From Opitutales bacterium (lineage in GTDB: Bacteria > Verrucomicrobiota > Verrucomicrobiia > Opitutales > PNEW01): a DNA stretch of 32,000 nt. The stretch covers positions 240,001-272,000 of the forward strand of contig CBDCNV010000001.1 in NCBI GenBank assembly GCA_965219535.1. The letters run 5' to 3'. A program made the translations under genes and the position numbers. The notes beneath the pieces were generated by a model. The model ran no database searches, was not told the DNA's origin, and was given only the letters and a program-made list of their open reading frames with translations. The first letter of the stretch is position 1. The number at the start of each line of letters is the position of its first letter. Shown here one piece after another: positions 1-32,000 of this stretch.

Positions 1-657
1 CCTGCGTTGCTTTATTTTATACTGGGGAACTTCCAGTATCGGGTTTTCTCCCACATATTTTTTCGACACGCAGTATTTGAAGAAAGTGCTTAGGTATCCT
101 CGGCGGTTATTCCAGGTTTTAAGGGAGAGCACTTCTTTTGAGCGATGGTGTCGTGTATCGAGGTAAGTATTAAGCTCAGCAGGTTGAATTTCGTTAACGA
201 TCCGTCCCCAAAAAATACCCTTTAATTTTTTCATCTCACGAGTGATGCCCTGCTTCTGGCATAATGAGATGATCCCGCGCTCCATTTCCTTGGACTTATG
301 ATCACAATACTCTCGAACGGCCTCTTCGACGGTCATTGTCTCAGCAGCTTCTTTATAATGCCCTAAAAAATAATTAACAGCGAAAGTAAGAGATTTATTG
401 GACTTGGCTTGGTTAAGAAGATTAATAGCTGAAATGGACTCTTTATTCTGCCCGTGGGTCAGCGTTGTCCAAACCGTCTGCCCTTCGGATTGTTCGTTTA
501 AATAGCGGATCGATAACCGCTGACGCTCGGCGACGGCATCGTTGCGGGACTTGAAATTCTTGCGGATCTGCTTACCATTCAGGGTGCCGGACAAGCGCCA
601 GGCTTCTGACCCACTAGGGTTGATAAACCTAGTGATCTTAAATCTCTGTTTTGCCAT
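1..657 (-). CDS. Tyrosine recombinase (phage-type integrase), N-terminal 219 codons; gene continues past the left window edge
   Basis: Absent from the ORF track because it runs off the window. The reverse strand is open in one frame from ATG (complement of 655-657) to base 1; I checked all 219 in-frame triplets and found no TTA/CTA/TCA. Translation begins MAKQRFKITRFINPSGSEAWRLSGTLNGKQIRKNF. It contains LSLKTWNNRRGYLSTFFKYCVSKKYVGENP, typical of the arm-binding plus SAM-like core-binding N-terminus of tyrosine integrases. The catalytic domain would lie outside the window. The start codon is 57 nt from the 3' end of a tRNA gene. Confidence 0.55.
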   Translation of the reverse strand, partial: MAKQRFKITRFINPSGSEAWRLSGTLNGKQIRKNFKSRNDAVAERQRLSIRYLNEQSEGQTVWTTLTHGQNKESISAINLLNQAKSNKSLTFAVNYFLGHYKEAAETMTVEEAVREYCDHKSKEMERGIISLCQKQGITREMKKLKGIFWGRIVNEIQPAELNTYLDTRHHRSKEVLSLKTWNNRRGYLSTFFKYCVSKKYVGENPILEVPQYKIKQRR

Positions 658-669
658 CGAAATTAAAAA

Positions 670-689
670 TTGCTAATTATAATTAGCAA
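670..689. promoter_or_regulatory. Perfect 20-bp palindrome TTGCTAATTATAATTAGCAA between integrase start and tRNA 3' end (candidate operator or promoter element of int)
   Basis: Read directly: TTGCTAATTA is the exact reverse complement of TAATTAGCAA. It lies 12 nt upstream of the integrase ATG, and its centre contains TATAAT on both strands. Confidence 0.35.
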
Positions 690-714
690 ATATTGACAAA
701 ATGTCGATATATAA

Positions 715-800
715 TGGTGCCCAGGGAGGGACTCGAACCCTCACGTCCTCTCGGACAACGGATTTTAAGTCCGCAGCGTCTACCATTCCGCCACCCGGGC
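715..800 (-). tRNA. tRNA-Leu, anticodon UAA, class II (long variable arm), CCA encoded
   Basis: The reverse complement reads GCCCGGGTGGCGGAATGGTAGACGCTGCGGACTTAAAATCCGTTGTCCGAGAGGACGTGAGGGTTCGAGTCCCTCCCTGGGCACCA. The acceptor stem is GCCCGGG/CCTGGGC with one G-U pair. The anticodon stem is GCGGA/TCCGT with loop CTTAAAA (anticodon TAA). The variable arm is a 15-nt TGTCCGAGAGGACGT. The T arm is GAGGG-TTCGAGT-CCCTC, followed by a terminal ACCA. Confidence 0.9.
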
Positions 801-880
801 TTATACTGACTCCTCAAACGTTTCGAGTTTTTTAAGCTATGTACAGGGGTTGGCTGAAGGCAATCAAAAATGTGTTTGAG

Positions 881-1027
881 TCCAAAGTCGAAGGTCCAAA
901 GTCGAAGGATGCTTCAGTATTAGTTATTTATAGTAAAAGACAACGCGTGTATGCGATAACAGCTATTCGCCATTGTCGATTTTTAGACTATCCACCTTCG
1001 ACATTCGACCTTTGACTTTCGACTTTT
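881..1027. repeat. Long imperfect inverted repeat built from GTCGAAGG/GTCCAAAG words, with an 86-nt loop
   Basis: TCCAAAGTCGAAGG is exactly duplicated in tandem at 881-894 and 895-908. Bases 885-908 are complementary to 995-1018 at 21 of 24 positions, aligned by hand. Confidence 0.8.
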
Positions 1028-1036
1028 ACATAACAC

Positions 1037-1666
1037 TTAACACTTAAAACCTAACACTTGGTTAACTCCTTCAACGCCGACGGTGAGTACGAGATAAATG
1101 ACATAGACGTAAAGTAGGACGGCGAGAATACCGAGGACACCGGCGACACCGGCGAATATTCCATCGTCTTCACTTAAGCCGACGCCGACGACAAAGATGA
1201 CCATTGCCGGTGCGGTGTTGGTCAGCGGAATAGGGAGGATCATGAGGCAGGCCATGATGAGGACGAGAAGCCCCAAGAGGGGCAGACCCAAGCGGCTGCC
1301 GATCCAACGCAAACGGGGTTTAATCAGGTGTTCGAAACGCGAAAAGAAAAGATTGGCGGCACGGACCATTTTTCTGAAGAGCTCCCGCTTTAATTTCATT
1401 TTCTTTGCCCGGCCTGGCAGCCAGGGGGTACTGCGACCGAAAATCATTTGCAGACTGAGGATGGCAATCAAAATACCGAAAGGTGTGCTGTACCCGGCGG
1501 CCGGCACGGGGAGGGCGCTGGGTATGGCCAATACTACGAGGAGCACCCCAAATCCCTTATCGCCGACTTGTGAAAATACATTATTCAAGGTGATGCCATC
1601 CGCATCGTCCAGGGATGAGAGTAGACGATTAAGACAGTGGGATAGACTTTCACGATCGTCGGGCAT
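1037..1666 (-). CDS. ExoD-like (exopolysaccharide synthesis) membrane protein
   Basis: A 209-aa ORF whose N-terminal cytoplasmic part ends in GDKGFGVLLVVLAIPSALPVPAAGYSTPFGILIAILSLQMIFGRSTPWLP, followed by further TM segments. This matches my recollection of the ExoD family layout. The last codons (NQVLGFKC) are encoded by an AACACTT word repeat at about 1030-1060. Confidence 0.55.
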   Translation of the reverse strand: MPDDRESLSHCLNRLLSSLDDADGITLNNVFSQVGDKGFGVLLVVLAIPSALPVPAAGYSTPFGILIAILSLQMIFGRSTPWLPGRAKKMKLKRELFRKMVRAANLFFSRFEHLIKPRLRWIGSRLGLPLLGLLVLIMACLMILPIPLTNTAPAMVIFVVGVGLSEDDGIFAGVAGVLGILAVLLYVYVIYLVLTVGVEGVNQVLGFKC

Positions 1667-1830
1667 CAGTTATTGAATAGCTATTGGCGATGAAATTTCA
1701 AGGGTCTAGGGTGAAATCAATTTTTTTAATTGCTCGGTGTTATATTCGTGCTCACACTGAATTATCGTTAATGGAATAACTTTGTATGCCCAGAGTATTA
1801 ATTACACTACTGCAATAAATCGAAGACCTC

Positions 1831-2424
1831 GTGAATATTGAGGGAATCAAATCAGGATATCTGGGCGGAACTTTTGATCCTATACACTTGGGCCACCTGA
1901 TCATTGCCCAGGATGTCTATGAAAAATTAAATCTTGAGCGTGTCTATTTCGTCCCCGCCGCGCAAAACCCCTTAAAAGATGAGCCGCCGACTTGTTTAAA
2001 TGAAGATCGTCTAAAAATGGTGGACCTCGCCCTGGAAGAGGACTCACGGTTTGAACGACTGGATCTCGAGCTGGAGACTGGCGGGATAAGCTACACGATC
2101 GATACCGCAGAGCAGCTGTATAAGCAGAATAATGATCAGCCCGTATTGTGGATTATCGGTTCGGACAATATTGACGATCTGTCACGCTGGCATCGCATTA
2201 ATGAGCTGGTGGAAATAGTAGAGTTCATCTGCGTGGCAAGGCCCGGGTACAGCGCTAAGACATTAACGAAAATACCGGGTTTGAACCTTCGATTTGTAGA
2301 AGGGCACCCGATCGAAATCAGTTCAAGCGAAATTCGTGATCGCATGAAAGCAGGAAATAATATCGATTTATTTTTACCGCCAAAAGTATTTAATTATATA
2401 CAAACTAATAAGCTCTACCGATAA
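1831..2424 (+). CDS. nadD: Nicotinate-nucleotide adenylyltransferase
   Basis: GTG start. Contains the GGTFDPIHLGHL (HxGH nucleotidyltransferase) motif and SSSEIR near the C-terminus. Length is 197 aa. Confidence 0.9.
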   Translation: MNIEGIKSGYLGGTFDPIHLGHLIIAQDVYEKLNLERVYFVPAAQNPLKDEPPTCLNEDRLKMVDLALEEDSRFERLDLELETGGISYTIDTAEQLYKQNNDQPVLWIIGSDNIDDLSRWHRINELVEIVEFICVARPGYSAKTLTKIPGLNLRFVEGHPIEISSSEIRDRMKAGNNIDLFLPPKVFNYIQTNKLYR

Positions 2425-2439
2425 GTTTATCACATTTGA

Positions 2440-2826
2440 ATGACTGAAAAGGATCAGAAGTACGAAACCCTGCAAGATATTGAAGCCTGCTGCCAGGCGC
2501 TGGATGATAGTAAAGCCGATGATATCCTCGTTCTTTACTTAGGTGAAAAGTCATCGATTACGGATTATTATATCATTGCCTCCGGTATGGCGAAGCCCCA
2601 CCTCAAAGCGTTGAGTCGCGCGGTGGATGAAATTCTCGATAAACGTGAAGTCGAGCCGCTTCTAATCGACTCGGATCCGAACAGTGGCTGGGTGGTCGTC
2701 GATGCCTTCGATTTTATGGTTCATATCTTCCTCCCTGAACAGCGGAAATATTATAGTCTCGAATCGTTGTGGAAGGATGCGGAGATTGTGGAAGTCAAAA
2801 GTCTAAAGTCGAAGGTCGAAGGATGA
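2440..2826 (+). CDS. rsfS: Ribosomal silencing factor RsfS (iojap-like)
   Basis: Contains DYYIIASG...HLKAL, GWVVVDAFDFMVHIF and RKYYSLESLW, and sits immediately downstream of nadD, which is the usual pairing. The C-terminal tail VKSLKSKVEG is encoded by the GTC-word repeat. Confidence 0.9.
   Translation: MTEKDQKYETLQDIEACCQALDDSKADDILVLYLGEKSSITDYYIIASGMAKPHLKALSRAVDEILDKREVEPLLIDSDPNSGWVVVDAFDFMVHIFLPEQRKYYSLESLWKDAEIVEVKSLKSKVEG
2791..2826 (+). repeat. GTCAAAAG/GTCGAAGG word array overlapping the 3' end and stop codon of rsfS
   Basis: The sequence is GAAGTCAAAAGTCTAAAGTCGAAGGTCGAAGGATGA. It shares GAAGTCAAAAG with 9981-9991 and GTCGAAGGATG with 901-911. More words follow downstream: AAAGGTCA, AAAGGTCAAAATG, then GCG-words up to about 2950. 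Confidence 0.8.
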
Positions 2827-2934
2827 TTTGTTCAAAAGGTCAGCCGCCTACGTCGAGACTACGGCGTGCCAGGAAAGGTCAAAATGTAGGATGCGTATAT
2901 GCGGTAAAGAGAATTTGCGTGCGGCGTTCATTCA

Positions 2935-2963
2935 TTGCGGAATTTCAGGTGCATTTATATAAT
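2935..2963 (+). promoter_or_regulatory. Candidate sigma-70-type promoter for the glycosyltransferase gene (TTGCGG, 17 nt, TATAAT)
   Basis: TTGCGG lies at 2935-2940, a 17-nt spacer at 2941-2957, and TATAAT at 2958-2963. The GTG start at 2975 has no Shine-Dalgarno sequence, so the transcript would be nearly leaderless. Confidence 0.3.
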
Positions 2964-2974
2964 TAAAACGAATA

Positions 2975-4141
2975 GTGAAAGTAGCACTCGACGCGCGTTA
3001 CATCCGAACGACTGAGACGGAGGTCTATCCTTCAGGAGGGGTCGGCCGTTACACCTACCATCTCATTAAACATTTCGTTAAGCTCGATCCCGAGTTAGAA
3101 TTGATCCTCATTGTCCCGTCGGGCAATCGACGTCCTATTGTTGACGACCTGAATGGAAGCAGAGTGAGGGAAATTCGTTTCAACGCGCCCGCACATTCAA
3201 CGCGCACTTTGTTTTGGCTTACCCGCAGTATAAATCTTGAGGGGGTGGACATCTTTCATAGTCCGTTCAACATCCTGCCGCGCGGATTGTCCTGCCGATC
3301 GATAGTGACCATTCTCGATGTCATGTGGTTAAGTCGACCTGATTACTGTACTCCATCCTTTCTTCTTCGCGTCGCCGGCGGTACTTTCTACCGCTTTGGT
3401 ATGAAGCATGCGCTGCACCACGCGACGTCGCTATTAACCATTTCTCACGCCTCGCGCGAAGCTATTACAGCCTTTGATCCGGAAGCCGGCCAAAACACCC
3501 ATGTCACGCATCTCGGTCTTGATCCGTACTTCAAACCTATATCACCGGAAGAAGCGGAGCGAGATACGGCCGAACTAATCTCCCCCGGTACCCCCTTCAT
3601 TCTTTCTGTCGGACAGGGTTCGCCCTACAAGAACCACGGCCGTGCCGTTGAGGCTGTTCTTCAAGCATTTTCCGATCGCACTGAATACCAGTGTGTCCTA
3701 GTACGACGATTCTCCCGTTGGGGTGATTGGGAAATGAAGCGTATACTTAAACGGCCAGATGGACAAAAGCAGGTCATTATACTTCCCCATGTATCAGATG
3801 CTCAACTCAGGGGACTCTACAACCGTGCGCGGATCTTCCTTTATCCATCGCTTTGCGAGGGTTTCGGACTCCCGGTGCTTGAGGCGATGGCCTGCGGCAC
3901 TCCCGTTATAACCTCAAATGTGAGTTCACTTCCCGAGGTATCGGGGGATGCGGCCTTGCATGTCGATCCCCTATCGACGACAGAGATCGCGGAGGCGCTC
4001 ATTAAATTGAATGAGGATGAATCTCTGCGGACGAAACTTGCTCAACGCGGTCTGCTTCGAGCACAAAGCTTTACCTGGGAAGCTTGCGCCCGTGAGACTC
4101 TTGAGGTTTACCGTGAGGTTATGGGCAAAAATGAAAAATAA
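2975..4141 (+). CDS. Glycosyltransferase, GT4 family (GT-B fold)
   Basis: Contains the C-terminal [28 protein letters not shown] (E-x7-E region) typical of GT4/Glycos_transf_1. Length is 388 aa, with a GTG start. Confidence 0.8.
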
Positions 4142-4173
4142 AGAAATCGAATTATTGCGTCTGCTTATGTAAA

Positions 4174-5199
4174 ATGAAAACGGTGGTAGTTATCTTTTTG
4201 TTTGCCGGCTTTGGCTTACTCATCGGCTTGATTGCATTCTATGGACTCGAGCGGGTAGTGGATGCCTTGACTTCCTCGGGATGGGGTCTTTTTGCGATCT
4301 GTTTATTTCATCTGCTTCCCATGATAGCGGCGGCGAACTGCTGGCGCCGACTCATTCCAGGGACAACCCGCCCTTCATTTTGGACAGCGTTCACGCTGCA
4401 ATGGGTAGGGGGTTCAGTGAACTCGCTTCTGCCGGTTGCCCAGGTGGGAGGGGATTTCGTGCGCGCAAGACTGCTAACCCTCAGGGGTGTCCCCAGTTCC
4501 ATAGCGGGCGCAAGTGTCATCGTTGATCTCACGATCGCGGTTGGAGCGCAAATAATTTTTGCGTGTGGTGGGATCCTCATGCTGACTCAGTATGATAAAT
4601 TAGATAACACCACATTCGCGGTGGGAATCGGTGTAGTCATACTCGGAATATTAATTACGGGATTCACTATCGCTCAGCGGGCCGGTCTGTTTTATAAACT
4701 CACAAAAATAATTGAGAAGACTGTTAAGGTGGGTGACTGGACCGCTATAACCGGAGGCGCGCGGGCCTTGGATGAGGGGATACAATCTATTTATCGAAGT
4801 CATAGGGAATTAATAATCGCCGCCTTCTGGCGCACCTTCGGGGTTATTGTCGGATCAGGTCAAATAATGATCGGATTACATTTTCTTGGACATCCAGTCG
4901 GTGTGATCGAGGCGCTTATCCTTGAGAGCATGGTGCACGCAGTAAGAAACGCCGCTTTCATGGTACCGGCGGCGATTGGGGTACAGGAAGGGGGGCTCGT
5001 TCTCGTTGGGATGATAGTCGGTATCGGACCCGATACCGCCCTCGCGCTCTCTCTTCTAATCCGTGCCCGAAGCATCGTTATCGGCATCCCCGCTTTAATT
5101 TACTGGCAACTCGTAGAGAGCCGTCGACTCATCGCCTGGCTCAACAAGGGTGCGAAAGCAAGTGCGGATACAGGAAATTCTAATGATTCCTTAAGTTAA
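4174..5199 (+). CDS. Flippase-like / lysylphosphatidylglycerol-synthase-TM-like (UPF0104, HpnL-like) integral membrane protein
   Basis: A 341-aa polytopic protein. The segment VNSLLPVAQVGGDFVRARLL and the later AAFMVPAAIGVQEGG match my recollection of the UPF0104 flippase-like domain. Confidence 0.6.
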   Translation: MKTVVVIFLFAGFGLLIGLIAFYGLERVVDALTSSGWGLFAICLFHLLPMIAAANCWRRLIPGTTRPSFWTAFTLQWVGGSVNSLLPVAQVGGDFVRARLLTLRGVPSSIAGASVIVDLTIAVGAQIIFACGGILMLTQYDKLDNTTFAVGIGVVILGILITGFTIAQRAGLFYKLTKIIEKTVKVGDWTAITGGARALDEGIQSIYRSHRELIIAAFWRTFGVIVGSGQIMIGLHFLGHPVGVIEALILESMVHAVRNAAFMVPAAIGVQEGGLVLVGMIVGIGPDTALALSLLIRARSIVIGIPALIYWQLVESRRLIAWLNKGAKASADTGNSNDSLS

Positions 5200-5242
5200 G
5201 TGGAAAGATACTTAATCAATTGCGAAATCATTTCACTTTTTT

Positions 5243-7921
5243 TCAATCACTATCCTTTTTATTTTTATCCTCGTTATTCAACCACTTCGGCAACCGCCGG
5301 GGTAAAAAAAGGAATGCGGGTAAGACGATCAAAGTGACAGCCATCGTAAGAAAAACGCCAATTGTGAGCAACTGACCCATACTTGAAGTACCGCGGTGGG
5401 AGAGGAAGGCCAAAGTTCCGAAACTGAAAATCGTCGTCAAGGCGCTGAAAAAGATACCCCGCGCGGTGCTTGTGGCCAAGAGGCGGGTCTTATCGAGTTG
5501 GGGATCGTGAAGCCTGTGGACTAAATGAACACCATTGTCTACGCCGAGGCCAAGCAAGAGGGGAATCGCGATAATATTGGCGAAGTTAAAGGGAATATTA
5601 AAAGCCACAGTAGCCGCACCGGTAATGATTCCCGCTACGATCAACGGCACTAAAACGAGGAAGGGATCAATCGCATTGCGAAAAATTAAGAAGAGAAGGA
5701 TTAAGACCAAGACAAACGCGCTCGCGAATGCCTGTTTGAATGAGGCAACAATTGCGCGGCCCGACTCATAGATAAAAACAGGTCCGGCGGTGGCATTTGG
5801 AATGACCGACCGGACTGCTGTGACAAAGCGCTCGAGTTCGAGATTATCACTAATATCCGTGGCCGGGAAAACCTGCATACGGTAACGTTCGTCACGGCTG
5901 ACCCAAAGGTCTTTGATCGAGGCGGGTATAGCGTTCAAGGAAAAGCTTTCAGTGGTTGACAGTGCGGTACGCAATTGTTGAACGGCAAATGGTAGGGTTG
6001 CAAGGAGACTAGATTCAGTATCGCTCATAATCGATTGAACAGTTTCGGGTTTAGATGAATCCAACCGCTGATTAAATTCAATGAGTGTCGCTTCCAGTTT
6101 GCGGAGTTGTTCGCTTCGCTCTTTCATGGAGCTGTTCCCGACAGTAATAAGAAAATCATTCAGCTTCTTTCTCTGTTCAATGGCCGTGGGTGGAATCACG
6201 AGAGAGGAATCGAGAATATGAAGACCGAGAATGAGATCGATCTCCCCAATCAGAATCAGTTTTTTCGCCTGATCATCGGGAAGGTAAGTTAGAATGGAAA
6301 CAACGCGATCAACTTCCGGGAGAACCTCCAGTTGCTCGCTGAGAGCTTTAGTCTCCTCTGCGCTCGAAGCGAGGGCGATAATCGTCGAAGGATGTTTTCC
6401 CGTGTCATTTATCATATCCATTAAGATTTGGACGGATTCAGTATGGGGATCACGAAGCTTAATCGGGTCGTAATCGAAATAAGCCTTGGGCAGTAGAAAT
6501 AGAGTACCCGCGATTATAAGAGCGGAGAATATACTAACGGGCCTGCTGTAACGAATGGGCAAACGCTGCAGGAAATTGGGGTCCGCCATTTCAGTATCCA
6601 CCGCGCTCATCATCTTCTGGGATTTAGGAAGGAGATGCAGCATGGCTGGTAATAGAGTCATGCTAATGATAAAACTGATGAACATACCGGTTCCTGAAAT
6701 AAGACCAAGTTCCGATACACCGAGATAGGCGGTGGGAACAAAAGCGTAAAATCCGATGGCCGTAGAAAGGGTACAAATGCCAAGCGCGGGTGCCATGTAC
6801 CTGATAGTATTGTGAAGTGCCTCCAGGCGATTTTCGCAATAAGTGGAGAAGACGTGATAACGGAGGCAAAAGTGGATACCGTAATCGACTCCCAGTCCGA
6901 TATAAAGGACGGCAAATGCGATTGAAATTAAATTGAGGTGACCGATGGCCCAGGTCGCGAAAGCTGCGGTGTAGAGGATTCCTGCGACAAGGGACACGAT
7001 GGTGGCGAAAACCATCGGAAGGGAACGGAATCCGATTAAGAGGGAAAGAAATACGAGAATTAAAGAAACGATACCAGCGATGGTTGAACCTTTCATTAGA
7101 CTTAAGATCTCTTCATGTCCGAGAGCTGGCGCGCCGGTAACTCTTATACGAATTCCCCGTGTACCGTCGCCGGCGAGAGCTGTCCCCCAGGTGTGTATAG
7201 CTTCGAGCGCGCGTTCGGCGGGTAAGAGCTTGTTGTAATCGAACCTGAGCTTGGCCATTATGAAACGTCTGCGATCTTTGATCTCAGAATCTTTGTCGCT
7301 TAAGATATCCTGCCAGGAAAGGTAATAGGGTTCGCCATCGAGAGTCTTGCGGAACGCCTTATCGATTCGCAAAAAGAACGAGTCGAGGTTTAGATTCTCA
7401 TCATCTTCCAATACCCGCACCGCAATATCCAGCAACTCGAATAACCCTCTGAGGCTCTGATCCTGAAATAGCGCGGCGAGAAAAGGTTGCGCCTTGGCGA
7501 GATTATCCGCGAGATCCTGGAGCTTTTCGTAATCGAGAAATAGAAGACCATTAAGCTCGATAAAGGGCCCGCCGGCAGGGAGGTAAGCGTCCTCGAAAAT
7601 ATCATGTTCACCTTTGAGGAGCTCTACCAGGTCGCGCGCGGCCTGATCCGCAAATTCCGGTGTATCCGCTTCAACGACAATAACTACATTACCGGCGTGA
7701 TTTGGAAATGCCTGCTCATAATCAGCGAAAGTTTTACGGAACGAAAGTTCCGGTGATATCATCTCCGCGGTGTCTGTGTTAATCCCGAGGTTGTTCCTTG
7801 CGTAGGTAAACGCGAACCACGCAGAGACAAATGCGAAAACGACAATTGCCCAGGCGCCGCGCGCGACGAGATTTGCCCAAAGCTGGTATATCTTGGAAAT
7901 TATTGATCGATTTTCGTTCAC
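5243..7921 (-). CDS. MMPL/RND-superfamily transporter, HpnN-like
   Basis: An 892-aa protein with a GTG start. It has two blocks of about 6 TM helices, each preceded by a large periplasmic domain. The N-terminal signature LGINTDTAEMISPELSFRKTFADYEQAFPN resembles the HpnN subfamily. The subfamily call is from memory, not from a search. Confidence 0.75.
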   Translation of the reverse strand: MNENRSIISKIYQLWANLVARGAWAIVVFAFVSAWFAFTYARNNLGINTDTAEMISPELSFRKTFADYEQAFPNHAGNVVIVVEADTPEFADQAARDLVELLKGEHDIFEDAYLPAGGPFIELNGLLFLDYEKLQDLADNLAKAQPFLAALFQDQSLRGLFELLDIAVRVLEDDENLNLDSFFLRIDKAFRKTLDGEPYYLSWQDILSDKDSEIKDRRRFIMAKLRFDYNKLLPAERALEAIHTWGTALAGDGTRGIRIRVTGAPALGHEEILSLMKGSTIAGIVSLILVFLSLLIGFRSLPMVFATIVSLVAGILYTAAFATWAIGHLNLISIAFAVLYIGLGVDYGIHFCLRYHVFSTYCENRLEALHNTIRYMAPALGICTLSTAIGFYAFVPTAYLGVSELGLISGTGMFISFIISMTLLPAMLHLLPKSQKMMSAVDTEMADPNFLQRLPIRYSRPVSIFSALIIAGTLFLLPKAYFDYDPIKLRDPHTESVQILMDMINDTGKHPSTIIALASSAEETKALSEQLEVLPEVDRVVSILTYLPDDQAKKLILIGEIDLILGLHILDSSLVIPPTAIEQRKKLNDFLITVGNSSMKERSEQLRKLEATLIEFNQRLDSSKPETVQSIMSDTESSLLATLPFAVQQLRTALSTTESFSLNAIPASIKDLWVSRDERYRMQVFPATDISDNLELERFVTAVRSVIPNATAGPVFIYESGRAIVASFKQAFASAFVLVLILLFLIFRNAIDPFLVLVPLIVAGIITGAATVAFNIPFNFANIIAIPLLLGLGVDNGVHLVHRLHDPQLDKTRLLATSTARGIFFSALTTIFSFGTLAFLSHRGTSSMGQLLTIGVFLTMAVTLIVLPAFLFLPRRLPKWLNNEDKNKKDSD

Positions 7922-7996
7922 TGGTTAGTCAGGGGTAATTTTTTTTAGAAACTTAGTCGAAAGTTACAACCTGCATCGTGCGATGAACGGTTGTTA

Positions 7997-8069
7997 GTCA
8001 AAAAGTCAAAAGGTCAAAAAGTCAAAATGGGGGAATGACGAGTGAACAGTGAACAGTGAATAGTGGATT
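7997..8069 (+). repeat. Modular word array: (GTCAAAAR)x4, GGGGG, spacer, (GTGAAYA)x3-4
   Basis: GTCAAAAA GTCAAAAG GTCAAAAA GTCAAAAT lies at 7997-8028 and GGGGG at 8029-8033. GTGAACA GTGAACA GTGAATA GTGGATT lies at 8042-8069. Confidence 0.85.
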
Positions 8070-8128
8070 TTCCGAGTGCATACATCTATTCAATATTTTG
8101 CAAAATACTGGACGATTAATTCATTCCT

Positions 8129-8197
8129 CCGCTTTCACGCATCTTCGCTTATTCGCATCTCCGCATTCACGCATCCTCGCATCTCCGCTTTCACGCG
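8129..8197 (+). repeat. TTCACGC/CGCATCTTCGC word array running into the stop codon of the aminotransferase gene
   Basis: The sequence is CCGCTTTCACGCATCTTCGCTTATTCGCATCTCCGCATTCACGCATCCTCGCATCTCCGCTTTCACGCG. The 19-mer CGCTTTCACGCATCTTCGC (8130-8148) is identical to 19271-19289. Confidence 0.85.
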
Positions 8198-9546
8198 TCA
8201 GTGTCACCTAAGCTGGGGCCGCCGCTGCGGTCGCCGACGTTAGCGAAGATTGATTTTAAAGCCGGGCCTTCCAATAATTCAACAACATTTCCATCCTCGA
8301 TCGCTTTATCAACCAATTGTAACACGCGTTCGTAAATAGGCATCGTGTCATCGATTATCTCCTGGGTGTGCGCCAAGTTCATAAAATGGTAACCAATGAA
8401 GAGCAGCCCGTGCCGGATACACTCCTGCTGAAAAAGACTTTTTATTTCACTGTAATCGTAGCCCCCCGCAGCTTTAAATGTGACTGTGGTTTTTGGCGGA
8501 TAACCTTCAAGGGAAATATAGGAAATACCCAATTTCTCGGTTAGTGCTTTGAAACGCTCTTGTAAATGTTTACCGCTTTCCCAGATTTTTCCGATCACAT
8601 CGTTGTCGCGCATATAATTGATACACGCTATGGATGCGGCCATCCCGGTCGTCTCACCGCTGAAGGTACAGGAATAAAAAACATTCTTATCATCAAAATC
8701 TTTCATCACCTCACGTTTTCCGACGAGTGCTGAGATCGGACTGCCATTTGCCATCGCCTTACCAAAGCAAGCGAGATCAGGTGTTACCCCGAAGTATTCC
8801 TGCGCGCCACCCATTGACCACCGAAATCCAGTAATAATTTCATCGAAGACAAGGACGGCGCCCGCTTTGTGGACCAACTCCTTTACTGTTTCCAAATAAC
8901 CCGGGTGAGGTTCTTCAACATAGACGGGCTCCATAATCACGCAGGCGACATTACCTTCATTTTCAGCGAGGAGCGTCCTCAGGCCATCGAGATCATTATA
9001 GGAAAAGGATTTGGTTAAATCGCGTACCGCCTGGGGTATCCCGGCATTGCGTTCGGTCGATCCAATGTACCAGTCCTGAAAGCCGTGATAGCCACCGCAG
9101 AGTACGACATCACGTCCGGTATGGGCTCGCGATAAGCGTACCGCAATGCTCGTGACATCGCTTCCGTTGCGCCCCATTCTCACCATCTCGGCACAGGGTA
9201 TCAACTCGCAGAGCAATTCACTGAGCTCGACTTCAAGCGGATGACAGAGACCAAACACGTGGCCGTCTTCCAATTGCTTTTTGACCGCGTCGTTAACCGC
9301 GGGATGACCGTATCCTAAGATATAAGGCCCCAGGCCTGAAGCGTAGTCAATATACCGGTTACCGTCGACATCGTAAACATAAGCACCTTCACCACGCTGA
9401 ATAAAGTTAGGGGTGACACCTTGAATCCAGTTTTGTGGTCCACGGCTCAGGGTATTGGTTGTTGACGGGACAACTTTTTTTGCCCTTTCAAAATATTGGC
9501 GCGAGCGTGTTAAAGTTCTCTCTTGTGAGGAAGTGCTAGTACTCAT
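8191..9546 (-). CDS. Class-III (PLP) aminotransferase, glutamate-1-semialdehyde aminomutase-like paralogue
   Basis: Contains GGYHGFQDWY, VLVFDEIITGFRWSMGGAQEYFGVTPDLACFGKAMANG (PLP lysine in FGK), and MEPV. Length is 451 aa. Confidence 0.8.
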   Translation of the reverse strand: MSTSTSSQERTLTRSRQYFERAKKVVPSTTNTLSRGPQNWIQGVTPNFIQRGEGAYVYDVDGNRYIDYASGLGPYILGYGHPAVNDAVKKQLEDGHVFGLCHPLEVELSELLCELIPCAEMVRMGRNGSDVTSIAVRLSRAHTGRDVVLCGGYHGFQDWYIGSTERNAGIPQAVRDLTKSFSYNDLDGLRTLLAENEGNVACVIMEPVYVEEPHPGYLETVKELVHKAGAVLVFDEIITGFRWSMGGAQEYFGVTPDLACFGKAMANGSPISALVGKREVMKDFDDKNVFYSCTFSGETTGMAASIACINYMRDNDVIGKIWESGKHLQERFKALTEKLGISYISLEGYPPKTTVTFKAAGGYDYSEIKSLFQQECIRHGLLFIGYHFMNLAHTQEIIDDTMPIYERVLQLVDKAIEDGNVVELLEGPALKSIFANVGDRSGGPSLGDTDA

Positions 9547-9591
9547 GGGAATTTTGTTTTCGGGTTTTACAATTTACAATGAACGATTTAA

Positions 9592-9616
9592 CCTTGATTC
9601 TTCAACCCAATCAAGG
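9592..9616 (+). promoter_or_regulatory. 8-bp hairpin (CCTTGATT / AATCAAGG, 9-nt loop) whose 3' arm overlaps the Shine-Dalgarno sequence of the downstream small ORF
   Basis: The arms are 9592-9599 and 9609-9616. The SD AAGGAGG is at 9613-9619 and the ATG at 9626. Confidence 0.3.
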
Positions 9617-9625
9617 AGGTAATCT

Positions 9626-9883
9626 ATGAAACTTAATGTTAAAGCGTTTGGACTGGCCTCAGGTATTCTCTGGGGAGTAGGTGTGTTTTTACTGGCGTGG
9701 TGGCTGATCATCCTAGAAGGATCTTCTGGTGATCCCACTGCTCTCGGGCGTGTCTACAAGGGGTTTTCAATCAGCCCTCTCGGCAGCGTCATCGGTCTGG
9801 TCTGGGGATTTTTCGACGGGCTTATCGGCGGGCTCATATTCGCCTGGCTCTATAATAAGTTAGCGTCTGGATCTCAAGCGTGA
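9626..9883 (+). CDS. Small (85 aa) glycine-rich two-TM membrane protein, function unknown
   Basis: Has a strong SD (AAGGAGG, 6 nt before ATG). Two hydrophobic segments are visible: GLASGILWGVGVFLLAWWLIIL and GLVWGFFDGLIGGLIFAWLY. Confidence 0.55.
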   Translation: MKLNVKAFGLASGILWGVGVFLLAWWLIILEGSSGDPTALGRVYKGFSISPLGSVIGLVWGFFDGLIGGLIFAWLYNKLASGSQA

Positions 9884-9975
9884 ACGCGGGAAAGCGTGTA
9901 CGCGTAAATGCGGGAAAGAGTGAATGATATAACTGGAGGGACGCGCGAGAACGCGTGTAAGCGTTGATGCGGATA
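9878..9975 (+). repeat. GCGTGAA/GCGGGAAAG word array starting inside the last codons of the small ORF
   Basis: The sequence is GCGTGAACGCGGGAAAGCGTGTACGCGTAAATGCGGGAAAGAGTGAATG...TGGAGGGACGCGCGAGAACGCGTGTAAGCGTTGATGCGGATATG. It contains the 14-mer TGGAGGGACGCGCG (9934-9947), also found at 19208-19221. Confidence 0.8.
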
Positions 9976-9983
9976 TGATTGAA

Positions 9984-10048
9984 GTCAAAAGGTCAAAAGG
10001 TCAAAAAGGGGGGAGAGACCTGTTGTAGTGAACGGTGAACAGGGAAAA
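9984..10048 (+). repeat. Second copy of the modular array: (GTCAAAAG)x3, GGGGGG, spacer, (GTGAACR)x2 plus GGGAAAA
   Basis: GTCAAAAG lies at 9984-9991 and 9992-9999, GTCAAAAAG at 10000-10008, and a G-run at 10008-10013. GTGAACG GTGAACA GGGAAAA lies at 10028-10048. Confidence 0.85.
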
Positions 10049-10110
10049 TTCTCCGCTTTTCCTCTTACACGCTTCTACGCATAATCGCGGAAACGTGGTA
10101 ACGCGTTACC
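10049..10110 (+). repeat. Complementary-word array (CCGCTTTTCC, CTTACACGC, TTCTACGC) ending in a perfect 14-bp palindrome GGTAACGCGTTACC that overlaps the dapL stop codon
   Basis: CTTACACGC (10064-10072) is the reverse complement of GCGTGTAAG (9953-9961). The palindrome lies at 10097-10110, and the dapL stop is the complement of 10106-10108. Confidence 0.7.
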
Positions 10111-11341
10111 GCAGAACTTCGCTGATGCGTTCCATCGCGAGGGTCACGTTTTCGCGATTGTTAAAAGCGCTGAGGCGGATATGACCTTCTCCGCAGGATC
10201 CGAAGCCGGAGCCGGGAGTAGTGACGACACCCGCTTTTTCGAGGAGTAGATCGAATGATTCCCATGAATCTTTTCCGGTGTACATCCAGATATAGGGTGA
10301 GTTATCACCGCCGACACAGTCATAACCTAACTTGGTAATCGCCTCGCGAATAACACGGGCGTTTCCGAGGTAATAATCGGTGAGATCTCTTACTTGTTTT
10401 TGCCCCTCGGCAGTGTAAACTGAAGCCGCGGCTTGCTGCACGGGATAGGACACCCCGTTCATTTTTGTGCTTTGTCGGCGGTTCCACAAAGGGTGAATCA
10501 GCTGTTCTCCCCCTTGGCTGTCACTTGCTTTTAAATTTTCAGGGATGACCGTAAATGCACAACGAACGCCTGTGAAGCCCGCTGTTTTAGAAAAGCTCCT
10601 GAGTTCGATCGCTACATCTTTGGCGCCCTCGATTTCATAAATAGACTGCGGCAGTGCCTCATCGCGGACATAACTGACATAGGCGGCATCATAAAGGATG
10701 ATCGCTTTATTCTCCCTCGCGTAATCAACCCACTTTTTCAGCTGATCCTTTGTTACCATCGCCCCCGTAGGGTTATTGGGAAAACAGAGATAAATTAAAT
10801 CCATCGTCTCATTTGGAATCTCTGGAATATAATGATTTTGCGGAGTGGAATCGAGATAGACCACATTTTCAAAACGTCCATTGTGCTCAGTTCCGGTACG
10901 ACCTGCCATGACATTAGTATCGAGGTAAACCGGATAGACTGGATCGGTAATCGCAACTTTCGTATCGATGGCAAATATTTCCTGGATATTCGCGGAGTCA
11001 CACTTGGATCCGTCACTGACAAATATTTCATTCGCCGAGATGTCCGCACCGCGTGACTGAAATTCATTTTTCGCGATCGCCTCTCTTAAAAAATCGTAAC
11101 CCTGTTCGGGTCCATAACCACGAAAAGTATCCCGTTGCCCCATTTCATCGACGGCGGCATGAAAAGCATCGAGACAGGCTTGGGGCAGGGGCTCGGTGAC
11201 ATCGCCAATACCCAGTCTGATGATTTCCTGATCCGGATTATTTTTCTGATGAGCTGAAACGCGATTAGCAATTTCTAAAAAGAGATAAGACGCCTTCAGC
11301 TTGAGGTAGTGTTCATTGATGATAATCATAGTCGGTATCAA
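10106..11341 (-). CDS. dapL: LL-diaminopimelate aminotransferase
   Basis: The N-terminus [21 protein letters not shown] is the DapL hallmark NxNYLKLKAGYLFPEI. Also contains [17 protein letters not shown] (PLP Lys) and a class I/II aminotransferase fold. Length is 411 aa; the true start may be a few codons downstream. Confidence 0.8.
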
Positions 11342-11420
11342 TCGCTTAATCTTGTCGTTTTAATGAAATTTTGATCTCCTCATATTTTGAAGCTAAGAAC
11401 TGTACGGAGGATCCTGGCAA

Positions 11421-12263
11421 ATGCAAACAATTGAATCTATAAACGAGATGCAATCGTTAGCAATTAACTTGCGAAGCGAAAAGAAGCTCATCGGTTTCGT
11501 CCCAACTTTGGGGGGATTACATGAAGGGCATCTGAGTCTTGTCGACTATGCGAAAAAAAAAGCTGATGTCGTGGTGGCTTCGATATATTTAAATCCCGAA
11601 CAATTTGGGCCGAATGAGGATTTTGATCGCTACCCGCGAACGATGGAGAATGACTTAAGTCAGCTCGAAGAACGTAAAGTGGATTTTGTATTTATCCCCG
11701 ATACAAAAAGCATCTATCCGGACGATCATTCAACTTATTTGGTGGAGGAAAAATTGAGTGCTGGGTTATGCGGGATATCAAGACCCGTTTATTTCCGCGG
11801 CGTGGCCACTGTTGTAGCGATCCTCTTTAATATCGTGCGTCCGGATTTCGCGGTATTTGGTCAAAAAGATGCCCAGCAATGCGCGGTCATTAAAAAATTT
11901 GTACGCGACTTGCGATTTCCGATTGAAATCGACGTGTGCCCGACGGTTCGTGAAAAGGATGGCCTGGCGATGAGTTCGCGAAATGCCTACATGGATGATG
12001 TCCAACGCAGAGAGGCCTGTGCGCTCTATCAATCGCTTCAAAAGGTTGAAAAAATGATTCGTGGAGGTGAGAAAAGTGTGAATCGTATAATTGAAGAAAT
12101 TACTAATTACCTATCAGCATTTTCGCACCTGCGTTTAATCTATGCATCGGTCGTGCATCGCGACTCGCTGGAACCGCTTGGAGAGATAGCTCCCGAGCAG
12201 TCTCTGGTTGCTATTGCCGCCTGGTGCGACGATATACGAATTATCGATAACATTGTCATCTAA
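11421..12263 (+). CDS. panC: Pantoate--beta-alanine ligase
   Basis: Contains VPTLGGLHEGHLSLV (HxGH), FGQKDAQQ and SSRN motifs. Length is 280 aa, with an ACGGAGGA SD upstream. Confidence 0.9.
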   Translation: MQTIESINEMQSLAINLRSEKKLIGFVPTLGGLHEGHLSLVDYAKKKADVVVASIYLNPEQFGPNEDFDRYPRTMENDLSQLEERKVDFVFIPDTKSIYPDDHSTYLVEEKLSAGLCGISRPVYFRGVATVVAILFNIVRPDFAVFGQKDAQQCAVIKKFVRDLRFPIEIDVCPTVREKDGLAMSSRNAYMDDVQRREACALYQSLQKVEKMIRGGEKSVNRIIEEITNYLSAFSHLRLIYASVVHRDSLEPLGEIAPEQSLVAIAAWCDDIRIIDNIVI

Positions 12264-12284
12264 AAATAAAATCACAATCCGTTC

Positions 12285-13892
12285 ATGGAACATGATTACG
12301 ACGTCATTGTAGTAGGCAGTGGAATAGCCGGCCTCAGTTTTGCGCTCAGGGTAGCGGAAAAAGATTACACGGTTGCGATTATTACTAAAAAAACCCGGGC
12401 TGAATCCAATACCAATTACGCCCAGGGAGGTATTGCCTGTGTTACTTCAGAGGGAGATGATTTTGAATTTCATGTGCGCGATACACTTGAAGCGGGTGAC
12501 GGTCTTTGTGATGAGTCGGTGGTGCGCGAGATTGTCAATGACGGTCCGGCCCGCATCCAGGAATTAATTGATCTCGGGGTGCATTTTTCCCAACTCAATG
12601 ATGGGCGCCCCTCGCTGGGAAAAGAGGGGGGGCATTCTAAACGACGCATACTCCACGTCCAGGACATTACAGGCAAAGCAATCGAGTCAGCGTTACTGGG
12701 AGCGGTCGCGCGGATGAAAAACATTACGACGCTCGAGCATTTTTTTGCCATTGATTTGATAAAACGCAGCACTCTCGTCGAGGGTGTTGATTCTACTCCC
12801 GGTAGTGACGATAAAGCGGTCGGTCTCTATGCGCTCGATGTTCGTACAGGTGTGGTCGAATCGTTCCGATCGAGAGTGGTGTTAATGGCTACAGGTGGAG
12901 CGGGCCAAGCCTATCAATATACGACGAATCCCGATATCGCTACGGGTGATGGAATTGCAATGGCTTTTCGCGCGGGGGTTGAGATTGAGAACATGGAATT
13001 TATTCAGTTTCACCCGACGACGCTCTATACCAACTCCGATGAAAGGTTCCTCATCAGTGAGGCCGTTCGTGGAGAGGGGGCAATCTTACGCAATACAGAT
13101 GAGCGGGCGTTTATGAAAAATTTTCATCACCAAGCTGATCTCGCGCCACGCGACATCGTTGCGCGTGCGATCGATAGTGAAATGAAGCAATCGGGCGCCC
13201 ACCATCTCTGGTTGGATATTACCCATCATTCAGCTGAAGTTCTCGAAGACCGTTTTCCCACGATCTATAATACCTGTATCCAGCACGGGATCAATATGGC
13301 ACAAGATTTTATTCCCGTCGTGCCCGCGGCCCATTACCTGTGCGGTGGGATTAAGACAAATACGCACGCCGTAACCAGTTTAAACGGACTTTTTGCCTGT
13401 GGCGAAGTTGCCTGTACGGGGTTACACGGCGCCAATCGCCTTGCGAGTAATTCACTCTTAGAAGCGGTTGTTCTCGCTCACAATGGAGCTGAAAAAGTAT
13501 TGAATTATTTGGAGCGGAATAAGGAGGAGACTTTTGATCTACCCGACTGGATTGATGGTGATGTGCAAGACAGTGATGAACGCGTGATCCTTTCTCATAA
13601 TTCAGAGGAATTAAAACGAGCGATGTGGGACTATGTTGCTATAGTCCGCACGACTAAACGCCTGGAACGAGCGCAAACGCGTATTCAAAACCTCGCTAAA
13701 GAGATAGCTGATTACTATTGGAATTTTAAAGTGGAACCACGCCTCCTTGAACTACGCAATCTAATCCAGGTCGCTGAGCTTATTGTTAAATGCGCTCTTC
13801 AGCGAAAAGAGAGCCGGGGGCTCCACTATGTATTAGATCATCCCGAGAAAAACGCTGAACCGGAAAATACGTATATGCGGAAAAGCGATTGA
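12285..13892 (+). CDS. nadB: L-aspartate oxidase
   Basis: Contains the VIVVGSGIAGLS FAD dinucleotide motif, FIQFHPT, and ACTGLHGANRLASNSLLE. Length is 535 aa. The last codons (YMRKSD) overlap GCG-word sequence (GTATATGCGG). Confidence 0.9.
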   Translation: MEHDYDVIVVGSGIAGLSFALRVAEKDYTVAIITKKTRAESNTNYAQGGIACVTSEGDDFEFHVRDTLEAGDGLCDESVVREIVNDGPARIQELIDLGVHFSQLNDGRPSLGKEGGHSKRRILHVQDITGKAIESALLGAVARMKNITTLEHFFAIDLIKRSTLVEGVDSTPGSDDKAVGLYALDVRTGVVESFRSRVVLMATGGAGQAYQYTTNPDIATGDGIAMAFRAGVEIENMEFIQFHPTTLYTNSDERFLISEAVRGEGAILRNTDERAFMKNFHHQADLAPRDIVARAIDSEMKQSGAHHLWLDITHHSAEVLEDRFPTIYNTCIQHGINMAQDFIPVVPAAHYLCGGIKTNTHAVTSLNGLFACGEVACTGLHGANRLASNSLLEAVVLAHNGAEKVLNYLERNKEETFDLPDWIDGDVQDSDERVILSHNSEELKRAMWDYVAIVRTTKRLERAQTRIQNLAKEIADYYWNFKVEPRLLELRNLIQVAELIVKCALQRKESRGLHYVLDHPEKNAEPENTYMRKSD

Positions 13893-14000
13893 GGGATGCG
13901 TGGAATATTGGAAGAATGGATGTGTGGATGATTGGAAGCGGAGATGCGTGAATGTGGGGAAGCGTATAAGCGGATAAGCGGGGATGCGTGGAAGCGGGAT
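13893..14000 (+). repeat. GCGTGGAA/GGAAGCGG word array (left arm of a long imperfect inverted repeat)
   Basis: GGGATGCGTGGAA occurs at 13893-13905 and again at 13981-13993. Bases 13945-13973 are complementary to 14131-14159 at 25 of 29 positions. Confidence 0.8.
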
Positions 14001-14020
14001 ATCCGAATTTATTTTATATA

Positions 14021-14128
14021 AGGTGGAGCGGGCTGCCTGACCGCCATAGCTTCAAGCAACGGCTGGTTCTCAGCACGCTTCTTTAATTTCGACTTGATCT
14101 AACGCGCTAGGGACAGCGCGTTCCACCT
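14021..14128 (+). mobile_element. MITE-like / structured repeat element, copy 1 (108 bp, terminal inverted repeats AGGTGGAGCG...CGCGTTCCACCT)
   Basis: It shares AGGTGGAGCGGGCTGGTTCYCAGCACGCTTCTTTA and AACGCGSTAGGGACASCGCGTTCCACCT with the reverse complement of 16200-16278. It carries an extra 30 nt (14036-14065) bounded by a GGCTG direct repeat, and it is flanked by TA on both sides. Confidence 0.7.
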
Positions 14129-14130
14129 TA

Positions 14131-14159
14131 CCGCATATACGCTTCTCCGCATTCACGCG
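14131..14159 (+). repeat. Complementary-word arm CCGCATATACGCTTCTCCGCATTCACGCG overlapping the OsmC stop codon
   Basis: This is the right arm of the 25/29 inverted repeat with 13945-13973. CCGCATATACGC is the reverse complement of GCGTATATGCGG at 2893-2904. Confidence 0.8.
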
Positions 14160-14608
14160 ACCCGCGTATCCACCGTCACTTCGGTGGTTACGGAATTAGC
14201 GATAAAGCACTCGCGATGGGCTTTATCGTGCAGGGCATTCAGCTCCTCTTCCGAGGGTATTTTTTCTCCACTAAATTGGATGGTTGGCTTTAGCGTGACT
14301 TGAGTGACGGCCATTCTACCGGATTCATTTTTACCTAATATTCCGACAGCCTCGTCGACATAACTGTCGATCGTAAATCCCTGGTAGGAAGCTATGGCTA
14401 AAAATGTAAGCATATGACAGCTGGATAAGGAGGCTACATAGGCATCTTCGGGATTAACGCATTCGGCTTTACCTAAATAGCCAGGCGCGGCTGAGGCCTG
14501 AACTACGATTCCGTTTTCGAAATTCCAGGTGTGCTCCCGATTGTAATTTTTATATTGGAAGTCATCACTTTCGCGACTCCAGTTTACGCTTACTTTATGT
14601 TCGGACAT
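14153..14608 (-). CDS. OsmC/Ohr-family peroxiredoxin-like protein
   Basis: A 151-aa protein with two conserved-type cysteines (SLSSCHMLTFLAIA and AHRECFIANS), typical of the OsmC family. Confidence 0.75.
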   Translation of the reverse strand: MSEHKVSVNWSRESDDFQYKNYNREHTWNFENGIVVQASAAPGYLGKAECVNPEDAYVASLSSCHMLTFLAIASYQGFTIDSYVDEAVGILGKNESGRMAVTQVTLKPTIQFSGEKIPSEEELNALHDKAHRECFIANSVTTEVTVDTRVA

Positions 14609-14610
14609 GG

Positions 14611-16039
14611 TCAGCTAATTAATATGTTTTGTATATAATCATAAATACCACGGATGCCCCAAATAGTGAGAAATGACCCGCTGATCACATTGAGAATGAG
14701 CAATGTTTTTCCCATTTGCAGGGGTTTAGGCAAATATTTGCGATCGGTCCAGATCATCAGAAAACACCATAATCCGCAGGTTAAAACTCCACCGAAAATA
14801 GCCGCGGGGGTTACAATTTGAACAGGATTTCCACCCAGCCACATAATTGCCAATCCTCCCAGCCCACAATAGGCGACCACCCAAGGTCTGAGCTTAGCGA
14901 TTGGGACATTGCGTATGCGGGGGACGATCGGACGCAGGCATTCATAAGTTGTCCGAGTATAGAGTTCATAAGCGGCGAAGATGGTCCCAAAGAATGCCAT
15001 GAAGACACCAATTTGATAAAGATAGATTAATTTAGGATGAAGTAAGGTCAGGAACTCAGCCTGAACGGAGAGCAGTTGGAGGCCGTCAGGAACAATGTGT
15101 TGAGGGTGAAGGATGGCCGCCCCGAGGACCATAAAAGCAATCGTGAAGAGGACAACACAAGAAAAGGAAACGACGGCATCGGTGAGAGGCGCGATCAGCC
15201 ACCTTCGGCCCACTTTTACATTATCTTCATCGACGGCCAGACTCACCCCTTCAGGACCGACATCATTTTTGCGGTTAAGGAGTCCCCAGCCTTTTTCACG
15301 CAGCATTCCCAAGTAACCAAAGTAATCCTGCGTGCCGCCCCCTATCGCGCCTAAATAAGTGCCCAGTTCGATCCAGGCTGACCTTGAGCTGATCGCCGGA
15401 TAGGCTGGCGTGAACCCAGGCTTCGTAAGTCGGCTTGCTCGGAATTACCGCACCAAGAAACGCGGCCAGCCAGTCAGGTTTAATCGCAAAGACCGCAACT
15501 AAAATGCAGGCCAGTAGTATGGAGACGACAAATGTCTGTGTGATCTCCAGAGCTTTATAACTTTGAATAAAGGTCAACGTGACCGCGACAAAGACAATCA
15601 TGGTCCCCCACACCCTTGGATCTCCCCAAAGGGTACCACTATCCATATCGAATATCCATACCATCAGTGATCCGAGCATTTTAGGAAGTCCGGATAACCA
15701 AAGGGGGAAACAGAGAATGCTTATAATCGTCAGCGTCCAGACCGCCCACCCATGCGGCCCCGGTAAATACTTCCAGCGCTCAATGGGATGCTCACCGGTC
15801 AGGGTAATATAACGTGACGCGGTGTATACCTGGACAAATTTCATTAACCCGCCGCCAATAAAACACCATAGGAGAGTATAGCCAAAAAGAGCCCCGCCGC
15901 GCGAAGCAAATACAGTTTCACCACTACCAATAGTGACGGAGGCTATGATTGCACCCGGACCAAAAAATCGGAGCAAAGTGAGAAAGCTTAGTGATTTCAG
16001 TCCTTCAGTTAAAGGGGGGTAACGCAGAGGTTCATTCAT
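14611..16039 (-). pseudogene. Nramp-like (APC-fold) transporter interrupted by a frameshift (ORFs 15296-16039 and 14611-15312)
   Basis: The N-terminal ORF (FGPGAIIASVTIGSGETVFASRGGALFGY...) reads as a good membrane protein up to about PSKPTYEAWV. It then degrades into a basic, non-membrane tail (SLDRTGHLFRRDRGRHAGLLWLLGNAA). The other frame is open from 15444 and reads ...YPAISSRSAWIELGTYLGAIGGGTQDYFGYLGMLREKGWG, continuing into the C-terminal ORF, whose track start is only a TTG. The two frames differ by one base. Confidence 0.6.
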
Positions 16040-16199
16040 AGGTTATACAGGAGCTTGTGAGGATGATAAGAGGACAGCAAGGTTTAGGTCATGGGTATAA
16101 TCCTCGGTCGTCGATTGTCGATTGAATTTTATTTGCACCTGGTGTCGACTTGATCGACAAGGTCACTTGCTCTACCCTGTAACAATGAATAATGCAATA

Positions 16200-16278
16200 A
16201 GGTGGAACGCGGTGTCCCTACCGCGTTAATTGAAAGTAATTAATAAAGAAGCGTGCTGGGAACCAGCCCGCTCCACCT
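16200..16278 (-). mobile_element. MITE-like / structured repeat element, copy 2 (79 bp, inverted relative to copy 1)
   Basis: The reverse complement reads AGGTGGAGCGGGCTGGTTCCCAGCACGCTTCTTTATTAATTACTTTCAATTAACGCGGTAGGGACACCGCGTTCCACCT. It aligns with copy 1 over both ends, and the central roughly 16 nt is divergent. Confidence 0.7.
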
Positions 16279-16326
16279 AAATTATTAAAATTGATTTCTA
16301 AAGACTAATCAGTAATCTTAGCCCTA

Positions 16327-16815
16327 ATGCAGGCTTGGATTGAAACAGTGTTGGTTAACTTGGGTTATATATTAATGATCGAGCCAACGGGCGTCCATTT
16401 TTATATACTCTCCGGAGTCGCAACAGGCAGTTTTCTCATATTTGGAAAACTGATTGCTGCTTATCTGGTTGGCAGCGAAAAAGGATTTTTACTGGTTTTT
16501 CTCGGTATGTTGATCCCCCTGATCTTGATCGTGGCGGGATTAACTTTGGCTGACCTTTATCTTGTTCATCATATTAAAAGTGAAACTTGGCAACTAGTGG
16601 TAAAAATCAGCACCGGCACAACTCTTTTTTTGTTCATTGGTGTTTATCTAGCTAAGCTTTTATTCTCTATTGAGTGGGGCAAGAGCCTGGCGGCAATCAT
16701 CCTGACTTATGGGATTACCTTTGCCGGATTGTTTTTAACGAAGTCGGGAATAGAGGCATTTTCATCCGGGGCTTCGGTCGTCGATAAATATCAGGAAAAT
16801 CGCGCCGAGGAGTAG
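16327..16815 (+). CDS. Hypothetical polytopic membrane protein (162 aa)
   Basis: Has four to five hydrophobic helices and no motif I recognise. Confidence 0.4.
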   Translation: MQAWIETVLVNLGYILMIEPTGVHFYILSGVATGSFLIFGKLIAAYLVGSEKGFLLVFLGMLIPLILIVAGLTLADLYLVHHIKSETWQLVVKISTGTTLFLFIGVYLAKLLFSIEWGKSLAAIILTYGITFAGLFLTKSGIEAFSSGASVVDKYQENRAEE

Positions 16816-16850
16816 GCCGCCTCATAAAGACCACAACGTGTAATTTCTGG

Positions 16851-16867
16851 TAGGAATTATATTCCTA
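16851..16867. promoter_or_regulatory. Dyad site 1: TAGGAA-TTATA-TTCCTA
   Basis: A 17-bp dyad with perfect 6-bp arms and a 5-nt spacer, read directly. Confidence 0.4.
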
Positions 16868-16888
16868 TCTTGTGGGATCCGAATCAGA

Positions 16889-16905
16889 TAGGAATATATT
16901 TCCTA
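16889..16905. promoter_or_regulatory. Dyad site 2: TAGGAA-TATAT-TTCCTA (19-bp dyad with flanking A/T)
   Basis: Same half-sites and spacing as site 1, with centres 38 bp apart. Confidence 0.4.
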
Positions 16906-16958
16906 TTAAGATTTCGCTTCTCTTTCGGTCGTTCCCGAGGATCTGAGGTTATTCAGTT

Positions 16959-16989
16959 AATTAAGTAATTGGTAACTAATTACTTAATT
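16959..16989. promoter_or_regulatory. Dyad site 3: AATTAAGTAATT-GGTAACT-AATTACTTAATT
   Basis: Perfect 12-bp arms separated by a 7-nt spacer. Confidence 0.35.
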
Positions 16990-16992
16990 CTC

Positions 16993-17015
16993 TACTAGGA
17001 AGTAATTACCTAGTA
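16993..17015. promoter_or_regulatory. Dyad site 4: TACTAGG-AAGTAATTA-CCTAGTA
   Basis: Perfect 7-bp arms. The spacer reuses the AAGTAATT word of site 3. Confidence 0.3.
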
Positions 17016-17096
17016 AGTGTGTAATCCTATCAATAATTCGTTCCCGTAATCTCATATATTATTGGATGTCAATATCATGCCAAACTAAGTGAAAGC

Positions 17097-17112
17097 TGGC
17101 ACAGGGTCTGCT
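17097..17112 (+). promoter_or_regulatory. Sigma-54 (RpoN) type -24/-12 promoter upstream of fliA: TGGCACAGGGTCTGCT
   Basis: Matches the consensus TGGCAC-N5-TTGC at every position except the first T of TTGC. GG lies at 17098-17099 and GC at 17110-17111, which is the correct spacing. It sits 84-99 nt upstream of the fliA ATG. Confidence 0.5.
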
Positions 17113-17195
17113 TAAAGAACGACACGTCAATATAAAATTCAGCAGGAGAAACTACACCTGTAACCGAACAACACAGAGAAAGAACAGAATCTATC

Positions 17196-17978
17196 ATGAA
17201 AACAGTGATCATAAAATTTAATGGCCAACCCCAGGCGCAAAACGAGATGACCGCGAAGAGGGAGGAAGAGACAAAAAATATGGATATAGTTGAAAGCTAT
17301 CTCCCTTTAGTAAAGCGCGTGGTAAAGAAGATTATGAAAAATCTACCTTCTCATATTGATTCCGACGATCTGCACAGTGTGGGTGTATTAGGTTTAATAG
17401 CAGCAACGCAAAAATATGACCCGCTTCAGGGACATACTTTTGAAGCTTACGCAGCGATGCGCGTGCGCGGCGCTATTCTCGATGAGTTGAGGCGTCTTGA
17501 CAATATGCCAAGAACGGCACGCGCCAAATACCGTCAGCTACAAAAAACGGTAGAGATTTTAGAACAGCGGTTCGGCCGAACACCAGAAGATGAAGAGATA
17601 CGGGAGGAAATGGGTCAGAGCACGAAAGAATTCAAACGGATGATGAAGCAAGTCATACCGGTAAACTTTGTATCCCTCGATCGTTCGTATCATGTAAGTG
17701 AATTCAAGGAGCCAGACTTACACGAGGCACTCGCAGACAATCAGCAAATACCCAGTTGGGAAATGATGCAAAGGGATGAAATGCGAGAGCTCATGACTGA
17801 ATGTTTAAAACAACTCCCCGACCGCCAGAAAAAAATATTGTCGATGTATTATTTTGAGGACATGCGATTAGGTGAGATCGCCGAGGTATTCAGTGTGACT
17901 GAAGCGCGCGTTTGCCAGATTCACGCCAAGGCTGTAGCTGCACTGCGAAATTCGGTATACAGTGCGATGAATCGCTAA
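17196..17978 (+). CDS. fliA: RNA polymerase sigma factor FliA/WhiG (sigma-28)
   Basis: Contains YLPLVKRVV, DDLHSVGVLGLIAATQKYDP, FEAYAAMRVRGAILDELRRLDNMPR (region 2), and LGEIAEVFSVTEARVCQIHAKAV (region 4.2 HTH). The true start could be an internal Met (MTAKREE or MDIVESY). No other flagellar genes are in the window. Confidence 0.85.
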   Translation: MKTVIIKFNGQPQAQNEMTAKREEETKNMDIVESYLPLVKRVVKKIMKNLPSHIDSDDLHSVGVLGLIAATQKYDPLQGHTFEAYAAMRVRGAILDELRRLDNMPRTARAKYRQLQKTVEILEQRFGRTPEDEEIREEMGQSTKEFKRMMKQVIPVNFVSLDRSYHVSEFKEPDLHEALADNQQIPSWEMMQRDEMRELMTECLKQLPDRQKKILSMYYFEDMRLGEIAEVFSVTEARVCQIHAKAVAALRNSVYSAMNR

Positions 17979-18188
17979 GATGATCTAAAGGATAGATTGC
18001 TCCCGGTTGAGTTCATCTCTCATTGCCATTTAATAAGGGTGTCGTGAATCTTACAACCCAAGGTAGATTGGGTTCCACCCTGATATTGCAGCTCATATAA
18101 TGTGAAAAGCTGGCTGAGAATGGCCCGCATTCGAAGAAATTAATAAATTATTTGCGTTAGATTGAGCACCGGTTATTTTAAGGGTGAG

Positions 18189-18202
18189 AGCTGATATCAG
18201 CT
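18189..18202. promoter_or_regulatory. Perfect 14-bp palindrome AGCTGATATCAGCT just upstream of the hydrolase gene
   Basis: Read directly. It lies 12 nt before the TTG at 18215 and 21 nt before the ATG at 18224. Confidence 0.25.
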
Positions 18203-18214
18203 TTTCTAGCAATA

Positions 18215-19087
18215 TTGAGAGCGATGCTCGAACGCACACAGTTTACCTGGATACCCACATTTTTCATGATAGTGATTGTTCTCTGTGGGTGTCGATCGAT
18301 GCCGGATAAGACATTATATGTAAGTGAGAAATTTGCGTCAGGTATAATGCCTGCATTTCATACTTATCGCATCGATGGCCGCACTATTCATTATGCTGAT
18401 ATCGGTGATGCCAGTTTGCCCTTGGTAGTCTTTGTTCACGGCTCACCCGGATCGTGGAAAACTTTTGCCGGCTTCATGGCCGATCCCTATCTCCAGGGTA
18501 AGGTTCGTATGATAGCTGTTGACCGACCCGGTTTTGGTCAATCGGAATCTGGCCGTGAAGTTAAATCGCTTAAACGTCAAGCTGCCTTGCTGAAACCGAT
18601 TCTCGATCGCAATCGCTCCGGATCAGGTGCGATCCTAGTCGGGCACTCATTCGGTGGGCCGGTTATCTCGCGCATGGCGATGGATTATAGTGATCAAATC
18701 GGCGCGCTGATTATGGTATCACCGACCATTGATCCTGAACTTGAGAACACATTCTGGTATCAGCATCTTGTTAAAGTACCACTTCTCCAAATATTGATAC
18801 CGAAAAACCTTACCACGGCTAATCAGGAAATTCTTCCACTAAAAGGGGAACTTGAAAAAATGGTTACCCATTGGAACGAGATCCATGTCCCGGTATACTT
18901 GATTCACGGTGAACGCGATCGTTTGGTCTCACCGGAGAATGCGGAATTTGCTGAACGGATGCTAGTCAATGCGGAACTTAAGGTTTATCGCATGCCCGAG
19001 CTCAATCATTACATACCTTGGACGCGTCCCGATTTAATTAAATTCGCGATCATCGATCAGTTGGAAGAGCGGGTTTCATTCAACTGA
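18215..19087 (+). CDS. Alpha/beta-fold hydrolase, probable lipoprotein
   Basis: Contains the GHSFGG nucleophile elbow, VFVHGSPGSW, and HGERDRLV. The N-terminal MLERTQFTWIPTFFMIVIVLCGC looks like a signal peptide with a lipobox (LCGC). The likely true start is the ATG at 18224. Confidence 0.75.
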   Translation: MRAMLERTQFTWIPTFFMIVIVLCGCRSMPDKTLYVSEKFASGIMPAFHTYRIDGRTIHYADIGDASLPLVVFVHGSPGSWKTFAGFMADPYLQGKVRMIAVDRPGFGQSESGREVKSLKRQAALLKPILDRNRSGSGAILVGHSFGGPVISRMAMDYSDQIGALIMVSPTIDPELENTFWYQHLVKVPLLQILIPKNLTTANQEILPLKGELEKMVTHWNEIHVPVYLIHGERDRLVSPENAEFAERMLVNAELKVYRMPELNHYIPWTRPDLIKFAIIDQLEERVSFN

Positions 19088-19096
19088 TGAAGTTAT

Positions 19097-19205
19097 GTGT
19101 ATAAGCGTTGATGCGAAGATGCGTGAAAGCGGGTATGGGTGGATGCGTTGATGCGAAAATGCGTATAAGCGGTTATGCGAAGAGGCGGATATGAGTGAAT
19201 GAGAA
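19097..19205 (+). repeat. GCG-word array (GATGCG, GCGAAGATGCGTGAAAGCG) with an internal imperfect 40-bp tandem duplication
   Basis: The units start at 19105 and 19145 and share 29 of 33 aligned bases. ATGCGAAGATGCGTGAAAGCG (19111-19131) has an exact reverse complement at 19271-19291. Confidence 0.85.
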
Positions 19206-19261
19206 TTTGGAGGGACGCGCGTGGCCCTACAGGTATACATTTGAAAAGCCTTCCCGCATTG

Positions 19262-19306
19262 TCTCATTCACGCTTTCACGCATCTTCGCATTCTCGCTTA
19301 TACGCA
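19262..19306 (+). repeat. Complementary-word array (TTCACGC, CGCATCTTCGC), the right arm of the inverted repeat
   Basis: The sequence is TCTCATTCACGCTTTCACGCATCTTCGCATTCTCGCTTATACGC. It ends 10 nt before the DeoR stop codon. Confidence 0.85.
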
Positions 19307-19315
19307 AAAACATTA

Positions 19316-20083
19316 TCAGGTTGTTATCTTAAGTTCGGTTCCCGCGGACCGCATGGCACGACTGAGCCGCGGTTCAGGTTTTTCGTTCGTGACAACGATA
19401 AAATCAGATTTAAATGAAGTAGTCAGTTCGAGGGCGCGTTTCCCGAATTTACTATTATCGATGGCAAATATGCTTTTATCGGCTGCCTTCAGTATCTTTT
19501 TTTGTGCAGAGACGATAAAACTGTTACTATTCCAAATGCCTTCCTCCGTGATGCCCGCACCGCCGAGGATCGCTAAATCAGCATGCATTTGCGAAAGAGA
19601 GTTCTCGCATGTCGGGCCGAGGAGAACGCCGAGACGGTGGTAAACAGTACCACCCGTGACAATGGTCTCCATCGAGCTAATTTCATTAAAAAGGACTGCA
19701 ATAGGAAGGGAATTAGTAATCACGATAATACGTTTGGAGACTAACAAGCGTGCAACGGTGTAAGTTGTCGTACCCCCATCAAGAATAACGGTCATACTTG
19801 GTTCGACAAGGTCAGCTATATATTGAGCGATAGCATGTTTTTCGTCGACGTACCGATCATCCTGGGTGATGAAGTCATAACCAATAGCGTTTACTTCGTT
19901 ATCGATTAAGCTAGCGCCGCCGTGGTGCCGCCGCACCACTTCCCTGGCTTCCAGTTCGTTGAGCGCACGCCTGACTGTTGACAGACTGATATCAAACTCT
20001 TTCGCCAGGGTATGCAGATCAGCATACTGATGCTCGCGAATATATTGTTCAATAAGATCGATCCGTTGTTTACTAATCATCAA
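19316..20083 (-). CDS. DeoR/GlpR-family transcriptional regulator
   Basis: Has an N-terminal HTH (LAKEFDISLSTVRRALNELE) plus a C-terminal DeoR sugar-binding domain (ILDGGTTT, ILGGAGI). Length is 255 aa. Confidence 0.85.
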   Translation of the reverse strand: MMISKQRIDLIEQYIREHQYADLHTLAKEFDISLSTVRRALNELEAREVVRRHHGGASLIDNEVNAIGYDFITQDDRYVDEKHAIAQYIADLVEPSMTVILDGGTTTYTVARLLVSKRIIVITNSLPIAVLFNEISSMETIVTGGTVYHRLGVLLGPTCENSLSQMHADLAILGGAGITEEGIWNSNSFIVSAQKKILKAADKSIFAIDNSKFGKRALELTTSFKSDFIVVTNEKPEPRLSRAMRSAGTELKITT

Positions 20084-20145
20084 CGAAATTTATCAGAGGG
20101 TGAATGTATTGCTATTAGTCCGTTATTTGAAGTGGTGAAATAAAC

Positions 20146-20586
20146 CTATTCAAAAACAGTTTTTTCTTTATTTCCCCATAATGCGGGGGTTCCAAGTTCT
20201 ATACTGTTTCCCGCCGGGTCACGAAAATAGAGTGAAATACCGCCGCTATTTCCAGGAATCTCTTTTTCTATGGCCACACCTTTTAAACCGAGATGATCCC
20301 GCCATTCGTCAATTTCATTTTCTTTAACGGCGAAAGCGGAGTGACATGGACCGATCGCACCATGGGTAGGGACATCGTGTTCGATATTAGGATCGCTCGT
20401 AACTATTGGATTGAAAATCAAAAAGACACTTCTCCCCAGGCAAAAGAAAAGATGTAGACCCTCGGCTTTGCGAATTAATTCCAACCCAAGTATATCACAA
20501 TAAAATTTTTCCGCCTTATCTAAATCATCGACGTAAATGCAGGTCTCGAGTATCTGTTCAGGATGGGAGATCATTAGAAGTGCCAA
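20146..20586 (-). CDS. VOC-family (glyoxalase/bleomycin-resistance/dioxygenase) protein
   Basis: A 146-aa protein containing LDKAEKFYCDILGLEL and YFRDPAGNSIEL, which are typical paired beta-alpha-beta-beta-beta module motifs. TTG start. Confidence 0.7.
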   Translation of the reverse strand: MALLMISHPEQILETCIYVDDLDKAEKFYCDILGLELIRKAEGLHLFFCLGRSVFLIFNPIVTSDPNIEHDVPTHGAIGPCHSAFAVKENEIDEWRDHLGLKGVAIEKEIPGNSGGISLYFRDPAGNSIELGTPALWGNKEKTVFE

Positions 20587-20890
20587 TTAATTTCTATCAT
20601 GCCAATCGACGCATTAGATAAAATAATTTAGAAACACATCAACCGAAAAGGAATTAACCATTCAGAGCACCCATTTTTCGTCATATAAGAAGGGAGAGAA
20701 ACTGAAGGGCATGGGAGCAGCTGATTGCGTAATATTAACTCGCCGGTGTTTAATGGGAACCGGATGCTTTTTTTTAAGTCGATTATAATGTATATTTGTG
20801 ATCGAATATTTTTCTTGGTCAGAGACTTAATCTTGTTATAAATCCCGGGGTAGGTATAAATTAAGAAATAAAAATTTAGAATTTAGAATT

Positions 20891-21493
20891 ATGAATCAAG
20901 CGGTGAAAACGATAATGGAAGAAAAATCCGATTCAGAAGATATTAAAAGCATCAACCAGGTGGTGCAAAAAAAGTTTCTCGATGAGAGGAAAATATTCCT
21001 CTGGGGCGAGGTGAATGATAAATCATGTCGCGACGTGACAGAGCGCTTGCTCTATCTCGAAACCACGGATCCGGGAAAGGAAATCATTCTCTATCTTAAC
21101 TCACCCGGGGGATCTGTTGATGCCGGGATGGCCGTTTTCGATACGATGAAACTGATCAGTTCACCGATTACGGTCGTCGTTACCGCGATGGCTGCAAGCA
21201 TGGGATCGATACTTCTCTGTGCCGCTTCGGAAGGACAGCGGCTGCTCTACCCACACGCGCGAGTTATGATTCATCAGCCACTGATCGGTGGTCAGATGAT
21301 GGGTGCAGCGGTCGATATAAACATCTATGCTCAGGAAATGGAAAAAACGCGCGAGGAAATAAATCGCATTTTGTCAAAATCGTCGGGCCAGCCCTTGGAA
21401 AAAGTACAGAAAGATACCGATCGCGACTTTTATATGAATGCCCAGGAGACAATCGACTACGGACTGGCAGACAGAATAGTGGACAAAGCCTAG
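20891..21493 (+). CDS. clpP: ATP-dependent Clp protease proteolytic subunit
   Basis: Contains LNSPGGSVDAGMAVFDTM, the catalytic Ser in MAASMGS, His in MIHQP, and Asp in DRDFYM. Length is 200 aa. Confidence 0.95.
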   Translation: MNQAVKTIMEEKSDSEDIKSINQVVQKKFLDERKIFLWGEVNDKSCRDVTERLLYLETTDPGKEIILYLNSPGGSVDAGMAVFDTMKLISSPITVVVTAMAASMGSILLCAASEGQRLLYPHARVMIHQPLIGGQMMGAAVDINIYAQEMEKTREEINRILSKSSGQPLEKVQKDTDRDFYMNAQETIDYGLADRIVDKA

Positions 21494-21498
21494 GGCTA

Positions 21499-22665
21499 TC
21501 AGTTTTTCCCGTTTGGGGTGATCTTAAAGGGACGGTAAAGCGGATCACCAATTAGTACCGCCTGCCAACTGAGAGTGGGTAAGGCGTAATAGGCGGCGTC
21601 TCCTAAAGTCCAGTCTTGTGAGAGGGTGTCGAAGAAAGCGTCCAGATGATGCGTGTATTCCAGATAAGGTTCATAAACATTACCCAGGGTGGCGGTGACC
21701 CCTTTGGCAATTAATGGAGCACACCAATTTTTATTAGCATTGCGCAAAGTTGCAGCGGAATAACTGTGAATATGGACGGCAATTGCACCGGGGGGGAATT
21801 GAAAATCATCCCTGAGAAAAGGCCCGTTTACACGATTTGAGTACCAACCAAAATAAAGTGCTGGGTCTTTGAAATCAGCATTGTATTGAAAGGTTTTCTT
21901 AGAACTCTCCAAGGTAAGAGCATATCCCATTGAAGAAATTTTTACTTCAATATTCTTCAACCACTTTTCACCGGTCTCGTGCTTTCCCCCCCTATCGATA
22001 TAGGCCCGCCCGGCGAGTCCCTGTATTTCTGCAAGAATAGCGTTATCAACGAGCCCCATAGCCGAGCTCAAATCAGGTCCATCGAGCCGAGACACTTTTA
22101 TCACAAGCTGTTTTTCCAAATGAGTGGGGTTTGTTCTTTTAAAAAGAGGATTTGGTATCCATCCGGTTATCGAGTGTGTGGGGGCTGCTAAAAGCGAAAG
22201 TTCAGCCTCGAGAGAACAATGATTGGTTTTAAATTCGGGTGTAAGATGTCGCGACGATTCGTTCGCCAGGCGTTTTTTATCATTAGAGATTTTTAGAGGT
22301 ATGCCCCGACAGATCACGAGGTAACTTATATTATGCTTCAGTACCGCAAAACGGTTGCGGCCGTGAGAATCGTACAATTCAGAGGTCAGCGCCTCTATCC
22401 AGCCTTGTTCTATCAAGGTGTTGGTGAGTGGATTATAAATGGTCTCGATAAACTGTGACCAGGTAATTTCCTCGGAATCTGGCGCTTCGAGAAGAATGAG
22501 ATTTTTTTCAGGAATCTTTCTTTGCTCAAGGTAATGTAATGCAAGCTTTACGGATTCAGATTGATTCATATTGGCTATAACCACCACTGAATCAACCGCG
22601 GGTTCACAGGAGATCGCCGAGAGGCTACTGTTTACTAAAAGCAGTGAGATTAGAAAATAGCGCAT
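21499..22665 (-). CDS. Secreted hypothetical protein, TIGR03790-like
   Basis: Has the signal peptide MRYFLISLLLVNSSLSAIS. VVVIANMNQSESVKLALHYLEQRKIPEKNLILLEAPDSEEITWSQF resembles my recollection of the TIGR03790 N-terminus. The function is unknown and the family assignment is unverified. Confidence 0.4.
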   Translation of the reverse strand: MRYFLISLLLVNSSLSAISCEPAVDSVVVIANMNQSESVKLALHYLEQRKIPEKNLILLEAPDSEEITWSQFIETIYNPLTNTLIEQGWIEALTSELYDSHGRNRFAVLKHNISYLVICRGIPLKISNDKKRLANESSRHLTPEFKTNHCSLEAELSLLAAPTHSITGWIPNPLFKRTNPTHLEKQLVIKVSRLDGPDLSSAMGLVDNAILAEIQGLAGRAYIDRGGKHETGEKWLKNIEVKISSMGYALTLESSKKTFQYNADFKDPALYFGWYSNRVNGPFLRDDFQFPPGAIAVHIHSYSAATLRNANKNWCAPLIAKGVTATLGNVYEPYLEYTHHLDAFFDTLSQDWTLGDAAYYALPTLSWQAVLIGDPLYRPFKITPNGKN

Positions 22666-22752
22666 GAAGAGAGATAAAAGTGGGCGTGAAAAAGTAAAAT
22701 GGAAATCGAAGTTATTATCGGCTGTGAACCATCCTAAGACTGGGCAAACCGA

Positions 22753-23790
22753 TTACCCAACATTCTGGCGAAGGCGATTAAGTGTTTTCTGATACCGCAT
22801 CAAACCATCGGCGACCGCCTGTGCGATACGCTGCCGGTAATTGGCCGCGCCAAGATTTCTCGACTCAATGGCATTGGAGATAAATCCACCTTCCACTAAG
22901 AGACCGGGACAGTTAAGTTCCTTTAGAAAGATGAATCGGGCTCGTTTCAAACCACGGTCGGGAGTGGGAAGTCCTCTTATTAATTCTCGTTGGACGTAAT
23001 AACCCACAAGCGTATTCCAGGCATTTTGGCGGTTGCCAGGATAAAATCTGCGGTCGGAGGATTGTAAGGTTTTACGGCCGGTGGAGGGCTGATTGTGTGG
23101 GGTAATAACGTAAGTTTCGAGGCCTTGAACTTTATTAGATTTATGCGAATTAAGATGAATACTGATAAATAGATCAGCTTTAAGAGCGTTAGCAATAGCG
23201 GGTCGTTTATCCAATTCTATGAATTTGTCACTTTTTCGCGTGAGCGTGACGCGGTAGTTTTGTGATTCGAGTATTTTTTTAAGACGGATCGCAATATCGA
23301 AAGCGAGCGTCTTTTCCTTTATTTTTAAAGTATTATTAACCGACCCAGGGTCTTTACCACCATGTCCGGGATCAATGACAATATGATATAATTTAGGGAC
23401 GTTCGGGATTTTTTGCGGTGTCAGGATGGGTATGACATTATGCTTATAATCCAATTCGCTGATATAAAGATCCAGGCCGTTCAAGGCTACAGGATAGCCG
23501 AGAAAAACTCTGATCCCATTGAGTTTAATATCTCTTTTATCAACCTCAAAATCCAGCCGGGACCATTTGCTTGTAAGGGTCATTGTCTCCTTGTTTTTCA
23601 CCCAAGAGCGTTTCATGCCTAAGTTGGCGGCAACGTGTTTGAGGCTGAGATAATCGACGCCATTAAATTTGACGCTGCCCCAGGCATCGGAAGTCAACGA
23701 AGTAATTCCGAAGAAGAAAAGGAAAATAAAAATCGCAGAAAACGAGTTCAGAGGGCGAACTTTTATTTGAGCTAGGAAGCGAGGGCTCAT
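22753..23790 (-). CDS. N-acetylmuramoyl-L-alanine amidase (Amidase_3, AmiC-like)
   Basis: Contains IVIDPGHGGKDPGS, ADLFISIHLNS and LLVEGGFISN. I trimmed the track ORF (to 23940) to the Met at 23790 (MSPRFLAQ... followed by the hydrophobic signal FIFLFFFGITSLTS). The longer form overlaps infC by 131 nt. Confidence 0.85.
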   Translation of the reverse strand: MSPRFLAQIKVRPLNSFSAIFIFLFFFGITSLTSDAWGSVKFNGVDYLSLKHVAANLGMKRSWVKNKETMTLTSKWSRLDFEVDKRDIKLNGIRVFLGYPVALNGLDLYISELDYKHNVIPILTPQKIPNVPKLYHIVIDPGHGGKDPGSVNNTLKIKEKTLAFDIAIRLKKILESQNYRVTLTRKSDKFIELDKRPAIANALKADLFISIHLNSHKSNKVQGLETYVITPHNQPSTGRKTLQSSDRRFYPGNRQNAWNTLVGYYVQRELIRGLPTPDRGLKRARFIFLKELNCPGLLVEGGFISNAIESRNLGAANYRQRIAQAVADGLMRYQKTLNRLRQNVG

Positions 23791-23809
23791 ACAGAATGAG
23801 GCGATAGCC

Positions 23810-24415
23810 CTACGATTCTTCCGGCGCCTCATTATACTTGAGGACACGTTTATTTGCGGGGAGAGGGGATAGAGTAACAAGAACATTTCTGCCAGCGAGT
23901 TTTGGATCAGAGTCTTTGTGCCCCACGTGAAGAAGATCATTTAGCGCCCTTTTTACAATCTCAAAGCCCAATTCTTTATGCTCATTTTCACGACCTCTAA
24001 AGATAAGGGATATTTTTAATTTATGGCCTTTGTAAAGGAAGTCTTCAGCATGACGCAGTTTGGTCATATAATCGTGTTGCTCAATACGCACACGTAACTT
24101 GACCTCTTTAATCTTTGCGGATTGTTGTTTAGAGTCTTTGCTTTTTTTAGATAGCTCATATTTGTATTTACCGAAATCGAGAATGCGGCAGACCGGGGGC
24201 CTGGCACTGGCGGAAACTTCAACTAAATCCAAACCGTGTGTTTTGGCTAGATTGAGGGCTTCATTAGTCGGCAAGACTCCAATCTGTTTTGAATCAGGAC
24301 CTATAAGACGGACTTCGCGCGCTCGTATACGCTCGTTTTTGCGTATATACGTTTTCCCTTGATACTTCTTGCCTTTTCCCCGGTATTGGCCGGGTGAGCT
24401 GAATTGTCTCGCCAT
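23810..24415 (-). CDS. infC: Translation initiation factor IF-3
   Basis: Contains NERIRAREVRLIGPDSKQIGVLPTNEALNLAKTHGLDLVEV and a C-terminal domain with KEVKLRVRIEQHDY. Has a basic N-terminal extension. Length is 201 aa. Confidence 0.95.
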   Translation of the reverse strand: MARQFSSPGQYRGKGKKYQGKTYIRKNERIRAREVRLIGPDSKQIGVLPTNEALNLAKTHGLDLVEVSASARPPVCRILDFGKYKYELSKKSKDSKQQSAKIKEVKLRVRIEQHDYMTKLRHAEDFLYKGHKLKISLIFRGRENEHKELGFEIVKRALNDLLHVGHKDSDPKLAGRNVLVTLSPLPANKRVLKYNEAPEES

Positions 24416-24608
24416 AAAATCTTCCTACAGAACTAGCAGAGCGATGCGTGGCAAACGTTTCTGCGACGAGCAATGGGGGTGGTTATTTTTGAAAGTGTGT
24501 TGATAGAACTAATAGTGTTATTGTCTTATGGAATTTGGGTAATAGTGGACGTTAATGTAGCATTTTCAACCTTTTTCCGCTATAGTTTTGAGGCTTTTTT
24601 TTTGCAAC

Positions 24609-26072
24609 TTAAGTCGCACCATCTCCCGATAGAACAGTGGGAATAGTGCGAAGCAATATTGAGATATCCAACCATAAGCTCCAATGATCGATATATTCGA
24701 GGTCGAGACGAACCCATTCTGTAAAATCATCAATTTTATTGCGCCCTGAAACTTGCCAAAGCCCGGTAACACCAGGTAATACGCTATAGCGCCGATGGTC
24801 CTTAAGGGCTTCGAAGTTTTCTGTTTCGTATACCGGCAGCGGCCGGGGACCGACCATACTCATTTCACCTTTTAACACGTTGAAAACCTGAGGCAATTCA
24901 TCGAGACTGAATCGGCGCATAAATTTTCCCAAGGGAGTAATTCTTGGATCGTTTCCAGACTTAAAAACCGGGCCCTTTATTTCATTCTGCGGACGCACTT
25001 CAGGCAATTGATCCTCCGCATCTATCGTCATGGTGCGGAATTTTATCATCGCGAATGGCTTACCCCGATAGCCAGTGCGCGACTGCACGAAGAAAATCGG
25101 CCCCTGTGAGCTGAGTTTTATTGCGAATGAAATTATTAGATATAGCGGGCTGAGAAGGATAATTAAAAATAAAGATAAACCTAAATCGAAAAAACGTTTA
25201 ACGATAAATTGACCTTCATAATGCTGAGCCATTTTGAAGACGACGACGGGTTTACCTCCATACTCATCGACAATTGGTCGTGACACTAAAGGTAAGAGGA
25301 AATCATCGAAATACCATACTTCGATTCCCTGTTCTTCGCAAATGCTTAAGACCTTCTGTGAGGTAATTGTGCGCTCACGCGATTCAGCCAGAACGACAAG
25401 ATCATAGGTTTCTTGAGTTAAATGAGGGGCCAATGAATTTATCTGTCCAATAATTTTATCATGGAGTATTTCAGGGACCGAATCTTTATCACCCTCAGTG
25501 AGCAGAATACCTTTTAAGATGACACTTGAAAAAGGTCGCAGGTTAAAGTCATCGAGCCAACGTTGTGTATCAGAGGCACCACATACAAGTAAAGCTGCTA
25601 AAGGATTCTTACGATAGTATTTATCTACGAGGTACTGACGGAAGATTATCTCTTTACTTATTTGATAAAGAACAAATAAACCGCCGAAGCCAAAGAACAA
25701 TGATCGGTTAACATTAAAAACTGAGAAAAAATAAAAAAATATGGCGGCGATTCCTAACCCGATACCGACGCTTTTAAGGGAATGATAGGTGATCTGGTAC
25801 CATTTAATAAAAAGATCGAGTTGATATATGCGGTTAAGTTTGAGCGAAATGAAAAGACTTAAAAGAATGACAAGAAATACCCAGCCTTGTTCTTTAAGAT
25901 GAGCGACATCCTGGATGTTAAATGGATAACCAGTTATCGCGCGCAGAAAACTTTCCCACGGACCTCTAAAATAAGAGAGGGAGAAATAAACGGCGACCAT
26001 CAGGATGAGTCCAGCGAGGACATCCAGAATGAAGCTGAGATTTTCCAGTAAACTTTTTTTGCGGCCTAACAT
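24609..26072 (-). CDS. Polyprenyl-phosphate glycosyl-1-phosphate transferase (WbaP/EpsB-type exopolysaccharide priming sugar transferase)
   Basis: Has N-terminal TM helices and a C-terminal bacterial sugar-transferase domain containing SLDELPQVFNVLKGEMSMVGPRP and WQVSGRN. Length is 487 aa. Confidence 0.85.
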   Translation of the reverse strand: MLGRKKSLLENLSFILDVLAGLILMVAVYFSLSYFRGPWESFLRAITGYPFNIQDVAHLKEQGWVFLVILLSLFISLKLNRIYQLDLFIKWYQITYHSLKSVGIGLGIAAIFFYFFSVFNVNRSLFFGFGGLFVLYQISKEIIFRQYLVDKYYRKNPLAALLVCGASDTQRWLDDFNLRPFSSVILKGILLTEGDKDSVPEILHDKIIGQINSLAPHLTQETYDLVVLAESRERTITSQKVLSICEEQGIEVWYFDDFLLPLVSRPIVDEYGGKPVVVFKMAQHYEGQFIVKRFFDLGLSLFLIILLSPLYLIISFAIKLSSQGPIFFVQSRTGYRGKPFAMIKFRTMTIDAEDQLPEVRPQNEIKGPVFKSGNDPRITPLGKFMRRFSLDELPQVFNVLKGEMSMVGPRPLPVYETENFEALKDHRRYSVLPGVTGLWQVSGRNKIDDFTEWVRLDLEYIDHWSLWLDISILLRTIPTVLSGDGAT

Positions 26073-26138
26073 CTATGCCTCTATGAAAGGAGGAATACCT
26101 TTATCCAGGGAGCATGCTATCAAGCGATAGACTTATGG

Positions 26139-26516
26139 TTATAGACTGAAGCTTTCTCCACAAGAACAACTGGATTTTGCATTGGGGTTTTCAAACTTGA
26201 AACCTCCGGCTATCAACTGCGAAGAGTAGTCAAGTTGTGTTCCCTTAAGGTAGAGAGCGCTTTTACTGTCGACGATGATATTAGCACCGGACGTCTGGAC
26301 CATGATGTCACCACCTTTAGGGCTTTCCGCGAACACCATCTTGTAGCTGAGACCATTACAGCCTCCACCGGTGATGGCCACGCGCAGGTAGTTGCCTTTT
26401 TGCTCTCGCTCGATGAGAGAAAAAATTTTTTCTCCCGCGACTTTCGTCAGTTTGATCAAATTTTCATTACCCAAGCGGACACCTTGAGGCAGGCTGGTAG
26501 TAGTGGAATCTGACAT
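26139..26516 (-). CDS. Iron-sulfur cluster insertion/assembly protein, HesB/IscA/ErpA family
   Basis: Contains LRVAITGGGCNGLSY and C-terminal NPNAKSSCSCGESF (three conserved Cys). Length is 125 aa. Confidence 0.85.
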   Translation of the reverse strand: MSDSTTTSLPQGVRLGNENLIKLTKVAGEKIFSLIEREQKGNYLRVAITGGGCNGLSYKMVFAESPKGGDIMVQTSGANIIVDSKSALYLKGTQLDYSSQLIAGGFKFENPNAKSSCSCGESFSL

Positions 26517-26685
26517 TGTATGAGAGGAGGATGAACAGTAAAAAAGTGCGTTAGCGGAAAATAATTAAGCCTGGGCAGGGATCTTTATTATGGATTCAGA
26601 TGCCAGCTTCTTATTTTAGCCTTATTATAGTATAGGAATTCCACTTAAAATCAAGTATCAAGCCCATTCCCTTGAGAGGGGATGC

Positions 26686-27612
26686 TTATGCACTTAAGAC
26701 GAATGAGCTTAACTTATGTGCTAGCTCAATAGCCTGGTTCAAGCTTTGGTGTCGGGCGATGCCTTTCCCCGCGATATTAAAACCTGTTCCATGATCTGGG
26801 CTGGTGCGGATCCATGGAAGACCCAGTGTAATATTCACCGCAGTGTCGAAATCAATAGTTTTAAGTGGGCCCAGACCTTGGTCGTGATAGAGGGCCACGA
26901 CGATATCGAATTCACCTTGAAGGTGGCGCCAGAATAAGGTGTCCGCTGCCTGGCATAGAGAAAGGCGAGGATACTTTTCCCCTAATTTCTTTAGAATAGG
27001 ATTAATAGTTAACACTTCCTCTTCGCCTAAGATCCCTTCTTCCCCGGCGTGGGGGTTAAGTCCGCATACCCCAATGCGTGGTTGCTTTGCGCCATGAACA
27101 ATTGCTAATTGATTAGCGCTCTCTATGGCATTGGCTAAGTTATCCGTGTTTAAATGTTCAGCTACGGATATTAAAGGTATATGCCATGTGACAAGTACAA
27201 CGCGCATGCGGCCCCCGGCAAATGCCATGACCGGTGTCCCACCCCAGCGATGAGCAAAAAATTCTGTTTGTCCTGGATAATCAAAACCCACGCGTTTCAT
27301 CCAAATTTTACTTACCGGTCCACTGACGACCGCGGAAAAGCGTTTATCTATGCAGCCGGAAGCGGCAGTTTCCAGAGCTTCCAGCGCAATTTCGGCACCT
27401 GTGAGACTCGGTTCACCGGCCATTATCTGAAATGATTTTGGCCCCACCGATTGGGTGGCAACTGGATATTTTTCAACGATGCGTTCGAGCCAGGTTGTGG
27501 GGCCAATCAGGCAGACGGATTCAAGAAGTGGGTTCTCTTCTTTAACCCAGTTTTCGATTATTTCAGGGCCCACGCCAGCGGGGTCTCCAGAGGTGATCGC
27601 GATCTTATTCAT
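26686..27612 (-). CDS. pdxA: 4-hydroxythreonine-4-phosphate dehydrogenase
   Basis: Contains ITSGDPAGVGPEI, GLNPHAGEEG, YHDQGL and TSPDHGT motifs. Length is 308 aa. Confidence 0.9.
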   Translation of the reverse strand: MNKIAITSGDPAGVGPEIIENWVKEENPLLESVCLIGPTTWLERIVEKYPVATQSVGPKSFQIMAGEPSLTGAEIALEALETAASGCIDKRFSAVVSGPVSKIWMKRVGFDYPGQTEFFAHRWGGTPVMAFAGGRMRVVLVTWHIPLISVAEHLNTDNLANAIESANQLAIVHGAKQPRIGVCGLNPHAGEEGILGEEEVLTINPILKKLGEKYPRLSLCQAADTLFWRHLQGEFDIVVALYHDQGLGPLKTIDFDTAVNITLGLPWIRTSPDHGTGFNIAGKGIARHQSLNQAIELAHKLSSFVLSA

Positions 27613-27644
27613 AAGCCGGTATATATTGCGCTCGCAGATTTCTG

Positions 27645-28253
27645 CTATTCTGTAAACAAATCCATCTGCGGTTCCTTTATGAGATCGTAATTTTTTAAAA
27701 TGCGCATGATTTGAAGAATTTCGGACTTCTGGTAATTGTGATTGGTCTGCACTTTAGCAAGTATATCCAGAAGCATGGAACGAAAAGAAATGATGCCATC
27801 AATCCCGTGTTCACGTAACAATTTAATGCTTTCCGAGCGATGGGGGTCTGCCGTAGGCAATCCGGGCAGGACAAGTATTTTCAACGTCATCGAGCTGTCA
27901 TCAACATCTTCATCCTCGAATTTAAATATCTCTTCCGCTTTTTTAAGAACATTTTTTTGCAGAAAATTAAATATATCTGAACTGCTTCGCAGCATGTTCG
28001 GTGTGAAGTGCAAGGTGGTATGCCAGGCTTTGACAACGACAATTGCACGATGGATATATTGCAATTCACTTGAAAAAAGAAAAAAGTCAGGCGCGCGATC
28101 GGTTCTGAGGTAGGTGGGATTATAAACAATGAGATCGATTTCTTCCTCGGCCATTTTCCTTCGTGACTGGACCTGGTATTTTCGCAATTGACGCACGAGA
28201 AATCCATGCAGCTCAAAATACTCGCGTACTATATTTTCGTCGAAGCCGGCCAT
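27645..28253 (-). CDS. Hypothetical protein (202 aa) with a PD-(D/E)xK-like N-terminal pattern
   Basis: No family recognised. The N-terminal third reads ENIVREYFELHGFLV ... EEEIDLIVYNP ... RAIVVVKAWH. That order (alpha-helix with Glu, hhhD, hhhK) resembles restriction-endonuclease-fold proteins, but the acidic residue of the ExK motif is Val. Confidence 0.35.
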   Translation of the reverse strand: MAGFDENIVREYFELHGFLVRQLRKYQVQSRRKMAEEEIDLIVYNPTYLRTDRAPDFFLFSSELQYIHRAIVVVKAWHTTLHFTPNMLRSSSDIFNFLQKNVLKKAEEIFKFEDEDVDDSSMTLKILVLPGLPTADPHRSESIKLLREHGIDGIISFRSMLLDILAKVQTNHNYQKSEILQIMRILKNYDLIKEPQMDLFTE

Positions 28254-28262
28254 TAATTAAAA

Positions 28263-28311
28263 TAGGAATTAGGAATTAGGAATTATAAATTAGGAATTGG
28301 GAATTAAAATT
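28263..28311. repeat. 7-bp tandem array TAGGAAT x3, TATAAAT, TAGGAAT, TGGGAAT, TAAAAT in the 71-bp gap between aroB and the hypothetical gene
   Basis: Read directly. The period is exactly 7 over about 49 bp. The same TAGGAA word forms the dyads at 16851 and 16889. Confidence 0.85.
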
Positions 28312-28324
28312 CAGTCATTCTAAT

Positions 28325-29431
28325 TCATTTTTCGGTAGCGCCGGCTTCGAGCCATAAATCGTCTATCCAATCTTCTTTTATATTATCCACGATGACGGCC
28401 TTACCGATGCGCTCGAGGGCAATAAAGTTAAGCTTCCCGTGTAATATCTTTTTATCTCTTTTCATCGCATCAGTGAGTGTAGCTATAGGTAAAGGATTCC
28501 GCAAGCTGATCGGTAATTCGTATGCTTTGATTAGATTAATAATCACATCCAAATCATTCTGAGAGAGATGACCCAACCGCTGTGATAACTTGCCTGCCAG
28601 GACTAGACCGACCGCGACTGCTTCACCGTGCAAGTATTGATCATAACCTGTAGCAGCTTCAATGGCGTGAGCAAAAGTATGGCCAAGATTAAGCAAAGCC
28701 CTCCCTCCCGATGCGTCGGTCTCTTTTTCGTCCTTTCCGACAATAGATGCTTTAATCATACAACAATTTCGAATAATGCTCGGCAAATCCTTGTGGTCGG
28801 GTGAGAGTTTCCCGCTCTCCTGTAATTGTGAGAAAAGATCGGCGTCGGCAAGCAGGCCATATTTTATTACTTCTGCCATTCCGGCGCTGAACTCATTTTG
28901 AGGCAGTGTTTGTAGAAAACCACTGTGGATAAATACGGCTTTAGGTTGATAGAAAGCACCGACCAAATTCTTCCCCGCGGTCAGGTTAATTCCTGTTTTA
29001 CCACCAACAGAACTATCAACCATTGCCAGTAGGGTGGTAGGTATCTGGTATAATGTTATACCACGCATGTAAGAGGCAGCAGCATAACCAGCCAAGTCTC
29101 CAATCACTCCACCACCGATCGCTATAATTGCTCCGCTTCGGTCGATTCGACTATTCGCTAAATCACGATAAATATCTTCGAGTCCGCTAATGGATTTAGA
29201 CTGTTCACCTGCCTTGAGGGTTATTCTGACCGCGGGCGGGTGGGGAAGAAAATCGAAACCACTGAAATTTCTCTCTAAGGTTTCTTCAATAACCTGGTCC
29301 GTGACAATCGCGTATCGAAGATCTGCAGAAAAGTTCTGCTCCAAGTTTGCTTTTAATTCACTCCAATCATTCTGAGTAAAGAAAATCCTATAGCTTCTGT
29401 TACCCAGTTCCACTGAATGTGTGGCAGTCAT
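28325..29431 (-). CDS. aroB: 3-dehydroquinate synthase
   Basis: Contains GGGVIGDLAGYAAASYMRGI, VDSSVGGKTG and LNLGHTFAHAIE. I trimmed the track ORF to the Met at 29431 (MTATHSVELGN). The upstream 83 codons overlap ftsY in another frame. The ATG overlaps the ftsY TGA (ATGA). Confidence 0.9.
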   Translation of the reverse strand: MTATHSVELGNRSYRIFFTQNDWSELKANLEQNFSADLRYAIVTDQVIEETLERNFSGFDFLPHPPAVRITLKAGEQSKSISGLEDIYRDLANSRIDRSGAIIAIGGGVIGDLAGYAAASYMRGITLYQIPTTLLAMVDSSVGGKTGINLTAGKNLVGAFYQPKAVFIHSGFLQTLPQNEFSAGMAEVIKYGLLADADLFSQLQESGKLSPDHKDLPSIIRNCCMIKASIVGKDEKETDASGGRALLNLGHTFAHAIEAATGYDQYLHGEAVAVGLVLAGKLSQRLGHLSQNDLDVIINLIKAYELPISLRNPLPIATLTDAMKRDKKILHGKLNFIALERIGKAVIVDNIKEDWIDDLWLEAGATEK

Positions 29432-30360
29432 GCTTTCTCCAAACCCAATAGAGCATCCACATAATTGTCCACCGTAAAGGGCAGTAAGTCCTCCGCTTTT
29501 TCTCCAAGACCGACGAAATAAACAGGTAGTTTTAATTCCTGATAAATACTGATTATTGAACCGCCACGACTCGTGCCATCTAACTTTGTAATGATCAGGC
29601 CGGTTAGACCAAACTGCTCGTTGAACTGTCGTGCCTGTTCGATAGAATTTGAGCCAATACTTCCATCGATCACCAGCCAACTGTGGTGAGGTAGAGCGGG
29701 ATCATTCTTCTGAAGGACGCGCCGGATTTTTTTCAACTCTTCCATAAGTTTACCTTTGGTGTGGAGACGTCCAGCCGTATCGAGAATGAGAATGTCGCGC
29801 TTGCGATTGAGAGCGGCTTGATAGGCATCATAAGCGACGGCAGCGGCATCCGCTCCCTCCTGGCTCGCAACCAGATCGAGGTCGAGCGTCTCTGCCCAGC
29901 TTTGTATCTGTTCATTTGCGGCTGCTCGAAAAGTATCACAGGCACCAAGAAGTGTCGACCATCCGTTTTGATTGAAGTGGTAACCAAGTTTGGCGGCGGT
30001 AGTTGTCTTACCTGAGCCGTTAATTCCCACGAGGCAGATTACTATTGGTTTGGTCCCATCTGAATCCAGTTTGCGATCGGCACCGGCGAGCAACTGCTTT
30101 AATACCGCGGATGCAATGGTCGTGACCTCTTGATGGCGTAGTGTTCGATCCTTTTCGTAGGCTGTTTTAATTTCATCGATAATTTTCATTGTGCCATCAA
30201 CACCGATATCAGCACCATAGAGAGCTTCTTCAATGCGATCGATCGTCCCGGGCTCAATTTCTTTGCCGGAGATTAAACCGTCGACTGAACCGAAGACAGA
30301 GTAAAATGTCGGTGCGGTTTTCTTGAGCCCGTCTTTAAATTTCTGGAAAATTCCCGACAT
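29428..30360 (-). CDS. ftsY: Signal recognition particle receptor FtsY (short form, NG domain only)
   Basis: Contains GINGSGKTTTAAKLG (P-loop), DTAGRLH, TKLDGTSRGG and a C-terminal FVGLGEKAEDL. Length is 310 aa. Confidence 0.9.
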   Translation of the reverse strand: MSGIFQKFKDGLKKTAPTFYSVFGSVDGLISGKEIEPGTIDRIEEALYGADIGVDGTMKIIDEIKTAYEKDRTLRHQEVTTIASAVLKQLLAGADRKLDSDGTKPIVICLVGINGSGKTTTAAKLGYHFNQNGWSTLLGACDTFRAAANEQIQSWAETLDLDLVASQEGADAAAVAYDAYQAALNRKRDILILDTAGRLHTKGKLMEELKKIRRVLQKNDPALPHHSWLVIDGSIGSNSIEQARQFNEQFGLTGLIITKLDGTSRGGSIISIYQELKLPVYFVGLGEKAEDLLPFTVDNYVDALLGLEKA

Positions 30361-30417
30361 TGGGTAAAATATATAATAGAGGGAGATTCAATCTAGTGAA
30401 TTACATAGATTGAAAAC

Positions 30418-30852
30418 TCAATCGATTACTGGTTCCCGAAAGGGGCGGTTAAGCTTCGCTTTCAACTGGTCGAGGATACCATTGATAAAGCGCCTGGCGT
30501 CGGGGATGGAAAATACTTTAGTTAAGTCGATGGCTTCATTGATAGAAACTACGGGGGGGATATCTGTTCGGAAGAGAAGTTCATATATTGCCAGTCGAAG
30601 TATGGCCAGGTCGACTTTAGCGATTCTCCGAAAGGACCAGTTTTGTGCGTATGAATTTATCTCATTGTCGATTTCATCACGATTTTCTAACGTTCCACGG
30701 ATAAGTTCATCGGCAAAATTATAGAATTCACGTGGATTTTCCTGATCATCAAAAAATTGCTTCAGTTCAATTTCCAGATCATCGGTGGGGTTGATATCCC
30801 ACATATAGAGAAATTGAAAGGCGGCGATGCGGTTGTCACGTCGAGTACTCAT
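30418..30852 (-). CDS. nusB: Transcription antitermination factor NusB
   Basis: A 144-aa protein containing RRDNRIAAFQFLY and DLAILRLAIYELLFRTDIPPVVSINEAIDL. It follows ribH, which is the usual ribH-nusB pairing. Confidence 0.9.
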   Translation of the reverse strand: MSTRRDNRIAAFQFLYMWDINPTDDLEIELKQFFDDQENPREFYNFADELIRGTLENRDEIDNEINSYAQNWSFRRIAKVDLAILRLAIYELLFRTDIPPVVSINEAIDLTKVFSIPDARRFINGILDQLKAKLNRPFREPVID

Positions 30853-31430
30853 GAATCCCCATTCTTTGTATTCGATTCTCTTTCCGTAATACTGTCCCGC
30901 GTTTCCTCTTCATGCTGAGCGGGCAATTCATTATGCTCTAAAACCCCTTGAGCTGACCACCATTTTAAGAGCCGATTGTTTACCTCTGCCATCTCGAGTG
31001 CGGCGAGCGCAAACTCTTTACCACGGTTAATATCACTACCACAACGAACCTCAGCCTGTTCACGCGTTGCGGTAATTATGCCATTAATAATAGGCGTGTT
31101 TGTATCGATCGCTATTTGCTGAATTGCCAAACTGGAACTTTGGGCGATGATCTCGTGATGATCAGTTTCCCCAGCAATAATAACACCCAGCGCGATGAGA
31201 CAATCAAAGTGCATCGGCTCGGCAAGCATACTGATGGTATATGGTATCTCATGTGAACCGGGGACGCGGATCAATTCAATGGCGTCTTCCTCTACGCCCG
31301 CTTGCGTGAGATTTTTCAGCACATTGTCGAGTAAAAGGTCCACCAGCTCTTGATTGTAGCGAGAGGCGACGATCGCAAAGCTGCGGTTGCGCGCATCAGT
31401 GCTTAAAGATTCTGGTATTTCGAGACTCAT
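30849..31430 (-). CDS. ribH: 6,7-dimethyl-8-ribityllumazine synthase with an acidic C-terminal extension of about 35 aa
   Basis: Contains FAIVASRYNQ, VPGSHEIP and GVIIAGETDHHEII. The core ends near ALEMAEVNNRL, and the tail is LKWWSAQGVLEHNELPAQHEEETRDSITERESNTKNGDS. The stop overlaps the nusB ATG (ATGA). Confidence 0.9.
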   Translation of the reverse strand: MSLEIPESLSTDARNRSFAIVASRYNQELVDLLLDNVLKNLTQAGVEEDAIELIRVPGSHEIPYTISMLAEPMHFDCLIALGVIIAGETDHHEIIAQSSSLAIQQIAIDTNTPIINGIITATREQAEVRCGSDINRGKEFALAALEMAEVNNRLLKWWSAQGVLEHNELPAQHEEETRDSITERESNTKNGDS

Positions 31431-31459
31431 GAATGCTGAATAAAGTTAAACCGACGTCG

Positions 31460-32000
31460 TCAAGTTAATGGAATTTGCTCAACGATTTCCAAATCATAGC
31501 CATCGAGAGCGATGACCTTGCGGTGGGTACTGGATAGCAGTCTGATTTTTTTCAGGCCGAGTTCAGATAATATCTGGGCACCAATACCATAGTCGCGAAA
31601 GTCCATACGCGCGGGAGCTATTTTACCATTTTTTTCCTTACCTGTTTTCTCGACATTAAATCCACTATGAGGTTGTTCGAGGTAGAGTATGACCCCGTTC
31701 TTTTCTTTCGCGATCCATTCGAGAGAGGAAACGAGGGATTGATGACTATTCATATCGCGCGCTTGAAAAATATCACTCAGCAGGTTTTCACTGTGGACGC
31801 GCACAAGCGTTGGATCGGGACTGAGATTGCCAATGCTAAGTGCTATATGGTGGCGGCCATCAATTTTATTACGATAGACATGCAAATCAAACTTACCATA
31901 AGCGGAGGCGAAAGGTTGTTCAGTCAGCTTTTCGACGAGCTTTTCACGTTTGTGTCGATATTGGATAAGGTCGGCGATGGAGATCAGCTTAAGCCCTAAT
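31460..32000 (-). CDS. ribBA: RibBA-type protein, C-terminal part (DHBP-synthase end plus a degenerate GTP-cyclohydrolase-II-like domain); 5' part is outside the window
   Basis: The reading frame stays open upstream of the track start (which is an internal TTG) to the window edge. It reads LGLKLISIADLIQYRHKREKLVEKLTEQPFASAYGKFDLHVYRNKIDGRHHIALSIG..., the typical RibB-RibA junction. The GCHII-like part keeps LVRVHSE, DFRDYGIGAQIL and LLSSTHRK but lacks the Zn cysteines. Confidence 0.75.
   Translation of the reverse strand, partial: LGLKLISIADLIQYRHKREKLVEKLTEQPFASAYGKFDLHVYRNKIDGRHHIALSIGNLSPDPTLVRVHSENLLSDIFQARDMNSHQSLVSSLEWIAKEKNGVILYLEQPHSGFNVEKTGKEKNGKIAPARMDFRDYGIGAQILSELGLKKIRLLSSTHRKVIALDGYDLEIVEQIPLT

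Follow-up and report, generated by a model that had tools for sequence, protein, structure and literature searches.

A candidate low-copy mosaic repeat joining two short-word arrays in intergenic spacers of Opitutales-like Verrucomicrobia

Two intergenic spacers in a 32,000-nucleotide stretch of DNA from an Opitutales bacterium (the window, the whole stretch that was analysed) carry the same composite of two different tandem short-word arrays, and this composite, with order and strand unchanged, turns up again in other genomes, also at loci that are not orthologous. Comparisons among relatives showed that the element is copied, rarely, between intergenic spacers and that its copies are quickly remodelled by slippage, block indels and the insertion of ~30-nt REP-like hairpins. 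The best reading is a BIME/STRR-like mosaic repeat of low copy number that is copied from one spacer to another, is remodelled by slippage and often lies within 3' hairpins, and we lean towards regarding it as a small non-coding repeat confined to Opitutales-like Verrucomicrobia. What is new is a local variant of the known theme of intergenic repeats and not a new kind of system; on present evidence, no new biological system is at hand.

The conserved core spans ~45-65 nt, starting with two to four octamers GTCAAAAR (or GTCGAARG), continuing through a run of 4-7 G usually read GGGGGAGA and a linker of 5-15 nt (8-14 nt in the window copies), and ending with a run of GTGAACR-type heptamers. The linker occurs in three subtypes (AGAATCA, AGAGNCCYGTTGYNA and ARTGRCGA), across all of which the junction GGGGGAGA is conserved, and the core consists of direct tandem words of 7 and 8 nt with no palindromic unit. 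Copy 1 lies in the spacer at 7997-8197, between the MMPL gene start and the aminotransferase stop, and copy 2 in the spacer at 9878-10110, between a small ORF and dapL. Their components, which include every module that the original prediction had placed in the two spacers, were located in the window sequence as follows.

7997..8028, + strand: copy 1 octamer array, four units of GTCAAAAR (from the sequence, TRF and the pair count)
8029..8041, + strand: copy 1 run of five G (8029-8033) and type III linker AATGACGA
8042..8069, + strand: copy 1 heptamer array GTGAACA, GTGAACA, GTGAATA, GTGGATT
8070..8128, no strand: copy 1 non-repetitive AT-rich core of 59 nt, outside the shared composite
8094-8107: perfect palindrome TATTTTGCAAAATA inside the copy 1 AT-rich core
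8129..8197, + strand: copy 1 CGC-word array of period 8 (NNNCGCWT), adjoining the aminotransferase stop
9878..9975, + strand: copy 2 GCG-word left arm, beginning on the stop of the small ORF
9935-9947: REP-like motif GGAGGGACGCGCG in the left arm of copy 2
9984..10007, + strand: copy 2 octamer array, three units of GTCAAAAR
10008..10027, + strand: copy 2 run of six G (10008-10013) and type II linker AGAGACCTGTTGTA
10028..10048, + strand: copy 2 heptamer array GTGAACG, GTGAACA (10028-10041) and a degenerate GGGAAAA
10049..10096, + strand: copy 2 CGC-word right arm, complementary to the GCG-word left arm
10097..10110, no strand: 14-bp palindrome GGTAACGCGTTACC over the dapL stop (10106-10108)

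The arm complementarity predicted for copy 2 is exact at the word level, GCGTGTAAG (9953-9961) being the reverse complement of CTTACACGC (10064-10072), and the predicted 14-bp palindrome does overlap the dapL stop; it is perfect in the window and in the syntenic relative L131, imperfect in L129 and has lost its left half in L128, which also lacks a ~58-nt left-arm segment holding GGAGGGACGCGCG. The TTCACGC-type words proposed as a final shared module do not belong to the family, since type-I copies are without them; they form the right arm of GCG/CGC-word palindromes that adjoin stop codons and are present in many composite-free spacers. The array at 8129..8197 is likewise a separate component of its spacer. 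Copy 1 has no GCG-word left arm, and its AT-rich core, missing from copy 2, has hardly changed between the window and the orthologues in L128 and L129.

The two spacers also differ in folding. The heptamer array of copy 2 forms the loop of an inner hairpin in which CCTGTT (10019-10024) pairs with AACAGG (10038-10043), GGGGAG pairs with TTCTCC (10049-10054), and the whole spacer folds with a z-score of -3.15; across the orthologous spacers of all four genomes (window, L128, L129 and L131) z ranges from -3.4 to -7.2, with differing content. The copy 1 spacer as a whole folds no better than shuffles (z +0.7 and +0.2), and together with its orthologues (z 0 to +1.1) is not hairpin-forming. Within it, GGGGGAATGA (8029-8038) can pair at 9 of 10 positions with TCATTCCTCC (8121-8130), a closing stem seen in a constrained fold with a z-score of only -1.5.

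In the window, neither the octamer pair nor the heptamer pair occurs outside these two spacers (0.00 and 0.10 expected, respectively), the full composite pattern was found at these two sites only and in none of 100 shuffles, and TRF reported period 7 at 8041-8065 and period 8 at 7996-8027 and 9984-10006. Scanning a 596-Gb genome collection, for which our own estimate of the chance expectation is ~0.1 matches, returned five matches, four of them in two Opitutales MAGs (two each). Regex and nhmmer searches over 0.95 Mb of fetched loci then gave at least 12 full copies, which lie on at least 8 contigs. All of these contigs are Opitutales-like (Verrucomicrobiota), the two named MAGs being among them, and all bear the REPIN-like element of the lineage as well. 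Octamers precede heptamers on the same strand in 8/8 adjacent pairs in Opitutales-like loci, and the 57-nt composite core of L131 (a syntenic relative, 90% aa) is identical to that of the Opitutales MAG CBDANS01. Most of these loci were fetched for containing (GTCAAAAR)3, which biases the sample, and the gene calls there are crude. Moreover, the window contig has a coverage of about 5x, so that homopolymer and unit counts in the window may carry errors; relatives with higher coverage show the same architecture.

These searches bear directly on the original prediction, which had argued from shared module order to a dispersed element, as opposed to independent slippage. Further copies exist, and octamers, G-run, linker and heptamers keep their order and strand throughout the lineage, including non-orthologous loci in other genomes; the condition that the prediction had set for its own refutation, a lack of further copies or a shuffled order, was thus not borne out. 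Copy number looks low, with two strict matches per related genome (relaxed counts are higher) and no extra copy in 18.4 kb of further flank of the window contig, and the notion of a dispersed family therefore rests on few copies. The idea of slippage as the alternative to a dispersed element did not hold, slippage being the main mode by which copies change, and copies are neither limited to gene 3' ends nor uniform in orientation.

The extent of this change is apparent among syntenic relatives, which share 84-96% nucleotide identity in the neighbouring gene. Copy 1 has 3.5 heptamer units in the window, 11 in L128 (one GTGAACA and ten GTGGACA) and 7 in L129 (GTGAACA, GTGGACA and five GTGGATA), while the octamers number 4 in the window versus 3 in L128 and have as their L129 counterpart a GTCGAARG array at the RsfS 3' end. 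The CGC words of the copy 1 spacer number 8 in the window versus 5 in L128, and the L128 heptamer array of copy 2 is one unit shorter than that of the window. The aminotransferase gene is 95.5% identical between window and L128 with no gaps, whereas 29% of the alignment columns of the two spacers are gaps; block indels distinguish the spacers of syntenic relatives. Additionally, the first copy 2 octamer of L128 is split behind its GTCA by an inserted hairpin element of 30 nt.

Copying between spacers is illustrated by L131, which is without heptamers at both orthologous spacers but carries a type-II copy in its Nramp/hyp162 spacer; in the window, L128 and L129 that spacer is occupied by a REPIN-like element. 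Of 164 spacers, no other non-orthologous one matches window copy 2 as well as this copy does (score 81, median 20), and it scores above the orthologous spacer of L131 itself (62). Spacer content was replaced there, not cleanly inserted, and a possible TTTAA duplication is indistinguishable from chance. For the core, the orthologous comparisons gave no mobility signature, with no terminal inverted repeats, no clear duplication of a target site and no empty site that was clean, and there are no ends common to the linker subtypes, the type-II arms being locus-specific word palindromes.

Arrays of period 7 or 8 occupy ~9% of intergenic versus ~0.4% of genic bases and adjoin stop codons at 8191, 9883, 13892 and 19087. 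They are also present in 35% of divergent spacers, and the orientation of copies relative to flanking genes is mixed, which together make a general terminator role impossible. Array-bearing spacers fold better than array-free ones (median z -2.5 vs -1.1, p = 0.007). The flanking genes are housekeeping genes (aminotransferases, MMPL, PanC, NadB), and the copies have no neighbouring gene in common. Three gene-order breakpoints of the region fall within array spacers, IS elements occur nearby, and the REPIN-like element, an inverted-hairpin doublet of ~80-110 nt, is found in the window at 14020-14129 and 16199-16278.

We infer that copying between spacers most plausibly proceeds through recombination or gene conversion among word arrays common to many spacers, with a transposition being less likely. 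The remodelling of each copy that follows was seen directly: replication slippage gains, loses and homogenises units, block indels arise between short direct repeats, and ~30-nt REP-like hairpins insert into specific words. Any effect would be structural and independent of orientation. The core, which adjoins or lies inside long imperfect GCG/CGC-word palindromes starting at stop codons, would add to these an A-rich or U-rich tract and a G-run/CTCC stem, and the whole spacer may act as a hairpin at the 3' end, stopping, insulating or stabilising transcripts. This proposal is set against a genome in which simple hairpin-plus-T-run terminators are no commoner than in shuffles (18 terminator-like sites in the window vs 17.7 expected, and 10 vs 14.9).

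A true non-autonomous transposable element, MITE- or REPIN-like, mobilised by a transposase encoded elsewhere and using the arrays as subterminal binding words, is an unlikely competitor. It would account for presence or absence between sister genomes with a near-copy at a non-orthologous spacer, and for the imperfect inverted arms of GCG/CGC words in type-II copies; REPIN-like doublets occur in these genomes too, along with ~30-nt REP-like hairpins whose insertion at defined words is clear, IS elements lie nearby, and Opitutus terrae has been reported to be rich in GTAG REPs (PMC3733652). However, copies share neither terminal inverted repeats nor a target duplication, the arms vary by locus and are missing from type-I and type-III copies, the strict copy number is low, the L131 case is one of replaced spacer content, and no copy is linked to a transposase in the DNA examined. 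With similarly low probability, the word arrays could serve an active, sequence-targeted miniature mobile system of Verrucomicrobia as landing pads. Distinct ~30-nt REP-like hairpins may home to specific words, one subfamily always to the position after the octamer GTCA, another between GTGAACA heptamers and a third inside the REPIN-like doublet, and the composite order may be kept because the same machinery (RAYT-like or another enzyme) recognises or generates the composite. If true, the small-dispersed-repeat phenomenon of Nostoc would have a second case that arose independently in another phylum.

Slightly less probable still is that the words are putative iterons, sites for a lineage-specific DNA- or RNA-binding protein whose order is kept since two proteins or domains sit adjacent. 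Order and strand are strictly conserved in the lineage, the junction is kept across the linker subtypes, and the words persist while their flanks turn over. Yet unit number ranges from 1 to 11 among close relatives and the units drift from GTGAACA through GTGGACA to GTGGATA, unlike constrained operators; the heptamers are dispensable at both orthologous spacers of L131, and no neighbouring gene is common to the copies. Sites spaced at 7 or 8 bp, moreover, do not fall on a single face of the helix. Replication or partition iterons are direct repeats of ~17-22 bp located by a rep or par gene or an origin, and this identity was rejected on units of only 7-8 bp, housekeeping neighbours and the lack of plasmid or phage matches: viral contigs gave 0 matches and a plasmid BLAST none, and L062, from an unrelated lineage with similar words, had no match in the phage collection. 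Three further candidates were set aside. The GTGGATA units match DnaA boxes at 7/9 positions, only in L129, and were treated as coincidence; an ECF-type promoter reading of GAAC found no -10 partner; and a mini-ORF (GGGGGAGA, a spacer, GTG and a stop after three heptamers) that resembles a ribosome-binding site with a five-codon ORF was rejected because the stop is automatic from the 7-nt period, the spacing is 1-16 nt and many copies are antisense to plausible transcripts.

A factor-independent, possibly bidirectional terminator module is less probable again. On the reverse strand a loop of YGTTCAC words is followed by a C-rich stem half, TCTCCCCC, and then by a U-rich tail (YUUUUGAC)n; about 15 copies have a conserved CTCCCCC directly before T4-7, both window copies are faced by the end of the gene on their right, and canonical terminators are not enriched in the window. 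Individual closing stems remain in copy 1 (GGGGGAATGA/TCATTCCTCC), copy 2, L102 and L028, but a general G-run closing stem was dropped, pairing of the G-run with a downstream partner being no better overall than in shuffled flanks (median z -0.18, n = 16). Loops of 13-90 nt, the wrong-facing or divergent-spacer location of at least three independent copy groups (the L003/L007 family, L131 and L102) and a consensus terminator scan that found no site at either copy also count against it.

Two readings appear very improbable. Independent slippage in each spacer, with the likeness arising by convergence from mutational bias and not from common origin, draws on (GTCAAAAR)3 arrays being common in unrelated metagenome contigs, on 117/179 arrays having neither G-run nor heptamers, and on the unrelated contigs L062 and L071, which also have GTCAAAAG arrays near GTGAAN arrays, but it conflicts with non-repeat junctions and linkers conserved across loci and genomes (GGGGGAGAATCA; AGAGNCCYGTTG plus the left arm GCGTGTACGCGTAAA), with an order never reversed within the lineage and with the zero composites expected from shuffles. 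A structured non-coding RNA, either a small RNA or a cis-regulatory element, could explain the stable fold of the copy 2 spacer and one compensatory stem change at the same place (CCTGTT/AACAGG in the window versus CCCGTTG/CAACGGG in the L131 copy), but RNAalifold gave 0 conserved pairs over 12 copies, gene orientation is mixed and length hypervariable, Rfam returned only a tRNA in the window at gathering score and nothing relevant over 7900-19400 at E <= 1, and a consensus promoter scan found no enrichment in the two spacers or in the window overall, with only a weak -35-like TTGACC in the octamers at the composites; a discrete structured transcript from the core is disfavoured.

For decades, short-word arrays in bacterial spacers (STRR, Xanthomonas and Nostoc heptamers) have been on record with no agreed function, and the novelty of the mosaic repeat described here is that, in a phylum that has been little studied, two different arrays are joined in fixed order and copied from spacer to spacer. 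The arrays evolve fast enough to be compared in near-identical genomes, and tiny hairpins insert into defined words. They thus offer a compact system for asking whether slippage yields such arrays as selfish by-products or whether they are substrates of recombination or functional structures at 3' ends, and how ~30-nt hairpin elements choose their target words. Besides, they raise the question of their value as hypervariable strain markers for Opitutales metagenomes and of the trouble they cause assemblers.

Among known systems, MITEs resemble the composite in presence or absence between related genomes (the Nramp/hyp162 spacer of L131 versus the window, L128 and L129) and differ in that its copies lack common terminal inverted repeats. 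Set beside intrinsic terminators, in which a stable stem-loop downstream of a gene leads directly into a U-tract in the sense orientation, most copies show a reverse-strand C-run followed by U4-7, with stem partners no better than shuffles, mixed orientation and no scan site at either window copy. The small dispersed repeats (SDRs) of Nostocaceae, reportedly described by Elhai and colleagues in 2008, are reported to be mobile elements of ~21-27 nt nested in tandem heptamer arrays and hairpins. The ~30-nt hairpin elements that split GTCA|AAAG octamers or sit between GTGAACA heptamers may be comparable to them; this comparison covers the mini-insertions and not the composite, and the sequences are unrelated. 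An abundance of GTAG REPs has been reported for Opitutus terrae (PMC3116915, PMC3733652), and the neighbouring ~80-110-nt element is REPIN-like as an inverted-hairpin doublet, whereas the composite core has no hairpin doublet, no GTAG tag and no linked RAYT gene in the DNA examined.

The BIMEs and REP clusters of enterobacteria are also close, being extragenic and dispersed, composed of a small vocabulary of short motifs in conserved order, a major source of intergenic polymorphism and targets of other small insertions, with proposed roles in transcription termination, mRNA stabilisation and protein binding (PMC3333891, PMC2817692). Their mosaic order is matched by the same module order in at least 12 copies of the composite; however, BIMEs are palindromic units of 20-40 nt in alternating orientation with hundreds of copies per genome, whereas the composite core is made of tandem 7- and 8-nt words with no palindromic unit and is apparently low-copy. 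The STRR heptamers of filamentous cyanobacteria and the heptamers of Xanthomonas and Nostoc, which have no known function, are likewise tandem 7-nt units over-represented between genes and near the end of the upstream ORF, hairpin-capable and, where loci are conserved, different in length and sequence from one close relative to another (PMC4692102, PMC2670836). The composite shares their head-to-tail units of ~7 nt, intergenic bias near ORF ends and unit-number polymorphism, and it departs from these single-word arrays in its words and host phylum (Verrucomicrobiota), in joining 8-mer and 7-mer arrays in fixed order across a conserved non-repeat junction, and in the recurrence of that joined composite at unrelated loci.

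Every module that the original prediction had placed in the two window spacers was found in position, and the arrays of both spacers were also detected by Tandem Repeats Finder. Octamer pairs, heptamer pairs and the full composite (GTCAAAAR octamers, G-run, linker and GTGAACR heptamers, in this order) occurred in the window at these two sites only, with shuffle expectations of 0.00, 0.10 and 0.00, respectively.

Modules of the two window copies (copy 1, MMPL/aminotransferase spacer; copy 2, small ORF/dapL spacer)
7997-8028: copy 1, octamers (GTCAAAAR)4
8029-8033: copy 1, G5 run, then AATGACGA
8042-8069: copy 1, heptamers GTGAACA, GTGAACA, GTGAATA, GTGGATT
8070-8128: copy 1, AT-rich core of 59 nt, 3' of the heptamers and before the CGC words
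up to the aminotransferase stop at 8191: copy 1, eight CGC words, period 8
9878-9975: copy 2, GCG words, beginning at the stop of the small ORF
9984-10007: copy 2, octamers (GTCAAAAR)3
following the octamers: copy 2, G6, AGAGACCTGTTGTA, GTGAACG, GTGAACA, then CGC words
10097-10110: copy 2, terminal palindrome GGTAACGCGTTACC on the dapL stop

The AT-rich core of copy 1 is non-repetitive, contains the perfect palindrome TATTTTGCAAAATA (8094-8107) and is nearly identical in L128 and L129, two syntenic relatives of the window, although the surrounding arrays differ; it may be a site for a protein or a small element of a further kind. Unit numbers and homopolymer lengths in the window call for caution, since its 300-kb contig comes from an ENA metagenome assembly of about 5x coverage and Nramp, which forms one gene of 475 aa in L128, L129 and a third syntenic relative, L131, is divided there into two overlapping ORFs (14611-15312 and 15296-16039); this division may reflect an assembly indel.

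The joined octamer/G-run/heptamer unit is specific and recurrent. When one genome per species was scanned, five matches to the composite pattern were obtained, with about 0.1 expected by chance according to our estimate; four lay in two MAGs titled Opitutales bacterium, and the fifth, inside a Maricaulis coding region, was dismissed as a chance match. In addition, 0.95 Mb searched with an nhmmer profile of the core yielded no fewer than 12 full copies, spread over at least 8 contigs, every contig with a full copy also carrying the REPIN-like element of the lineage. The 57-nt core of L131 was identical to the core in one Opitutales MAG, and the window was accordingly assigned to an Opitutales-like verrucomicrobium. 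The core junction was kept as (A)AAAGGGGGAGA, and octamers preceded heptamers on the same strand in 8/8 adjacent pairs of Opitutales-like loci, the reverse order being found in unrelated contigs only.

Linker subtypes of the composite core
Type I, AGAATCA: L003, L006, L007, L028, L102, L105
Type II, AGAGNCCYGTTGYNA: window copy 2, L128, L131 (core identical to that of L005)
Type III, ARTGRCGA: window copy 1, L128

The octamer array alone is not diagnostic, since (GTCAAAAR)3 occurred in at least 120 metagenome stretches, many from unrelated organisms, and 117 of the 179 octamer arrays among the matches listed had neither G-run nor heptamers. With G-run plus heptamers as the starting condition, at least three octamers stood upstream in 7 of 12 distinct instances, and several of the remainder had GTCGAAGG-type words there instead. 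Unrelated contigs (L018, L045, L062 from human gut, L071, L108 and L120) carried (GTCAAAAG)n arrays, in hairpins with TTTGAC complements, followed by GTGAAA/GTGAAT-type arrays with no G-run; L062 had no match in the phage collection.

The CGC words, which had been counted as a further module, do not belong to the element; in type-I copies a different sequence comes after the core, frequently a REPIN-like doublet. Overall, the observation of a shared module order was confirmed, and its interpretation as a dispersed element with function or mobility received partial support. In L003 and L007, tandem paralogous genes ending in ...GLDSWER* are each followed by GCGC-N4-GCGC and a type-I composite 3-6 nt past the stop, usually with a REPIN-like element 3' of the composite (L003 1398-1470, ~2560-2700 and 5145-5200; L007 504-583 and 2698-2790); here the composite is duplicated along with the gene.

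Many window spacers share a vocabulary of GCG words (WWGCGNNN) on the left and complementary CGC words on the right, together with GTCSAARG words and their complement, TAACACT words, the REPIN-like doublet and small REP-like hairpins. The GCG and CGC arms form genuine inverted repeats of considerable length. Folding z-scores against shuffles were -7.4 for spacer 19088-19315 (-95.6 kcal/mol), -4.6 for 13893-14160 and -3.1 for 860-1060, and medians were -2.5 in array-bearing versus -1.1 in array-free spacers (p = 0.007; 87 spacers from related loci). In a biased sample with crude gene calls, period-7/8 arrays covered approximately 9% of intergenic versus 0.4% of genic bases and were present in 58% of spacers between convergent genes, 34% of those between tandem genes and 35% of those between divergent genes. 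They were unevenly distributed: an additional 18.4 kb of the window's contig held almost none, and no composite. The last codons of RsfS (2792-2826) are encoded by a GTCAAAAG/GTCGAAGG array giving a Lys/Ser/Val/Glu-rich tail, and the 3' end of NadB in L005 and L131 is likewise array-encoded. A separate heptamer array, (TAGGAAT)6 (28263-28311), is located in a spacer of 71 nt and 21% GC that separates two genes on the minus strand.

Among the syntenic relatives, amino acid identity of the aminotransferase was 98% for L128, 92% for L129/L130 and 90% for L131/L132. Between the window and L128 the gene itself is 95.5% identical with no gaps, and 29% of the alignment columns of the two spacers contain gaps. 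At the copy-1 site, the 4 octamers and 3.5 heptamers of the window correspond to 3 octamers, one GTGAACA and (GTGGACA)10 in L128, and to GTGAACA, GTGGACA and (GTGGATA)5 in L129, where the A-array is the GTCGAARG array encoding the C-terminal end of RsfS; in L131 this site holds another GCG/CGC palindrome, lacking both G-run and heptamers. At the copy-2 site, L128 has one heptamer fewer, carries a 30-nt hairpin insertion after an octamer's GTCA and lacks a 58-nt left-arm segment and half of the terminal palindrome; in L129 there are two octamers, with neither G5 nor heptamers, and in L131 three octamers and G7 lie at the opposite spacer end. The copy-2 spacer folded strongly in all four versions (z -3.4 to -7.2); copy-1-type spacers folded no better than shuffles (z 0 to +1.1).

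The element has also been copied between spacers. In L131, a type-II element made up of a GCG-word left arm, four octamers, G5, AGAGCCCCGTTGCCA and heptamers is present in the divergent Nramp/hyp162 spacer, at a position that holds a REPIN-like doublet in the window, L128 and L129. No other non-orthologous spacer among 164 matched window copy 2 as well (score 81, median 20), and its score also exceeded that of L131's own orthologous spacer (62). The inner stem shows a compensatory difference, CCTGTT/AACAGG in the window versus CCCGTTG/CAACGGG in L131. Among the copies compared there was no clear target duplication, and neither shared ends nor a transposase linked to the element turned up. The copying is therefore regarded as demonstrated, and we infer its mechanism; the favoured route would be ectopic recombination, or conversion, between word arrays that spacers have in common. 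This is supported by the GT4-LPG synthase-MMPL block, which has moved between two positions in these genomes, all three breakpoints falling in word-array spacers.

Breakpoint spacers
Window: 801-1036, 2780-2975, 7922-8190
L131: 11357-11666, 13800-14153, 18865-19400

In the window and L128, this block separates RsfS from the aminotransferase; in L131 it is found between a tRNA and ExoD, and in L129 the aminotransferase directly faces RsfS.

The REPIN-like element (~80-110 nt, ends AGGTGGARCG...CGYTCCACCT) consists of two inverted REP-like hairpins flanking an AT-rich spacer; it is situated at the apex of word-array palindromes, is a marker of Opitutales-like contigs and had no match in Rfam. 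REP-like hairpin mini-insertions of ~30 nt have apparently word-specific targets: one subfamily, CCAGCCGTCGCCAAGGCTATGGCCGGCAAG, splits the octamer between GTCA and AAAG every time, a second, ACAGCCGCCGTCGCTNCGCTATGGCGTGCCAAGG, is inserted between heptamers of the GTGAACA type, and a third is found within the REPIN-like element. Their nearest comparison is the small dispersed repeats reported from Nostoc by Elhai in 2008. Another REP-like hairpin, GGAGGGACGCGCG...GGCCCTCC, recurs at the centre of GCG/CGC-word palindromes, and spacers with arrays repeatedly contain a further dispersed hairpin of small size, TACCGAGGGCGNNGCCCGACATCTTCC.

Positions of the small elements
REPIN-like element: window 14020-14129 (+) and 16199-16278 (inverted); L003 ~1510; L006 ~4380 and ~858; L007 ~2823; L017, L091, L097
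Mini-insertions: window 2843-2873 and ~14036-14066; L128 ~9478-9507; L003 2613; L007 2737; L129 ~13605; L023 (two copies); L069 (several copies)
GGAGGGACGCGCG...GGCCCTCC: window 9935-9947 and 19209-19221; L131 c1 and c2 spacers; L136 4624-4726
TACCGAGGGCGNNGCCCGACATCTTCC: L003 ~1555-1640 and 2660; L049 ~1560; L105 ~270

With regard to function, the orientation of the composite copies relative to genes was mixed.

Gene context of the copies
Immediately past a stop codon on the same strand: L003/L007 family, L105
In convergent spacers: copy 2, L028, L129
Antisense to a gene that lies downstream: copy 1, L006
In divergent spacers: L131, L102

The core had no match in Rfam, no conserved pairs were common to 12 copies compared, and promoter-like and terminator-like sites were not enriched. 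Read on the reverse strand, the core gives a C-rich stem half followed by U4-7, with a plausible closing stem in several copies; overall, the stem-partner test was not significant. In view of these results and the mixed orientation, we commit only to a structural role, in which the composite would be an orientation-tolerant part of 3'-end hairpins.

Closest among known systems are BIMEs, tandem heptamer repeats and, for the mini-insertions, the small dispersed repeats of Nostoc. Iterons and Rfam families did not accommodate the composite, and MITEs were rejected because the copies lack shared ends. BIMEs have in common with it the mosaic order, extragenic position and polymorphism (PMC3333891, PMC2817692); membership was rejected given the apparently low copy number and a core without a palindromic unit. 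The composite resembles the cyanobacterial STRR and the heptamer repeats of Xanthomonas and Nostoc in its 7-nt tandem units near ORF ends, variability between relatives, hairpin potential and unknown function (PMC4692102, PMC2670836). It fits this heptamer-repeat class, to which it adds a fixed two-array junction recurring at unrelated loci.

Follow-up and report, generated by a model that had tools for sequence, protein, structure and literature searches.

The 32,000-nucleotide stretch of an Opitutales genome analysed here (hereafter, the window) contains two short inverted copies of one sequence on either side of a 2.07-kb segment that holds osmC and an Nramp-type transporter gene. The question raised by this arrangement is what the two copies are: derivatives of a transposon, structured RNAs, or the joint ends of a segment that inverts or moves. 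A sequence-only reading had proposed a small, multi-copy element with inverted ends, whose flanks were taken as compatible with a TA duplication like that of the IS630/mariner-type MITEs. Our analysis indicates with high confidence that both copies are REPINs (REP doublets), that is, two inverted REP sequences around a short variable spacer. REPINs are a known kind of bacterial repeat, represented here by another family, in the Verrucomicrobiota. The two elements are not TA-duplicating MITEs, nor do they mark the limits of a gene cassette that inverts or moves. The identification as REPINs rather than cut-and-paste MITEs is based on the lack of target-site duplications and of strand bias, the predominant location at gene 3′ ends and the presence, in relatives, of a RAYT gene between inverted arms.

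Copy 1 (positions 14021..14128, plus strand, 108 nt) consists of a G-type arm, a spacer and an inverted A-type arm. The G-type arm (14021..14079, plus strand) begins with the tag AGGTGGA, followed by the hairpin AGCGGGCTG / TCAGCACGCT, whose loop is enlarged by a nested module of 30-32 nt (14036..14067, plus strand; CCTGACCGCCATAGCTTCAAGCAACGGCTG(GT)). The spacer (14080..14100, plus strand) varies in length and sequence across the family. The A-type arm (14101..14128) reads AGGTGGA-ACGCGCTG-TCCC-TAGCGCGTT on the minus strand; it scored 27.9 bits (E 9e-8) with the arm profile and, as single-stranded DNA, formed its hairpin (z -3.9) with the tag unpaired. Copy 2 (16200..16278, minus strand) has 79 nt, the canonical length class. 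Its A-type arm (16200..16227, plus strand; AGGTGGA-ACGCGGTG-TCCC-TACCGCGTT) scored 24.5 bits with the arm profile, and its G-type arm (16250..16278, minus strand) reads AGGTGGA-GCGGGCTGG-TTC-CCAGCACGCT. The GTAG found in the A-type loop of the window copies is confined to that subfamily. One of the occupied spacers lies between convergent genes and the other, that of copy 2, between divergent gene starts.

Most of the anatomy proposed previously was confirmed. Copies 1 and 2 match end to end, save for the extra block of copy 1 (14036-14065/67), which is indeed bounded by a GGCTG direct repeat. In the window, there are exactly two occurrences of the 19-nt 5′ part and exactly two of the 28-nt 3′ part, where shuffles predict 0.00-0.01, and a search of the 32 kb with the arm profile returned four arms only, those of copies 1 and 2. 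The longest exact matches between the two copies are about 12-15 nt. The termini are inverted repeats over a greater length than had been noted, comprising the whole ~28-nt arm (AGGTGGA[G/A]CG...CG[C/T]T) with its loop (TCCC in one arm, GGGA in its partner). In the 3′ hairpin, the sole difference between the copies is one C-G to G-C swap (AACGCGCT/AGCGCGTT versus AACGCGGT/ACCGCGTT). Alignment to a degenerate REPIN of a relative (L126, 12488-12610), located downstream of the orthologous sigma-factor gene, also revealed a probable decayed relic of a third REPIN at 18040..18079 (no strand assigned). Only ...GGGTTCCACC (18070-18079) is recognisable in this putative relic, which gave no match with the arm profile. 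The source genome holds, within the 32 kb, two copies and this relic.

In order to define the family, one genome per species was scanned with the terminus-anchored pattern AGGTGGAGCG-N45-75-CGCGTTCCACCT. At least 118 loci were obtained, nearly all in Verrucomicrobiota and often several per genome, with up to at least nine exact-anchor copies in one MAG (Lacunisphaera); the earlier reading as a multi-copy element is supported. The hosts comprise Opitutales, Opitutaceae, Lacunisphaera, Chthoniobacterales and Akkermansia-labelled MAGs of the Verrucomicrobiota, together with Kiritimatiellales. Among the matches listed, the 122 copies measured 67-96 nt, with a mode of 77, and 78 further occurrences of the tag were present inside the fetched loci. 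About 115 of the 122 scanned copies, as well as both window copies, are inverted doublets able to form one long hairpin, with a variable spacer of about 15-45 nt between the arms. Each REP is made up of a 6-7-nt single-stranded tag (AGGTGGA), followed by an imperfect hairpin of ~9 bp with a loop of 3-5 nt, and 250 of 278 arms have a length of 27-29 nt. The tag (A)GGTGGA is invariant, and the classical GTAG is absent from the hairpin foot of these arms; across orders, the tag and the base of the stem stay constant, and the upper stem covaries. Most copies are intergenic, as judged with a crude ORF caller. The elements are small, non-coding and multi-copy, have inverted ends, and are very probably non-autonomous mobile DNA.

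The preservation of the internal hairpin by compensatory changes, suggested from the two window copies, extends to the whole family. Within an arm, the base at position 8 (G/A) changes together with that at position 27 (C/T). Among 278 arms, this pair is G-C in 136 and A-T in 127, and pairs 12-15 alternate between C-G, G-C and A-T. Among 92 distinct arms, 95.9% of the cells were paired, a percentage inflated by the pre-selection of arms with at least 8 of 9 pairs and by the search pattern, which partly fixes the A-type arm. Double changes, mostly outside the pattern-fixed bases, were detected in six of the nine pairs, with 98 compensatory cells. None of 500 shuffles matched the observed value, and slid controls were 25-52% paired. 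As single-stranded DNA, the arms folded into the hairpin and left the tag unpaired (z -3.8 to -4.6).

This covariation could also be a result of RNA folding, if the primary unit were a structured non-coding RNA or a cis-acting hairpin such as a terminator, an mRNA 3′-end stabiliser or an attenuator. The elements fold well as RNA (z -3.9 to -5.5) and favour gene 3′ ends, with 31 convergent, 38 tandem and 8 divergent locations. In the window subfamily, a terminator-like score is given by the G-type hairpin together with the ACGCTTCTTT that follows it. Classical REPs affect mRNA stability and termination (reviewed in PMC3733652). However, one arm repeats the other in inverted orientation, loop included, for which a two-hairpin RNA provides no reason, and the orientation of the elements relative to the neighbouring genes, the upstream one included, is unbiased (17 same, 21 opposite). 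The terminator-like side of copy 2 faces no upstream gene, and the spread of the family is accounted for by its association with a transposase gene. When positions 13000-17500 were compared with Rfam 15, at E up to 1, the sole match was one to the L20 leader, which at 21 bits is at chance level and below the gathering score of 58.7. An RNA as the primary unit is therefore improbable, and a reading of the covariation as the sign of a discrete RNA was not supported. Arm symmetry and the absence of orientation bias fit a DNA hairpin that is read by a protein on either strand, and a host-level RNA effect may exist as a by-product.

A candidate for that protein was found in other genomes, where seven independent loci (L062, L085, L015; L135-137, L138-140, L141; L262/263) carry a ~150-aa HUH/Y1 transposase gene between two inverted arms. 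The first three, which were reached via the repeat, contain an ORF of 148-182 aa with HUH and Y-x3-NP motifs directly between or adjoining the inverted arms; the RAYT gene of L062 lies at 1712-2155. These ORFs matched the whole profile of NCBIfam NF047646 (REP-associated tyrosine transposase) with E values of 3e-18 to 6e-19; the RAYT-like proteins scored 66-69 bits, under the NCBIfam cut-off of 80 bits, and matched Pfam Y1_Tnp weakly. The top PDB match was TnpA-REP (4er8, E 3.9e-7), the IS200/IS608 transposases giving E values of 0.4-0.7. Homologs of the RAYT-like protein numbered 349, many of them named "REP element-mobilizing transposase RayT" by JGI. The association was also observed from the protein side, since each of the four homologs looked up had inverted arms on both sides, at most about 10-60 nt away. 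Two homologs (P0226 and P0165) share the gatB-aspS locus, and a third (P0221), present on 19 contigs, had the same neighbours in all six places shown, a pattern that, in this small sample, suggests single-copy, vertically inherited behaviour. We are confident that the partner of the family, as found in these other genomes, is a ~150-aa RAYT related to the TnpA of IS200/IS605. No RAYT gene is present within the 32 kb, in agreement with the earlier statement that the window lacks a transposase, and the RAYT system could be extinct in this organism, since the local copies look old and decaying.

The nature of the partner bears on the MITE analogy, according to which the copies would derive from a DDE transposon of the IS630/Tc1-mariner type that inserts at TA and duplicates it. 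Inverted ends are present, and in element orientation the flanks are TA/TA for copy 1 and TT/TA for copy 2. Nevertheless, equal dinucleotide flanks were observed in 8 of the 122 copies versus 7.6 expected, and TA/TA was not enriched; instead of TA, the element was preceded by R at its 5′ end and followed by Y at its 3′ end. Neither the search for duplications of 2-5 nt at offsets 0-7 nor that for 2-8 nt at any offset detected a target-site duplication in the 122 copies. Complementarity of the flanks beyond the tag was also absent from them (27-43 of 122 per position; 35% at the first position and 22-30% at the others, with ~25% expected). The sole transposase between matching ends, at the seven loci, is of the HUH/Y1 type, and no DDE gene with these ends was found in ~0.9 Mb of family loci, where only Y1/HUH genes were bounded by arms. 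An origin as a classical MITE is thus extremely unlikely, and neither the IS630/mariner analogy nor the TA duplication was borne out.

The history of the locus was traced in relatives. A cyanobacterial source, considered on account of short tandem repeats, was discarded, as HIP1 is present a single time and the relatives of the proteins belong to Opitutales or Verrucomicrobiota. The genes nadB, osmC and Nramp and a gene of 162 aa keep the same order and orientation at 92, 90 and 80% NadB identity. Copy 1 is orthologous in three lineages: its flanks in the window are identical to those in L126 and L129. The inner A-type arm of copy 1 has retained its own allele throughout the three orthologs, so that no arms have been swapped. 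Of copy 2, L129 has a degenerate ortholog; in L126 and L130 most of the element has been lost by deletion, a 15-nt remnant being left in L126. L130, which lacks osmC only, has no element at site 1 and a possible diverged remnant at site 2. Synteny and the orthology of copy 1 indicate that each copy settled long ago, independently of the other, in one of two adjacent spacers. Both were inherited vertically, with partial decay in sister lineages, and exert no joint action on osmC-Nramp. The short-read contigs of another sample break at or within both elements (14046; 16201/16203). Population heterogeneity was considered for the contig end at the outer terminus of copy 2 and discarded, since the neighbouring contigs are collinear and break at hairpins; the breaks are read as an assembly effect, expected at hairpin repeats. 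That the copies jointly delimit a segment that inverts, or a composite element moving osmC and Nramp as a unit, had been proposed because they bracket this segment in inverted orientation, and the contig breaks at both elements might seem to agree with it, but it is hardly credible in view of the unchanged gene order and orientation, the constant inner arm allele of copy 1, exact matches that are short for homologous recombination, and the absence of osmC alone from L130, which carries no REPINs.

A mechanism for the REPINs can be modelled on IS608 and on the TnpA-REP of E. coli. Each arm would fold into its hairpin on single-stranded DNA, and RAYT would recognise this hairpin together with the adjacent tag and would cut and rejoin the DNA there, so that the doublet would be moved or copied with the target not duplicated. 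The compensatory changes would have been maintained because the hairpin must stay foldable. Presence, absence and decay of elements were observed at three orthologous sites; no direct sign of recent transposition was seen, whether an excision read or an empty site with clean borders in very close strains.

The REPIN-RAYT systems described so far include the GI-GIII REPINs of Pseudomonas fluorescens and the REP/BIME sequences of E. coli with TnpA-REP (Bertels & Rainey 2011, PMC3116915; Messing et al. 2012, PMC3479197). The present family resembles them in its two short imperfect palindromes, inverted around a spacer and totalling about 70-110 nt, and in its many dispersed extragenic copies in relatives, which lack coding capacity and target duplication. 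Other shared features are the same palindromes flanking a small HUH/Y1 gene, which in a small sample of relatives appears to be single-copy at a conserved locus, and the long-term occupation of orthologous sites by vertical descent. It differs in the tag (AGGTGGA instead of GTAG), in the hosts (Verrucomicrobiota/Kiritimatiellota instead of Gammaproteobacteria), in the constancy of tag and stem base over several orders, whereas classical REPs differ by species, and in the divergence of its RAYT, which falls below the NCBIfam cut-off.

Within the Verrucomicrobia, Opitutus terrae has been described as rich in REPs, with the families GTAG-17 and GTAG-19 (Di Nocera et al. 2013, PMC3733652). That report also describes REPs as dimers within longer palindromes, comparable to copy 1, and, under the name TIRtron/TIRYT, RAYT-like genes with non-GTAG inverted repeats, some of them self-complementary and forming repeated families as dimers (PMC3733652). 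In architecture, the non-GTAG inverted arms that flank a RAYT-like gene here are like these TIRtrons. By their description, the O. terrae dimers are probably distinct from the present elements, with 1-2-bp spacers and GTAG, versus ~15-45-nt spacers and a GGTGG tag. The motif GGGGWSAS, reported there for many TIRYT ends (PMC3733652), is absent from the arms analysed here.

The subterminal hairpins of IS200/IS605 elements (IS608, ISDra2) are likewise read as single-stranded DNA by a Y1 HUH transposase, with no terminal duplications, and the RAYT loci of this family (arm, gene, inverted arm) resemble a minimal element of that type. On the other hand, the window copies are devoid of genes, their two ends repeat nearly the same sequence in inverted orientation instead of being distinct left and right ends, and the enzyme groups with TnpA-REP and not with the TnpA of IS200/IS608. 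With the MITEs that have a DDE partner (Correia/NEMIS, RUP, IS630-derived), the elements share small size, inverted ends, intergenic location and the ability to fold as a long hairpin; they show neither the target duplications of those MITEs (TA in the Correia and IS630 types) nor ends matching a DDE insertion sequence.

The extra segment of copy 1, pointed out by the sequence-only reading as 30 nt in length, is real and corresponds to a separate, widespread hairpin module of ~30 nt that is nested in the loop of the arm. Its sequence has diverged from the module consensus, CYTG-YCCGCC-ATAGCCTTGGCGAC-GGCGGR (in full, CYTG-YCCGCC-ATA-GC-CTTG-GC-GAC-GGCGGR), of which 117 unique copies are available. 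The module is missing from the orthologous REPINs of L126 and L129, and is inserted at the identical point in L014, L172 and the REPIN at 12488 of L126. It occurs in loops of other hairpins, namely REP arms of this family, other palindromes and the module itself, and an Rfam scan of 20 module-bearing loci located it at the P12 apex of an RNase P RNA and assigned no Rfam family to the module in those loci. A second REP family with its own RAYT was discarded, as the 0.69 Mb surrounding 125 copies contained no Y1-like ORF. Constant location at the apex of a host hairpin was likewise rejected, the enrichment being weak (12 observed versus 5.8 expected, for flanking stems of at least 7 bp), and so was a strand-specific RNA element (17 same and 12 opposite orientations). 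A full-text literature search with the arm and module sequences gave nothing relevant. Tentatively, the module could represent a mobile hairpin in its own right, of very small size (~30 nt), which is spread over many bacterial lineages, lacks a dedicated transposase in its vicinity and has as its hosts hairpin loops and possibly P12 of RNase P RNA. If so, the REPIN of this locus would host a second, smaller parasite. The nested module is the sole part of the elements that known systems leave unaccounted for.

For annotation, a repeat that might otherwise be mistaken for a MITE or a small RNA obtains a name and a probable mechanism, and the suggestion that osmC-Nramp forms a mobile or invertible cassette is removed. 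Work on REPIN-RAYT systems has been centred on Gammaproteobacteria, and the present elements add a large non-GTAG family from another phylum. At orthologous sites its copies are seen intact, decorated, decayed or deleted, which makes the family useful for studying the persistence of such elements and what the transposase reads. These REPINs also break short-read assemblies and are usable as lineage markers.

Alignment of the two elements, at 14021-14128 on the plus strand (copy 1) and 16200-16278 on the minus strand (copy 2), confirmed that they are inverted copies of one element, matching end to end save for a 30-32-nt block that is present in copy 1 and missing from copy 2. Where shuffles predict 0.00-0.01 occurrences, the 32-kb window (46% G+C) holds exactly two of each diagnostic half, and a profile search of the whole window with the arms returned the four arms of the two copies and no further ones. 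By the proteins it encodes the window belongs with Opitutales-like Verrucomicrobiota, and a 300-kb contig from an ENA metagenome assembly matches it at 99.995% identity. The hairpin of the 3' part was also found as described, the copies being distinguished by a single C-G to G-C exchange. Both alleles of this pair (GCT/AGC and GGT/ACC) are seen again in other copies of a low-GC subfamily, one allele being carried by four loci fetched from other genomes or metagenomes (L005, L014, L027, L076) and the opposite one by four more (L039, L097, L120, L172). No family was matched in an Rfam search with the elements.

One genome per species was scanned with the termini alone as anchors (AGGTGGAGCG, 45-75 free bases, CGCGTTCCACCT), which gave at least 118 loci against about two expected by chance. 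Nearly all loci come from MAGs of Verrucomicrobiota and Kiritimatiellales, and a single genome often has several. Among the loci listed, 122 matches were 67-96 nt long (mode 77), and about 115 of these shared one anatomy, with a first arm AGGTGGA-GCGCGTTG-TCCC(C)-CAACGCGC-T, a spacer and a second arm A-ACGCGTTG-GGGA-CAACGCGT-T-CCACCT. Each arm consists of an AGGTGGA tag and a 9-bp hairpin, and the arms are mutually inverted, asymmetric loop included, which indicates that the inverted repeat is the entire ~28-nt arm. Two arm flavours were distinguished, "G" (AGCG...CGCT) and "A" (AACG...CGTT).

The compensatory change noticed between the two copies was borne out across the family. In 92 distinct 28-nt arms, a set limited beforehand to arms with 8 or more of the 9 pairs and in which bases 8-12 of the A type were fixed by the scan pattern, 95.9% of the cells were paired, 98 cells were compensatory and six of the nine pairs had changed on both sides. 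None of 500 shuffles reached the observed values, and slid controls paired in 25-52%. Arm positions 8 and 27 change jointly (G-C in 136 arms, A-T in 127, other combinations in 15). If the arms paired with each other, G would be opposed to T and C to A at these positions; hence the conserved unit is the hairpin within each arm. Folded as single-stranded DNA, the arm gives a hairpin with an unpaired tag (z -3.8 to -4.6).

The fetched family loci were screened for ORFs with HUH and Y-x3-NP motifs, and three small ORFs were detected, all directly between or beside inverted arms. In locus L062 the gene (1712-2158) lies between an arm (1651-1678) and an inverted arm (2166-2193), in L085 the order is arm, gene, full doublet, and in L015 the gene is flanked by one full doublet on each side. 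The three ORFs cover the entire NCBIfam profile NF047646 (REP-associated tyrosine transposase, RAYT) with E-values of 3e-18 to 6e-19, at scores of 66-69 bits, below the 80-bit cut-off, and they match Pfam Y1_Tnp weakly. The top solved structure for the RAYT-like protein was E. coli TnpA-REP (4er8, E 3.9e-7), the alignment taking in the HUH and catalytic-tyrosine regions, against E-values of 0.4-0.7 for IS200/IS608 transposases. This protein has 349 relatives at E <=1e-5; many carry the JGI name "REP element-mobilizing transposase RayT" and many come from contigs of ~1 kb, as is expected of repeat-flanked genes. When relatives were approached from the protein side, four out of four had inverted arms within ~10-60 nt. 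The position of the gene between arms and the doublet anatomy correspond to the REPIN-RAYT organisation described by Bertels & Rainey (PMC3116915), and copies 1 and 2 are very probably REPINs of a RAYT-associated REP family. In several RAYT genes (L135-L141) the conserved C-terminal W-W-(S/T) codons read GGTGGAGCG or GGTGGA, the string of the REP tag, which may be a coincidence.

The sequence-only reading had considered an IS630/mariner-type MITE with a TA target duplication. Two-base flanks were equal in 8 of the 122 copies, which is chance level, flanks of 3-8 bases were equal in 0-1 of 122, and no offset gave an improvement; the IS630-type idea is thus left without support. The flanking base is a purine in 78% of the copies on the 5' side and a pyrimidine in 80% on the 3' side, the two not being complementary to each other. 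A crude ORF caller placed 31 copies between convergent, 38 between tandem and 8 between divergent genes, with no preferred orientation relative to tandem genes (17 same, 21 opposite); the 27 calls "inside ORF" included four chance matches outside the family and probably spurious ORFs in high-GC DNA.

The other proposal, that the osmC/Nramp segment is invertible or was mobilised as a unit, was not supported by comparison with contigs whose NadB is 92% (L126), 90% (L129), 87% (L130) and 80% (L134) identical. All four show the order nadB, osmC and Nramp (on the opposite strand) and a 162-aa gene, in the same orientation as the window, the one exception being that L130 is without osmC. At site 1, the nadB-osmC spacer, the window, L126 and L129 carry an orthologous REPIN with identical flanks, and no REPIN is present in L130 or L134. 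At site 2, between Nramp and the 162-aa gene, copy 2 is intact in the window and its ortholog is degenerate and decorated in L129; a ~160-nt deletion in L126 left a 15-nt terminal remnant, CAGCCCGCTGCACCA, and L130 has the same gap with the remnant diverged beyond recognition. Downstream of a sigma-factor gene is a third site, occupied in L126 (12488-12610) by a degenerate REPIN with the ~30-nt block in its arm loop and in the window (18040-18079) by a probable decayed REPIN, of which ...GGGTTCCACC (18070-18079) is left. This synteny and the orthologous sites indicate that the two copies are old, independent and vertically inherited, with an ancestral, non-inverted segment lying between them. 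In its G-type arm, copy 1 is closer to copy 2 and to site 2 of L129 than to its own orthologs, a likeness that suggests possible gene conversion between copies.

Some further features of the locus were observed. An IS with HTH and rve integrase-type ORFs occupies the nadB-osmC spacer of L133/L134 (8890-9960), in the octamer-repeat region where other lineages have the REPIN. The Nramp-family transporter (14611-16039, minus strand), a single intact gene of 475 aa in the relatives, is split in the window into ORFs of 247 and 231/233 aa overlapping at 15296-15312. Short reads assembled independently (L123, 100% identity) show the same frameshift, which is therefore no long-read error. Short-read contigs of the same strain (L003, L123, L125; Logan assembly of ERR13605531) end at 14046, 14213 and 16201/16203. 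They stop inside copy 1 and precisely at the outer end of copy 2, with two contigs sharing just 3 nt there. The hairpins probably caused these ends through their effect on assembly or coverage; the ends may alternatively reflect heterogeneity at the outer end of copy 2. Arrays with an 8-nt period (~nnGCGnnn, e.g. GGATGCGT GGAAGCGG) were found at 13901-14006 with 14129-14160, 8125-8200, 9883-10130 and 19093-19309, forming long imperfect inverted pairs, mainly where two genes end convergently; one pair has copy 1 in its centre, and similar arrays occur in L126 and L134. Other intergenic tandem repeats (880-1060, 2792-2822, 7996-8065, 9984-10006, 28263-28311), with 7-8-nt units AGTCAAAA, TTTCGAC, TAACACT, AGTGAAC and TAGGAAT, resemble cyanobacterial short tandem repeats, although the host is a verrucomicrobium.

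The "extra segment" of copy 1 (14036-14067) proved to lie within the G-type arm, in its loop, and to be a diverged copy of a widespread ~30-nt hairpin module, CYTG-YCCGCC-ATAGCCTTGGCGAC-GGCGGR. It is missing from both site-1 orthologs (L126, L129) and is therefore a lineage-specific gain or conversion. Other REP arms carry the module at the same insertion point: L014 (6801-6910), L172, L126 (12488-12530) and both arms of site 2 in L129 (10930-11070). With 19 nt of the module as query, a metagenome scan yielded at least 120 loci (L142-L261); at least 117 module copies have unique flanks and sharp boundaries, on AT-rich and GC-rich contigs and with no strand bias. Its sixth stem pair covaries (C-G 40, T-A 37, T-G 18). 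Of 125 module matches, 12 had a GGTGG-type tag no further than 45 nt away; among these 12, five or more are clear REP arms (L152, L159, L172, L221, L247), and in some others the tag seems incidental. The module is nested in another module copy at (A/G)T^AGC in L176, L178 and L250, and the P12 apex of a class A RNase P RNA (L209 1-351, minus strand, 274 bits), CCCGCC-AUAGCCUUGGCGAC-GGCGGG, is identical to it. No Y1-like gene or transposase was found near module copies, and no match in Rfam families or the literature. Among the readings compatible with these data the most interesting, though a doubtful one, is that the module is a very small mobile hairpin.

The family of the window differs from classical REP families in its tag (GGTGG versus GTAG) and in phylum. 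Opitutus terrae is reported to carry GTAG-type REPs (PMC3733652), and no description of the GGTGG-tagged family was found in the searchable literature. One RAYT protein (L135-L137) is encoded on 19 contigs, flanked in all places shown by an aldehyde dehydrogenase gene and thrS, and two divergent genomes (L141; L262/L263) carry a RAYT gene between gatB and aspS, which suggests long vertical inheritance of these loci. Such behaviour is like that of the single-copy, vertically inherited RAYTs described in PMC5581495. By analogy with the biochemistry of IS608 and TnpA-REP, the RAYT would mobilise the doublets through their single-stranded hairpins.

Follow-up and report, generated by a model that had tools for sequence, protein, structure and literature searches.

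Facing modules of a degenerate octamer repeat family in the spacer between convergent hydrolase and DeoR genes of an Opitutales bacterium

Introduction

In an Opitutales bacterium, the genes of an alpha/beta hydrolase and a DeoR-family regulator converge on a short spacer which is built of GCG-containing words and holds a perfect 21-nt inverted repeat. What are these words, and is the long hairpin that they can form a device of this locus or a by-product of something more general? An earlier note on the window (the whole 32,000-nt stretch of DNA analysed here) had offered three readings, namely a structure that stands in for a terminator, an element of the REP/BIME type and an array for protein binding, with local slippage junk as the null.

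Results

The spacer contains two facing arrays of an octamer

The limits of the spacer were re-derived and agreed with the earlier ones: the hydrolase gene stops at 19087, the DeoR gene stops at 19316, and 228 nt (19088-19315) lie between them. The features of the locus are listed below.

18299..19087, plus strand: alpha/beta hydrolase gene (Pfam Abhydrolase_1/6; 262 aa as called in the identical contig L001)
19094..19205, plus strand: left array with 14 D-A-W-G-C-G-D-R units in tandem, period 8, same sense as the hydrolase gene
19105..19184, plus strand: 40-nt (five-unit) tandem duplication within the left array, 32/40 identical, lag-40 match 0.72
19111..19131, plus strand: left 21-mer of the perfect inverted repeat, exact reverse complement of 19271-19291
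19190..19221, plus strand: conserved tail of the left array module, GTGAATGAGAATT-TGGAGGGACGCGCG
19206..19244, no strand: GC-rich core of about 40 nt separating the arms, read from the sequence as TTTGGAGGGACGCGCGTGGCCCTACAGG...
19245..19308, minus strand: right array of the same family with 8 inverted octamers, same sense as the DeoR gene
19271..19291, minus strand: right copy of the inverted repeat, exact reverse complement of 19111-19131
19316..20080, minus strand: DeoR-family regulator gene (Pfam HTH_DeoR + DeoRC; exact product present on the source contig)

The left array begins 6 nt past the hydrolase stop and the right array lies 7 nt away from the DeoR stop, and the module pair covers 19094-19308, nearly the whole spacer. 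The layout of a module is an octamer run starting from or on the stop codon, then the conserved tail, then the GC-rich core. Sequence comparison confirmed the inverted 21-mer that the earlier note had reported. The complementary arms extend beyond it, to 55 nt (19093-19147 versus 19255-19309) with 80% complementarity. The opposite purine bias of the two arms was also reproduced (0.68 left, 0.29 right, 0.51 in the window), and so was the duplication with units at 19105 and 19145 (29 of 33 aligned bases identical).

The earlier description missed the organising principle: the "GCG words" are a tandem 8-nt repeat. A repeat search found 9 in-register copies at 8-nt spacing. The self-match of the left arm at lag 8 was 0.606, versus 0.287 ± 0.043 in shuffles, and lags 16, 24, 32 and 40 were as high as lag 8. 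The degenerate unit consensus is D-A-W-G-C-G-D-R. A sequencing error in the long-read contig (5x) was considered as well and rejected. An independent short-read assembly (L002) was 99.99% identical across the spacer, so the arrays did not arise in assembly; Illumina assemblies of relatives contain arrays as well.

Three positions of the unit are invariant

A unit profile was pooled from 70 units of ten arrays, and its conservation values are inflated because the array detector demands at least three of A2, G4, C5 and G6.

Position 1: A, G or T
Position 2: A (93%)
Position 3: T or A
Position 4: G (99%)
Position 5: C (83%)
Position 6: G (99%)
Position 7: T, G or A, never C
Position 8: G or A

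This inflation does not affect the in-register 14-unit left array, whose register was set by period alone, independently of the motif detector. There, A2, G4 and G6 were each found in 14/14 units, and positions 1, 7 and 8 were near-random among A, G and T (unevenness across positions, P = 0.003). The units were 60-80% alike with four free positions, and in the pooled units C was absent outside the core. The invariance of A2, G4 and G6, together with the exclusion of C outside the core, means that the sequence of the unit is under some constraint. This invariant skeleton is the sole property of the unit left unexplained by neutral slippage, and it points to recognition by a factor, either a protein that binds the unit or the apparatus by which modules are copied. 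In the latter case the skeleton would be needed for copying itself.

The sense strand of the arrays contains 40% G and 12% C. In 560 nt of array, 31 stop codons were counted in the sense strand versus 2 in the antisense strand. Two spacer ORFs of 63 aa and 72 aa were rejected as genes: they had no Pfam match, and they stay open because the antisense strand is nearly free of stop codons.

The arrays belong to a family at the 3' ends of genes

The window was joined with flanking pieces of the metagenome contig from which it comes (ENA ERZ25067264, 300 kb), and the census covered about 49 kb of the genome together with the syntenic region of four relatives. The motif-phase detector found 10 arrays in the 49 kb, versus 0.02 in shuffles. 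All 10 arrays lie 3' of a gene, within -19 to +63 nt of its stop, and all are intergenic or overlap just the final 9-19 nt of a coding sequence. When spacers of at least 40 nt were counted in the 49 kb, arrays were present in 4 of the 6 convergent, 3 of the 18 co-directional and none of the 9 divergent ones (Fisher P = 0.011). Facing pairs occupy three convergent spacers, namely hydrolase-DeoR, NadB-OsmC and 85-aa gene-aminotransferase. The head-to-head layout is general and goes beyond the GCG word family. The sister arrays are listed below.

2890..2921, plus strand: short sister array of 4 units, downstream of RsfS
8128..8199, minus strand: sister array of 9 units overlapping the class-III aminotransferase stop, with the third copy of the 20-mer at 8129-8148 and without inverted partner
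9875..9973, plus strand: sister arrays (6 + 4 units) behind the 85-aa gene stop, separated by the tail motif (9934-9947)
10052..10091, minus strand: facing sister array after the class-I/II aminotransferase gene stop
13935..13998, plus strand: 8-unit sister array behind the NadB stop
14122..14161, minus strand: facing sister array overlapping the OsmC stop, 89% complementary over 28 nt to 13946-13973

The 19-mer which the earlier note had found again at 8130-8148 is exact there, and near copies (2-3 mismatches) were found at 8162, 13938, 13978 and 19153, giving 7 matches in total versus 0.01 expected. The same arrays thus follow several other genes of the window at their 3' ends, which removes the possibility, raised earlier as a refutation, that the words occur nowhere else. 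The tail is shared too. Its element TGGAGGGACGCGCG is exact at 9934 and 19208 and also occurs in L003/L004, and the tail consensus at the inner end of sense arrays reads GWGAATGARA..TGGAGGGACG(C/T)GC (also written GWGAATGARA..TGGAGGGACGCGCG). Related tails were found after other arrays as well.

Arrays in the 49 kb read D-A-W-G-C-G-D-R in the sense of the gene preceding them. This "sense after stop" is automatic on both sides of convergent spacers because the pairs there are head to head, and the independent support for polarity is 3/3 single arrays in co-directional spacers (P = 0.125). In L004, an array of the same composite sits within a divergent spacer. We therefore do not claim that a transcription-linked polarity is established.

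Other spacers contain further word families (GTCAAAAR, AGTGAWC, TGGAANNN, TAACACY, TTCGAC and TAGGAAT). In one co-directional spacer, a different word family stands head to head, 879-908 versus 995-1024, with 87% complementarity.

Blocks are shared among arrays irrespective of pairing

An exact shared word of at least 21 nt between a 14-unit and an 8-unit array has a P of about 0.0015 when both are drawn independently from the unit weight matrix only, and therefore the two arms have a recent common origin. An unlinked array contains this block just as well, as the 20-mer at 8129-8148. The block ACACGCTTCTACGCATAATCGCGG.AACGCG stands at non-orthologous stops in the window and L004, and a composite of GCG array, GTCAAAAR array, GGGGGAGAGMCC, AGTGAWC array and inverted GCG array was likewise found at non-orthologous sites.

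Pairwise alignment scores were compared between partners and non-partners. The hydrolase-DeoR partners scored 28 versus 30 for the non-partners hydrolase-aminotransferase, and the NadB-OsmC partners scored 20 versus 30 for the non-partners NadB-aminotransferase, i.e. partner arms were not more alike or complementary than non-partner arrays. Because partners are no closer and the blocks recur elsewhere, the copying took place among arrays in general, and the alignments give no sign of a locus-specific maintenance of pairing. These comparisons showed that blocks are shared between arms and between unlinked loci, from which the perfect 21-mer and its copy near 8130 arose, and that arrays change through duplication of units and multi-unit blocks. 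Neither a target-site duplication nor an empty site was found for the arrays in the spacer and the syntenic loci of relatives. BLAST of the spacer against plasmids gave no match, and the 10 exact matches of the 19-mer in the metagenome scan were all chance ones in unrelated sequence.

The arrays turn over rapidly within one clade

The best named homologues of IF3 belong to Opitutales and Puniceicoccales (64-68% identity), and the locus was found in synteny in relatives of differing distance (L141/L142, L145, L006 and L003-L005). The hydrolase-DeoR spacer holds arrays in all syntenic relatives with different unit numbers, and its length is 228, 267, 301 or 119 nt in four genomes. The arms have 14 versus 8 units in the window and 5 versus about 12 in L006, and the L004 spacer is without the right arm. 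Between the window and L141, the third codon positions of DeoR were 89% identical and the orthologous right arm 78%; for L145 the values were 79% and 56%. The right half of the core is orthologous and alignable in L141. Judged from these alignments, the arrays turn over faster than synonymous sites. In the L141 lineage the motif is decaying (GCG to GTG or GAA) and most GCG cores are mutated. New units in diverged genomes retain the octamer motif.

The gene ends were also compared. The 85-aa protein ends with ..GSQA* in the window and with ..GSEGS* in L004 and L006; in the window, its gene has lost the last codons to a block of about 105 nt, which supplies the TGA stop. NadB has 544 aa in L004 versus 535 aa in the window (9 aa longer). 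The aligned sequences showed that arrays abut coding ends and sometimes overwrite them.

Arrays were present in the genomes with an IF3 identity of at least 82% (L004, L006, L141 and L145), and no such arrays were found in the 8-20 kb examined in each of L148, L149 and L150 (IF3 identity 65-74%). By these results, the family is restricted to a single clade of uncultured Verrucomicrobiota related to Opitutia. A genome-collection scan with the criterion of four in-phase AWGCG units found octamer arrays with this core in many phyla; among the matches listed they were mostly near-perfect simple repeats, and coding matches in high-GC genomes stood beside them. Degenerate head-to-head mosaics much like the arrays here were seen in the Candidatus Wallbacteria MAG L031. 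With an ORF heuristic, arrays in other phyla followed the sense of the preceding gene in 29 versus 8 cases, a test which is biased because sense-strand stop codons truncate spurious ORFs in high-GC DNA. Manual check of the clear low-GC cases gave about 6 versus 6, and a general polarity across phyla was rejected.

The hairpin is stable and not conserved

The minimum free energy of the spacer was -100.3 and -81.7 kcal/mol on the two strands (z = -7.7), and folding as DNA gave z = -7.0. The fold z-scores of the compared spacers are listed below.

Window, hydrolase-DeoR: -7.7
L006, hydrolase-DeoR: -3.6
L145, hydrolase-DeoR: -2.1
L004, hydrolase-DeoR: -0.8
Window, NadB-OsmC: -5.8
Window, 85-aa gene-aminotransferase: -1.9

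The single array at 8128..8199 was unstructured as RNA (z = -0.7). In accordance with the earlier note, a terminator search with the intrinsic definition (GC-rich stem of 5-20 bp, short loop, U-tract) found no site in 19088-19315. Canonical terminators numbered 14 in the region, versus 12.9 expected from shuffles.

According to the folding models, the hairpin is thermodynamically real, and it probably acts on read-through RNA through exonuclease protection or as a roadblock. We do not regard it as the selected feature, because it is not conserved in relatives, and it is probably not a dedicated terminator. A stem-loop that substitutes for a terminator is physically plausible, given the very stable fold on both strands, but the hairpin is weakened in relatives. 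There the arms are unalignable, unbalanced or missing while the flanking genes are conserved, an outcome that the earlier note had itself named as counting against this reading.

The alternative at stake is a dedicated bidirectional, factor-independent terminator or insulator, whose arms are kept complementary so that both transcripts form a long hairpin which would halt RNA polymerase or protect the 3' end. It draws on the stability of the fold on both strands and as DNA, on the well-folding NadB-OsmC spacer, on the lack of an excess of canonical terminators in the region and on the enrichment of arrays in convergent spacers. However, neither arm is followed by a U-tract, the third convergent pair is weakly folded, partner arms are no closer to each other than to non-partner arrays, and partnerless single arrays, unstructured as RNA, exist at co-directional gene ends. 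Together with the weaker folds of the relatives, and with L004 lacking the right arm, this makes such a device unlikely in our judgement, though worth keeping in view.

Discussion

Relation to known repeats

Intergenic heptamer arrays with sporadic distribution, mixed word families in the same spacers and whole-unit (7-nt) indels between strains have no known function (PMC4679880), and hairpins of STRR repeats have been proposed to stabilise transcripts (PMC2670836). LSSR units are 5-11 nt long, and TAACTGA arrays occur in Beggiatoaceae, Cyanobacteria and Bacteroidetes (PMC4679880, citing Mrazek 2007). The arrays described here are similar in being short-period tandem arrays confined to intergenic DNA, with several word families per spacer, hairpin potential, a sporadic lineage-specific distribution and strain differences in whole-unit steps. 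They consist of head-to-tail units within the 5-11-nt range beyond chance (period 8, 14 + 8 units), and the location of all 10 is mainly intergenic. STRR proper are heptamers of heterocystous cyanobacteria. Here, in contrast, the unit has 8 nt and the host is an Opitutia-related member of Verrucomicrobiota; the units are not near-identical (60-80% alike) and are degenerate around an invariant A.G.G skeleton, whereas theirs are near-perfect copies, and the arrays carry a conserved non-repeat tail. The BOGUAY TAACTGA repeats lie just upstream of start codons, whereas these arrays lie 3' of genes and touch stop codons.

The resemblance to REP/BIME/REPIN elements, which the earlier note had suspected, holds for placement and not for the unit. 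Like them, the arrays are dispersed, extragenic and mosaic, concentrated at gene 3' ends and between convergent genes, often there as inverted doublets that can form hairpins in read-through RNA. A REP unit has about 20-40 nt and forms an imperfect palindrome, and roles in mRNA 3'-end protection have been proposed for REP/BIME of enterobacteria and pseudomonads. The unit here is a non-palindromic tandem octamer without REP palindrome and without sequence similarity to REP/BIME, no RAYT (IS200/IS605-like) transposase was found within about 49 kb, and no GTAG-type head was seen.

Two further systems were compared. Ribbon-helix-helix operator arrays (MetJ met boxes, omega heptads of inc18 plasmids, ParG tetramer boxes with 8-bp period) share the contiguous 7-8-bp register, the few invariant positions per unit and the direct and inverted arrangements. 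They stand in promoters or centromeres with 2-20 units and a known binding protein, whereas the present arrays stand at gene 3' ends and no protein was identified for them. Intrinsic terminators are likewise located after stop codons with hairpin potential, but the stem here is about 50 bp, imperfect and unconserved and has no compact GC stem with U-tract. An Rfam search, which the earlier note had proposed for the arms, matched no family in any array spacer with E-values up to 1; at gathering thresholds, tRNA was the only match of the covariance models in the window. A riboswitch or small-RNA gene was ruled out on anatomy, and a CRISPR array was ruled out as well, since the 8-nt units are contiguous without spacers, versus 24-48-nt repeats with unique spacers.

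The best-supported analogy is that the arrays may be regarded as a verrucomicrobial counterpart of the cyanobacterial STRR/LSSR arrays with REP/BIME-like mosaic and placement. In the literature searched, whose coverage was partial, there was no description of 8-nt D-A-W-G-C-G-D-R arrays in Verrucomicrobiota. The repeat family is real and non-random; it is undescribed in that literature and of a generally known kind.

Origin of the spacer and alternative explanations

The explanation that we lean towards, by a modest degree, is that the spacer is a head-to-head module pair of a clade-specific, fast-evolving mosaic intergenic repeat family, and that the hairpin is a by-product. Within that family, the hydrolase-DeoR spacer is a case with particularly good pairing of its two modules. 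Modules would persist 3' of genes since promoters and 5' UTRs stay undisturbed there, and encroachment on a coding end would be harmless in the sense orientation because the sense strand is full of stop codons. The long hairpin would then follow from two modules facing each other and would be no locus-specific device. Read-through RNA of either gene is predicted to fold into an imperfect stem of about 50 bp, which should slow 3' exonucleases and hinder read-through from the convergent gene, a role also suggested for REP/BIME and for cyanobacterial STRR hairpins. Several observations fit this explanation less well. Strong position-specific conservation of the unit is unexpected for selfish or neutral repeats without a recognising factor, and none was found. 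The sense-of-gene rule rests independently on the three single arrays, L004 has its array in a divergent spacer, and neither target-site duplication nor empty site was seen.

The position-specific conservation of the unit lends some weight to a periodic binding platform, in which an oligomeric protein with an 8-nt register would sit on the purine-rich 3' UTR RNA or on duplex DNA. TRAP or HutP would be the comparison for RNA, and for DNA it would be ribbon-helix-helix proteins bound to 8-bp met boxes in tandem or to 7-bp omega heptads. The 14/14 invariance of A2, G4 and G6 beside the free positions 1, 3, 7 and 8 (P = 0.003), the same pattern across 70 units, the exclusion of C outside the core and the motif kept by new units in diverged genomes all agree with it, and the decay throughout the L141 lineage looks as if a maintaining factor had been lost. 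But no candidate protein was identified, single arrays turn over faster than synonymous sites, the arrays lie away from promoters unlike known operator arrays, and the detector rule inflates the pooled conservation, though not that of the in-register array. We consider this platform rather improbable. Still a little more doubtful is its extended form, in which the arrays would be genome-wide landing platforms for an oligomeric protein (8-nt register, A.G(C)G skeleton) that mark or insulate gene 3' ends. If it were true, degenerate 7-8-nt arrays elsewhere, as in the Candidatus Wallbacteria MAG, would be analogous systems, and STRR/LSSR-type repeats would gain a function.

The recurring order of modules can also be read as a MITE-like non-autonomous mobile element, whose inverted ends are arrays of short transposase-binding motifs, the spacer being one complete element. 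The layout of array, core and inverted array with similar termini (TTATGTGTATAAGCG versus TTTTTGCGTATAAGCG), the 80% complementarity of 19093-19147 and 19255-19309 as terminal inverted repeats, the same composite order at non-orthologous sites in two genomes (one a divergent spacer) and the blocks common to unlinked loci are compatible with such an element. We give it little credence: no direct repeats flank the arms as a target-site duplication and no empty site was seen, the copies are mosaics of different modules, other loci share modules and not the full length, and the arm lengths vary widely (14 versus 8 units here, 5 versus about 12 in L006). No associated transposase was seen, and the nearby IS genes are IS3-like only. 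Strand-specific Rho-loading, in which the C-rich, G-poor array complement would let Rho terminate antisense transcription entering the 3' end of a gene, seems improbable to a greater degree. The antisense RNA would contain 40% C and 12% G and have a pyrimidine-C step in each unit, and arrays are enriched between convergent genes. However, in a read-through transcript the C-rich arm would pair with the preceding G-rich arm and be sequestered, a Rho-loading site does not require the conserved central G, and the evidence for polarity apart from the head-to-head layout is weak (3/3). Purely local replication-slippage junk unrelated to other loci is hardly credible. It would account for the 40-nt tandem duplication inside the left arm and for the rapid turnover, but the same unit and an exact 20-mer occur at other loci, the family is dispersed, the same spacer keeps arrays in four relatives, and the conservation is position-specific.

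Significance

For annotation, our results advise against labelling the striking 21-bp inverted repeat of the hydrolase-DeoR spacer as a terminator. Arrays of this family remodel protein C-termini, and in these MAGs they will mislead gene calling, terminator prediction and assembly. Intergenic arrays of short period (STRR, LSSR, TAACTGA) were recognised decades ago, and there is no accepted answer to their function and origin. In the clade described here such arrays are unusually dense and clearly structured: the skeleton of the unit is invariant, the tail is fixed, the modules stand head to head and touch stop codons, and in the close relative L141 the motif is decaying. Comparative tests are therefore possible, for instance for a gene whose occurrence follows that of the arrays. 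A factor recognising the octamer, if found, would sharply raise the significance of these arrays.

Decay and insertion at array loci in relatives

In the closest relative (contigs L141 and L142; 98% IF3 identity), the sigma-factor gene, the hydrolase gene and the left octamer array were lost together, and the sigma start is the sole remnant. The right arm of the hydrolase|DeoR spacer was kept there, with most of its GCG cores mutated:

L141 15024-15500, lost sigma-factor/hydrolase region with surviving right arm
L142 12621-13097, the same region

Octamer arrays at other loci of this genome have decayed too (ATGCG to ATGTG). In an 83%-identity relative (L003 and L004, 4506-5570), an IS element carrying HTH_28 and rve transposase genes was inserted within the array-bearing NadB-OsmC spacer.

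A dispersed structured element

In the window, the facing octamer arrays of the NadB-OsmC spacer flank a copy of a dispersed structured element, AAGGTGGAGCGGGCTG..CAGCACGCTTCTT..AACGCGCTAGGGACAGCGCGTTCCACCTT, which is about 90 nt long and occurs at:

window 14017-14132, plus strand
window 16196-16292, minus strand
L006 (a relative's contig) 5481-5572
L145 (a relative's contig) near 7865, minus strand

Three helices were predicted, with one compensatory pair, and comparison with Rfam gave no match. The tail motif of the octamer module, TGGAGGGACGCGCG, is similar to the loop and stem of the element's second hairpin. At window 14611-16039 the Nramp transporter gene is broken into overlapping ORFs of 231 aa and 247 aa; in L004, L006 and L141 it is unsplit (475 aa). 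Either the window copy is a frameshift pseudogene or the 5x long-read contig has an error here.

Other repeat families

Another composite module of repeats, (GTCAAAAR)n-GGGGGAGAGMCC-(AGTGAWC)n, has copies at both orthologous and non-orthologous sites:

window 7996-8065
window 9984-10050
L004 7750-7830
L004 and L006, directly 3' of the 85-aa gene

At the last site, the module junction supplies the last codons and stop of the 85-aa gene in both contigs.

Head-to-head arrays of a word family distinct from the octamers, GTCCAAAGTCGAAG facing its complement, lie at window 879-908 and 995-1024 (87% complementarity over 30 nt), flanked by co-directional tRNA and ExoD genes and followed by TAACACT heptamers (1031-1059). 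A perfect 20-nt palindrome, TTGCTAATTATAATTAGCAA (670-689), lies just downstream of the minus-strand tRNA gene at 718-800. An array of heptamers of the TAGGAAT type is located between the stop of the DHQ synthase gene and the start of a 202-aa gene; the location is kept in all relatives while the sequence drifts:

window 28263-28311
L004 20136-20210
L006 20036-20103
L141 7177-7224

Similar arrays in Candidatus Wallbacteria

In a Candidatus Wallbacteria MAG (L031, 1830-5940), spacers between genes likewise contain mosaics of degenerate arrays with 7-nt and 8-nt units. The arrays are frequently head to head with short loops between, for example AAAGCGTA.. versus ..CCGCTTTG and CCCATTA.. versus GGTAATC... 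These arrays, from an unrelated phylum, have the same architecture as those of the window.
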